Source: Pseudomonadota bacterium (GTDB lineage Bacteria; Chloroflexota; Ktedonobacteria; Ktedonobacterales; JACDGC01). Taken from it: 33,289 nt of DNA. The notes beneath the pieces are model-generated. The model was not told the origin of the DNA. It saw only the letters and a list, made by a program, of their open reading frames with translations, and did no database searches. The position numbers and the translations under genes were made by a program. Positions 1 through 33,289 of this stretch are shown one piece after another (positions within the stretch are counted from its first letter, which is position 1; each line of letters begins with the position of its first letter). Location of the stretch: positions 1 to 33,289 of the forward strand of contig JAJPKG010000422.1 in assembly GCA_021323815.1 (NCBI GenBank), given 5' to 3'.

Positions 1-1
1 C

Positions 2-502
2 GCCGCGCCGACCGCCGGCCTGCATTTCACGCCGGAGTTGATCGCGCGCCTGGCCACGCAGGGCATCCCGATGGCACACGTGACGCTGCACGTCGGGCTG
101 GATACGTTTCGCCCGGTCGAGGTGACGGATCTGCGCGAGCACCACATGCACAGCGAGGCCATCGCGCTCAGCCAATCTACGGCGGATGCTGTCAACGCCA
201 CGCGGGCAGCCGGCGGGCGCGTGGTGGCGGTCGGGACCACGACGGTACGCACGCTGGAAAGCGTGGCCCAGCAGGGGATGCCGCTCAAACCCTATGCGGG
301 CCGCACGTCGCTTTTCATCACCCCCGGCTTTCGCTTCCAGGTGACGGACGCGCTCATCACGAATTTTCACCTGCCCAAAAGCACCCTCCTGGCGATGATC
401 AGCGCCTTCGCGGGCCGTGAGCGCGTTCTGGCGGCATATCAGACTGCGATTGACCAGAGATATCGCTTTTACAGTTTTGGCGACGCCATGCTCATTCTGT
501 GA
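2..502 (+). CDS. queA: S-adenosylmethionine:tRNA ribosyltransferase-isomerase QueA, C-terminal part (5' end lies outside the window)
   Basis: The frame is open from the window edge. The translation contains GRVVAVGTTTVRTLES and ITNFHLPKSTLLAMISAFAG...YRFYSFGDAMLIL, which are characteristic C-terminal QueA blocks. Stop TGA at 500-502. Confidence 0.9.
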   Translation, partial: AAPTAGLHFTPELIARLATQGIPMAHVTLHVGLDTFRPVEVTDLREHHMHSEAIALSQSTADAVNATRAAGGRVVAVGTTTVRTLESVAQQGMPLKPYAGRTSLFITPGFRFQVTDALITNFHLPKSTLLAMISAFAGRERVLAAYQTAIDQRYRFYSFGDAMLIL

Positions 503-1604
503 GGTCTGAGGGGATATCATTCGGCAGCGCTGCCCGTGCCACAGCACGCCAATCACCATCCGGCGCGCGCAGCCATGCGATGATCGCACCCTCGCGCACG
601 CCGTTCGCGCTGACGCGCAGTTCCGTCGCACCGACGCGCTGCATGATGGCCTGCCACGCCGCCACGCCGCCGGCAATGATGCGCACGCGCTCGGCATCCA
701 CGCCGCTTTGCGCGGCCAGAACCGACGCGGGTGCGCTCAGCAAAATGTCACGGGCGCGGTCAAGATCCGCTGTCGCGAGGATATCACCGGCACCCAGGAA
801 ACGCGCCAGAGATGTCGCCGTGCCGCCGACCGCGATCAGCGCGTCCAGCGGGGGATCCGGTGGGGTGAGGGCTTGCACACGCTCCCCTGCGGCAGCCAGC
901 ATGGCGGCGAACTGCTCTGCCGTCGGCGGGTCTGCCGGCTGCACGAGATCCACCAAACGACCTGAGCCGAGGGGCAAAGAGGTTGCATATGCGATCTTCT
1001 GTGTTGTCCCTACAACGAACTCGCAACTTCCCCCGCCGAGGTCGCCCACGCCCAGGCGCGGCAAGCTTTTCTCCCCAGCCCTCCCATCAGAAGACGCTGT
1101 ATCTTGCCCACCACCACTGGTGCGCCCCGCGATCTTGCCTCCTGGCAGCCCGGAAGGGTTGGCATTTTCGAGCTGGGGGGTTTCAGCCCCCGGCGGTCCG
1201 CCGGAGAAAGAGGCGGTTGCCCCCCAAAACGTCAGCACGGCCTCTTCCAGGCCGGTGATGAGCGCGATTTCCCCGCCCCAGGCGGCGCTGAAGCGCGCGA
1301 GCATCGCTTGGGCATTGCGGGCGGCGCGCACACCCTCGGTTGCCAGGCCCAGCCGCGCCTCGGCTCCCAGTTGTGCGGCGCGTTCGGCCATCGCGCGCAG
1401 CGTCGCTTCCACCCGCGCGGCGCGCTGCTCGCCGATCTCCCCCGTTGCCGCCACATCCGCGCCCAGACGAGCGAGATCCACTTGCCGGCCAACCACTGTG
1501 AGATCGCTCACACCGTTGCTATCAACGATCACCAGATGCACCGTGTTGCTGCCGATATCCACCGCCGCCACGCGCCGTTTCACCTGATTCGCCGTGCTAT
1601 TCAT
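492..1604 (-). CDS. Ppx/GppA-family phosphatase carrying a repeat-derived internal insertion
   Basis: AAVDIGSNTVHLVIVD and VGDLGGGSCEFV match the ASKHA phosphate-binding motifs of Ppx/GppA. ATG 1604 is preferred as start (GAGGAA 6 nt upstream) over ATG 1628. The 3' end overlaps queA by 11 bp (convergent). A low-complexity stretch of about 50 aa (GGPPGAETPQLENANPSGLPGG...) is encoded by a REP-like element. Confidence 0.8.
   Translation of the reverse strand: MNSTANQVKRRVAAVDIGSNTVHLVIVDSNGVSDLTVVGRQVDLARLGADVAATGEIGEQRAARVEATLRAMAERAAQLGAEARLGLATEGVRAARNAQAMLARFSAAWGGEIALITGLEEAVLTFWGATASFSGGPPGAETPQLENANPSGLPGGKIAGRTSGGGQDTASSDGRAGEKSLPRLGVGDLGGGSCEFVVGTTQKIAYATSLPLGSGRLVDLVQPADPPTAEQFAAMLAAAGERVQALTPPDPPLDALIAVGGTATSLARFLGAGDILATADLDRARDILLSAPASVLAAQSGVDAERVRIIAGGVAAWQAIMQRVGATELRVSANGVREGAIIAWLRAPDGDWRAVARAALPNDIPSDLTE
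1146..1195 (+). repeat. REP-A double-hairpin element, copy 1 (inside the ppx/gppA-like CDS)
   Basis: CAGCCCGGAAGGGTTGGCATTTTCGAGCTGGGGGGTTTCAGCCCCCGGCG fits the family pattern CAGCCC-N4-GGGYT-N5-TTTCGAGCCGGGG-N6-CCCCGGCG, which is seen at 8 other sites in the window. Confidence 0.8.
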
Positions 1605-1702
1605 GCTGGTTTCCTCGTCTTTCTCCATAACAGCCTATTGCACGGATCAGCCGCAACGCAAGAGCGCCGGGTTCGGAGGGCAGGGCGAGCGTAGAAAGAG
1701 AC

Positions 1703-1836
1703 GGGGCAACCACAAGGCATCGCCCCTGCACACCACATGGCAAGATGAGCCGATAGAAGGCAGGCGAGGAATGCCATTGCCCCTACGGGCTAACGCACCA
1801 CTGGATTCCGCTAGGGGCAATCCCGTGTGGTTGCCC
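1703..1836. repeat. REP-B cluster of GTAGGGGC-type palindromic units
   Basis: Inverted pair GGGGCAACCACAAGGCATCGCCCC (1703-1726) and GGGGCAATCCCGTGTGGTTGCCC (1814-1836). The internal unit GGCGAGGAATGCCATTGCCCCTAC (1763-1786) is the reverse complement of GTAGGGGCAATGGCATTCCTCGCC, which is nearly identical to 23546-23569. Confidence 0.7.
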
Positions 1837-2007
1837 TGACACTACGCCACATGGTTGCCCCCTTGCGTGTGGCATGGCAATTGGCAAGGAACGCGCGGCT
1901 GTGGTAGGATACGTCTGAACACAACCGCAATTTTGGGGATGGTTGTTGAGACACGATAGAGTGTCACCCCCGATGATACAGAGATTCAGAGACATCAGGA
2001 ATGCGTT

Positions 2008-2961
2008 ATGCAGAGCTTTGCCGGTCTGGACGGTCTCGCGCTCACGCGCCCACAGGCGGTTTCGGTGGGTGTTTTTGACGGCGTGCATGCCGGACATCGC
2101 TTCTTGCTGGCGCGGACGGCTCAGGTGGCGGAGCGGCTGGGCGCAGCGGTTACGGTGGTCACGTTCTGGCCCCCGCCCGTCGCGGTCATTCACCCGGAAC
2201 AGCCGGTGCGATGCTTGATGCTGCCGGATGAGAAGATCGCCGCATTCGCCGCGCTGGGGAACGTGGCAAACGTGGTGACGCTGCCGTTCAGCAGCGAGAT
2301 GGCACAGTGGCCGCCGGAGCGCTTCATGGCGGAATTGCAGGCGCGCATGCCGTTGGTGGCACTGGTGGAAGGTGATGATTTTTCGCTCGGCCACAACCGC
2401 GCCGGCACGATGGATTGGCTGGCGGCATATGGCGCGACGCACGGCTTCCACGTGGAACGTGTGATGCGGCGACAGGATGCCGGCATGCCGATCAGCAGCA
2501 CGCGCATTCGCCGGCTGCTGGACCAGGGCAACGTGGCGGGCGCGTCGGAGCTGCTGGGACGGCCCTATTTCCTGCGCGGCGAGGTGGTGCATGGGGACCA
2601 TCGCGGGCGCGAGTTAGGCTTCCCCACGGCGAATATGGCGATCGACCCGCTGAAACTGATCCCAGCCAACGGCATCTATGCCGTGCGCGCGTGGGATGCC
2701 GCGACGCCGCACCTGATCTGGCAAGGCGCGGCCAGCATCGGCGTTCGCCCGACCTTCAACGGCACGGATCGCCGCGTGGAAGTGCATCTGCTGGATGTGA
2801 ATCCGGATCTGTATGGGCATGTCTTGTGTGTGGAGATGATCGCGTGGCTGCGCGAGGAACGCGCCTTCGCCGGCACCGCAGCGCTTGTCGCGCAGATGAC
2901 TGAGGATGTCACCGCAGCGCGGCGGATCTTGGATGGGCAAGAAACGGGGGCAGCAACATGA
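2008..2961 (+). CDS. ribF: Bifunctional riboflavin kinase / FMN adenylyltransferase
   Basis: N-terminal VGVFDGVHAGHRFLL nucleotidyltransferase motif and C-terminal riboflavin-kinase block GEVVHGDHRGRELGFPTANM...VEVHLLD. 317 aa, the typical length. Confidence 0.9.
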   Translation: MQSFAGLDGLALTRPQAVSVGVFDGVHAGHRFLLARTAQVAERLGAAVTVVTFWPPPVAVIHPEQPVRCLMLPDEKIAAFAALGNVANVVTLPFSSEMAQWPPERFMAELQARMPLVALVEGDDFSLGHNRAGTMDWLAAYGATHGFHVERVMRRQDAGMPISSTRIRRLLDQGNVAGASELLGRPYFLRGEVVHGDHRGRELGFPTANMAIDPLKLIPANGIYAVRAWDAATPHLIWQGAASIGVRPTFNGTDRRVEVHLLDVNPDLYGHVLCVEMIAWLREERAFAGTAALVAQMTEDVTAARRILDGQETGAAT

Positions 2962-3782
2962 GCCAGAATCGCAATGCGGTCTCGCGGCTGGAAGATTTCC
3001 TGCAAGGCTCGGTGGAAGGACTGTTTTCGCGCCTCTTTCGCACCGGCTTGCAAAAGGTGGAGATCGCGCGCAAACTTGAGCGGGCGATGGATGAGAATGT
3101 CGTCCTGCACGGCGGCACGCGCCGCGCACCGAACCTCTATCGTCTCTATGTCAGTGAAGCAGATTTCAAAAACATTCGTCAATATGCCAACCTGCTGAAA
3201 TTGCAATTGCAAGACGGCCTGCTGGCGGTGGCCAAGCAGCGAGGCTATCTGATGACGACCACGCCGGTGGTGACCATTGAAGTGGACCCCAAGCTGGGCA
3301 AGGGTGATCTGCGCATCGAGACGGGCTTCATCGACGCGGCTCAGCAGGCGGCGATGGCCGGCGGCGCGCAGGGCGGAGCCAATCCTACCTCGCCGAATCT
3401 CGGCGGGACGGACGCGCCGGATTTCACCCAGGTCATCGCGCCGCAGAATCAGCCCGCCGGCGGGGCGAACGTGCAGGTGAGCGGCATCATCCCCGATGCG
3501 GCGCTGGTATTGCGCACCCCACAGGGACCAGGGCACACCTACCCTTTGAATCGTGAGGTAATTCATATCGGGCGGCATAAGTCCAATGATATAGTCATCA
3601 GGGAAGAACGGGTCTCGCGCTATCACGCCGAAATTCGGTTCGAGCGCGGTCAGTTCGTGCTCTATGACCTGGGCAGCTTGAACGGCGTGCTGGTCAACGG
3701 CATGCTCACTCGCCAGGCCATCTTGCGCAACGGTGATATCATCGGCATTGGCAGTTATAGTTTCGTCTTTGAGCGGAGGTAA
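2958..3782 (+). CDS. FhaA-like protein (DUF3662-type N-terminal domain plus C-terminal FHA domain)
   Basis: N-terminus LEDFLQGSVEGLFSRLF...KVEIARKLERAMDEN resembles actinobacterial FhaA. C-terminal FHA core IGRHKSNDIVI..VSRYHAEI..LYDLGSLNGVLVNG. Its ATG overlaps the ribF stop (ATGA at 2958-2961). Confidence 0.85.
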   Translation: MSQNRNAVSRLEDFLQGSVEGLFSRLFRTGLQKVEIARKLERAMDENVVLHGGTRRAPNLYRLYVSEADFKNIRQYANLLKLQLQDGLLAVAKQRGYLMTTTPVVTIEVDPKLGKGDLRIETGFIDAAQQAAMAGGAQGGANPTSPNLGGTDAPDFTQVIAPQNQPAGGANVQVSGIIPDAALVLRTPQGPGHTYPLNREVIHIGRHKSNDIVIREERVSRYHAEIRFERGQFVLYDLGSLNGVLVNGMLTRQAILRNGDIIGIGSYSFVFERR

Positions 3783-3791
3783 CGTTGTCGT

Positions 3792-4244
3792 ATGTCTTTG
3801 ACTTTTGAGGAGTTTCTGCTCGTCCTGCGCGTTGCCTCTGTCGCCGTCCTCTATCTGTTCATCTTGCAGGTGGTGTTGGTGGCGCGGCGCGATCTGCGCG
3901 TGGCGGCAGTGCAATCCTTCAGCCAGGCCGCCAACCAGGTCATCGGGCATCTGGTGGTGGTGGATAGCGGCTCCGCGCCGCTCGCGCCTGGGTCTACGTT
4001 GGATATCGTCTCGCCCACCTCCATCGGGCGCGCGCCCATCAACACGATTGTGCTGGAAAGCAATCTGGTGTCGATGGAACATGCGCGCCTCTTTTTCCGC
4101 AATAATTCGCTCTGGGTGGAAGATCTCAAAAGCCGCAACGGCACCTTTTTGAACGACCAGCAATTGCCGCCGGAAAAGCCCGTTGCCGTCAGGCCGCGCG
4201 ACATCTTGCGCGTGGGCGATGTGCGGTTCCGCATTGTGCCGTGA
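3792..4244 (+). CDS. Membrane-anchored FHA-domain protein (FhaB/FipA-like)
   Basis: N-terminal hydrophobic helix LLVLRVASVAVLYLFILQVVLV followed by the FHA core IGRAPINTIVLE..VSMEHARLF..VEDLKSRNGTFLN. Confidence 0.8.
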   Translation: MSLTFEEFLLVLRVASVAVLYLFILQVVLVARRDLRVAAVQSFSQAANQVIGHLVVVDSGSAPLAPGSTLDIVSPTSIGRAPINTIVLESNLVSMEHARLFFRNNSLWVEDLKSRNGTFLNDQQLPPEKPVAVRPRDILRVGDVRFRIVP

Positions 4245-4263
4245 GCAAGGGAGGACGTTGCTG

Positions 4264-5652
4264 ATGCAGCAAGCCGTGAAAAATGTCTTTGATATCCGGC
4301 GCTATCGCTGGTCGGAACTCTTTTTGCTGATCATGCCTTCGCTGTTCATCTTGCTCGGCATGCTGCAATTGCAGTTGATCAGCGCGCATAACAACGGCAA
4401 GCAGTTCAACCAGATCAACCTGCATAATCTGCCGGCGGTTGACCTGTATGGCCCACAGTTGCTGTTGATTGTGGCGCTGTTTGCGACGCACGTGGCTCTG
4501 TCGTGGCTGGTGCCCAACGCGGACCGCACGCTGCTGCCCATCGCGGGCATGCTGGCTTCCATCGGCGTGCTGGAAGCGACGCGCCTGGGGCCGGACCTGG
4601 GGATCTCGAATCTGGGCATCAAACAGTTGGCGTGGGTGCTGGTGGGCATCGGCTTCTGCATCGCCACTGTCTGGGCCACGCGCTCCACGCGCTGGCTGCG
4701 CCTCTATAAATATACCTGGGCACTGGTGGGATTAGTGCTGGTGGGCATCACGGTGGTGCACGCGCACAACATCAGTTTCGACAGCCCCACGCACGACCAG
4801 TTGAACCTGGGCATTGGCGGCCTGGTCTTTCAGCCTTCCGAGTTGCTGAAACTCTGTCTGGTGATCTTCTATGCTGCATATCTGGCCGAGAACCGCGAGA
4901 TTCTGGCTGATGCCGCGCCGCTAAAGATCGGCAATCGCACGTTCCCCATCCGCGTGCCGCCCTTGAAGCATCTGGGGCCGCTGATCATCATGCTGTTGGT
5001 GTCGCTGCTGATGTTCGTGGTGTTGCGCGAACTGGGTGTGGCGCTGCTGATCTTTGGCATCTTCGTTTCGATGATTTATCTGGCCAGCGGGCGCATGATG
5101 TATGTCTGGTATAGCCTGGGCGGCTTCGCTGTGGGCGCGGTCATTGCCTATAACCTGTTCAGCTATGTGCGCGACCGCGTGGCCATCGTCTCCACCGCGT
5201 TTGATCCCGGTGTGGCGACGAACAAGGGCTATCAGATCGTGCAAGGGCTGATCGCGCTGGGCAGCGGGGGCATCTTGGGTGAAGGCTTGGGGCTGGGGCA
5301 TCCTTACTTTGTGCCCGCCGTGCAGACCGACTTCGTGGCGGCAGCGGTGGGCGAAGAGTTCGGCATGGCTGGTTTGTTCGCCGTGCTGGGCATCTTCATG
5401 CTGCTCATCTATCGCAGCTTCCGCATCGCCATCCGCGCCCGCGACACGTTCGAGCAACTGCTGGCGGGGGGCATCGGCTCCATCTTCGCCATTCAGACGC
5501 TCGTCATTCTGGCCGGCAATCTGAAATTGATGCCGCTTACGGGCATTCCGCTGCCGTTTATTACCTATGGGGGCAGTTCGGTGCTCATCAACTTCATTAT
5601 GATCGGTCTCTTGCTGCGCCTGTCATCTCCAGCGGAAAGCGGCGCGGAGTAA
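4264..5652 (+). CDS. SEDS-family peptidoglycan polymerase (FtsW/RodA/SpoVE)
   Basis: Polytopic membrane protein with the blocks FQPSELLKL, GYQIVQGLIALGSGGILGEGLG, PAVQTDFVAAAVGEEFG and PLTGIPLPFITYGGSS. The start is placed at ATG 4264 (GGGAGGA 8 nt upstream) rather than 4183, which would overlap the FHA gene. Confidence 0.9.
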   Translation: MQQAVKNVFDIRRYRWSELFLLIMPSLFILLGMLQLQLISAHNNGKQFNQINLHNLPAVDLYGPQLLLIVALFATHVALSWLVPNADRTLLPIAGMLASIGVLEATRLGPDLGISNLGIKQLAWVLVGIGFCIATVWATRSTRWLRLYKYTWALVGLVLVGITVVHAHNISFDSPTHDQLNLGIGGLVFQPSELLKLCLVIFYAAYLAENREILADAAPLKIGNRTFPIRVPPLKHLGPLIIMLLVSLLMFVVLRELGVALLIFGIFVSMIYLASGRMMYVWYSLGGFAVGAVIAYNLFSYVRDRVAIVSTAFDPGVATNKGYQIVQGLIALGSGGILGEGLGLGHPYFVPAVQTDFVAAAVGEEFGMAGLFAVLGIFMLLIYRSFRIAIRARDTFEQLLAGGIGSIFAIQTLVILAGNLKLMPLTGIPLPFITYGGSSVLINFIMIGLLLRLSSPAESGAE

Positions 5653-5694
5653 CCAATAGCGGATGCGCGCCCAGCCATAGAAAGTGAGGAATAT

Positions 5695-6078
5695 ATGCCC
5701 GGTCACGTGGTTCTGGCAGCGAACATCACCTTCGGCGGGAGCGATCCGCTGACGACCTGTTTTTCATATCTCTTCGCGGGGGCCATTGCCGGCACGGTCG
5801 CCAGTTTCATTGTGCGCGGCAAGCTGGGGTGCCTGCTGGGGAACTTCGTCCTGGGCATTTTGGGAGCCATCGCCGCCCAGTTCATCCTCAATTTCTTGCT
5901 GCAATTCATTACGCTGCCGCACTCCAACACCATCCCCGTCGGCTTCATAGGAACAACCATCATCGCGTCCATCGCCGCCACGCTGATCGCGCTGATCTTC
6001 AACGCGGCGTTGAAAGCCGAGCGCAGCCATCAGGAAAAGCTGCTGGAACAACACCGCCAGGAACGCGGCCAGGGGTAG
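5695..6078 (+). CDS. GlsB/YeaQ/YmgE-family small membrane (stress) protein with a C-terminal extension
   Basis: Gly-rich TM helices GAIAGTVASFIVRG..GNFVLGILGAIAAQFIL are typical of the transglycosylase-associated (GlsB/YeaQ/YmgE) family. SD GTGAGGA lies 4 nt upstream of the ATG. Confidence 0.7.
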   Translation: MPGHVVLAANITFGGSDPLTTCFSYLFAGAIAGTVASFIVRGKLGCLLGNFVLGILGAIAAQFILNFLLQFITLPHSNTIPVGFIGTTIIASIAATLIALIFNAALKAERSHQEKLLEQHRQERGQG

Positions 6079-6117
6079 CACCACAAGCAAGCGAGGATAG
6101 TACGAAGGGAAACAGGC

Positions 6118-6567
6118 ATGGCAGACACACCAGCGTTGTTTGAGGGTCGCAATATCCGCAAAGTTTGGTTTCAAGACGAATGGTGGTTCGCCATCGTTGA
6201 TGTCGTTGCAGCGCTTACAGAGCGCGACGATAAAGCCGCCCAAGTATATTGGCGTAAGTTGAAACAACGTCTTCGTGAAGAGGGTTCTCAGATCGTGACA
6301 GATTGTCACGCACTGAGACTCCAATCTCGCAACGACGGAAAATACTACAAGATCGACTGTGCTAACACCGAGATTATGTTGCGCATTGTTCAGGCAATCC
6401 CCTCACCGAATGCCGAGCCGTTCAAACTTTGGCTAGCTAGGGTTGGCAGCGACCGCATCGACGAAGCGGGCGACCCTGAAGCTGCTTACTCTGGGGAAGG
6501 TCCTCACCCTTATCAGAGTGCGACTGTTTCACCATATCCTCTCTACATGAGCATTCAGAAAACTTGA
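6118..6567 (+). CDS. Bro-N domain protein (prophage antirepressor / DinD-like family), apparently 3'-truncated
   Basis: FEGRNIRKVWFQDEWWFAIVDVVAALTE...YWRKLKQRLREEGSQ...IPSPNAEPFKLWLARVG..RIDEAGDPE matches the Bro-N-type family as I recall it. The sequence after DPE has no resemblance to the usual continuation. Visibly AT-richer than the flanking DNA. Confidence 0.6.
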   Translation: MADTPALFEGRNIRKVWFQDEWWFAIVDVVAALTERDDKAAQVYWRKLKQRLREEGSQIVTDCHALRLQSRNDGKYYKIDCANTEIMLRIVQAIPSPNAEPFKLWLARVGSDRIDEAGDPEAAYSGEGPHPYQSATVSPYPLYMSIQKT

Positions 6568-6578
6568 GCGTCGCGCCC

Positions 6579-7568
6579 CTACGGTGCCTGAGGGGCGTGC
6601 ACCAGGCGGAAGTCGTGCAGGCGCGCCTCGCCGGTGCCGGTGCCGGCGGCGACCGCAGCGGTATCCATGATGCGCGTGTCGTCATCAAGCAGCGCGGCGA
6701 ACCGCCGGTTGGGGATCAAACGCTCCAGACCGGCATCGGCCAGCAGCCATTCGGCCAGCAGCACATAACCGGCCCACACGCGCTGATCCTGCGTGCGCTC
6801 CCACACCGGCTCGCCATAGCGAAAAGCGTGGTCAAAGAAATCGCTCGCGCGGATGGCGAACGGGAACAGCCGCTCTTTCAGATTCTCGCCCTCGACCTCG
6901 CCGGAATGGATCAGCGTATTGACGATGTCGCCAGCGCGCTTGTTGCGCGGCTCGCAGTGGGTGAGGATGATGCCCCCCAACGTGGCACGAGCGTTGCCCT
7001 CGCGCCCGCGACGCAGCAAGCGCAACGTCGCATCCATCCCTTCCAGGGATGACGCATCGGCCATGAAGGGGATGATGACGCGGTCCGTCGCCAACAAAGC
7101 GTTATCCAGCAGAATGCTCTCTTCTGCGGGGAAATCGATCAGCATAATGTCGAAGGCGGAGTCCATGCTGCGCAAGATGCCGTCGATGACATAGGGCGAT
7201 TGCAAGCGGCGAGCGACGAATCCCAGGCCCTCATCATAGGGCAGCAGTGCCATCAGTCCGCCGCCCCAGCTTGGCTTGGCGTTCAGCGGCACGGGCAGGT
7301 GCAGCGCGTCCAGCGCCGCCAGCACGTCGTCGGGATGCGGCAAATCTTGGGGCTGCAACAGGCAAAAGGGATCCAGCAGTTCGCTCAAGGTGCCGTGCGG
7401 CACGTTGGGCCAACTGTCGCGCAGCCCGGTCGAAGCCGTTCCCGGCTGGGCAAGATCCACCACCAGCACACGCGCGCCATAGAGCGCGCACAGCCGCGCC
7501 AGCGTCGTCACCGTCGTGGACTTTCCCTGGCCACCCTTCTTGATCGCTACGCCATACACCCGATGCAT
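6579..7568 (-). CDS. ParA/MinD-like deviant Walker-A ATPase with a C-terminal extension of about 80 aa (orphan)
   Basis: VYGVAIKKGGQGKSTTVTTLA (KGGxGKS deviant Walker A), DIMLIDFP (Walker B-like) and RVIIPFMAD. Start ATG 7568 has GGAAGGAG 9 nt upstream; ATG 7601 is the alternative. No parB-like gene is adjacent. Confidence 0.85.
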   Translation of the reverse strand: MHRVYGVAIKKGGQGKSTTVTTLARLCALYGARVLVVDLAQPGTASTGLRDSWPNVPHGTLSELLDPFCLLQPQDLPHPDDVLAALDALHLPVPLNAKPSWGGGLMALLPYDEGLGFVARRLQSPYVIDGILRSMDSAFDIMLIDFPAEESILLDNALLATDRVIIPFMADASSLEGMDATLRLLRRGREGNARATLGGIILTHCEPRNKRAGDIVNTLIHSGEVEGENLKERLFPFAIRASDFFDHAFRYGEPVWERTQDQRVWAGYVLLAEWLLADAGLERLIPNRRFAALLDDDTRIMDTAAVAAGTGTGEARLHDFRLVHAPQAP

Positions 7569-7644
7569 GTTTCGCCGCTCCTTCCCGCTCGTCGCCATCA
7601 CCGGTTACTTTTGTTCGCTCGAACGTTCTACATTCCAAGAGAGT

Positions 7645-7673
7645 AGTATGTTCCTGTTCACGTCGGTTGTCAA
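7645..7673 (-). promoter_or_regulatory. Candidate sigma70-type promoter of the ParA-like gene
   Basis: On the minus strand: TTGACA (7673-7668), a 17-nt spacer, then CATACT (7650-7645), about 70 nt upstream of ATG 7568. Confidence 0.35.
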
Positions 7674-8201
7674 CAGACCAGGGACCATGCGCACTCCCCA
7701 AAAGTCCTTGTATAATCGGGCTAGACCAAAATGCCCCCTTGACAGAAAAATGGCTTTCTTCCTTGTCGGCTCTCTCCTCTTAGGTAAAATGGTTGGGATA
7801 GTCCTCCCATATGGGCTATCAGACAGAATTGTTGTACAGGCAATCTGGTAAGCTGGGATCACGCTATCCACCGGACTTATGCACCGGTTGTCCACATATC
7901 CACCGCGCGCCGGTCACGGGCCAGCAAGAAACGTGGCTGCAAGCGCGCCGGTAAACCAGGTGACACACCGGATTGGACATCGCGCACTGATTCACGCGCC
8001 GGAATTCAGGGGCCGATCAGGGATTGACGGCGGGTGGAGATCATATCGCAGGCCAGCGGTGCCGCGCGGACGCATGCGGCATAGAGAAACGATCTCCACG
8101 ACAGCAGGCGCGCAACTACATAATGGGCCAGCTTGCAAAACTGCGCGGGCGACGAAAAAGGTATCTGAGATCGCCCTGGCGCAAGGAGGATTTGTCTTGT
8201 C

Positions 8202-9446
8202 ATGACACAACCAACGTCAAGTGATGCGAATCTTGCACAGGCACAGAACAAGGGTGAAGAAGCCCTGCCGTTGCCAGGATGGCTGACCAAAATCTATTAC
8301 ATCTTCCCCATCGTCCTGTACGTGCCGGACATGCTCTTTAACTATTACGTCTACAGCGACGGCGCGGGAATCGACTACAACAACCTCAACGTCTTGACGG
8401 TGTTTTACATCGTCCTGTGGGGTTTCCTGGCTGCCGGCATTGTTGGCATGGCCTGGTTGTGTTCTGTGCTGGCTCCGTGGCACTGGATCAAGGGCAATAA
8501 GTTCCAATCCGTGATGTGCTGGTTCGGCGTCATCATCGCCACCAGCATCACCACCTGGAATTCGCTGGCATATCGCTCGCAGAAGTTCGTGTCATTCAAA
8601 ACGGATAATTGGCTGACCACAACCAGCCATTCCAGCGGCTTCAGCCTGACGATGATCCTCGTTTCGGTTGCGCCGCCCTTCTGGGGTCTCTTCTGGGCCA
8701 TCGTCCAGCCCGCCGTCGGCAAGAAGTCGCTGGCCGAGGAGCAAGAGTCGCACGCGATGAAGATCGAGCGCATGAAGCAGGAAGCGGAATATAAGCGCCT
8801 GCGCGCCGAAGCGAATGCCCAGGTGCGCGCCGCCCAATTGAAAGGGTTGGCTGCCACTGCCCGCGCCGCACGCGCGCAGCTCACCGGCAAGCCGGAAGCG
8901 ACAGTGCAGGAAGAACAGCAGCCGGAAAACGTCATCGACGCGCCGCCCACCTCAGAGCGCATCGTGGCGCTGCCTTCCGCCAGCATTCGCCGCCTGAGCG
9001 AGCGCCGGGCAGGCTGGAACACCGAGGAAACAACCGAGAGCGGCGAGCACGCGATTGTCCAGGGAGCCGCCGCCAGCATGTCCTATTCCGTCAGCGCCGC
9101 CCCGCGCGACGAGGTCTTTGAAGCGCCCACCGGCGAGTTCAGCGCACGCCCCATGCAGGGGACCTTGCTGGGCAACACCGGTGTCAGCGGCGAGCACGAA
9201 GCCATCCGCCCCGGCATGCCCCGCGCCAGCACGCTGCTGCGCAACTATGCCGACGGCGAGCACGTCATGCGCGCTGTGGATGCCGACGTGGAACGCATGC
9301 GCGCTCAGGGCAAGAAAGTCACCATCAAATCCTTCGCCGAAGAGCGCGGCATCGAACTCAGCATGTCGAAGCAGCTTCTCGCCAAGTGGCGCGAATGGAA
9401 GGCCAATCAGGCGCAGCCCGCCCCCCGCGCCGAGATGGCCGAATAG
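8202..9446 (+). CDS. Hypothetical membrane protein: four N-terminal TM helices, a central charged coiled-coil and a soluble C-terminal region
   Basis: TM segments IYYIFPIVLYVP.., VFYIVLWGFLAAGIVGMAWL.., VMCWFGVIIATSITTW.., GFSLTMILVSVAPPFWGLFWAIV, followed by EEQESHAMKIERMKQEAEYKRLRAEANAQVRAAQLK. SD AAGGAGGA lies 11 nt upstream. I recognise no family. Confidence 0.6.
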   Translation: MTQPTSSDANLAQAQNKGEEALPLPGWLTKIYYIFPIVLYVPDMLFNYYVYSDGAGIDYNNLNVLTVFYIVLWGFLAAGIVGMAWLCSVLAPWHWIKGNKFQSVMCWFGVIIATSITTWNSLAYRSQKFVSFKTDNWLTTTSHSSGFSLTMILVSVAPPFWGLFWAIVQPAVGKKSLAEEQESHAMKIERMKQEAEYKRLRAEANAQVRAAQLKGLAATARAARAQLTGKPEATVQEEQQPENVIDAPPTSERIVALPSASIRRLSERRAGWNTEETTESGEHAIVQGAAASMSYSVSAAPRDEVFEAPTGEFSARPMQGTLLGNTGVSGEHEAIRPGMPRASTLLRNYADGEHVMRAVDADVERMRAQGKKVTIKSFAEERGIELSMSKQLLAKWREWKANQAQPAPRAEMAE

Positions 9447-9485
9447 CCGTCACGACACGCTTCGTCCCTTCTTGCCAGATACGAT

Positions 9486-9545
9486 CGCCGGGAGTTCAAC
9501 CTCCCGGCTCGGAACAGAAACCCCGCTTGGCTGTAAGCGGGTTTA
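9486..9545 (-). repeat. REP-A double-hairpin element, copy 2 (between convergent genes)
   Basis: CGCCGGGAGTTCAACCTCCCGGCTCGGAACAGAAACCCCGCTTGGCTG is nearly collinear with 23711-23759. Its second hairpin, CCCGCTT-GGCTGT-AAGCGGG followed by TTTA, can act as a terminator for the 8202-9446 gene. Confidence 0.75.
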
Positions 9546-10859
9546 TCCCTCCCGCTCGTCTTCCCCCTCCTCGTCCAATTCTTCCTCGAAAACATCTTCT
9601 TCGTCTTCAGGCGTGTAACTGACAGGGATGGCGATGCCGGCAACATGGGCGGTCATTTCTAGCGGGACGCCAGCGGGGGGCGGCTCACCGGCATCCAGTT
9701 GGGCTTTGAAGTGGGTGCAGAATTGGGCCAGGGCATCTAGAGCAAGCGCAAGGGCGCGAGCTTCACGCTCGTCAGGCTGGTGTGGCTGCTGGCCGGGCAA
9801 GGTGCGCGAGAAATTGGGGACGGCTTTCTTGGCCGGCGCGCGCACCCCGCGAGCGTCCATCCACGCTAGATAGGTCCGGTCCACCTCGGCGCGGTTGGCG
9901 TAAAAGCAGGTCAGCGCGTCTTGTGCCACATCCTCGAAGCTCGGCGCGGCATCTTCGCCCAACGCCGCGTCGATCATGCTTTGCAGCAGCGGCGGCGGGA
10001 TCATATCCACCGGCAAACCTTGCTCGCGCATCATCTGGATGATCTCATCATAGCGCGCTTGCTGGTCGCCCTCTGGCATGCTCTGGTTCAGCAACGCCTC
10101 ATAGCCGTCGGCGGCGTAAAAGAAGGTGACGCCGAACATCGACTCGTCATCGCTTATCACCGAAGCATACAGCACCGGCACTTCGGGCGCGGGGCCGTTC
10201 GCGCCGAGCGTGATCTCCACCGGCGGATATTCGAGCAACAGATCCCAGGGAGCACGCTTCCACAATTTCGCGGCGGCAGCATAGAGCATGGTGGCCGTCT
10301 CCTGCGGCAGATCCCAGGCAAACGGCGGGGGCGGCTCGCCGTTGGGACCGAACCCCAGCGATTCCAGCATCTCGCCTAGCAGTTCATCCATCTCCGGCAG
10401 ATCATCAGCGTTCTCGACTGTGACGTGATAGGGAGCGAAACGGGCGCTGAGCTTCACCGCCAGGGGTGGATCGGCCACGACGATCTTGCCGGGCAGCCCC
10501 GGTGGCACGTCTGGGCGCAGCATGGCGGCCATGTCGTCATCACCTGCGCCGGGTTTTTGCAAGCCTTCGATGAGGATGTCAATCGCCTCGCTCGCCCCAC
10601 CGTCTGCGCTGCGCTCCAACGGCACGATGCCGCTGCCATAGACCGTGTGGCTTGCCATATCTGCCCAAAAGACAACTTGCGCGTGAACAGGGTTGCCCTG
10701 CTCGTCCTCCAGCATTGCTTGCAGGGTGCGCCGCCCGCCCGTGATGGTGAGGTTGCTCTGGCGCGGCTGTTGCGCCAGGAGCACCAGCGGATCGCGTGGC
10801 TTCTTTGGACGCGACGCAGCGGATTTCGCTGGCCGTTTCGGCGGTGGTTTGCGTGGCAT
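9543..10859 (-). CDS. Hypothetical protein with a basic N-terminus and a strongly acidic C-terminal tail
   Basis: 438-aa ORF with coding-like composition. N-terminus MPRKPPPKRPAKSAASRPKKPRD; C-terminus PEDEEDVFEEELDEEGEDEREG. No catalytic motif recognised. Confidence 0.6.
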   Translation of the reverse strand: MPRKPPPKRPAKSAASRPKKPRDPLVLLAQQPRQSNLTITGGRRTLQAMLEDEQGNPVHAQVVFWADMASHTVYGSGIVPLERSADGGASEAIDILIEGLQKPGAGDDDMAAMLRPDVPPGLPGKIVVADPPLAVKLSARFAPYHVTVENADDLPEMDELLGEMLESLGFGPNGEPPPPFAWDLPQETATMLYAAAAKLWKRAPWDLLLEYPPVEITLGANGPAPEVPVLYASVISDDESMFGVTFFYAADGYEALLNQSMPEGDQQARYDEIIQMMREQGLPVDMIPPPLLQSMIDAALGEDAAPSFEDVAQDALTCFYANRAEVDRTYLAWMDARGVRAPAKKAVPNFSRTLPGQQPHQPDEREARALALALDALAQFCTHFKAQLDAGEPPPAGVPLEMTAHVAGIAIPVSYTPEDEEDVFEEELDEEGEDEREG

Positions 10860-10988
10860 GTGTGGCCTTCCTATCTGTGTGGCGCGTGAATGACGTCATT
10901 TCGTGGCGGCATGTGTTGCGCGTAGTATACGATCACTCTGGCAAGCGCGATGCCGAGGATCAGCGTGAAATGGTGGAAAGGTAGCAGT

Positions 10989-11300
10989 ATGTCCAGTAAT
11001 TATAGCGATTTCCGGCGCGACCTCGACGCCGTGCTGGTCGAGCGCGATCCACGCAAGCTACGCGCGTTCCTCATCGAACGCGGCCAGTGGCCCGCCGACA
11101 CGACGATGGACCCTGAAACAGCGATGTGGATGATGATTGCCGCCAGCCCCAATCTGAAATCCTTGCACGCCGAGGCACGGGCATGGCTGGCGCAACACGG
11201 GCGCGCAGGCGAGGCCGACGCCATCACCGGGCGTGGCGGATCTCCGCCGGCAGCACACGGCAGATCGGGCACAAAGGGGCGGCGACCGCGCGAGCGTTGA
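10989..11300 (+). CDS. Small hypothetical protein (103 aa)
   Basis: ATG 10989 is preceded by GAAAGG and the gene is divergent from the 9543-10859 gene. The body is predicted helical and the tail is basic. No recognisable family. Confidence 0.4.
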   Translation: MSSNYSDFRRDLDAVLVERDPRKLRAFLIERGQWPADTTMDPETAMWMMIAASPNLKSLHAEARAWLAQHGRAGEADAITGRGGSPPAAHGRSGTKGRRPRER

Positions 11301-11326
11301 GCCACATGGAAGACCATCAGACATAG

Positions 11327-11373
11327 CCGCGAAAGGGGTTCTTTCCCGCGCCAGGGGGTTTAGCCTCTGGCGG
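11327..11373 (+). repeat. REP-A double-hairpin element, copy 3
   Basis: GCCGCGAAAGGGGTTCTTTCCCGCGCCAGGGGGTTTAGCCTCTGGCGG aligns with the reverse complement of 26050-26101 (AGGGGTTCGCGTTTCCGCGCCGGGAGCTAAACCTCCCAGCGCGG). Confidence 0.65.
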
Positions 11374-11484
11374 TCCAGCAGCAGTCATTTTCATCCATGT
11401 GTTATCCTCATCATAGCCGCCATCCTGTCCGCCTCGCTATAATTCCAGAGGAACTTGACATGATAGCGAGGGAAGAGAGCGGCG

Positions 11485-14340
11485 ATGCGGAGGGGATTTT
11501 ATTGGCGTTACGCGGCGAGATCGCTGAGGCGCGGCGGGCAGCGCACCGTGCTGGGGGCATTTTGCATCGCGGTGGGCGTGATGGCGATTGTGGCGCTGCA
11601 ACTGGTGGGCTTAAGCATCAACCAGGCGCTCACCGGCAACATCGTGGAAGCCAATGGGGGCGATCTGCGCCTTGACACCATCCTGCTGCCGCTGCACCAG
11701 AGCGATCTGGCGATCTTCGACCGCTATAAACAAACGGGCCGCATCGATGACTATGCCACCACCTATGAGACGCCCTCGCTGATCGTCCTTCCTGATGGGC
11801 GCGTCGTCCCGTTCGATCTCGTCGTCGCCTCGGCGAATTTCCCTCTGGCCGGCCAGGCAGATTTCACCGCGCCGCGCCACGACCTGCGCATTCAAGATGT
11901 GGTGCGGGGCAGCAGCATTGCCGTGAACAGCTACGTGGCAGATGAGCTTGGTGGACATCTGGGCGACAGCTATCAGATCAAGACCGGCGACGGGCAGGTG
12001 GTGACGGCGACCGTCGCGGCGATCTTTCAGGATGGCGGCGCGTTTCATGGCCCGCAGGTGATCCTCAGCCGCGCGGCGCTGGCGAATGTGCCGGTGGCCG
12101 GGGGCAAGGTCCCGCCCGCGCAATACACCACCGTCATGCTCACCGCGCCCCAGGCGAACCTGAACGGCTTGCGCGATGAACTGCGCCAGCGCTTCCCCAC
12201 CGCCACCGTCGTCACCGCGCAAGACGAACTGAACCTGCGGCGGCATGATGTCGAATCGATCCAGTTGTTCCTGCGCATCGTGGGCCTGCTGGCCCTCTTC
12301 ATCGGCGGGGTGGGCATCATCAATACGATGCAGGTGCTGCTGCGCCGTCGCCGGGTGGAGATCGCCATGCTCAAGGCGGCGGGCTATGTGCAGCGCGATC
12401 TCTATCTGCTCTTTGGGCTGGAAGCCGCGCTGCTGGGCGCGCTGGGCAGCATCCTCGGCACGCTGCTGGGCATCGGCGCGGCCTATGCCGTGCGCTCGGT
12501 GGTGGAGCAAGCCTTCTTCCTGCATCTCACCATCCCGCTGGACCCAGTGACGCTGGCCGCCGCGCCGGTTGTCGGCATCATCACCGCCTTGATCTTCGGG
12601 CTGTTGCCCATCGTGCAGGCCAGCCGCGTGCGCCCGCTGGCCGTGCTGCGCGACGATGCCGCCGGAGCCGGCACCGCATGGCCCCTCACCGCCGCGCTGC
12701 TGGGATTGCTCTCGCTGCTGTTCGTTGCATTGTCGGGGGCGATTCTGGGCGATCTGGCGACGGCGACGATGGTGGTCTATGCCGGGGTGAGCGTGATTGC
12801 CCTGCTGGCGCTGGGCTTCGGCGCGCTGGTGGCATTGATTGCGCGCCTGCCGGTCTATGATCGTCCGCGCTGGGGCATGCTGGGATGGCTGCTGCCCGCG
12901 CTGATCGTCGCAACGATGCTGAGCGCAGCCCTGGTCTTCGTGGCACGCCGCCTCACCGGCAGCAACGTTGCCGCCCTGGCACTTTCCGGCGCGATTCCTT
13001 TGCCGGTGAAGGCGCAACTGGGCGCGGCGGGGATTCTGCTGGCGCTGAGTGGCGGCGCGCTGGTCTTTCTGCTGGCCGTGCTGGGCGACAGCGCCATCAT
13101 GTTCATGCCCCGCGCGTGGAAGACCGCCGTGATGTTGGCTTATCGCAACATGGGTCGCCAGCGGGCGCGCACCACCGCTACGCTCACCGCGCTCTTCGTC
13201 GGCGTCTTCGCCATCGGCATGGTGGTGATCCTGGGCAAAGGCATCCAGGCGACCATTGACACGACACTGAACACGCTCTTCGCGCATAATCTGTTCGTGG
13301 TGGTGCCGCCACAGCAAGACGCTCAGGTGCGCAACGCGCTGGCTGGCGCGCCGGGGATTGATCCCAGCCGCACCATCGTTGCCACTGTGGCGCGGGTGCA
13401 GCCGGTGGAAGTGGGCGGGCGCGACATCGCCACCGTGCTGGCCCAGGCAGGCGCAGGCGGCGGCAGCGATTCAGGCATTGCGCGGGGCAACGCGATCTTG
13501 CTAGTGCTGAGCCTCGCCGAAGGCTATCACGTCGGCAGCGGCAATCCGAACGATATCCCCGCCGTCAGCATCGACTATGGCCGCAATCTGCAAGCCTCGG
13601 ATGCCTGCACGGGCAACATCGTCGTCAACGATCTGCTGCGCCGCCCGCCGCTCTCGCTGAACATGGGCGACACCATCGTGGAGCGCAATCCCCTGGGCAA
13701 GATGCAACGCGCGCTCACCATCGTCGGCTTCTATAGCCGCGCGCAGACAACCGATTTCGTGCCGGGTGAGGTGCTGGGCGACGTGTCAGCCATTGCGCCG
13801 CTCGGCACCGGGCTGGAGCGCGACATCTTCTTGTTGCGCGCCGACCCCAACCAGATCCCCGCACTGCGCGAGCAATTGGACCGGCAACTCCCCTCGGCGC
13901 AGATCGTCAGCGTCACCGATCTCAATCAGATCATCGACCGCGTGCTGAACAATCTGATCATCATGCTCTCGGCCATCGCGTCGTTAGCATTGATCGCCGG
14001 GCTGATCATCATCGCCAACACCGTCGCTCTGGCAATGGTGGAACGTCGCCGCGAGATCGGCATTCTGAAATCCGTCGGTCACACCAGCCGCTCTGTGCTG
14101 GCGATGGTGTTGATCGAAAACGGCCTGGTGGGTTTGCTGGGGTCGCTGGTGGCGCTGCTGCTGGTGCTGGGCGTCATCGTGGCGTTGAGCCTGCTGGTGT
14201 TTCGCGTCACCATCCTCATCAGCCCCGTGCTGGCCGGCGGCATCATCGGCCTGACCGTGCTGGTGACGATGCTCATCGCCGCGCTCGTCGCCTGGGGCGC
14301 GACCCGCGTCCGCCCGCTCGATGTGCTGCGCTATGAGTGA
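11485..14340 (+). CDS. Double FtsX-domain ABC-transporter permease (YbbP/MacB-like, 951 aa)
   Basis: Two repeats of the FtsX architecture (TM helix, large extracytoplasmic domain, three TM helices). N-terminus YAARSLRRGGQRTVLGAFCIAVGVMAIV. C-terminal module ERRREIGILKSVGHTSRSVLAMVLIENGLVG...RVRPLDVLRYE. Confidence 0.85.
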   Translation: MRRGFYWRYAARSLRRGGQRTVLGAFCIAVGVMAIVALQLVGLSINQALTGNIVEANGGDLRLDTILLPLHQSDLAIFDRYKQTGRIDDYATTYETPSLIVLPDGRVVPFDLVVASANFPLAGQADFTAPRHDLRIQDVVRGSSIAVNSYVADELGGHLGDSYQIKTGDGQVVTATVAAIFQDGGAFHGPQVILSRAALANVPVAGGKVPPAQYTTVMLTAPQANLNGLRDELRQRFPTATVVTAQDELNLRRHDVESIQLFLRIVGLLALFIGGVGIINTMQVLLRRRRVEIAMLKAAGYVQRDLYLLFGLEAALLGALGSILGTLLGIGAAYAVRSVVEQAFFLHLTIPLDPVTLAAAPVVGIITALIFGLLPIVQASRVRPLAVLRDDAAGAGTAWPLTAALLGLLSLLFVALSGAILGDLATATMVVYAGVSVIALLALGFGALVALIARLPVYDRPRWGMLGWLLPALIVATMLSAALVFVARRLTGSNVAALALSGAIPLPVKAQLGAAGILLALSGGALVFLLAVLGDSAIMFMPRAWKTAVMLAYRNMGRQRARTTATLTALFVGVFAIGMVVILGKGIQATIDTTLNTLFAHNLFVVVPPQQDAQVRNALAGAPGIDPSRTIVATVARVQPVEVGGRDIATVLAQAGAGGGSDSGIARGNAILLVLSLAEGYHVGSGNPNDIPAVSIDYGRNLQASDACTGNIVVNDLLRRPPLSLNMGDTIVERNPLGKMQRALTIVGFYSRAQTTDFVPGEVLGDVSAIAPLGTGLERDIFLLRADPNQIPALREQLDRQLPSAQIVSVTDLNQIIDRVLNNLIIMLSAIASLALIAGLIIIANTVALAMVERRREIGILKSVGHTSRSVLAMVLIENGLVGLLGSLVALLLVLGVIVALSLLVFRVTILISPVLAGGIIGLTVLVTMLIAALVAWGATRVRPLDVLRYE

Positions 14341-14469
14341 AAAGGACGAGACGCGAAGGACGCGAAGAGTTTTGAAGCGACGCAAAGATTCTTTTCAAAG
14401 ATCTTTATTGAGGGGAGATCGACAATACTACATCTTTCCCTCGTCTATCTTCGCGTCTCGTTCTTTTTC
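14341..14469 (+). repeat. E-family long-hairpin element, copy E1 (full)
   Basis: Left arm AAAGGACGAGACGCGAAGGACGCGAAGAG; the reverse complement of the right arm reads AAAAAGAACGAGACGCGAAGAT. The element starts directly at the stop codon of the FtsX gene. GAAG/AAAG motifs end at 14358, 14367, 14377 and 14387 (spacing 9, 10, 10). Confidence 0.8.
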
Positions 14470-14526
14470 TGGTATGGCCCGGCATGTGCTTTATGGATTG
14501 TGATTGCCCCTGCAGGGCGGCGATGT

Positions 14527-15159
14527 ATGCTGAAAAAGAGACCAGGGAAAGCGAGTCCATCCCCGATGCTGAACGAGTTGACCTGCCAGTTGGATCATGC
14601 TGTCCTGTTGCGCTTGCTGGCGGAACACGATGCCGCCACCTATGCCCATTCCTGTGCCGTGCGCGAACTGGTGCACCAGCTTGCGATGGAGATGCAGCTG
14701 GACGCAGCGACAAGGATGTTGGCGAGCCGGGCGGCGTTGCTGCACGACATCGGCAAACTCGGCATCGCGCGGCGGATCTTGCAGAAGCCGGGCAGGCTCA
14801 CCCACAGCGAGCACCTGGCGATGCGGCGGCATCCGGTGCTGAGCGCGGAGATCGTGGCGACGCTACCCACGCTGCGACACCTAACCCCGGCGGTGCGCCA
14901 CCACCACGAACGCTGGGACGGCGCGGGATATCCCGACAAGCTTGCGGGCGAGCGTATTCCCTTGCCCGCGCGCCTCATCGCCGTCGCGGATGCGTATCAC
15001 GTCATGACCGCCGGCAGGGCATATCAATCATGCCGCGCTGTGTCGCACGCACTGGCAGAGTTGCGTCGCTGCGCCGCCACGCAGTTCGATCCCACCGTCG
15101 TCCGCGCCTTCTGCCAAATGATGCAGCAGACGCAGGGTGAAATGGAGCGCGCGGCGTAG
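14527..15159 (+). CDS. HD-GYP domain protein (probable c-di-GMP phosphodiesterase), stand-alone
   Basis: AHSCAVRELV, ALLHDIGKLGI and HHERWDGAGYPDKLAGERIPLPARLIAVADAYHVMT are the HD and HHExxDGxGYP signatures. Alternative GTG start at 14500. Confidence 0.85.
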   Translation: MLKKRPGKASPSPMLNELTCQLDHAVLLRLLAEHDAATYAHSCAVRELVHQLAMEMQLDAATRMLASRAALLHDIGKLGIARRILQKPGRLTHSEHLAMRRHPVLSAEIVATLPTLRHLTPAVRHHHERWDGAGYPDKLAGERIPLPARLIAVADAYHVMTAGRAYQSCRAVSHALAELRRCAATQFDPTVVRAFCQMMQQTQGEMERAA

Positions 15160-15168
15160 TGTAAAGTA

Positions 15169-16005
15169 TCAGTCGTCGCGAATGTCATGCAAGGGTAAGC
15201 CTGTGCGTTCCAGCACATAGGCCAAAACAGCGTCTATCTGCTGGTTATAGGCTTCTGTTGGCAGCGGCGGAAGGTAACCGAACCGTTGTGCGAAGCCCTT
15301 TGGGGGAAGTCGCCACCATGAAACCACGATAAATGTGCGATTGTCAGTGACTTCAAACTCAACAGGTAGCGTATGGGTACGTGGTCCGGCAAGCGCAACT
15401 GTGCGAACATTCTGCCATTTCATTTTGGAAAGGATGCCCAGTGGTGTTTTCTGAGAAATGCCTTCGTCGTTGACGATCAATCCCATAGGGCCAAATGCTA
15501 GAAGAGCAGGGATAATGACACTGGATCCAGCTACAACAGCACCTATAATTGTTAGCAAGGGCGCGCCACCAAGAATCTCTAGCACTAATAATCCTAAGCA
15601 CAAGATTGCGAGCAGGCTTGTAAAGATTTTGAACCAGAGCCGTGCGCGCAGCCGAACAGTCAATGGTAATGTGAGCATAGGCTGCGTCACTGGTGACTGG
15701 GTCAGGAATTCAATTGCTGAGTCTTCTATAATGCGTTGGCGTTTTGCTTCACGTTGCTCCAGGACAATGGCCTTGCGCAGCATGAATCGTCCTAAGAACA
15801 GGATTATCAGACTTAGTCCCACGAAAAAACTGATGGAGCTGACAAAGATCACAACGTCCTTTGCTGCCCAAAGAGCAGGTATAACAAAAGGCAAAAGCAG
15901 CATGGGGATAATCGTAATGAGCATCACTACGCCAAGTGCAATTATCATATATGCTGTCATCTTCTTTGACGGCGTTTGGTTCAGTAGCGGTGATGGCTTC
16001 GTCAT
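15169..16005 (-). CDS. Hypothetical polytopic membrane protein with a soluble C-terminal domain, in an AT-richer island
   Basis: ATG 16005 is preceded by AAGAGG (6-nt spacer). Two pairs of TM helices are separated by the charged linker LEQREAKRQRIIED. Composition is clearly AT-richer than the neighbouring DNA. Confidence 0.6.
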   Translation of the reverse strand: MTKPSPLLNQTPSKKMTAYMIIALGVVMLITIIPMLLLPFVIPALWAAKDVVIFVSSISFFVGLSLIILFLGRFMLRKAIVLEQREAKRQRIIEDSAIEFLTQSPVTQPMLTLPLTVRLRARLWFKIFTSLLAILCLGLLVLEILGGAPLLTIIGAVVAGSSVIIPALLAFGPMGLIVNDEGISQKTPLGILSKMKWQNVRTVALAGPRTHTLPVEFEVTDNRTFIVVSWWRLPPKGFAQRFGYLPPLPTEAYNQQIDAVLAYVLERTGLPLHDIRDD

Positions 16006-16146
16006 AGGGCACCTCTTGGTAGCAGGGACAATTGAATTATTGTTAGAGAAGTTGCATGCCCACATTATCTACCAGCCATCAAGGGCAGTGCTTATTCATC
16101 CCGTATGCAAAGCATCGACAAACCTTAGCACAACCGCTTCTGCATT

Positions 16147-16155
16147 TGCTATAAT
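16147..16155 (+). promoter_or_regulatory. Candidate extended -10 promoter element (TGCTATAAT) for the desaturase gene
   Basis: TGnTATAAT match about 40 nt upstream of ATG 16196. No convincing -35 element. Confidence 0.3.
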
Positions 16156-16195
16156 CTCGAATGGACGATAGCATCAAGATAAAGATAAAAGAGGA

Positions 16196-17620
16196 ATGAG
16201 TGAGATGCAAGCTGGGGAGCAACGGGCGCGGGTGGTGGTGGTCGGCGGCGGGCTGGCGGGGCTGGCGGCGGCGCGCAAGCTGGTGATGGCGGGCCACGAG
16301 GTCGAACTGCTGGAAGCGCGCGACGTGCTGGGGGGCAAGGTGTCGTCGTGGTGCGACGCTGACGGCGACTGGATCGAGAGCGGGCTGCACGTCTTTTTCG
16401 GCGCGTATGACGAGATCTTCACCCTGATGCGTGACGTCGGGATCTATGACAACATCCTGTGGAAGCAGCACGTGCTGCGCTACACCCTGGCGGGCGGCGA
16501 CCATTTCGATTTCGAGAATTGGCCGCTGCCCAGCCCCATGCACCTGTTGCCCACCGTCTTTCGCAACAAATATTTCTCCTGGCCGGAAAAGCTGACGCTG
16601 GCCCGCGCCCTGCCGCGCATCGTGCTCAGCAGCGACGACTATTACGAGCAGCAAGACGCCTTGACCTATGAGGAATGGCATTTGCAGCAGGGAATCAGCA
16701 AAAAGATGCTGAAAAAGATGTTCCTGCCGATGGCACTGGCGCTGAAATTCGTCCCACCGCCAGAGATCTCGGCGCGGGTGGTGCTGGACGTGGCCGGGAT
16801 CTTCCTGCGCGAGAACGGCGCGTCGCGCATGGGCTTCCTTTCCGGCTCGCCGCAAGACACACTCATCGGTCCCATCGCGGCGGATCTCGCGCGGCGCGGC
16901 GTCACCATTCGCACCGGAGCGAAGGCGCGGGAACTCATCCTTGACGCCGCCGGGCGTGTTGCAGGCGTGCGGCTGGCAAACGGCGACGAAGCGCGGGCAG
17001 ATGCCTTCGTACTGGCGCTGCCGGTGCATCAGCTCAACAAATTGATCCCCGCTGAGTGGAAGCGCGAGCATGCGTATTTCGCTAACCTGGCGCAGTTCGA
17101 GGGCGTGCCGGTCATCACCGCACAACTGTGGTTCGACCAGCAAGTGACGGGCATCGACAACATCCTCTTTTGCCCGGACGGCTGCATCCCTGTCTATGCC
17201 GATCTCGGCAACACCACGCCGGATTATGCCGTCGGCGGCAGGTCGCGCATCGAAGCGGTGGTCGCGCCGGCGAAACACCTCTTTGACTGGGATGATAAAG
17301 CGATCATCGATCAAGTATGGCGCGACATCCAGAGCGTCTTTCCCCGCCGCACCGTCGGCGTGAAGATCACCAAAGCAACCGTTGTGCGCATCCCGCAGTC
17401 GGTCTATTGGCCCAAGCCGGGGCTGAACCGCCTGCGCCCCGGCCAGCACTCGCCCATCCCGAATCTGTACATCGCTGGCGGCTATACGCGCCAGCGGTTT
17501 TATGATAGCATGGAAGGAGCGGTCGCCAGCGGCAACCGCGCCGCCGCTGCCTTGCTGGAAGATGCCCGCACCGAAAAGCTTGCAACTGTCGGGGCAAGTT
17601 TCGCACTGTCGGAAGAATAA
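16196..17620 (+). CDS. PDS/ZDS-type FAD-dependent carotenoid (phytoene / zeta-carotene) desaturase family protein
   Basis: VVVVGGGLAGLAAARKLVMAGHEVELLEARDVLGGKVSSWCDADGDWIESGLHVFFGAYDEIF closely parallels the N-terminus of plant/cyanobacterial PDS (GAGLAGL..LLEARDVLGGK..DGDWYETGLHIFFGAY). ATG 16205 is an alternative start. Confidence 0.8.
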   Translation: MSEMQAGEQRARVVVVGGGLAGLAAARKLVMAGHEVELLEARDVLGGKVSSWCDADGDWIESGLHVFFGAYDEIFTLMRDVGIYDNILWKQHVLRYTLAGGDHFDFENWPLPSPMHLLPTVFRNKYFSWPEKLTLARALPRIVLSSDDYYEQQDALTYEEWHLQQGISKKMLKKMFLPMALALKFVPPPEISARVVLDVAGIFLRENGASRMGFLSGSPQDTLIGPIAADLARRGVTIRTGAKARELILDAAGRVAGVRLANGDEARADAFVLALPVHQLNKLIPAEWKREHAYFANLAQFEGVPVITAQLWFDQQVTGIDNILFCPDGCIPVYADLGNTTPDYAVGGRSRIEAVVAPAKHLFDWDDKAIIDQVWRDIQSVFPRRTVGVKITKATVVRIPQSVYWPKPGLNRLRPGQHSPIPNLYIAGGYTRQRFYDSMEGAVASGNRAAAALLEDARTEKLATVGASFALSEE

Positions 17621-17766
17621 AGTGACGGGAACGCGAAGAGCACGAAGAAAGCGAAGCACCGCGAAGGGATTGAATTGCAACGTGGAACCAAGATCATGAA
17701 ACACTCCTTTGAAAAGGCGATGCCGTATCCCCAACATCTTCGCGTTCTTCTCGTCTCGTCCTTTTG
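17619..17766 (+). repeat. E-family long-hairpin element, copy E2 (full)
   Basis: Left arm AAAGTGACGGGAACGCGAAGAGCACGAAGAAAGCGAAGCACCGCGAAGG, with CGAAG ending at 17638, 17647, 17656 and 17666. Right arm CATCTTCGCGTTCTTCTCGTCTCGTCCTTTTGG. The element begins inside the TAA stop of the desaturase gene. Confidence 0.8.
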
Positions 17767-18250
17767 GCGGCGCGTGCGGTGGTGGCAAGTGCTTGTGGTG
17801 CTGGCGCTGCTGGGGCAATTCCTGGCACCGATCTTTGTCATCCTCCAGATCTGGCCGTTTGGGCCGATCGGGCGGTTCATTTATTGGCTGGGAGCGAGCA
17901 TCTGCCCGATCGCGTGGGACACCCCATCGTTCCTGGGTCGCCCCATGATCGTCTGCCCGCTATGCTATGGCGCATTGGTTGCGCTGGCAACGCTCATGTT
18001 TTCCTATCCGCGCCCGCGCCGCGCCTGGCTGGCGTGGTTCGCGCTGTCTCCCTACCTGCGGCTGGCTGTTGCCGCGCTGCTGATCGCCCCCTGGCTGTGC
18101 GCGTATGTGCTCATCAAAGCCGGCGCGTGGTCGTTGCCCTGGGGGATCATGTTCGCGGATGGGCTGCTGGGCGGCATCGGCACCGCGCTGGTGGGCTATC
18201 AGCTCATGGAATTGTCGCTGCCCCGCGCGGCACGGGGAGAACTGCCATGA
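17696..18250 (+). CDS. DUF2085-like integral membrane protein (start uncertain)
   Basis: ICPIAWDTPSFLGRPMIVCPLCYGALVA resembles the two-Cys-pair core of DUF2085, followed by TM helices. The possible starts ATG 17696 and 17720 lie inside repeat E2; GTG 17774 lies just beyond it. The stop overlaps the next gene's ATG. Confidence 0.5.
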   Translation: MKHSFEKAMPYPQHLRVLLVSSFWRRVRWWQVLVVLALLGQFLAPIFVILQIWPFGPIGRFIYWLGASICPIAWDTPSFLGRPMIVCPLCYGALVALATLMFSYPRPRRAWLAWFALSPYLRLAVAALLIAPWLCAYVLIKAGAWSLPWGIMFADGLLGGIGTALVGYQLMELSLPRAARGELP

Positions 18251-18783
18251 ACACGCATCTCGTCTTGATCGATGGCTATAATGTCATTCGCCGCTCGCCG
18301 CAACTGGCACAGGCAGAGCGTCGCTCGCTGGAACATGGGCGCGCCGCGCTGATCACGTTGCTGGCCGCGCGCTATGGCCGCCGACCCGCCGAGATTGTGG
18401 TCGTCTTTGACGGCGCAGAAGGGCGCGAGGTGCGCACCGCGCAGATGGGCATCGGCATCATCTTCACCGCCGCCACCTGCACGGCGGACGACTGCATTCT
18501 GCGGCTGGCGGCGGAAGCCGAGGCGCAGGGCCGGCCCGTCACCGTCGCCACTGATGACGCGGGCATCCGCGCTGCCCTGGGCAGCCATGCCCCCACGTCG
18601 CAGGCGCGCCCCGTCGCCGCGGTCAACCGCGAGATCTATGCCGCCGACCGCGTGCGCGAGCGGCAATATCGCCATCGCAGCGCCATCAAGCAGATCATGG
18701 CACAAGACGCGGACGCCGAGCCGTTCGATCCGCGCAAGGCCAAACGGGGCAATCCGCGCCGCGCGCCAAAACCAAAGCGGTGA
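18247..18783 (+). CDS. YacP/NYN-domain (PIN-like) predicted RNA-binding/ribonuclease protein
   Basis: MNTHLVLIDGYNVIRRSPQL...IVVVFDG...IIFTAATCTADDCIL...VTVATDD is the YacP-like NYN pattern. ATG 18247 overlaps the upstream stop (ATGA). The 339-aa ORF in the track is a frame-shadow extension. Confidence 0.8.
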   Translation: MNTHLVLIDGYNVIRRSPQLAQAERRSLEHGRAALITLLAARYGRRPAEIVVVFDGAEGREVRTAQMGIGIIFTAATCTADDCILRLAAEAEAQGRPVTVATDDAGIRAALGSHAPTSQARPVAAVNREIYAADRVRERQYRHRSAIKQIMAQDADAEPFDPRKAKRGNPRRAPKPKR

Positions 18784-18838
18784 GAAGCGGCAGGCGATGT
18801 CGCTTGCAAAAACAGGTCGGATACTGCATGCACCGCCT

Positions 18839-18884
18839 GCCGGGGGCTGAAGCCACCCGGCTCGAAAAAGATGCCCTCCGGGCG
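18839..18884 (-). repeat. REP-A double-hairpin element, copy 4 (between convergent genes)
   Basis: GCCGGGGGCTGAAGCCACCCGGCTCGAAAAAGATGCCCTCCGGGCG is the reverse-orientation match to the family pattern. Confidence 0.8.
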
Positions 18885-18935
18885 ATATCCGGCGTTCATG
18901 CGAAAGCACCATAAACCGCTGACGCCTCCGTTTCT

Positions 18936-20165
18936 TCAGTGCAAGGCAACCTGGTCGAAGGTGGCGGTGTTCACCTGGGTCAGCGTGTGTGAGGTCACCG
19001 CCAGACCTGCCAGCACCGCGCCGGGCATCGTCATGGTGCTGGATGAGCCGGGGACGACGGTCCAGGTGACGCCATCATTCGACATGGCAGCGGTGTAGGT
19101 GTTGCCGGAGCGCGACACCTGCACAAAGATGGGTGTGGTTCCAGGCAGGCTGGCGACGGTGCTGACTCCGCCGCCTTGCGTGGCACGGCGCAACACAAAG
19201 ATCCCCCGCTGGGGCGTGACGAGCATGGCATAAAACGGCGCACCGGGATCAGTGCTCTGGCGCAGCATCACCCCAGCGCGGGCACGGCTGTTGGTGTTCG
19301 CTTCCGTCACCACGCGGGCACTGATGCCGCCGTCGCCCGGCAAGGTCTGCCACGCCAAATGGAACTGATCCGCTGTGCCGCCGATGTCGCGGCCTGAGCC
19401 GGCGACCGTCCAGACGCCATTGGCATAGGAATCGCTGCCCGGCAGTGGTGGATTGCCGATATCCGCGCCGTTCCAGCCCGGCGGCGGGGGAATCGGAGCG
19501 TTCACATCCAGCGTTCCCGCCGCCTGCCACTGAATCGATTCGTTGCGTTTGGGCTTGCAATAGCCCACGTCGATGCCGCCGGTATCCAGCACGTGATGGC
19601 TATCCACAATGGTGCTGACCACACCGTTGATGGTCAATTTTACTGTCGGTTGCACCGTCACCGGCGTGCAGTTGTTCGCCGGATAGCCGCTGGTGTCGAA
19701 GTTGTCATATCCCGGATTATTCCCCGGTGGATCTTCGGTGAGGATGACGCTCTGCCCTGCTGGCACGGTGAACGATCCCCACAAGCTAAACACCTTGCCG
19801 CCGGGGATGGCTGAATGCATATCAACGGTCACATTGCTGACGGTGACGGCGCTGGGGCCGGGATTATCCAGCCGGATCGCCCCCGCGTCATAGCACTGCG
19901 GCAGCGCGCCGCATGCCGTTTGCCCCACGACCGGCCCGCCAAGAAATGCCACATTGGGCGCTCCCGCCCAGGGTGAGGGAAAGGTTCCCGGCACCGGCGT
20001 GTTGGTCTCTTTATCTTCGGCATACCCGAAATAGACCGAGAGCGTGGTGCCGCTCAGCGCCGCCGCTCGCGATGGCGCAGCATGATACATCGTCACGACG
20101 CTCAGGGTGCTCGCCAAAAGCACCATTGCCAGCCGGAATCGCCGGAAAAGATGGAACTGTTGCAT
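18936..20165 (-). CDS. Secreted protein with a C-terminal LamG/concanavalin-like domain
   Basis: ATG 20165 (GGAAGG upstream) gives the signal peptide MQQFHLFRRFRLAMVLLASTLSVVTMYHAAPSRAAA. The C-terminal block WNGADIGNPPLPGS..YANGVWTVAGSGRDIGGTADQFHLAWQTLPGDGGISARV...RAGVMLR is the recurrent 'ADIG...W.V.G.G.DI.G..DQF' glycan-binding-like module. Confidence 0.7.
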   Translation of the reverse strand: MQQFHLFRRFRLAMVLLASTLSVVTMYHAAPSRAAALSGTTLSVYFGYAEDKETNTPVPGTFPSPWAGAPNVAFLGGPVVGQTACGALPQCYDAGAIRLDNPGPSAVTVSNVTVDMHSAIPGGKVFSLWGSFTVPAGQSVILTEDPPGNNPGYDNFDTSGYPANNCTPVTVQPTVKLTINGVVSTIVDSHHVLDTGGIDVGYCKPKRNESIQWQAAGTLDVNAPIPPPPGWNGADIGNPPLPGSDSYANGVWTVAGSGRDIGGTADQFHLAWQTLPGDGGISARVVTEANTNSRARAGVMLRQSTDPGAPFYAMLVTPQRGIFVLRRATQGGGVSTVASLPGTTPIFVQVSRSGNTYTAAMSNDGVTWTVVPGSSSTMTMPGAVLAGLAVTSHTLTQVNTATFDQVALH

Positions 20166-20386
20166 AAGATTGCTCGCCTTCCGGGTGAAATAGCCCGGCA
20201 TTCTCGCATGCCGAACCTCTATCCGAGCGGGATGCAACTCGTTCCGTGCGATGCATGCTCGTCGATGGTTTTCATCATACCATATGTTCTTGACACTCAT
20301 CTGCCACGTTCGCATGGAGTAGCCAAACATGATATACTGGATCACAACTGCCCTGTTTGTGAGGAGAGTTGCATAGGAGGCACGTG

Positions 20387-20710
20387 ATGTCCCACCAGAT
20401 GATGATTACCCTAACGGATCAAGAATATGCCGCGCTTCAAGCTGAGGCAGAGCGCTCAGGTCAGCCGCTGGAAGCACTGGTGCATGCTGCGCTTGCCCCC
20501 CTTATGAGGGATGAAGCGCCCACCACTGCGCCTATGACCGAGCGAGAGTTCGCGGAATATCTCTTCCGCAAAGGCGTCACCATGAACGTTGCCACTCACG
20601 AGCCGCTTGATCCTGATGAAGAAGCGGAATTAGAAGCACTAGCCCAGCTGTTTTCTGGAGGCAAACCAGCTTCAGAAATGGTTATTGAGGATCGAGGGCC
20701 GCGCGAGTGA
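20387..20710 (+). CDS. vapB: Type II antitoxin (VapB-like, partner of the PIN toxin)
   Basis: ATG 20387 with TAGGAGG 6 nt upstream. N-terminus MITLTDQEYAALQAEAERSGQPLEALV resembles a ribbon-helix-helix/Phd-type DNA-binding N-terminus. The stop overlaps the toxin start (GTGA). Confidence 0.65.
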   Translation: MSHQMMITLTDQEYAALQAEAERSGQPLEALVHAALAPLMRDEAPTTAPMTEREFAEYLFRKGVTMNVATHEPLDPDEEAELEALAQLFSGGKPASEMVIEDRGPRE

Positions 20711-21171
20711 GCACATTTTTCTTGGATACCTCAGCTCTCATCAAGCATTATGTGGTTGAGCAAGGGCACGCTTGGATGAAATCTCTTTGCGATCGGTCTC
20801 AGGGGCACCAGTTGTTTATTTCACAAGTGGCCTTGATCGAAGTGGTGGCGACGCTTTGCCGTAAAGCGCGAGAACAAAGCATATCTATTAGCCGTCGTGA
20901 TGCGCTCATAGATTTGTTTTCGCGCCATCGTCGCAAATCCTATGAGATGGTGCGCGTCACCAACGCGATTTACCTTGCGGCGGGAAATCTGTGCCGGAAC
21001 CACAAGCTACGGGCCTATGATGCTATCCAGATGGCCTGCGCGCTAGCTGTGCGCGCTGATGCTGTCTCGCGGAATATGCCTGTTCCCATGTTCGTATGTG
21101 CTGATAGCGCTTTGTTGGCGGTTGCTGCGGCTGAAGGAATGCCAACCGATAACCCCAACAACCACCCATAG
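20707..21171 (+). CDS. vapC: PIN-domain toxin, VapC family
   Basis: FFLDTSALIKHYVVE (first acidic PIN motif), LRAYDAIQMACA, and a 4-bp overlap with the upstream small gene. AT-richer island. Confidence 0.85.
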   Translation: MSTFFLDTSALIKHYVVEQGHAWMKSLCDRSQGHQLFISQVALIEVVATLCRKAREQSISISRRDALIDLFSRHRRKSYEMVRVTNAIYLAAGNLCRNHKLRAYDAIQMACALAVRADAVSRNMPVPMFVCADSALLAVAAAEGMPTDNPNNHP

Positions 21172-21188
21172 ATCATCTGTTGCGACTC

Positions 21189-21217
21189 TTGGCAAAGTCA
21201 TTCCCATGTGCTATACT
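21189..21217 (+). promoter_or_regulatory. Sigma70-type promoter of the thrS T-box leader
   Basis: TTGGCA (21189-21194), a 17-nt spacer, then TATACT (21212-21217) with TG at the extended -10 position (TGCTATACT). Confidence 0.55.
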
Positions 21218-21223
21218 GAGCGG

Positions 21224-21498
21224 AAGAAGAACACTATCGTTGAGCGGGACACGTCGCCCACCTCAGCGCGACAGAGACAAGCGGCCATCGGCTGAGAGCC
21301 GCGCGACGCGCATCACGGGCCGGGCGATACCCCCCGCGAGATGGCGCAGCATCGATAATGCGTCACGGTCGCCCCGTTACCGGCAACCAATGAGCGCTCG
21401 CGGGCATCTTGCCGGCGGGCGGAATGTGGGTGGAACCACGCGGCGACCCGTGCAAACCGGTCCTTGCGTCCCAGTGCGGATGCGAGGGCTTTTTTATT
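21224..21498 (+). promoter_or_regulatory. T-box riboswitch leader (tRNA-sensing, presumably tRNA-Thr) of thrS
   Basis: AGAGA bulge motif (21272-21276), distal hairpin GCGGC..GCCGC (21281-21302), F-box CCGTTA (21373-21378), T-box sequence AATGTGGGTGGAACCACGCGG (21422-21443), then an intrinsic terminator. Located upstream of an aminoacyl-tRNA synthetase gene. Confidence 0.75.
21462..21498 (+). terminator. Intrinsic terminator of the T-box leader
   Basis: Stem CCTTGCGTCC (21462-21471) pairs with GGATGCGAGG (21478-21487), including two G-U pairs. 6-nt loop, followed by GCTTTTTTATT. Confidence 0.7.
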
Positions 21499-21501
21499 GG
21501 C

Positions 21502-21650
21502 AAAAAGGGGACGAGACGCGAAGATCACGAAGGTAGCGAAGACCGCGAAGATATAACAAGAAATATCATGAGAGGCATCACAGCTAACAAGCGTTTCAAA
21601 AGAACCTTCGAGTCCTTCTTAACCTTCGCGTCCTTCGTGTCCCGTCCTCA
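21502..21650 (+). repeat. E-family long-hairpin element, copy E3 (full), inside the thrS leader
   Basis: Left arm AAAAAGGGGACGAGACGCGAAGATCACGAAGGTAGCGAAGACCGCGAAG, with CGAAG ending at 21523, 21532, 21541 and 21550 (exactly 9-nt phase). Right arm CCTTCGAGTCCTTCTTAACCTTCGCGTCCTTCGTGTCCCGTCCTC. Confidence 0.8.
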
Positions 21651-21671
21651 ATCAGAAAGGATTGATCAGCT

Positions 21672-23519
21672 ATGCCCGAAGATGTCGCGCAAGAGTTTAG
21701 TTCGTCGGTGAACTATACGCCCATTCAGCGCATGCGCCATTCGGCGGCGCACGTGATGGCCGAGGCCATTCAGGATATGTTCCCGGATGCCAAGTTCGCC
21801 ATCGGTCCGGCCATCGAGGATGGCTTTTACTATGACATGGAGTTGCCGCGCACACTGACGCCGGAAGATTTCCCGGCCATCGAAGCGCGGATGGCGGAAA
21901 GCATCGCCAAGAAGCATCCCTTCGTGCAGTCGCGGTGGCCCCGCGAAAAAGCGCTGGCCTATTTCCGCGAGAAGAACCAGCCCTATAAGGTTGAGATCAT
22001 CGAGAGCCTGCCGGACGCCGAGGTGGGCATCTATCAGCAGGGGCCGTTTCTGGATCTCTGTCGCGGGCCGCACGTGGAAAACACGGGACAGATCGGTCCT
22101 TTCAAGCTGATGCGCGTGGCGGGGGCCTATTGGCGCGGCGATGAGAAGCGCCCTATGCTCCAGCGCCTTTATGGCACGGCGTGGTTCACGCAGGAAGAAC
22201 TGGATACATATCTCTGGCAGCTTGAAGAAGCCAAAAAGCGCGATCACCGCAAGCTGGGCCGCGAACTGGGTTTGTTCACGTTCAGCGAAGATGTGGGACC
22301 CGGCATCCCGCTCTTCTTGCCCAAAGGCGAGATGCTGCGGCATTTGATGGAATCCTATGTGCGCGAGACACAGGAGCGCTATGGCTATCAGCACGTGTGG
22401 ACGGGCAACATCGCCCGTGTGCGGCTCTATAAAACGTCGAAGCACTGGTACCACTATCGCGAGGGCATGTTCCCCAAGATGGAGGAGGAGCGCGACCTGC
22501 GCGAGGGCGAGACGCCGGAAGAAGCCGAGAACAACAGCTTCGAGTTGAAGCCGATGAACTGCCCGTCGCACTTCATCCTCTATAAATCGCAGCGCCACAG
22601 CTATCGTGAGCTGCCCATCCGCTATGCCGAGTTCGCCACGCTCTATCGGTATGAGAAGCAGGGCGAATTGTCGGGCCTGACGCGCGTGCGCGCCCTGACG
22701 CAGGACGATTCGCACATCATCCTGCGTCACGATCAAGTGATGGACGAATTCAGTCGCATCGTGGATCTGGTGCGCGAGATCCTCACGACGTATGGGCTGA
22801 CGGATTACAGCGTGCGCCTGTCGCTGCCGGATCTGTCTGATTCCGAGAAATATCACGGCAACGTGGAGATCTGGGAGCGCGCGGTGGCCGACCTGCGTGC
22901 GGCGCTGGATAGCAAGGGGTTGGCCTATGAGGCAGTGGAAGGCGAAGCGGCCTTTTATGGTCCCAAGATGGACCTGATGGCCCGCGACGCGCTGGGCCGC
23001 GAGTGGCAGCTTTCCACGATTCAACTCGATTTCTTCCAGCCGGAAAATTTCGAGTTGGAATATATCGGCGAGGACGGCCAGGCGCATCGCCCTGCCGTCA
23101 TTCACCGCGCCATCATGGGATCAACGGAGCGCTTCCTGGGCGTGCTGATCGAGCATTACGGTGGCAACTTCCCCCTGTGGCTCGCGCCGGTGCAGGCTGA
23201 GGTCATCCCCATCGCGGATCGCCATCTGCCGTATGCTGGGCACGTGGCTGCACGGCTGCGCGAGGCTGGCTTGCGCGCCGAGGTGGATTCGCGCAGCGAG
23301 CGCATGAACGCCAAAGTGCGCGACGCCCAGATGCAAAAGATCCCCTATATGCTCGTCGTCGGCGACAAAGAGGCGGAATCCGAATCCGTCAGCCTGCGCC
23401 TGCGTACGAACGAAAACATCGGCGCGGTGCCGTTGGAACAGTTCATCGAGCGCGCCAGTGCCCTCAACCGCGCCCGCAGCCAGGATCTGTGGGTGACGGA
23501 AGCGCCGGTGGGGGAATAG
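21672..23519 (+). CDS. thrS: Threonine--tRNA ligase lacking the N-terminal TGS domain
   Basis: MRHSAAHVMAEAIQDMFPDAKFAIGPAIEDGFYYD (editing-domain HxxxH block) begins at residue 21. Class II motifs are present: FELKPMNCPSH, FATLYRYEKQGELSGLTRVRALTQDDSHI, GEAAFYGPKMD and HRAIMGSTERF. An anticodon-binding C-terminus is present. Confidence 0.95.
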   Translation: MPEDVAQEFSSSVNYTPIQRMRHSAAHVMAEAIQDMFPDAKFAIGPAIEDGFYYDMELPRTLTPEDFPAIEARMAESIAKKHPFVQSRWPREKALAYFREKNQPYKVEIIESLPDAEVGIYQQGPFLDLCRGPHVENTGQIGPFKLMRVAGAYWRGDEKRPMLQRLYGTAWFTQEELDTYLWQLEEAKKRDHRKLGRELGLFTFSEDVGPGIPLFLPKGEMLRHLMESYVRETQERYGYQHVWTGNIARVRLYKTSKHWYHYREGMFPKMEEERDLREGETPEEAENNSFELKPMNCPSHFILYKSQRHSYRELPIRYAEFATLYRYEKQGELSGLTRVRALTQDDSHIILRHDQVMDEFSRIVDLVREILTTYGLTDYSVRLSLPDLSDSEKYHGNVEIWERAVADLRAALDSKGLAYEAVEGEAAFYGPKMDLMARDALGREWQLSTIQLDFFQPENFELEYIGEDGQAHRPAVIHRAIMGSTERFLGVLIEHYGGNFPLWLAPVQAEVIPIADRHLPYAGHVAARLREAGLRAEVDSRSERMNAKVRDAQMQKIPYMLVVGDKEAESESVSLRLRTNENIGAVPLEQFIERASALNRARSQDLWVTEAPVGE

Positions 23520-23545
23520 GGAGCAGCTATCTGCTAACGGTTTTG

Positions 23546-23569
23546 TAGGGGCAATGGCATGCCTCGCCC
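23546..23569 (+). repeat. REP-B GTAGGGGC-type unit
   Basis: GTAGGGGCAATGGCATGCCTCGCC differs at one position from the reverse complement of 1763-1786. Confidence 0.7.
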
Positions 23570-23710
23570 GCCGTGCCATAGGTGATGTGGGGTCCAATGG
23601 CAAAGGCAATCGCCCGGCTCACCGTGCCAAACGCGAGATGATCGCCGGGCGAGGCAGCCGGGGGGATAAATGCAGTTGTACACAATAGCGCGGACACCGC
23701 ATGGCATGCA

Positions 23711-23759
23711 CGCCGGGGGCTGAACCCCCCGGCTCGGAAAGACCAACCCCACCGGGCTG
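23711..23759 (-). repeat. REP-A double-hairpin element, copy 5
   Basis: CGCCGGGGGCTGAACCCCCCGGCTCGGAAAGACCAACCCCACCGGGCTG, reverse orientation of the family pattern. Confidence 0.8.
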
Positions 23760-23844
23760 TCCGGGGGACGTGGGAAACATCATCAATCCCCTGCCGGGTG
23801 TGCAGGGCGTTCTCGCCGCCAGCGCATGCGTCCTGCGCGCCCTT

Positions 23845-23900
23845 GTTTTCTTCCTTCCCTGGCTTTCGGTGAATAATTCTGTGTCCTCCGTGTCCCGTCA
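23845..23900 (+). repeat. E-family element, right-arm-only remnant (E5)
   Basis: ...GTGTCCTCCGTGTCCCGTCA matches the right terminus of E3 (GCGTCCTTCGTGTCCCGTCC). No left arm is nearby. Confidence 0.5.
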
Positions 23901-24059
23901 TTCCCCCTATCCCCCATCTTGTCTATGTCACTAGGCAAGAGGACAAGGAATGCGCTACAATACGTTCGTTTTACAAGGCGTTTTCCCGATTCCGGTCTTA
24001 TACAAGAGCGTTCCGGCGCATCAGCCCATGCCAGCAGAAAGAAAAGGGGCGCACATCAG

Positions 24060-26033
24060 ATGGGGTGGAGTGAACTCATCGGCTCAACCTTCGGTGACGA
24101 CGAGCATCGCTATGTCATCGAGGAAGAGATCGCACGCGGGGGCATGTCGCGCGTCTATCGCGCCCGCGAAGAAGGAGCCGACCGCGTGGTGGCACTGAAG
24201 GTGATGGCGCTGGGCAGCGAGGGCGGCGGCGACACGCGCAACTTCACGCGCCGCTTCGAGCATGAGGCCCGCGCCGTGGAACGGCTGGACCACCCCAACA
24301 TCGTCAAGGTCTTCGCCACCGGCCAAACGGATGATTTCGTCTTCATCGCCATGCAGTTAGTGTTGGGCGGCACCTTTCGCCAGCGGCTGGGCAAACCCAT
24401 GCCCGTCGCCGACGCCTGCTATGCCATGATTCAGATGGCAAAGGCGCTGCACCATGCCCACTTGCATCACGTCATCCACCGCGACGTGAAGCCGGCGTAT
24501 ATGCTCATCGACGACCGCGATCCCTCGCACCTGCTGCTGGCAGATTTCGGCATTGCCAAGATCATCGGGCAAGAGGGCGTGACCAAAACCGGCACCGCCG
24601 TCGGCACACCGGAATATATGGCACCTGAGCAGGCGAAAGGCGAAAAGATCGATCCCCGCGCCGACATCTATGGTCTGGCGTGCGTGCTGTATGAGGCGTT
24701 GGCGGGGCGACCGCCCTTCGTTGGCCCCACCGCGCTATCGATCTGCTATCAGCACGTTCACACGCGCCCGGCGTATATTCGCGGCTTTAATCCAGAGGTG
24801 CCGCGCGCTCTGGCGCTGGTAATCGAGCAGGCGCTGGCGAAGAATCCCCGCGATCGGTTCCCGACGGCGGAAGATTTTGCCAACGCGCTGTACCCCTTCA
24901 CTGAAGGAACGGGACGCGGCATTCGCCCGACGACGCCGGCACTGAGCCTGAACACCAGCGAAGATGAAGACGCTGCACTCGTATCCCCCAGCGATGGTGG
25001 GACGAATCCGGCGGAAGCGCTGATGCTGCCCACCACCCCCCCGCCGCTGGAAAGTTCTGCCGCCGGCAGTGCCGCCCCCACCGGGGATGCTTCGGCCATG
25101 CTGGATCTTTCCTCGCTGTCAACGCGCTCGGCCCCAGCGGTGAACGCGCCGGAAGACGCGACGACGGTGCAGACGCAGGAAATGACGCCCATCAGCCAGC
25201 CCGCGCGCCCGCGCCACACGCGCCCGGTGGGACCGAACGTGCGTCTGAAGAGCCGGCCCATCACGCATCCTCGTGAGGGTGGGTCATATCCGCCGCCGGG
25301 GTCATATCCCCCACCCTCGCAGCAAGGCGCATCTGCGCCAAAGTTCGATCCGGATGATGCGTCACTCTTCCCAACGGTACAGACGCCGGTCACACCGCTG
25401 GGAACCATCAAACCGCCGTCGAAGAAGCTGCCGGACTATAGCGGCACGTCTAGCCAGCCGTCAAGCCAGCGGATCTTCATCCTGGTCGCCGCCGCGCTGG
25501 TGGTGGCACTGATCGCGCTGTTGCTGTTGAGCCGCGTCCATACCGGCCCCGGCACGTCGTCCACTCTCGGTAATGGCACCACGCCCGCTGCGACCACCAC
25601 GCCCGCAACGCAGCCCACCACTGCGCCAACCGTCGCTCCGACACCACAACCAGGCACCACGCCGACGCAGCCGGTGATCGGGCAGCCCACACAGCCACCG
25701 CCAGTTAATCCATCTAAAATCGTAATGGCGACTGCAACTGGCAATACCCCCGATCTGTCGTGTAATCCTTCGTTGAGTCGCCAAACCTTTCCTACAGGTA
25801 CGACCCTATATATCAACGCCTGTGTTGTTGCAGGATATGGCATAGCTACGATTCAGGCGCGACTCTATCAACAAAATGGGCAGCCGACTAATATTCAAGC
25901 CTTTCGCGTCACTCAAGGCAACAAGGCTGAGGCGTTCTCACTGGATTTACAGACTCCACCAAGCGGTGTCTATGTTGCGGTTGTGACATGGAATGGGTAT
26001 GTAGCGAAAAGGTTGCCTATAACCATTCAGTAG
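24060..26033 (+). CDS. Hanks-type Ser/Thr protein kinase with one TM helix, a Pro/Thr-rich linker and a small extracellular C-terminal domain
   Basis: IARGGMSRVY (Gly loop), VALKVM, HRDVKPAYM (catalytic loop, with Tyr where Asn is expected), LADFGIAK, GTPEYMAPEQ, TM helix IFILVAAALVVALIALLLL, and a PTxP-rich linker. ATG 24060 is preferred over 23919. Confidence 0.9.
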   Translation: MGWSELIGSTFGDDEHRYVIEEEIARGGMSRVYRAREEGADRVVALKVMALGSEGGGDTRNFTRRFEHEARAVERLDHPNIVKVFATGQTDDFVFIAMQLVLGGTFRQRLGKPMPVADACYAMIQMAKALHHAHLHHVIHRDVKPAYMLIDDRDPSHLLLADFGIAKIIGQEGVTKTGTAVGTPEYMAPEQAKGEKIDPRADIYGLACVLYEALAGRPPFVGPTALSICYQHVHTRPAYIRGFNPEVPRALALVIEQALAKNPRDRFPTAEDFANALYPFTEGTGRGIRPTTPALSLNTSEDEDAALVSPSDGGTNPAEALMLPTTPPPLESSAAGSAAPTGDASAMLDLSSLSTRSAPAVNAPEDATTVQTQEMTPISQPARPRHTRPVGPNVRLKSRPITHPREGGSYPPPGSYPPPSQQGASAPKFDPDDASLFPTVQTPVTPLGTIKPPSKKLPDYSGTSSQPSSQRIFILVAAALVVALIALLLLSRVHTGPGTSSTLGNGTTPAATTTPATQPTTAPTVAPTPQPGTTPTQPVIGQPTQPPPVNPSKIVMATATGNTPDLSCNPSLSRQTFPTGTTLYINACVVAGYGIATIQARLYQQNGQPTNIQAFRVTQGNKAEAFSLDLQTPPSGVYVAVVTWNGYVAKRLPITIQ

Positions 26034-26049
26034 AATCAGACAAGCGTTT

Positions 26050-26101
26050 CCGCGCTGGGAGGTTTAGCTCCCGGCGCGGAAACGCGAACCCCTCTGGGCT
26101 G
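26050..26101 (-). repeat. REP-A double-hairpin element, copy 6
   Basis: CCGCGCTGGGAGGTTTAGCTCCCGGCGCGGAAACGCGAACCCCTCTGGGCTG, starting 17 nt after the kinase stop. Confidence 0.75.
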
Positions 26102-26156
26102 TGATGGACGGTGATCGCGTTGAATGAGCGTGATTGCCGGGCACGAGGTTGGGCGC

Positions 26157-26266
26157 GATTCATCACGCCCCTACACAGATCGGCGCAATATCGTGGATGG
26201 CAAGCGAGCAATAGCATATCCATCGGTTGATACGCTGGGCCATCTTCGTAGGGGCGTGATTTATCG
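26157..26266. repeat. REP-B palindromic element (inverted GTAGGGGCGTGAT units)
   Basis: GATTCATCACGCCCCTAC (26157-26174) and GTAGGGGCGTGATTTATC (26249-26266) are inverted copies with 16/18 complementary positions. Confidence 0.7.
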
Positions 26267-26320
26267 TGTCCAATCCCACGCCACACCACCAACCTTGCCA
26301 CGCGCGATTATCTTCTACTT

Positions 26321-26370
26321 CAGCCCAGGCGGGCTTTCTTTTTCGAGCCGGGCGGCTTTAGCCCCCGGCG
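26321..26370 (+). repeat. REP-A double-hairpin element, copy 7
   Basis: CAGCCCAGGCGGGCTTTCTTTTTCGAGCCGGGCGGCTTTAGCCCCCGGCG. Confidence 0.8.
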
Positions 26371-26427
26371 ACCTCGCCATTCATGAACCTTCTTTCGCCC
26401 GATTTTCTTCTCTTTCTCATCTTCCCC

Positions 26428-26458
26428 TTGACTTTACCCCCCCGCGTGTGACTATACT
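26428..26458 (+). promoter_or_regulatory. Candidate promoter of the rtcB leader unit
   Basis: TTGACT (26428-26433), a 19-nt spacer (longer than optimal), then TATACT (26453-26458). The -10 hexamer is the same as at the thrS leader promoter. Confidence 0.4.
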
Positions 26459-26464
26459 CTGAGC

Positions 26465-26712
26465 AGAATTCTGCAAGAAAGGGGTACCTCGGCCATGACG
26501 CAGTGGAATCATGACTATTCCATGCTCACCCAAAAGAGCAGCGACGTGTGCGCAGGAATGCTGCGTGGTTTTGTCCGCCCGCTCGCTATTAACCGTGCCT
26601 GGCCTGGGTACCTAAGACCCATAGACCGATGTTGAACCGGCTGCGTGCAAAGAACGGTCGCCCAGGTCAGGCGCGGAGAGCGAAATAAAAATGCTCTCCG
26701 CGCTTTCGTTTT
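26465..26712 (+). ncRNA. Candidate structured leader/sRNA (or 46-codon leader ORF) immediately upstream of rtcB
   Basis: Bounded by the candidate promoter and a perfect intrinsic terminator. Has a 12-bp long-range helix (26483-26494 with 26601-26612) and internal hairpins. No ORF of 60 aa or more. Contains an SD-preceded 46-codon ORF at 26495-26635. Confidence 0.45.
26671..26712 (+). terminator. Intrinsic terminator abutting the rtcB ribosome-binding site
   Basis: GCGCGGAGAGC (26671-26681) pairs perfectly with GCTCTCCGCGC (26693-26703). 11-nt loop, followed by TTTCGTTTT. Confidence 0.8.
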
Positions 26713-26730
26713 GTAAAGAGGGTATTGCAG

Positions 26731-28152
26731 GTGATTACTGGCAAGATCTTACGCGCGCATGGCTGGCCTGAGGGGAAAATGACCGGGCTGGCCAAGCGCA
26801 TCGCACAATCGCTGGAAGCCACAGGCGCGAGCGATGACGCGGTGCTGGCGGAATTGGACCGCGTACGCCAAACACCGGGCGACTTTGTGGATGACGCGCG
26901 CTTTGGCATGCTGGCGCGGGAGATCGTCAAGCGCGAGGCGAGCAAGCCGGAAGCTGAGGTGGGTTTGCGCGACGAGCCGCTGGATTACGCCGTGTGGGGT
27001 GCAGAGCAGATCGAAGCCGAGGCGCTGAACCAGATGCGCCGCGCGCTGCGCCTGCCGGTGGCGGTGGCGGGCGCGCTGATGCCGGATGCGCATGTGGGCT
27101 ATGGCCTGCCTATTGGCGGCGTGCTGGCGACGAGCGACGCGGTCATCCCCTATGCCGTCGGGGTAGACATCGCGTGTCGCATGCGCCTCTCGCTCTATGA
27201 CGAGCCACCGTCGATCTTGCACGAGCAGGGCGAGCGGTTGCAGAAAGCGCTGCTGAACTGGACGCGGTTCGGCCTTGACGGCAAGTGGGATGAACATGAC
27301 CTTCCCAAGCATGATGTGTTGGACGATCCAGCGTGGGAGTCCACGCGGCTGTTGAAGTCGCTGAAGGCGAAGGCACAGCGACAATTGGGCACTTCGGGGT
27401 CGGGGAATCACTTCGTCGAATGGGGCGTCTTCCAGCTCTACGACGATGATGCCCAACTGGGCCTCAAGGCCGGGCGCTATCTGGCGCTGCTTTCGCACAG
27501 CGGTTCGCGCGGTGTCGGCTTCAAGATCGCGAATACGTACACCGAGATTGCGAAGCGCATGCATCCGTCACTGGATAAGACCGTGCAACATCTCGCCTGG
27601 TTGCCGCTGGCATCTGAGGCGGGGCAGGAATATTGGATCTCGATGGAGATGGCGGGCAAGTTCGCTTCCGCCAACCACGAAGTCATTCATCGCCGCGTCG
27701 CCAAAGCGGCGGGGTTGGTGGAGATGGTGAAGGTCGAAAACCATCACAATTACGCTTGGTTGGAAACACTGGCGGACGGCACCCAGGCGATTGTGCATCG
27801 CAAGGGCGCGACGCCGGCAGGCGCGGGCATGTTAGGAATCATCCCTGGCTCGATGGGCGACGCGGGCTATGTGGTGCGCGGCAAGGGATCGGGCCGGGCA
27901 CTCAATTCGGCTTCGCACGGCGCGGGGCGCAAGATGAGCCGCAAGCAGGCGCTCGGCAGCATCACCAAGACCGCCCGCGATGCCTATCTGCGCGAACGCG
28001 GCGTGTCGCTGCTGGGCGGCACGCTGGATGAATCACCGCAAGCCTATAAAGATATCGAAGCGGTCATCGCTGCCCAGGAGGATCTGGTCGAGATCATCGG
28101 CAAGTTCACGCCGCGCATTGTGCGCATGGCGGATGAGGCCGGCGAGTTCTAG
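26731..28152 (+). CDS. rtcB: RNA 3'-phosphate/5'-OH ligase RtcB
   Basis: Conserved RtcB blocks PDAHVGYGLPIGGV, GSGNHFVEWG, LSHSGSRGVG, HHNYAW, IPGSMGD and SASHGAGR. GTG 26731 lies 8 nt after AAGAGGG; the in-frame TTG 26725 is the alternative. Confidence 0.92.
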   Translation: MITGKILRAHGWPEGKMTGLAKRIAQSLEATGASDDAVLAELDRVRQTPGDFVDDARFGMLAREIVKREASKPEAEVGLRDEPLDYAVWGAEQIEAEALNQMRRALRLPVAVAGALMPDAHVGYGLPIGGVLATSDAVIPYAVGVDIACRMRLSLYDEPPSILHEQGERLQKALLNWTRFGLDGKWDEHDLPKHDVLDDPAWESTRLLKSLKAKAQRQLGTSGSGNHFVEWGVFQLYDDDAQLGLKAGRYLALLSHSGSRGVGFKIANTYTEIAKRMHPSLDKTVQHLAWLPLASEAGQEYWISMEMAGKFASANHEVIHRRVAKAAGLVEMVKVENHHNYAWLETLADGTQAIVHRKGATPAGAGMLGIIPGSMGDAGYVVRGKGSGRALNSASHGAGRKMSRKQALGSITKTARDAYLRERGVSLLGGTLDESPQAYKDIEAVIAAQEDLVEIIGKFTPRIVRMADEAGEF

Positions 28153-28494
28153 AAATTGCGTTCTCTGGAAGAATAGGAGTGAGGAGTGTGATCATGCCGA
28201 ACACGCACAGGGCAGCCTGAGCGGATGCTCACCCAGCCCTGTGAAACTTCGGCCTTGTCACGCTCCGCCAGCGGTTGTTCGTTGTTCAAGATTCCTTGTG
28301 TGAAGAGGTGTCGCCCCATGAAGTATCAGATGATTCATCGCGGAAGTTGCGTGCGCCAGCGGTTGCAGCGGGTTCGCCCGCTGGCGGGAACCTGCCCCTT
28401 AGTGCAGGGCAAGCATCGATCCATCGTCCGGCGGCACCGCGTGCAAAGCAAAGTAGGATCACATCACCAACCCACGTGTGAGCGTGCCTGACCA

Positions 28495-28544
28495 CAGCCC
28501 GAATGGGCTTTGTCTTTCGAGCCGGGGAATAGAATTCCCCGGCG
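28495..28544 (+). repeat. REP-A double-hairpin element, copy 8
   Basis: CAGCCCGAATGGGCTTTGTCTTTCGAGCCGGGGAATAGAATTCCCCGGCG. Confidence 0.8.
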
Positions 28545-28616
28545 AGCTTCGCTGGCAACGGCCCTGCTCTGCGGAACCAGCAGTAACGATTCTCCCCGAT
28601 GAGAGGAGGTGGCTGA

Positions 28617-28727
28617 ATGAAACCGATGTTCGTCTTCACTTCCAGACGAGGTAAGATCGCTATCACTCATGTGTATGAGAATCGTGATGTTGTTCGTCGT
28701 CATTCAGAGAGGTGGTTGCACCGATGA
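28617..28727 (+). CDS. Candidate 36-aa mini-ORF translationally coupled to the ABC ATPase gene
   Basis: GAGGAGG lies 7 nt upstream of ATG 28617. The product is MKPMFVFTSRRGKIAITHVYENRDVVRRHSERWLHR. Its TGA (28725-28727) overlaps the ATPase ATG 28724 (ATGA). Below the ORF-track length cutoff. Confidence 0.3.
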   Translation: MKPMFVFTSRRGKIAITHVYENRDVVRRHSERWLHR

Positions 28728-29776
28728 GTCATCCAGCAGAGCGTGATGTTCCCGCCATCCAGACCGTGAACGTGCGGCGCGTCTATCACGCACGCGGCGG
28801 GCGGTCGATCGGCGGCGCGAAGGCAGGCAAGACCGTTGTCGCGCTCGACGGCGTGAGCCTGAACATTGCGCGCGGCGAGATTTTTGGCTTGCTGGGGCGC
28901 AACGGCGCAGGCAAGACAACCCTGATCAAGATCCTCACCACGTTGCTCGCGCCCACCAGCGGCCAGGCATACATCGACGGGATGGACGTGACGCGCGAGG
29001 TCACGAAAGTGCGCCAGCGCATCGCCATGGTCAGCGGTGGCGAGCAATCGGGCTACGGCATTCTCACCGTGCGCGAGCAATTGTGGATGTTCGCGCAGTT
29101 CTATGGCGTGCCGTCGAAGATCGCGCACCAGCGCATCGACGAGTTGTTGAGCGCGGTGGGCCTGGGCGACCAAGCCAATCAGAAGGTCTATGCCCTTTCC
29201 ACCGGCATGCGCCAGCGCATGAACCTGTGCCGCGCCCTCGTCTCGGACCCGGAGATCCTCTTCCTGGACGAGCCGACGGTTGGTCTGGACGTGGAAGCGT
29301 CGCGTTCGGTGCGCGACTATGTGCGCCAGTGGATGCGCCAAGATCCGCGTCGCACGGTGCTGTTGACCACGCACTATATGTTCGAGGCCGACGAACTGTG
29401 CGATCATGTGGCCGTCATCAATCACGGCCACATCGTCGCCGAGGGCACGACTGACGACCTGAAACGCGGCTTGCAAGAGCACGCGCGCTTTCAGCTTGAG
29501 ATGGCCGAGTGGCTGCCAGCTTTCACCGAGATGCTGCGCAACCGCGATGGCGTGGTGGAAGCACAAGCCGAGCAGCGCAACGACCGCACGCAACTGCGCC
29601 TGGCGCTGCTGCGCGAGGAGTTCATCGTCCCGACCATCGCATCGATCAACGAGGCGGGCGGGCGCGTGCTGGCGCTGCGGCGCATCGAGCCGACGCTGGA
29701 AGAAGCCTTCGTGCGCCTGGTGGGCGACGAGGCCGAGAGCCAGCGCGAGGCGGAAGGGGCGGAGGTCAACGGATGA
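28724..29776 (+). CDS. ABC transporter ATP-binding protein (ABC-2/DrrA-like subfamily with a C-terminal regulatory-type domain)
   Basis: Walker A GRNGAGKTT, signature LSTGMRQR, Walker B ILFLDEPTVGLD, H-loop TTHYM. ATG 28724 is preceded by AGAGAGGTGG; GTG 28712 is the alternative. Confidence 0.9.
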   Translation: MSHPAERDVPAIQTVNVRRVYHARGGRSIGGAKAGKTVVALDGVSLNIARGEIFGLLGRNGAGKTTLIKILTTLLAPTSGQAYIDGMDVTREVTKVRQRIAMVSGGEQSGYGILTVREQLWMFAQFYGVPSKIAHQRIDELLSAVGLGDQANQKVYALSTGMRQRMNLCRALVSDPEILFLDEPTVGLDVEASRSVRDYVRQWMRQDPRRTVLLTTHYMFEADELCDHVAVINHGHIVAEGTTDDLKRGLQEHARFQLEMAEWLPAFTEMLRNRDGVVEAQAEQRNDRTQLRLALLREEFIVPTIASINEAGGRVLALRRIEPTLEEAFVRLVGDEAESQREAEGAEVNG

Positions 29777-30642
29777 GCACGCTGACACCTTCCGCTGAAG
29801 CTTCTGCCGCCCCGGCGGAACGATCTTTTGCGCGGCAAGGGCTGCGCCTGGGCATCATGACGATGATCGGGCGCGCCTATCCGCGTCTGGTCGCCGCCAA
29901 CCGCGAGCCGGACTGGATCTTTTACGAGGTCGCGCTCCCGCTCTTGCAGATCTGCGCCTTCGCGCTGGTCTATAAGGCACTGGGCGCGCCCAAGTATATC
30001 GGCATCGTCATCCTCGGCGGCGGCATGATGGCCTTCTGGATCAATGTGCTGTGGTCGATGGCGGCGCAACTGCATTGGGAGCGCCAGTCTGGCAACCTGG
30101 AACTCTATCTGATGGCCCCCGCGTCGATGCTGTGGATCCTCGCGGGGATGGCCATCGGCGGCATGCTGGCGACAGCGGTGCGCGCGGCGGCGGTGCTGAT
30201 CCTCGGCTCGCTGATTTTCGGCGTCACCTATCACGTCGTTTCGTATCCGCTGGTCATCCTCGCGTTTCTCTTCTCACTGGTCGCCCTCTATGGCCTGGGA
30301 TCGATGCTCGCCAGCCTCTACCTGCTCTATAATCGCGAGGTGTGGGCGATCCAGGAAGTCATTCAAGAGCCGGTGGCGCTGCTGACGGGATCCTACGTGC
30401 CGGTGCGGGCGCTCGGCCCCATCGTCGCCGGTTTCGCCGCGCTCATTCCCCTCACGCTGGGGCTGGATGCCGTGCGCCAGCTCGTCTTCCCGCACCTGTT
30501 CGCCACCTTGCTTTCGCCCGGCTGGGAAGTCGCCATCCTGGGCGTGCTGGTGATCGTCTTTTGCGGCGGCGCGGCATGGTCGCTGCGCTACATCGAATAT
30601 CGCGCCAAAGTGCTTGGCCGCCTGTCGCTGAAGTGGCAGTAA
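29773..30642 (+). CDS. ABC-2 type transporter permease (subunit 1)
   Basis: ATG 29773 overlaps the ATPase stop (ATGA). Six predicted TM helices. The N-terminal part of the 377-aa ORF in the track is a shadow of the ATPase gene. Confidence 0.85.
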   Translation: MSTLTPSAEASAAPAERSFARQGLRLGIMTMIGRAYPRLVAANREPDWIFYEVALPLLQICAFALVYKALGAPKYIGIVILGGGMMAFWINVLWSMAAQLHWERQSGNLELYLMAPASMLWILAGMAIGGMLATAVRAAAVLILGSLIFGVTYHVVSYPLVILAFLFSLVALYGLGSMLASLYLLYNREVWAIQEVIQEPVALLTGSYVPVRALGPIVAGFAALIPLTLGLDAVRQLVFPHLFATLLSPGWEVAILGVLVIVFCGGAAWSLRYIEYRAKVLGRLSLKWQ

Positions 30643-30649
30643 CAGAAAG

Positions 30650-30712
30650 AGATAAGGACGAGACGCGAAGGACATGAAGGAAGCGAAGCAACGCGAAGAG
30701 AAAGAGAGGAAT
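30650..30712 (+). repeat. E-family element, left-arm-only copy (E4)
   Basis: AAGGACGAGACGCGAAGGACATGAAGGAAGCGAAGCAACGCGAAGAG, with [C/T]GAAG ending at 30670, 30679, 30688 and 30698. No right arm before the next start codon. Confidence 0.7.
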
Positions 30713-30723
30713 ACTAATGAGCG

Positions 30724-31611
30724 ATGATTGAAACGACATCAGCGGGCGGGCTACGCGAGCGCATCGCGGCGTCGCGCACGTGGCAGACCTTGCGCGCGGC
30801 GACATGGCTGGAATGGCAGGCGCGCGGCAACTGGACCAATCCCATTCTGTATGGCATCTATCTGATCGTCCGGCCCATGACCACGTCGCTGGTGCTGGTG
30901 CTGATGTATTGGCTGGTGAGCGGCGCGCACGCGCATGGCGGATTGTTTGGCTTCCTCATCGCGGGCGCGGCGGCCTGGACGTTTGTGGATCAGATTGTCG
31001 CGGGCGTTCCCCAGGCGGTGCTGGCCGACCGCGAAGAATATGCCATGCTGAAATACGTCTATATCACGCCGGCGCGCTTTCTGGTGGTGCTGATCGGGCG
31101 GGCGCTGCCGCGCATGCTGGTCGCGTTCATCTCGTTCACCGTCACGCTGGCGTTCGGCGTTGCCATCCTCGGTGTGCCGGTGGATGTGCGCATGATCAAT
31201 TACCCCTTGCTGCTGCTGGCGCTGGTGCTGGGATTTGTGGGCATCACCGCACTGGGAATCATGCTCGCAGGTTTGGCGCTGGTGCTGAAACGCGGCGCGT
31301 GGCAGATGCCCCAGGCCGTCACCGGCGCGCTCTATCTGGTGTCGGGCGCGATCTTCCCGGTGGCCGTGCTGCCCGTGTGGCTGCGCGATATCTCGCTGGG
31401 CGTGCCGCTGACATATTGGCTGGAACTGACGCGCCGCGCTCTGCTGGGCAGCCGCATCGGCGAGACATTCCCCATCGCCTCCACTGGCGCGATCCTCGGC
31501 TGGCTGGCGCTGACGACGGTCATCCTCTCCGCTGTATCCGTGATCGTCTTCCGGATCTGCGACTACTTCGCCCGCGAGCGCGGCCAGATCGACCGCACGA
31601 CAGGGTATTGA
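30724..31611 (+). CDS. ABC-2 type transporter permease (subunit 2)
   Basis: 295-aa polytopic membrane protein with ABC-2 topology, co-oriented with and directly downstream of the ATPase and first permease. Confidence 0.85.
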   Translation: MIETTSAGGLRERIAASRTWQTLRAATWLEWQARGNWTNPILYGIYLIVRPMTTSLVLVLMYWLVSGAHAHGGLFGFLIAGAAAWTFVDQIVAGVPQAVLADREEYAMLKYVYITPARFLVVLIGRALPRMLVAFISFTVTLAFGVAILGVPVDVRMINYPLLLLALVLGFVGITALGIMLAGLALVLKRGAWQMPQAVTGALYLVSGAIFPVAVLPVWLRDISLGVPLTYWLELTRRALLGSRIGETFPIASTGAILGWLALTTVILSAVSVIVFRICDYFARERGQIDRTTGY

Positions 31612-31647
31612 TGAGCAATCAATAGCGAGGTGATCGCCAGGTGAGAT

Positions 31648-31694
31648 CGCCGGGGGTTAAATCCCCCGGCTCGTAAAAAAAGCCCCGATGGGCT
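31648..31694 (-). repeat. REP-A double-hairpin element, copy 9 (likely bidirectional terminator)
   Basis: CGCCGGGGGTTAAATCCCCCGGCTCGTAAAAAAAGCCCCGATGGGCT. Two hairpins flank an A7 tract (T7 on the other strand). Confidence 0.8.
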
Positions 31695-32261
31695 ATATCA
31701 ACGGACTATTCTTTGGCGATCGCTTCCTTTTCGTTGTGCTGGCGGGCGGTTGTTCCGGGGGATGACGATGGCCCACCTCTGAACGCTGCCGGTACGCTTT
31801 GTCGCAGGCATGAATGCTGCCGCTATGCCCCTCGCCCTCATCCTGCGAATTGGTGACGCCGTGCTAGCGGTTGTCTTTGTGTTTCTTTGTTCCTCCTGAC
31901 ATGCGCTTCCTCCTGAATAAGAGATTTCTTTCATGAACGCGCATACCCTATGCCGTCTCTTCGCAACGAGCATGGAGTGGGAAGCCTTACTCACAACTAC
32001 GCCACAATGTGGGGTACTCAGGAGCTTGCTTATCCAGGTCCTATATCCAGTGATGGATATAGCTTCGATAACTACTGGCGCGCATCGAATTAGCGGCTAA
32101 ATGCTAATGGCTCATATACTGGATCACATTTCTGAATAAGTTTGGAGCCAGTATATGATTTGGCACATAAAGCGAGTTCCTTCATGGAACAAAATTGCTC
32201 TTGCTAACGTCATGAACCGTAACCCTCAGGTTTTGCTGTCAAGGAACTTCAGGAGGCAGAT

Positions 32262-32888
32262 ATGAGCAAGCGAGCATTAACCGGCGGCATTATCGCTGTC
32301 ATGCTCATCACTACGTTCTTTGTCTGGTATTTTAGGGTGAACGGGCGGCCTTCTGCCAGCGAATCGCTCGTCATCCCCTCAGATTGGAAACATTTCAGTG
32401 ATCCTCATGGATATGTTTCTCTCCAGATCCCACCCACCTGGAATAGTAAAGTTACTGGCGGCTCCTCTTTTGGAGGCATACAAGGGAGCGATCAACTGAC
32501 ACTCATCTCTTATTTGCTCCAAGATGCACAGGCGAATGCTGGCGGCGATTATTCTGCAATACGTATCAAGCTATCGGTCGGGCCGTGGACTAGTGACGCA
32601 ATGCGTCGCTATATGTGTCAGCAGCATTTTCCTGACGCCCAGCCACGTCAAGTTGGAACGCTCATGGGTGAGGAGAGTAATAATGTTATTGATCTCCTCA
32701 CGCAGCGGGCCTATGTCCGCATTGCTTATACCTATCCCGGTGCGCCAGGGATAACAAGCTCTGGTGCGATGAAACTGGGAGAGGAGCCAACACCTGTCAG
32801 CGATGCAGAAAGGGCGGCGGGAAAGCATATCATCGATCTGATTCTGAGCAGCTTCCGAGCCATTCCGAATCAGTCGATGACCTGCTGA
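32262..32888 (+). CDS. Hypothetical membrane-anchored protein in an AT-richer island
   Basis: AGGAGG lies 5 nt upstream of ATG 32262. N-terminal TM helix GGIIAVMLITTFFVWYF followed by a soluble domain of about 170 aa. No recognisable family. Confidence 0.55.
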   Translation: MSKRALTGGIIAVMLITTFFVWYFRVNGRPSASESLVIPSDWKHFSDPHGYVSLQIPPTWNSKVTGGSSFGGIQGSDQLTLISYLLQDAQANAGGDYSAIRIKLSVGPWTSDAMRRYMCQQHFPDAQPRQVGTLMGEESNNVIDLLTQRAYVRIAYTYPGAPGITSSGAMKLGEEPTPVSDAERAAGKHIIDLILSSFRAIPNQSMTC

Positions 32889-32895
32889 TGAACGC

Positions 32896-33289
32896 CTAGG
32901 TCAGCCGCTGCCAGGCTTCGTGATGCGCATCGCCGCCCCATAGGATCGCCGCGAGGATCTCGGCGGATTCCACCAAGCGCGGGCCGGAGCGATTGAAATA
33001 GGCGTTGCCGTCGGCGAGAAAGACGCGATGGTTGCGCACGGCGGCGAGGTCCGCCCAGGCGGGATGCGCTTGCAGGATGGGAACATCTTGCCAGGTGCGC
33101 GCCAGCTCGAAGCCGCAGGGGGCGAGGACGATGACATCGGGATCGGCAGTGGCAAGCGCGTCCCATTCCAGCCAGGTCGAGTGCGCGCCAGTCTCGCCAA
33201 AGAGGTTGATGCCCCCGGCAATCTCGACCAGTTCCGGCGTCCAGTTGCCCGCGGCCATGAGCGGATCGAGCCATTCCAGCATGGCGACG
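32896..33289 (-). CDS. Periplasmic/solute-binding protein of the BtuF / Fe-siderophore (cobalamin-binding) class, C-terminal part (5' end outside the window)
   Basis: DPDVIVLAPCGFELART...VFLADGNAYFNRSGPRLVESAEILAAIL matches the C-terminal lobe of cobalamin-binding ABC substrate-binding proteins. The frame stays open to the window edge. Confidence 0.75.
   Translation of the reverse strand, partial: VAMLEWLDPLMAAGNWTPELVEIAGGINLFGETGAHSTWLEWDALATADPDVIVLAPCGFELARTWQDVPILQAHPAWADLAAVRNHRVFLADGNAYFNRSGPRLVESAEILAAILWGGDAHHEAWQRLT

Follow-up and report, generated by a model that had tools for sequence, protein, structure and literature searches.

In-frame copy of a dispersed two-hairpin repeat in the interdomain loop of a Ppx/GppA-family gene from a soil Ktedonobacterium

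A complete copy of a dispersed repeat, here called REP-A, lies within the Ppx/GppA-family gene of the window, by which is meant the whole 33,289-nucleotide stretch that was analysed. The reading frame is uninterrupted over its full length in the ORF list, insert included, and the orthologues in 30 of 30 related genomes lack the insert. Most probably it is a selfish or neutral repeat insertion that was tolerated in a permissive interdomain loop of ppx. The features on which this reading is based are collected in Table 1. The genome carrying the insert is referred to as G000 and the genome of the same genus as G001.

Table 1. Positions in the window of the Ppx/GppA-family gene, its insert and the repeats.
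Feature	Position	Strand	Evidence
Ppx/GppA-family exopolyphosphatase gene	492..1628	-	ORF list, 378 aa; PF02541; 480 homologues; AlphaFold2 model
DLGGGS phosphate-2 motif, D196-S201, intact, first strand of domain II	1026..1043	-	invariant in A1 and A3; model strand 192-197
Lineage-specific loop, residues 139-189 and P190	1062..1214	-	orthologue protein and DNA alignments; split matches in 30 relatives; pLDDT
Insert block 2, 33 nt = 11 codons (SSDGRAGEKSL)	1062..1094	-	absent from orthologues
Probable remnant of ancestral loop, ..GGGQDTA, aligned to NQRDPA / MDDTP of relatives	1095..1115	-	alignments, weak here
Insert block 1, 99 nt = 33 codons (ASFSGGPPGAETPQLENANPSGLPGGKIAGRTS), whole REP-A unit inside	1116..1214	-	MAFFT against G001
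REP-A extended match, antisense to ppx	1123..1207	+	blastn against more than 20 genomic copies; 138-copy information-content profile
REP-A conserved core, 51 nt = 17 codons	1146..1196	+	repeat grouping; nhmmer E 2.7e-11
Hairpin 1, AGCCC-GGAA-GGGTT, one G.T pair on (+), then T-rich run	1147..1160	+	read from sequence; stem kept in 50 aligned copies
Hairpin 2, GCTGGGGGG-TTTCA-GCCCCCGGC	1172..1194	+	50-copy consensus structure, 8 bp
DIGSNT phosphate-1 motif, D24-T29, intact	1542..1559	-	invariant columns
Two inverted GTAG-tagged repeat copies, spacer upstream of ppx	1705-1726 (+), 1814-1835 (-)		repeat grouping; same family as the P0002 loop insert
Degenerate REP-A copy, below nhmmer threshold	11327-11373	+	
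Further REP-A copies	9482-9536 (-), 18835-18889 (-), 23707-23763 (-), 26051-26106 (-), 28491-28548 (+), 31644-31696 (-)		nhmmer
Best REP-A copy of the window	26317..26373	+	nhmmer

The gene product was matched by the Pfam family Ppx-GppA with an E value of 1.2e-29 and 104 bits (cut-off 27). The match covers both domains and falls into two stretches that are split at the insert, near residues 140 and 196. Met9 is probably the true start, as judged from the homologues, giving a protein of 370 aa; the 14 close homologues of alignment A1 (49-80% identity to the query) are 310-338 aa in length. Residues D24, G26, S27, N28, T29, E128, E129, D196, G198-G200, S201, E203 and G268-G269 are invariant in alignments A1 and A3 and T270 is nearly so. 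The phosphate-1 (DxGSN), catalytic Glu (EEA), phosphate-2 (DxGGGS.E) and GGT motifs are thus all retained, their roles being presumed from the established knowledge of the E. coli and Aquifex PPX. A second Ppx/GppA paralogue is encoded on another contig (G000:C81) and the relatives also have one. Scanning metagenomes for nearer relatives or for empty-site alleles gave one distant homologue and nothing else. Some Ktedonobacteria homologues have 360-386 aa; their extra length was found to be due to N-terminal extensions and another loop, not to the insert site.

Between FWGAT and RLGVGDLGGGS there are 52 aa in this protein versus 8 aa in the 14 close homologues. The net gain is therefore 44 aa (132 nt), smaller than the ∼51-70 aa originally proposed, although the peptide quoted with that proposal is exactly residues ∼143-193 of the ORF product. 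The peptide TSGGGQDTASSDGR is one example spanning the insert. Alignment of the DNA with the G001 orthologue using MAFFT resolved the extra 132 nt into a 99-nt block, a 21-22-nt stretch that may be ancestral and a 33-nt block. Both blocks are multiples of three and neither contains a stop codon. The intervening stretch is probably a leftover of the ancestral loop; its alignment is weak and one of its residues, D176, is nearly invariant in A1. As the alignment is uncertain in this region of low similarity, we only infer the two-block picture. The 99-nt block is about the size of one full REP-A unit, given that in other, tandem arrays REP-A recurs every 93 nt (contig C227) or 101 nt (contig C100).

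The segment had been predicted to be derived from the repeat. This holds for positions 1123-1207, a longer span than the 50-nt core, while the 33 nt of the second block are not explained by it. Neither this genome nor any of four relatives was found to contain a counterpart of these 33 nt. When the genome and four relatives were searched with positions 1050-1128, using blastn-short and relaxed blastn, only matches of 13-23 nt at chance level were obtained, so that derivation from some other recognisable repeat is unsupported. The 33-nt block would be an indel that is older or has nothing to do with the repeat. Within the first block, the extended match is bordered by ACTGGTG and AAGAGGC, 7 nt each, which are not repeats. 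No target-site duplication was seen at the element ends, which are approximate.

The genome is a metagenome-assembled genome (MAG) in 494 contigs and 88% complete, repeats commonly disturb short-read assemblies and the exact protein is known from one contig only. A repeat-induced mis-join or a collapsed bubble could therefore be suspected of having created the insert. However, the sequences on the two sides of the insert are halves of a single gene in the correct order, orientation and frame, and besides the repeat the insert holds 33-50 nt of unique sequence. These two observations make an assembly artefact unlikely. Analogous in-frame inserts also occur on many contigs, one of them in a second, independently assembled genome. 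An artefact has the smallest probability of all the explanations considered here.

The frame had been predicted to remain open through a complete REP-A unit, and this was confirmed by the ORF list, by repeat grouping and by the profile search, at a level far beyond chance. Repeat grouping placed positions 1146-1195 with 26321-26370 and 28495-28544 and, inverted, with 18839-18868. The extended match takes in CGCGATC, ∼18 nt 5' of hairpin 1, and a GGCGG.C.GCC tail. Of the nine copies originally counted in the window, eight seed the nhmmer profile; the ninth exists but is degenerate and falls below threshold. The possibility had been raised that the nucleotide similarity between copies would vanish in a proper alignment. 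It did not, and the profile search upholds it. Using this profile with a cut-off of E<=0.01, 232 copies were found in the 3.88 Mb genome and the ppx copy ranks eighth among them. It scores near the top of the family and has diverged little from the consensus, which suggests that it is young. In the mRNA sense of ppx the element is read as its reverse complement, in which hairpin 2 has a C.A mismatch and no U-run follows; hence there is no obvious intragenic terminator. Single-sequence RNA folding of REP-A was no more stable than shuffled controls for either strand (z = 0.5 and -0.06).

The family consensus reads YAGCCC-GGAG-GGGTT, TCTTTTCCGA, GCCGGGRGG-TTTAG-CYCCCGGC, GGGCGTGCC. In 50 aligned copies the stem of hairpin 2 is 8 bp long and one of its pairs covaries, being GC in 26 copies and AU in 19; hairpin 1 is short and frequently has a G.T pair on the forward strand. 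Hairpin 1 is preceded by the tag YAG, mostly CAG or TAG. GTAG occurs in few of these 50 copies and neither GTAG nor CGTC is a conserved end tetranucleotide. A strict hairpin-2 pattern matched 100 times in G000, 35 times in G001 and 0-1 times in each of 59 other genomes of the order, reversed-pattern controls giving 0-1 matches. Judged by this distribution, REP-A is a young family confined to the genus among the 61 genomes searched. A scan of the whole window against Rfam at gathering thresholds returned zero families, so REP-A is not a curated RNA family.

Most copies are located outside long coding ORFs and often just 3' of genes. Although hairpin 1 with its T-run resembles a terminator, a terminator role was rejected because there is no co-orientation bias 3' of stop codons: 32 copies have the same orientation as the gene, 52 the opposite and 37 are ambiguous, the ORF caller being crude and over-predicting genes. 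Also counted against such a role was the sense orientation of 13 of the 22 copies inside genes. The profile of 138 copies shows no terminal inverted repeats. GTAGGGGC occurs no more often than expected from base composition. Genes for Y1 transposases (PF01797) are present on contigs C422 (E 1e-38) and C491 (with two TAG stops); no flanking of such RAYT genes by REP-A and no mobilising enzyme for REP-A was found on the short contigs of this fragmented MAG. Mobilisation by a RAYT is not adopted here.

A homologous segment at the same place in orthologues would have spoken against an insertion. It is absent: all 30 related genomes, G001 included, gave two-piece alignments with breaks at query residues ∼140 and ∼190. 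In G001 the two aligned pieces are separated by 15 nt (∼5 aa). By comparison with G001, the insertion would either postdate the split from this congener or have been lost there.

AlphaFold2 was run with a 15-sequence alignment and gave a model with pLDDT 85.9 and pTM 0.83. The pLDDT is above 90 on either side of the insert and falls below 50 at residues 144-180 only, between helix 126-138 at the end of domain I and strand 192-197 at the start of domain II. The model has the two-domain actin-like (ASKHA) fold. The top Foldseek matches were 1T6C, 1T6D and 2J4R with target-normalised TM scores of 0.79-0.86, the first in rank being the Aquifex aeolicus Ppx/GppA 1T6C at 0.85. Sequence alignment to 2J4R/1T6C placed the insert between residues 123 and 136 of Aquifex PPX/GPPA. 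In terms of the model the insert is probably a disordered interdomain surface loop. Most likely, folding and activity of the enzyme are preserved, and the protein is presumably both made and active. The loop preceding the phosphate-2 strand of Ppx/GppA would on this evidence tolerate at least 44 extra residues.

Pairwise dN/dS was 0.22 against the closest homologue, P0002, which comes from a soil metagenome contig and has 80% identity over the alignment, and 0.18 against G001. The dN to G001 is about equal for G000 (0.195) and P0002 (0.187). At the level of sequence these values show purifying selection over the whole divergence with no obvious acceleration, a time span within which recent selection following the insertion cannot be dated. 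Because the REP-A copy is young, the intact frame alone does not prove selection since the insertion.

The following course of events would account for these results. REP-A would be a non-coding, genus-specific dispersed unit of ∼95-100 nt with two hairpins, a copy of which may have integrated into ppx/gppA after the lineage split from the sequenced congener. Its landing site would have been the short loop joining the last helix of domain I to the DLGGGS strand of domain II. The insertion would have survived because 99 nt is a whole number of codons and the frame used has no stop. With this filter passed, REP-A would be translated within a 52-residue, probably disordered, surface loop. The repeat would have no function for the protein, being selfish or neutral DNA that selection keeps at permissive sites only.

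The same permissive-site filter would explain other in-frame copies found in linkers, loops and inteins. Copies were taken as intragenic if the frame stayed open through them, if 90 or more codons lay to the left and to the right and if both flanks had a coding GC3/GC2 signature. This gave 22 further REP-A copies within long ORFs, at least 13 of them, in 11 recognisable genes, lying within a Pfam domain match or between two domains. CheA has two copies, in the Hpt-P2 and P2-dimerisation linkers, and MutL has one in the interdomain linker. Copies are located inside GlutR_N of HemA (glutamyl-tRNA reductase), inside AIRS_C of an AIR-synthase-related protein and inside FAD_binding_5 of a CO-dehydrogenase-type flavoprotein. 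In-frame copies were also found in an amidohydrolase, a GH38 mannosidase, a DUF2298 membrane protein (two tandem copies), a chlorite-dismutase-like/Rieske fusion and the inteins of GyrA and a UvrD helicase. Some of these host genes are normally indispensable. Copies lie in either orientation and in five of the six reading frames, as predicted by a filter that demands only a multiple of three and no stop codon. Roughly 6-10% of REP-A copies are intragenic. The original prediction regarded in-frame repeat insertions as uncommon, which is not the case in this genome, and precedents have been published for the palindromic elements of Rickettsia and for intragenic REPs.

Among the host genes compared, the insert is missing in relatives for three and is shared with the congener, partly decayed, for one. 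The AIRS insert (+37 aa) is present in this genome only. The HemA insert (+42 aa) is found in G000 only; close to that position the congener carries another, larger one. The congener shares the flavoprotein insert, which is strongly diverged there and missing in the next genus, indicating long-term retention and decay of repeat segments into anonymous loop sequence.

These genes bear on the question of whether ppx was inactivated. The gene could be a very recent pseudogene in which the frame has not yet decayed, with polyphosphate/(p)ppGpp turnover carried out by the paralogue. The insert lies at the junction of domains I and II directly before the phosphate-2 strand, adjoining the catalytic cleft and the interdomain hinge, and 44 additional residues could impair domain closure. 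The closeness of the copy to the family consensus suggests a recent event and the second paralogue could make ppx dispensable. Against this, both insert blocks are stop-free multiples of three, every active-site motif is conserved and there is no excess of amino-acid change on the G000 branch. Moreover, REP-A is tolerated in frame in HemA, MutL, CheA, the AIR-synthase-related enzyme and others, and one such insert is old enough for two species to share it. Inactivation is thus unlikely. The original prediction had left the choice between a tolerated surface loop and an inactivated gene, and the intact frame and motifs, the loop in the AlphaFold2 model, dN/dS of ∼0.2 and the in-frame copies in about a dozen other genes all favour the tolerated loop.

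The same loop of ppx contains a different repeat in P0002. There, 22 residues lie between FWGATA and PRLGVGDLGGGS, including GNHKGLPLQ encoded by CAGGGCAACCACAAGGGATTGCCCCTACAG. A 22-mer of this loop is found exactly in six places in G000 and in six in G001 and, allowing up to two mismatches, 21 times in G000 and 16 times in G001 versus 0-1 times in 39 other genomes. On the opposite strand the 22-mer is a GTAG-tagged stem-loop of the classical REP type and belongs to a second, GTAG-type family (CTGTAGGGGCAATCCC..GCCC). Given that two unrelated repeat families occupy the ppx loop in two lineages and that the G001 site is empty, the in-frame insertions are independent.

Such a recurrence could mean that the loop has been co-opted under positive selection, for example as a flexible segment that serves regulation or interaction close to the active-site cleft, and loop length does vary among the Ktedonobacteria homologues. 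However, the two inserts are unrelated in sequence, both come from non-coding repeats, and the insert studied here is missing from the congener and all other relatives. It is also predicted to be disordered and has no conserved residues, and a purely permissive site explains the recurrence equally well. Co-option is therefore very unlikely and tolerance of a neutral or selfish insert remains the preferred reading.

In-frame ‘selfish’ repeats are a textbook oddity of Rickettsia that has been documented sporadically elsewhere. What characterises the Rickettsia palindromic elements, RPEs (Ogata et al. 2000 Science 290:347; 2002 Genome Res 12:808, as summarised in PMC10969869 and PMC3733652), is their in-frame presence within functional genes. 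According to these summaries RPEs are ∼100-150 bp long and in three of ten R. conorii families nearly half are intragenic. As far as the summaries describe them, RPEs and REP-A are alike in being short, dispersed and hairpin-forming, in occurring in intergenic regions as well as in frame within housekeeping genes of unrelated kinds, in adding a translated peptide that is apparently compatible with fold and function, and in having several families coexisting in one genus. For REP-A, in-frame insertion in unrelated functional genes at fold-compatible sites was found in Ppx and in the 13 copies of the 11 genes above. The hosts differ, a free-living soil Ktedonobacterium (Chloroflexota) with a genome of ∼4-5 Mb as opposed to an obligate intracellular alphaproteobacterium. 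REP-A also has a shorter conserved part (∼55-85 nt, within its full unit) than the summarised RPE length and a lower intragenic share than the three R. conorii families. Since five frames are used, there is no single conserved ‘RPE peptide’ for REP-A.

REPs with GTAG or CGTC tags, including intragenic ones, have been described (Di Nocera et al. 2013, PMC3733652), and Chloroflexi are among the bacteria for which GTAG REPs are reported (PMC3733652). REP-A likewise consists of short, GC-rich, imperfectly palindromic stem-loops that are present in many copies, for the most part outside genes and often directly 3' of them, with G.T pairs in the stem that suggest transcription of the element. In both, a minority of copies is wholly inside ORFs of known proteins, repair genes included. 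However, REP-A has two hairpins and a T-rich spacer where a REP is a single palindrome of 20-40 nt, and its 5' tag is YAG instead of GTAG or CGTC. The second family of this genome does fit the GTAG REP type. As REP-A fails the test of the GTAG/CGTC tag and its likeness to RPEs is taken from descriptions of the latter, it is best regarded as an analogue of RPEs and REPs and a member of neither.

MITEs with in-frame fusions include ERIC, Correia/NEMIS and QMITE1/2 of Coxiella (PMC5896051, PMC10969869), and MITE-ORF fusions and intragenic REPs have been reported in several free-living species (PMC3733652, PMC5896051, PMC10969869). REP-A shares with MITEs the nature of a small non-autonomous repeat that is occasionally inserted in an ORF, where amino acids are added or replaced. 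Unlike for MITEs, no terminal inverted repeats, target-site duplication or parent IS were identified for REP-A, the ends of which are approximate. Reported MITE-ORF overlaps are mostly at gene ends whereas those of REP-A are internal. A full-text literature search found no paper joining Ktedonobacteria with repetitive or transposable elements.

The behaviour known from Rickettsia would thus occur in free-living soil Chloroflexota by means of an undescribed, genus-restricted, two-hairpin repeat found within twelve or more recognisable genes. Of greater interest in this result are the pattern across the genome and the fact that the ppx loop was hit twice. The REP-A set may serve as a natural map of insertion-tolerant loops and linkers, as in Ppx/GppA, HemA, MutL, CheA and the inteins, and the pair of a young and an old insertion may reveal the way in which a peptide encoded by a repeat decays into normal loop sequence. 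In annotation, genes with in-frame repeats should not be called pseudogenes by default, and repeat-derived segments may mislead the assignment of domain boundaries and homology searches.

The ppx loop was hit by REP-A here and by the GTAG repeat in P0002, and HemA carries different inserts in the two congeners. It is conceivable, though doubtful, that several young repeat families (REP-A, the GTAG-type REP and others) systematically colonise coding sequences and hit the same loops independently in sister lineages. If the recurrence were to reflect a target preference beyond the selective filter, REP-A would integrate site-selectively and in this way make new disordered loops and linkers. The candidate target would be CGCGATC, to be taken as a lead and not as evidence. 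This motif is found 5' of most REP-A copies and also in the empty ppx site of the relatives.

REP-A copies were found in frame within the inteins of two host proteins, GyrA and a UvrD-type helicase, from both of which the REP-A peptide would leave the mature protein by splicing. Repeats also occur in tandem, and the array at L005 forms a 31-aa duplication within a DUF2298 membrane protein. The chemotaxis kinase CheA has two flexible interdomain linkers and each of them contains one REP-A copy. A further copy lies in a single open frame, L003, that combines one chlorite-dismutase-like and one Rieske domain with NirD/L-like siroheme decarboxylase domains. Given that this copy is positioned exactly on the first domain junction, the frame may be a gene fusion with REP-A as the bridge.

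Features in the genome carrying the window (G000), a same-genus genome (G001), a soil metagenome contig and the window
Feature	Location	Detail
REP-A in GyrA intein	L015 (G000:C26:7141-10203)	in frame
REP-A in UvrD-type helicase intein	L021 (G000:C451:1136-4516)	in frame
Tandem REP-A array	G000:C100:2872-3230	four copies, period 101 nt
Tandem REP-A array	L005 (G000:C227:10951-11097)	two copies in frame, period 93 nt
CheA	L006 (G000:C158:11041-13761)	two in-frame REP-A copies
Chlorite-dismutase-like/Rieske frame	L003 (G000:C73:8407-10971)	855 codons
HemA of congener	L123 (G001:C61:8022-9563)	separate insertion, ~80 aa, close to N-terminus
Repeat in closest Ppx homologue	L001:355-440 (JGI soil metagenome contig Ga0134126_10278251)	non-REP-A, in frame
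Octamer GGCAAGAT	window 1099-1139, minus strand	two copies, spacing 31 nt
Y1 transposase gene (IS200/IS605-type, PF01797)	G000:C422:1125-1475	
Y1 transposase gene (IS200/IS605-type, PF01797)	G000:C491:14428-14772	interrupted by two TAG codons

No flanking REP-A copies were present at either Y1 transposase gene.

Within the insertion in the congener's HemA, VERTFLSAD is duplicated in tandem, and there is also a GAMHRAPT-type segment, which looks like a derivative of a further repeat family. HemA of G000 lacks this insertion and instead carries REP-A, ~40 residues further on.

The closest Ppx homologue carries its repeat in the same interdomain loop as the window gene. This repeat is GTAG-tagged (CAGGGCAACCACAAGGGATTGCCCCTACAG, translated as GNHKGLPLQ) and its family was likewise genus-restricted, among the 41 genomes searched for it. 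In the window, the GGCAAGAT pair is located at the gene-downstream edge of the ppx REP-A copy and could be a local duplication made at insertion, or could have arisen by chance; the ancestral loop of the relatives likewise starts GGCAA.

Follow-up and report, generated by a model that had tools for sequence, protein, structure and literature searches.

Uncultured Ktedonobacterales carry a lineage-specific and apparently previously undescribed family of palindromic elements, the E-family, which we lean towards reading as a non-autonomous mobile repeat of the MITE/REPIN kind whose arms would be multi-site recombinase-binding arrays. An element consists of two inverted arms of 45-60 nt each, 75% purine, with a short variable centre between them. 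Five loci lie in the window, by which we mean the whole stretch of 33,289 nucleotides that was analysed, and they lie where a preliminary description of this DNA had placed them: three full elements (E1-E3) and two solo arms, a left one (E4) and a degenerate right one (E5). A profile HMM built from 25 arms and searched against the window with nhmmer recovered exactly the eight arms of that description and no others. The five loci, and a further candidate, are as follows.

14341-14469, unstranded: E1, full; left arm ~14341-14399 with 3 phased GAAG units, right arm decayed, ~14429-14469
17619-17766, unstranded: E2, full; left arm 17621-17675 with four CGAAG units, right arm 17728-17766
21502-21653, unstranded: E3, full; left arm 21505-21562, right arm 21593-21653, four units per arm
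30645-30712, plus strand: E4, solo left arm with four units (nhmmer 30651-30701, E = 7e-11)
23861-23911, minus strand: E5, degenerate solo right arm, weak (nhmmer 23881-23909, E = 0.44)
28174-28217, plus strand: possible strongly decayed E-like arm remnant downstream of rtcB, weak

The left arm of E1 matched the profile well (14338-14399, E = 1e-11) and its right arm only weakly (14448-14465, E = 0.09), while the matches to E2 covered 17631-17675 on the left and 17732-17765 on the right. E5 is weak and is treated here as a remnant; its reverse complement reads GACGGGACACGGAGGACACAGAAT, and it lies upstream of a Ser/Thr kinase gene. Three copies had been reported to begin at or near stop codons, and these codons are indeed true gene ends. 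E1 begins directly 3' of TGA 14338-14340, which closes an FtsX-type permease gene (11485-14340), E2 starts at TAA 17618-17620, the end of a CrtI-like amine oxidase gene, and E4 occupies the gap between two ABC-2 permease genes, the first ending in TAA 30640-30642 and the second with its SD/ATG at 30724. The right end of E1 is followed by TTTTT; a run of T4-5 follows E1 and E2, not E3 or its orthologue, and a simple terminator scan flagged none of the E elements.

The host is an uncultured soil member of the Ktedonobacterales (Chloroflexota), as judged from its ThrRS homologues, and the genes of the window are housekeeping genes (ribF, fhaA/B, ftsW, rtcB, ABC transporters, thrS, a Ser/Thr kinase and a PIN toxin). 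The elements differ from the window in composition, with 44-50% GC compared to 61%. We also noted a low-GC island at 15150-16200 (44-52% vs 61%) that possibly represents foreign DNA and holds one minus-strand ORF, 15169-16065, which encodes a hydrophobic, probably membrane, protein with no family match and has an atypical GC by codon position (0.54/0.41/0.50).

All arms follow one plan. In the arm HMM, a purine lead of variable length (3-15 nt) precedes the arm terminus, and the consensus then reads GGACGAGAC-RCGAAG, G.CRCGAAG, .....GAAG and ..CRCGAAG, with a weaker inner arm end, R-TTTTT-GAARAG, in HMM columns 53-60. Each arm, counted after the terminus GGACGAGAC, bears 4-5 short motifs with the core GAAG, mostly CRCGAAG, at a step of 9-10 nt. 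In 47 good arms, with the G of GACGAG as origin, GAAG starts at offset 10 in 46/47, at 19/20 in 45, at 28/29 in 36 and at 37/38 in 34. Of the 141 intervals between successive GAAG cores, 85 measure 9 nt and 19 measure 10 nt, and deletions of one 9-nt unit are present in some arms. Motif positions are ~93-100% conserved per arm and the interspersed positions are random. The window holds 7 occurrences of the string CGAAGNNNNCGAAG, where dinucleotide-preserving shuffles predict 0.06; none of 100 shuffles reached 7.

The preliminary description gave the correct CGAAG end positions for E3 (21523/21532/21541/21550) and E2 (17638/17647/17656/17666), and the phasing that it reported is kept across dozens of copies in other metagenomes. 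Its four CGAAG units are real as phased units, but the CGAAG core does not hold for the third unit and the core that is conserved is GAAG. Likewise, the TTTCAAAAG/TTTGAAAAG motif that it placed in the centre is the weakly conserved inner arm end, and is merely approximate in E1. The term helical-turn phasing does not fit the E-family, since the spacing is mostly 9 nt and sometimes 10 nt, and a turn of B-DNA, at 10.5 bp, is longer; phasing of 10-11 nt was found in a sibling family only.

Two inverted arms can pair, and we examined what this pairing reflects. The predicted potential to form a hairpin holds for E1 (RNA fold -51.8 kcal/mol, z = -5.4; ssDNA z = -4.7) and E3 (-54.9 kcal/mol, z = -5.9) and is weaker for E2 (RNA z = -1.9). 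As ssDNA, whole elements fold with z = -4.7 to -6.9, and single arms fold like shuffles (z = +0.19, -0.02 and -0.81). We aligned left arms and reverse-complemented right arms to the profile, which gave 29 columns that are at least 75% conserved and 12 variable columns. At the variable columns, arm identity was 0.372 within one element vs 0.394 between elements (1501/2000 permutations at least as high), and at the conserved columns it was 93.5% both within and between elements. Furthermore, a pair count in 13 gap-free elements showed no excess covariation between arms: 83.3% of cells were paired as observed vs 84.1% when 3' partners were shuffled (430/500 at least as high). The hairpin thus results from two inverted copies of one motif array, and nothing else maintains the pairing. 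A selected RNA or ssDNA structure, which had been put forward for these elements, is not supported, because complementarity at variable positions is no higher within elements than between them and shuffled partners pair equally well. The protein-binding array that had been suggested beside it fits best, as motifs are kept, spacers are random and solo arms keep four units.

E3 lies in the leader region of thrS, which is organized as follows.

21231-21490, plus strand: T-box leader and terminator, immediately upstream of E3; the T-box itself spans 21231-21476

A promoter-like site (21189-21217) precedes the T-box, a terminator-like hairpin (21459-21490) plus a T-run closes it, and thrS occupies 21672-23519. 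E3 follows the T-box leader/terminator and precedes the SD of thrS, which places it within the thrS 5'UTR. The T-box was matched by Rfam RF00230 at 38.3 bits (E = 1.6e-5), far below the gathering score of 93; there was no gathering-level Rfam match in the window, and at E <= 1 the only other match there was a chance one of mir-483 on E1 (E = 0.82). The thrS T-box leader is conserved in five relatives, and the Rfam model may cover ktedonobacterial T-boxes poorly. A small ORF and a PIN-domain gene, resembling a VapBC toxin-antitoxin pair (20369-21171), lie directly upstream of the T-box promoter.

The orthologue of E3 is found in a relative's locus, L127 (9838-9983), so that window and L127, whose ThrRS proteins are 91% identical, have this site filled by one shared orthologous element. 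Between the two, the E3 arms are 85% identical (93/109), compared to 69% (177/256) at the four-fold sites of thrS (Fisher p = 0.001), 67% in the E3 centre and 76% in the T-box. Since its arms exceed the neutral proxy, this copy looks constrained in place, which should not be expected of a purely selfish, inactive copy. The constraint on E3 favours some host-level or protein-binding role; other copies decay or get replaced, as in L135 and in the rtcB remnant. Separately, L127, the closest relative, holds an RVT_1 reverse-transcriptase gene (7558-8994) ~500 nt upstream of the thrS T-box that is absent there in the window.

It is conceivable, although we think it unlikely, that the elements instead serve the host as RNA, either as a stabilizer like REP/BIME of E. 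coli or as an RNase III site of the phage T7 type, and would shield the upstream cistron from 3' exonucleases, uncouple cistrons by cutting, or tune downstream translation. All five copies in the window and all three in L127 lie between co-directional genes or in a 5'UTR, just past a stop codon and 10-25 nt before an SD plus start codon, as such a role would suggest. Any thrS mRNA made from the T-box promoter necessarily contains E3, and neither E3 nor its L127 orthologue has a T-run that would stop transcription before thrS. The conservation of the E3 arms above the neutral proxy and the folds much stabler than shuffles point the same way. However, the arms do not covary, their shared consensus fully explains the pairing, and mismatched internal loops remain at the variable positions. 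Solo arms, E4 among them, retain all four units without a partner to pair with. Junctions of 3-10 nt suffice in close relatives, copies decay in some lineages (L135, and 28174-28217 of the window), and no Rfam family matches the elements.

The comparison of orthologous junctions argues for mobility. Both empty and filled sites exist, as the preliminary description had proposed to look for: four junctions are empty, filled, or differently filled among relatives. At the thrS site, a shorter variant with arms of the TCGAACACGAAGG type is present in L135 (91%) and a sibling element with CGGAATG units 10-11 nt apart in L133 (88%), and L134 (87%), L128 (86%) and L130 (83%) are without an E element. 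The E4 junction holds a solo E arm in the window, a composite of sibling-type arms of ~200 nt in L140 (87%), and nothing in L141 (86%), where it reads TAA-GGAGGATGCA-ATG with a 10-nt spacer. Similarly, the E2 junction is empty in L139 (77%), reading TAG-CGG-ATG, and is occupied by a short TCGAACACGAAGG-type hairpin in L136-138 (85%). At the 3' site of rtcB, a recognisable E-like element follows a shared TAG-AAATTGCGTTC.CTGGAAGAA in L140 and L141 (L141:8295-8351), and the window keeps GCCGAACACGCA alone, as a remnant.

Filled sites do not always hold the same copy. In the orthologous loci L036 and L093 both junctions are filled, with identical residues at 10/33 variable and 75/81 conserved columns; these copies are as unlike as unrelated members, which implies replacement or independent insertion. 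Elements are also nested, with a sibling element within an E element in L106/L115 and a GTAG-type REP-like repeat inside E centres in L091 and L093. What had looked like a small ORF separating the L091 arms proved to be this nested repeat. Presence and absence at junctions, replacement, nesting and a patchy distribution are together the behaviour of mobile DNA.

Proximity to stop codons, which had been raised as a possible insertion preference, is not supported as a choice of target. The closeness follows for the most part from the shortness of the spacers at these junctions, which measure 3-10 nt, the ancestral ones at two sites having 3 and 10 nt. The unusual feature is the repeated colonisation of such tiny junctions. 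No consistent target-site duplication was seen in 26 flank pairs, inspected by eye and not scored, and the filled-vs-empty comparisons show none, with relatives too diverged to fix ends exactly. A sharp element end could not be defined, and the length of the purine lead varies.

In one case an element has been exapted as coding sequence. E2 is not purely intergenic, as the next gene takes its first 24 residues from the centre and right arm of the element.

17696-18250, plus strand: downstream membrane-protein gene, with its start codon and first 24 codons within the E2 centre/right arm

The product of this gene aligns with those of the orthologues L139:1574-2095 and L136:3449-3982 (65-72% identity) from RRVRWWQ onward, and its N-terminus, MKHSFEKAMPYPQHLRVLLVSSFW, comes from E2, which displaced ~42 nt at the 5' end of the gene. 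GC by codon position is coding-like (0.62/0.49/0.78). The ORF at 17764-18783 (339 aa) was rejected as a single NYN gene, being an out-of-frame stretch fused to the real NYN/YacP gene (~18247-18783); the real upstream gene, 17696-18250, is in another frame.

To follow the family further, we scanned 185,579 species-representative genomes with the strict pattern GGACGAGACGCGAAGNNNNYGAAG and found no family copy. Of the five matches obtained, three were one recurrent Actinomycetota sequence, and none of the five had further phased units. The pattern was too narrow, since most arms read GACACGAAG. A looser pattern returned 120 loci from metagenomes, several dozen of them with true members, mostly on short soil contigs that often carry two elements per 1-2 kb. 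Many matches belonged to unrelated recurrent sequences and were discarded, among them a peat family (AGCTGTTGGGCGGACGGGACGCGAAGAAGGCGAAGGG), an Actinomycetota sequence (GTTAAGCCTTTGGACGAGACGCGAAGGTCTCGAAGGC) and matches in coding sequence. Sixty-three loci yielded 101 arm matches, some of them chance matches to the pattern, and from these came the 47 good arms; there were 25 full elements of 88-244 nt, besides many solo arms. IMG/VR viral contigs gave 0 matches, blastn against PLSDB plasmids gave no match, and the literature that was searched on repeats, MITE, REP and IS of Ktedonobacter/Ktedonobacteria describes no such element. Density is patchy: the 33-kb window has 8 arms and 13 kb of L127 have 6, but L128, L130 and L131 (~22 kb each) have none.

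The sibling family shares the terminus GACGRGA and the long-palindrome architecture, and has CG(G/A)AATG units with spacings of 10,10,11 and 10,11,10,11. Its copies occupy the same junctions or are nested in E elements.

L133 4885-5012: sibling-family copy
L106 1335-1470: sibling-family copy
L140 10877-11084: sibling-family copy

Units and spacing vary by lineage (CRCGAAG at 9-10 nt, TCGAACACGAA-type, CGGAATG at 10-11 nt), and the terminus GACGRGA is common to all. In L135 and L137, which come from one sample, arms of the TCGAACACGAAGG type stand in place of the GGACGAGAC-type arms of the window. Such genome-specific subfamilies at the same junctions suggest concerted evolution with a recognition factor.

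These subfamilies, the 93-100% conservation of motif positions between random spacers, the constraint on arms singly with solo arms intact, and the helical phasing of the sibling units (10-11 nt) would also suit a non-mobile chromosomal protein-binding array, made of operator-like or nucleoid-protein sites that were spread and homogenised by recombination. BIMEs, for comparison, are bound by gyrase or IHF. We nevertheless regard this as improbable, to about the same degree as a role in RNA. The flanking genes (thrS, an ABC transporter, crtI-like, nifU, pgm) are functionally unrelated and show no logic of a regulon, and the 9-nt step of the E-family would put successive sites on different faces of B-DNA. 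Furthermore, elements are present or absent among relatives at 86-91% protein identity, are nested and lie in spacers of 3-10 nt, all of which is what mobile DNA does.

If the elements are mobile, they would be moved in trans. In agreement with the preliminary description, Pfam and NCBIfam searches found no transposase in the window, and among the ORFs scanned there was also no Y1_Tnp-type match and no resolvase-type gene; the elements themselves are without an ORF. Two ORFs, 15169-16065(-) and 18936-20345(-), were considered as transposases and rejected, as neither matches a transposase family. The latter possibly encodes a secreted protein, its translation having a hydrophobic N-terminal stretch. 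No transposase or recombinase gene adjoins any copy in the window or the relatives' loci, nor does any arm pair flank a recombinase-sized ORF in ~0.7 Mb of loci.

We hypothesize that each arm is a docking platform with multiple sites for a trans-acting recombinase or transposase. Several protomers might bind an arm cooperatively and pair both ends, as TnpA dimers of the IS607 family do, and the hairpin would then be a by-product of two inverted arrays that is not itself selected. Insertion, replacement and nesting would occur at gene junctions, usually between a stop codon and the next ribosome-binding site, with no detectable target-site duplication. The elements may be tolerated at these junctions because they do not block read-through, and they may even supply a new start codon. 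As neither a target-site duplication nor an enzyme was found, we infer this recombinase-binding mechanism, and with it that a protein binds the arms, by what chemistry transposition proceeds and which enzyme is involved.

Among known systems, bacterial MITEs include Correia/NEMIS of Neisseria, ERIC, RUP and Nezha. Like these, E elements are small (88-160 nt), non-coding and multi-copy, have terminal inverted repeats around a variable centre, and form a lineage-specific burst; their sites are filled or empty, co-transcription is possible, and coding sequence and start codons can be donated. Unlike for MITEs, neither a target-site duplication nor a cognate IS was found for them in the window or loci, and their arms are arrays of 4-5 phased sub-repeats rather than a single terminal inverted repeat. 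MITE copies are uniformly 80-95% alike, whereas E copies share motif positions only, with saturated spacers.

REP sequences and their REPIN-RAYT systems resemble the E-family in being extragenic palindromic doublets at gene 3' ends and in operons that persist at orthologous positions, and the genome-specific E variants suggest co-evolution with a recognition protein. In contrast to the REP unit, a GC-rich self-hairpin of 20-40 nt with a GTAG/CGTC tag, the E arm is 75% purine, does not fold and has no tag. The E-family behaves like a MITE or a REPIN and yet departs from both in defining features.

Another repeat family of the window does resemble classical REP/REPIN, having a GC-rich palindrome (GTAGGGGCGTGATTTATCGTG / GTAGGGGCAATGGCATGCC) and a GTAG tag. 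In a third family, which is found on either strand and looks like a shared terminator module, a T-rich tract links two small hairpins: CAGCCCG...GGGCT-TTTCTTTTTCGAG-CCGGGGG-TTNA-CCCCCGG.

1697-1843, 1759-1786, 23545-23572 and 26140-26282: GTAG-tagged family, inverted doublets with arms of 31-41 nt, 61-85 nt apart
1146-1195, 9474-9535, 18810-18871, 23683-23760, 26048-26076, 26321-26378, 28495-28544 and 31620-31697: third family, at least 7 copies in 33 kb

Rickettsia palindromic elements (RPE) and other in-frame MITEs, like E2 with its start codon and 24 residues, are partly translated in a host protein, but RPE insert in frame inside genes and E2 replaced a gene 5' end at an operon junction. 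Chromosomal attC sites of integrons (VCRs) are imperfect palindromes of similar length between the stop codon of a cassette and the next gene, and the E elements, with 90-160 nt, an imperfect dyad, conserved ends, a variable centre and positions directly after co-directional stop codons, recall them; a cluster of attC sites without an integrase is nonetheless extremely improbable and effectively refuted, since the core sites are missing (ends are GGACGAGAC...GTCTCGTCC, not RYYYAAC...GTTRRRY), there is no integrase nearby and no cassette array, the gaps between window elements are irregular (3-9 kb), and the neighbouring genes are not promoterless cassettes but housekeeping genes that have a leader of their own (T-box-thrS). 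Readings as CRISPR or retron were also rejected, because their defining features are missing, and a reading as terminator, set aside on the same grounds, seems unlikely.

The nearest likeness to the proposed mechanism is found in the IS607 family, where in IS1535 the subterminal region has four motifs in phase, to which four TnpA dimers bind cooperatively (PMC6188088). In this family there is no target-site duplication, the distance from motif to host junction varies, and the array covers 40-60 bp (PMC6188088). The E-family likewise has 4-5 phased short direct motifs per end and no detectable target-site duplication. IS607 ends are not clear inverted repeats and have motifs ~10-11 bp apart, whereas E arms are clean inverted repeats with a step of 9-10 nt. 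The likeness is thus one of mechanism and not of membership, no serine recombinase having been found with E elements, although the E-family could conceivably be a non-autonomous derivative of an IS607-family element.

A more far-reaching possibility, which we offer tentatively and hold to be unlikely, is that the arms are recognition arrays for a co-evolving sequence-specific protein, in a vertically inherited partnership of replicator and host like REPIN-RAYT with other chemistry. RAYT proteins are Y1 transposases of the IS200/IS605 type, and the chemistry would differ because E arms cannot form the hairpins that Y1 transposases read.

For the study of these bacteria, the E-family has practical consequences. 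Ktedonobacteria have large, repeat-rich genomes that assemble poorly, and the family probably breaks assemblies, since many E-bearing contigs are merely 1-2 kb long with two elements. The elements also probably seed spurious ORFs, such as those encoding KDETRR... peptides. For the biology of dispersed repeats, the E-family is a case in which what is conserved is a phased array of motifs and not a hairpin. It has settled time and again in very short operon junctions and is able to remodel the 5' end of a gene. If the arms are read by a co-evolving protein, there would be specific colonisation and recolonisation of 3-10-nt operon junctions, in which translational coupling is reshaped and start codons are occasionally donated. 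The binding protein, if found, could define a new partnership of repeat and recombinase and would give a handle on how operon junctions tolerate inserts of 150 nt.

Follow-up and report, generated by a model that had tools for sequence, protein, structure and literature searches.

To our knowledge, the RtcR system of Proteobacteria is the only one for which the induction of RtcB and the repair targets of this RNA ligase in vivo are understood. RtcR is a sigma-54 activator with a CARF domain that senses tRNA fragments, and RtcB in RtcR-rtcBA loci is reported to be induced upon damage to the translation apparatus (PMC7790460, PMC9650030, PMC5175333); induction of rtcB by impaired translation is also reported for E. 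coli and Anabaena (PMC5175333, PMC8421152). In rsr/YrlA/rtcB operons, a structured RNA adjoins rtcB. The closest precedent for the leader analyzed here is PA5471.1-armZ of Pseudomonas aeruginosa, where complete translation of the leader leads to termination and stalling leads to read-through into armZ. Ribosomes stall there in response to antibiotics that target them, or when SuhB or the tRNA CCA-adding enzyme is lost (PMC12057347, PMC13041342, PMC3516279). The logic is shared with the amino-acid attenuators trpL, hisL, leuL, pheL and thrL, in which the position of the ribosome on the leader ORF selects among an optional 1:2 helix, a 2:3 antiterminator and a 3:4 terminator (PMC1183508). The uORFs of bmrCD and vmlR (B. 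subtilis), mef/msr and mycobacterial whiB7 have no codon runs specific for an amino acid; there, a terminator is inactivated when ribosomes slow down or stall (PMC4191407, PMC9226507, PMC4335068, PMC10274678).

The window examined in this study (the whole 33,289-nt stretch of DNA analyzed; all features described below are on its forward strand) contains an rtcB gene whose leader is likely to be a ribosome-mediated (leader-peptide) transcription attenuator controlling that gene. Leader-peptide attenuation had been listed as an alternative in the original prediction for this locus, and it is now favored, as the Shine-Dalgarno sequence (SD), ATG, length and stop position of the leader ORF are kept and the ORF holds the 5' strand of a covarying antiterminator. 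As in PA5471.1-armZ, a short ORF and a segment 3/4 terminator precede an RtcB-family gene. However, PA5471.1 has 13 codons and lies approximately 250 bp from armZ, while the ORF of the rtcB leaders has 27-48 codons across loci and ends approximately 95 nt before rtcB. ArmZ, whose studied role is that of an anti-repressor of MexZ, is linked to the release-factor homologue PA5470; the RtcB of the window has no such neighbor and falls below the threshold of the PrfH-linked family TIGR03073 release_rtcB (148 bits against a cut-off of 271.8). The PA5471.1 and rtcB leaders most likely arose independently. The original prediction had called the element undescribed, which holds for Rfam and for the searched literature on rtcB with a leader peptide, attenuation, a uORF or a riboswitch, where no description of it was found, but not for its function, for which PA5471.1-armZ provides a precedent (PMC12057347, PMC13041342).

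The other known systems also differ from the window. In contrast to the amino-acid attenuators, the rtcB leader has no codon run for a single amino acid and precedes a ligase gene for RNA repair instead of a biosynthetic operon. In trp the stop codon separates segment 1 from segment 2, whereas segment 2 of the rtcB leader lies within the ORF and the stop codon falls in the antiterminator loop. Codon runs are likewise lacking in the bmrCD, vmlR, mef/msr and whiB7 uORFs, but these control resistance or stress regulators and have no sequence similarity to the rtcB leader. The RtcR-rtcBA system would have the same output as the leader, whose control would instead act in cis and at the RNA level. 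Although the window resembles rsr/YrlA operons in having a structured RNA next to rtcB, it lacks an Rsr gene, a tRNA-like module and an Rfam match, and its structured region is a terminator/antiterminator pair rather than the Ro-binding stem of those operons. Pfam scans of 20 ORFs in the window found no RtcR, RtcA, Rsr (TROVE) or sigma-54-type regulator, and ARAGORN found no tRNA or tmRNA, including a YrlA-type tRNA-like module, in agreement with the earlier claim that the known rtcB contexts (RtcR/rtcA and rsr/Y RNA) are absent. The genes 3' of rtcB are ABC-transporter genes.

The rtcB gene (26731-28152) encodes a protein of 473 aa from GTG 26731 that belongs to the RNA 3'-phosphate/5'-OH ligase family (Pfam RtcB, E = 2e-85), and its relatives in the PDB are RtcB proteins. 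Of the features proposed originally, the gene and its SD (AAGAGGGT, 26716-26723, 7 nt 5' of the GTG) stand, while of the two suggested start codons, TTG 26725 and GTG 26731, the latter is more likely to be the true start because it aligns with the ATG of orthologues. Further upstream, a repeated intergenic element (26322-26375) consists of the hairpin AGCCCAGGCGGGCT with a T-run, followed by the hairpin GAGCCGGG..CCCGGC. This element occurs in four copies in the window, another of which (28496-28550) lies directly 3' of rtcB. The upstream copy probably ends the transcript of the preceding kinase gene, in which case the leader would be its own transcription unit. The sigma-70-like promoter of the original prediction (26428-26458) is present in the sequence, with a -35 box TTGACT (26428-26433) and a -10 box TATACT (26453-26458), and its boxes are kept in the two closest relatives of the window, L001 and L002, which share the block CCTTGAC...TGTGACTATACT. 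Similar boxes, TTGC/TTGAC plus TGTGATAnAnT, occur in other loci. The consensus promoter scan, which covered spacers of 16-18 nt, made no call here because the spacer is 19 nt; an alternative reading, TGT-GACTAT at 26447-26455, has a spacer of 16 nt. The predicted transcription start lies near 26462-26466.

The same arrangement of SD, ATG, ORF and terminator was found at approximately 40 rtcB loci in metagenome-assembled genomes of Ktedonobacterales and Abditibacteriaceae. The carriers span two phyla (Chloroflexota, represented by Ktedonobacterales, and Abditibacteriota), with RtcB identities of 60-77%; a metagenome scan found no relative closer than L001, whose RtcB is 77% identical to that of the window, and neither the RtcB protein nor the leader peptide had an exact counterpart in public protein clusters. 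A covariance model built from the leaders and searched against 838 kb from 98 sources matched approximately 40 of these sources at E < 0.01, and at this threshold all plus-strand matches in the 838 kb lay 5' of rtcB. In this search, the leader was always directly 5' of rtcB or of an RNA-ligase operon and on the same strand; in three loci (L005, L089 and L120) it precedes RNA-ligase genes (RLIG1-like and T4 Rnl-like), which are followed by rtcB. Comparison with Rfam at the gathering score returned no matches for the whole window, and at E <= 10 only three chance-level matches (E of 2 to 7.8) were obtained for positions 26250-26800. The architecture upstream of orthologous rtcB genes, including the read-through geometry first proposed for the window, is conserved across loci, is accompanied by covariation in the clade of the window, and corresponds to no known Rfam family.

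The SD-preceded ORF of 46 codons described originally is present at 26495-26635 (ATG to TGA, MTQWNHDYSMLTQKSSDVCAGMLRGFVRPLAINRAWPGYLRPIDRC), with its SD (AAAGGGG, 26479-26485) 9 nt 5' of the ATG; L001 and L002 have AGGAG at the same spacing. Among 43 distinct leaders, the start codon was ATG in every case, and 40 had a GGAG or GAGG core 4-14 nt 5' of it, compared to 3% for other ATGs of the same regions. The distance from the leader stop codon to the terminator had a median of 23 nt (IQR 21-26), against 140 nt in the other two frames, although part of this regularity is built in, as the small ORFs were chosen partly by their SD and their nearness to the terminator. The expectation that the ORF would be conserved therefore holds for SD, ATG, length and stop position but not for the peptide, which has diverged beyond recognition among the 43 leaders and has no Pfam or NCBIfam match. 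Nine related leaders of 33 codons contain no frameshift, yet most of their changes are non-synonymous, and their variable columns (20, 20 and 15 by codon position) lack a third-position bias. In addition, the core CGTGCC sits in a different reading frame in one locus (L020), which argues that it is the RNA, and not the peptide, that is constrained. The idea of a small protein with a conserved function was rejected on the grounds of the unconserved peptides, the lack of third-position bias and the lack of family matches; judged by these patterns, the leader ORF behaves as one that is translated into a peptide without a function of its own.

The leader ORF contains no run of regulatory codons, but Gln, Asn and rare A/C-rich codons are over-represented in codons 2-16, with CAA enriched 6.5-fold. 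For the first 15 codons, the enrichment of Gln and Asn (CAA above all) is strong relative to the RtcB background but weak relative to out-of-frame controls (odds ratio of approximately 2, p of approximately 0.02, uncorrected), and it is confounded by the A/C-rich composition. Sensing of the four queuosine-tRNA amino acids, suggested by an N-H-D-Y run in the peptide of the window, was rejected, since these four residues taken together show no enrichment (15.2% versus 13.4%) and the motif does not occur in L001. At the end of the ORF, a hairpin with a predicted energy of -9.1 kcal/mol (26624-26659) encloses the TGA (26633-26635) and sits in the antiterminator loop, where a terminating ribosome would melt it; analogous stop-codon hairpins were seen by eye in two other loci (L003 and L004).

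The putative intrinsic terminator (26670-26712) has a 12-bp stem, an 11-nt loop and the T-run TTTCGTTTT (26704-26712). As predicted originally, the arms GCGCGGAGAGC (26671-26681) and GCTCTCCGCGC (26693-26703) form a perfect 11-bp stem and the T-run ends at 26712; the pair G26670-U26704 extends the stem to 12 bp, and the fold energy of the hairpin is -24.5 kcal/mol. The terminator scan missed this hairpin only because of its 11-nt loop. The base of the stem (GCGCGG/CCGCGC) is kept in more than 40 loci, while the upper stem covaries: in 15 leaders, pairing is kept in 95% of cells, and 11 double-sided changes were counted compared to 2.9 +/- 1.4 in shuffles, a contrast inflated by the relatedness of the sequences. 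Segment 3 (26660-26681) belongs to two structures, since 26670-26681 forms the 5' arm of the terminator and 26660-26676 is the 3' strand of an antiterminator. The 5' strand of the latter, segment 2 (CCGUGCCUGGCCUGGGU, 26593-26609), lies inside the leader ORF from codon 33 onward (R-A-W-P-G), and the two strands form 17 contiguous pairs that overlap 7 nt of the terminator stem base. The pairing of 26603-26608 with 26661-26666, proposed earlier as a minor alternative, is thus real, but as part of this 17-bp helix it is the central element of the leader.

Several lines of evidence support the antiterminator in the clade of the window, where the covariation of both helices is seen. Its duplex energy is -38.6 kcal/mol compared to -24.3 kcal/mol in shuffles, with z-scores of -4.2 for the window, -4.8 for L001 and -6.4 for L002, and none of 100 shuffles reached the observed value in any of the three. 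L001 carries a compensatory change (CCTGGG/CCCAGG to CTTGGG/CCCAAG). Across the same 15 leaders, 75% of cells are paired, compared to 35-44% with slid partners, and 31 double-sided changes were counted against 15.3 +/- 3.1 in shuffles, a total reached by 0 of 500 shuffles, although relatedness inflates this statistic as well. Many loci keep the core CCGTGCC of segment 2, whose complement is the GGCGCGG in the terminator arm; the conservation of both, otherwise puzzling, is explained by their pairing with each other. In the 'M.xARxQR' clade and many Abditibacteriaceae leaders, duplex energy shows a weak or undetected antiterminator (z near 0), and RNAalifold gives only imperfect consensus pairing in these clades.

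Computed folds show that a transcript ending before segment 4 adopts the antiterminator, while for the full leader the terminator state (-99.3 kcal/mol) and the forced antiterminator state (-93.3 kcal/mol) are nearly isoenergetic. The overall fold energy was rejected as evidence, as the MFE fold of the leader (-99.3 kcal/mol) has a z-score of -3.3 and the reverse strand a similar one of -3.1. Segment 1 (26483-26494) pairs with 26601-26612 (12 pairs, one mismatch). This long-range helix, which was part of the original prediction together with the hairpins it encloses, appears with them in the MFE fold of the window, but it is shared only with L001, where its bases have changed, and is absent from the MFE fold of L002; the enclosed hairpins are not conserved. 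Segment 1, which overlaps the SD-to-ATG spacer, is a possible anti-antiterminator.

In the attenuator proposed here, transcription would start at the conserved promoter, near 26462, and a ribosome would load at the SD and ATG (26479-26497) and translate the 46-codon ORF. The RNA could then take one of two exclusive folds, the antiterminator (26593-26609 with 26660-26676) or the terminator (26670-26681 with 26693-26704). A ribosome keeping pace with the polymerase would have reached segment 2 or the stop codon by the time segment 3 is transcribed; the antiterminator would be blocked, the terminator would form, and transcription would stop 18 nt before rtcB. If tRNA damage or shortage, damage to the ribosome or an inhibitor of translation left the ribosome stalled early in the ORF, lagging or absent, segment 2 would be free to capture the base of the terminator stem, and the polymerase would read through into rtcB. 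It is important to note that a ribosome at the stop codon of the window leaves segment 2 uncovered, with a gap of approximately 8-10 nt; it is assumed that this ribosome blocks the antiterminator by sitting in its loop, or that trailing ribosomes do so. In the window and L001, the helix 26483-26494/26601-26612 may sequester a portion of segment 2 as long as no ribosome has loaded. Given the absence of this helix from L002, the ribosome-free state may be one of either termination or read-through.

There are several potential explanations for such a leader other than attenuation by a translating ribosome. A riboswitch, or a leader that binds protein or RNA, would have no need of translation: a metabolite, a tRNA fragment, RtcB itself or another protein would be recognized by a domain closed by the helix 26483-26494/26601-26612, the terminator/antiterminator pair would serve equally well, and the small ORF would be incidental. 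The presence of the helix in the MFE folds of the window and L001 is consistent with this explanation, and the N-terminal extension of approximately 100 aa found in the RtcB family of the window might bind RNA. However, the putative aptamer region (26495-26590) is the least conserved part of the leader, with large indels, hairpins that are lost in L002 and sequences that cannot be aligned across clades, and the features that are conserved there (SD, ATG, open frame and stop position) are not required by a riboswitch. With the closing helix restricted to the window and L001, the enclosed hairpins unconserved and no matching Rfam family, the riboswitch-like reading of the original prediction is not supported, and a ligand-binding leader of any kind is considered unlikely. 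The covarying antiterminator also bears on whether the promoter, SD-preceded ORF and strong terminator, which amount to a complete unit, represent an independent small gene for a short protein or sRNA that merely adjoins rtcB, the latter being expressed without conditional control, either because the terminator leaks or from a different promoter. The distance between terminator and rtcB is 100-220 nt in several loci, leaving room for a separate promoter, but the T-run of the window ends only 18 nt before the rtcB start. The peptide is neither conserved nor under purifying selection and matches no family, an antiterminator that overlaps the terminator would have no role at a simple gene end, and the unit is always directly 5' of rtcB or an RNA-ligase operon on the same strand, all of which make an independent gene quite improbable.

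It could also be argued that the ORF is spurious and lies by chance between an ordinary promoter and a terminator, without regulatory meaning, given that the fold of the reverse strand is nearly as stable as that of the forward strand and that open frames are common in DNA of 58% G+C. The comparative sequence data already contradict such a chance array, which is hardly credible for an architecture that two phyla share at approximately 40 loci with RtcB identities of 60-77%, with two helices that covary and an antiterminator stronger than in shuffles. Within the favored explanation of ribosome-mediated attenuation, it is conceivable, though rather doubtful at present, that the leader serves specifically to sense when the translation apparatus is damaged and replaces the RtcR/CARF sensor in Ktedonobacteria and Abditibacteria. 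The first 10-30 codons, rich in Gln, Asn and rare codons, would sensitize the leading ribosome to the loss of particular tRNAs, for example through cutting by anticodon nucleases, and broken tRNA or rRNA would cause stalling and hence switch on the genes for RtcB and, in certain genomes, also for Rnl-type RNA ligases.

These findings point to a second solution for the control of RtcB, one that would operate wholly at the RNA level and make the transcription of RNA-repair ligases depend on how fast a ribosome moves along a short ORF. The leader would represent a new family of cis-regulatory RNAs of approximately 120-250 nt that is missing from Rfam, and an independent parallel to the PA5471.1-armZ attenuator of Pseudomonas. 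It would offer a compact reporter for translation stress and, if the sensor interpretation is correct, an easy way to read out which substrates bacterial RtcB acts on in nature. In some genomes, operons encoding two or three different RNA ligases would be under the control of the leader, which supports the view that these ligases serve the translation apparatus. If the leader is indeed an attenuator, the repair ligase would be made when protein synthesis falters.

The promoter, the terminator and the rtcB gene of the original prediction (26428-26733) are present as described. The -35 box TTGACT (26428-26433, + strand) and -10 box TATACT (26453-26458, +) are 19 nt apart, a spacing that explains why a consensus promoter scan of the window reported no promoter at the leader; an alternative reading, TGT-GACTAT, has a 16-nt spacer. 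Sequence and folding both show the terminator as a perfectly paired, G+C-rich hairpin (26671-26681 with 26693-26703, +), with a 12-bp stem when G26670-U26704 is counted and a folding energy of -24.5 kcal/mol. Only the size of its loop (11 nt) caused the terminator scan to overlook it, and TTTCGTTTT directly follows the hairpin. Pfam identifies the gene that follows as rtcB (RtcB, 2e-85), and the PDB relatives of its product are RtcB proteins without exception. Of the two proposed start codons, alignment with orthologues favors GTG 26731 as most likely over TTG 26725, so only 18 nt separate the T-run from the start. Ahead of the Pfam RtcB domain, the protein also carries a conserved extension of some 100 aa at its N terminus (26725-27030).

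The leader is probably a separate transcription unit, since a terminator-like repeat element (26322-26375) lies downstream of the Ser/Thr-kinase gene. The approximately 400 nt from this gene to the promoter (within 26034-26427) are probably non-coding; an ORF at 26124-26462 (+, 112 aa) has no match in Pfam or NCBIfam, and another at 26017-26301 (-, 94 aa) has none in Pfam. The repeat element consists of two hairpins, AGCCCnnnnGGGCT with a T-run and then GAGCCGGG...CCCGGC, and occurs four times in the window (9503-9524, -; 26322-26375, +; 28496-28550, +; 31665-31686, -) versus none expected by chance. The leader-rtcB unit sits between two of the copies, which share 77% identity across 111 nt; the element may belong to a terminator-type or REP-like class of repeats in this genome. 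Further upstream, 3-6 kb from the leader, are genes for a PIN-domain (VapC-like) protein (20707-21171, +) and threonyl-tRNA synthetase (21672-23519, +). Across the window Rfam gave zero matches at gathering score, and relaxing the limit to E <= 10 around the leader brought up matches at chance level only; a search for a tRNA-like gene found none, and RtcR, RtcA and Rsr, the known rtcB contexts, are absent among the 20 window ORFs scanned, as originally noted.

The competing 6-bp pairing first proposed between 26603-26608 and 26661-26666 is real, and is part of a 17-bp helix, three G-U pairs included, between 26593-26609 (CCGUGCCUGGCCUGGGU) and 26660-26676 (GCCCAGGUCAGGCGCGG). This helix was assigned as an antiterminator because its 3' strand takes up the seven basal nt of the terminator 5' arm. 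The 5' strand is contained in the 46-codon leader ORF, starting at codon 33, and the antiterminator loop includes a small hairpin that holds the stop codon of that ORF (26633-26635). The duplex is predicted at -38.6 kcal/mol versus -24.3 kcal/mol in dinucleotide shuffles of the ORF, none of which (0/100) reached the observed value. The antiterminator is the predicted fold of a transcript ending before the terminator 3' arm, and the full leader has similar energies in its terminator state (-99.3 kcal/mol) and when forced into the antiterminator state (-93.3 kcal/mol). Overall fold energy was dropped as a line of support, since a similar score is obtained for the reverse strand. The long-range helix of the original prediction (26483-26494 with 26601-26612) is kept with changed bases in L001, one of the related rtcB loci compared here, but not in L002, another; it may serve as an anti-antiterminator in the sub-clade of the window.

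Both helices covary. In an alignment of 15 leaders (A3), 75% of antiterminator cells are paired compared to 35-44% with slid partners, double-sided changes number 31 versus 15.3 +/- 3.1 in shuffles (0/500 reach 31), and the terminator is paired in 95% of cells with 11 double-sided changes versus 2.9 +/- 1.4, although these statistics are inflated by relatedness, and several rows are near-identical. The invariant cores CCGTGCC (ORF) and GGCGCGG (terminator arm) are mutually complementary, which explains why the terminator stem and a piece of an otherwise non-conserved ORF are kept across two phyla. Covariation of the antiterminator flanks differs in direction from clade to clade: CCTGGG/CCCAGG of the window is CTTGGG/CCCAAG in L001, while GGTATCCG pairs with CGGATGCC in L004 and CATCCGCGCCCG with CGGGCGCGGATG in L018.

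The closest RtcB orthologues, drawn from species-representative genomes and metagenomes, belong to Ktedonobacterales MAGs (<=77% identity), followed by Abditibacteriaceae (62-69%). L001 can be aligned along the whole window leader (74% identity over 284 nt); L002, and in part L004, also keep the CGTGCCTGG block along with the promoter boxes and the terminator. Across approximately 45 loci the same layout recurs, with a strong SD, an ATG, an ORF of 27-48 codons, a stop codon some 20-30 nt before the terminator, and rtcB 19-219 nt past it; the terminator stem base is always GCGCGG...CCGCGC, and variation in the upper stem is compensatory. A covariance model built from the 15 leaders has matches at E < 0.01 in roughly 40 of the 98 sources, and all plus-strand matches at this threshold in the 838 kb searched lie upstream of rtcB. 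At L005 (3916-7428), L089 (459-3925) and L120 (893-3338), the match (E 7e-10 to 3e-7) is 1.2-1.9 kb upstream of rtcB, and the intervening genes encode ATP-dependent RNA ligases (RLIG1-like, 202 aa; T4 Rnl1-like, 376 aa, with KxDG motifs). These are predicted multi-ligase operons under one leader, which ties the leader to RNA-repair ligase operons rather than to rtcB alone. At L059 (3342-5883, an Abditibacteriaceae contig), the leader match is about 1.5 kb ahead of where RtcB similarity starts (residue 151), and the coding appearance of the stretch between them suggests that rtcB carries an insertion, perhaps an intein; models of intein-containing RtcB exist in NCBIfam.

The leader ORF could encode a small functional protein, or the leader could be an untranslated aptamer; neither fits an ORF whose frame is kept while its peptides have diverged. 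Several features point to translation: all 43 distinct leaders start with ATG, 40 of them have a GGAG/GAGG core 4-14 nt ahead of it (versus 3% of the remaining ATGs in these regions), and the median distance from the last in-frame stop to the terminator stem downstream of it is 23 nt (IQR 21-26) versus 140 nt for the other two frames, a regularity that is in part a product of ORF selection. The sole indel between the window and L001 within the ORF is 3 nt, and nine related 33-codon leaders have zero frameshifts. The differences among these nine are mostly non-synonymous, with 20/20/15 variable columns by codon position; between clades the peptides defy alignment, L020 reads the CGTGCC core in another frame, and the leader peptide has zero matches in Pfam and NCBIfam. 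This fits a leader-peptide pattern, in which the ORF would be translated but the peptide itself would be unimportant. No codon runs were found in the leader ORFs. In 33 representative leader ORFs, codons 2-16 (window 26498-26542) are rich in A/C, poor in G and enriched in Gln, Asn and rare codons: CAA makes up 6.5% of codons versus 1.0% in RtcB genes (6.5-fold), AAT is 4.6-fold enriched, and CCA, TTT, ACA and CGA are also enriched. In-frame versus out-of-frame, this enrichment is weak (odds ratio about 2), and its source may equally be slow decoding or an unstructured region for ribosome loading. A second leader clade (L015, L017, L026, L027, L028, L052, L094) has an N-terminal M-(T/A)-x-A-R-x-Q-R motif, no CCGTGCC core and a weakly predicted antiterminator; the constraint on this motif may act on RNA, because it coincides with a small predicted hairpin, CAGCG...CGCTG.

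We propose that the leader acts by ribosome-mediated transcription attenuation. A ribosome close behind RNA polymerase would be on segment 2 (26593-26609), or at the stop codon in the antiterminator loop, as segment 3 (26660-26681) emerges, and with either site occupied the terminator would form. A ribosome stalled in the first ~27 codons, or lagging, would leave segment 2 free to capture the terminator stem base, and polymerase would proceed into rtcB. ORF layout, covariation and orthologue comparison support the leader-peptide form of the attenuator originally suggested, and a ribosome-dependent attenuator of rtcB is the likely reading; the remaining doubt stems in part from weaker antiterminator support in two clades.

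In the literature searched, rtcB of these phyla is nowhere linked to a leader. The nearest precedent is PA5471.1, a 13-codon leader of P. aeruginosa; its target armZ (PA5471) is described as an RNA ligase resembling RtcB, and control works through a four-segment attenuator with read-through on ribosome stalling, including that caused by defective tRNA 3' ends (PMC12057347, PMC3516279, PMC13041342). By comparison, the leader here is longer and differently positioned, and the window RtcB, scoring under the cut-off of the release-factor-linked family, is of another subfamily and has no prfH-like neighbor. Further functional analogues are the uORF attenuators that respond to translation stress at bmrCD, vmlR, mef/msr and whiB7. 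The physiological logic of the leader matches the induction of rtcB by impaired translation described for E. coli, where it acts through RtcR (PMC5175333), and for Anabaena (PMC8421152). Read as an attenuator, the element represents a fairly widespread new family whose mechanistic kind is already known.
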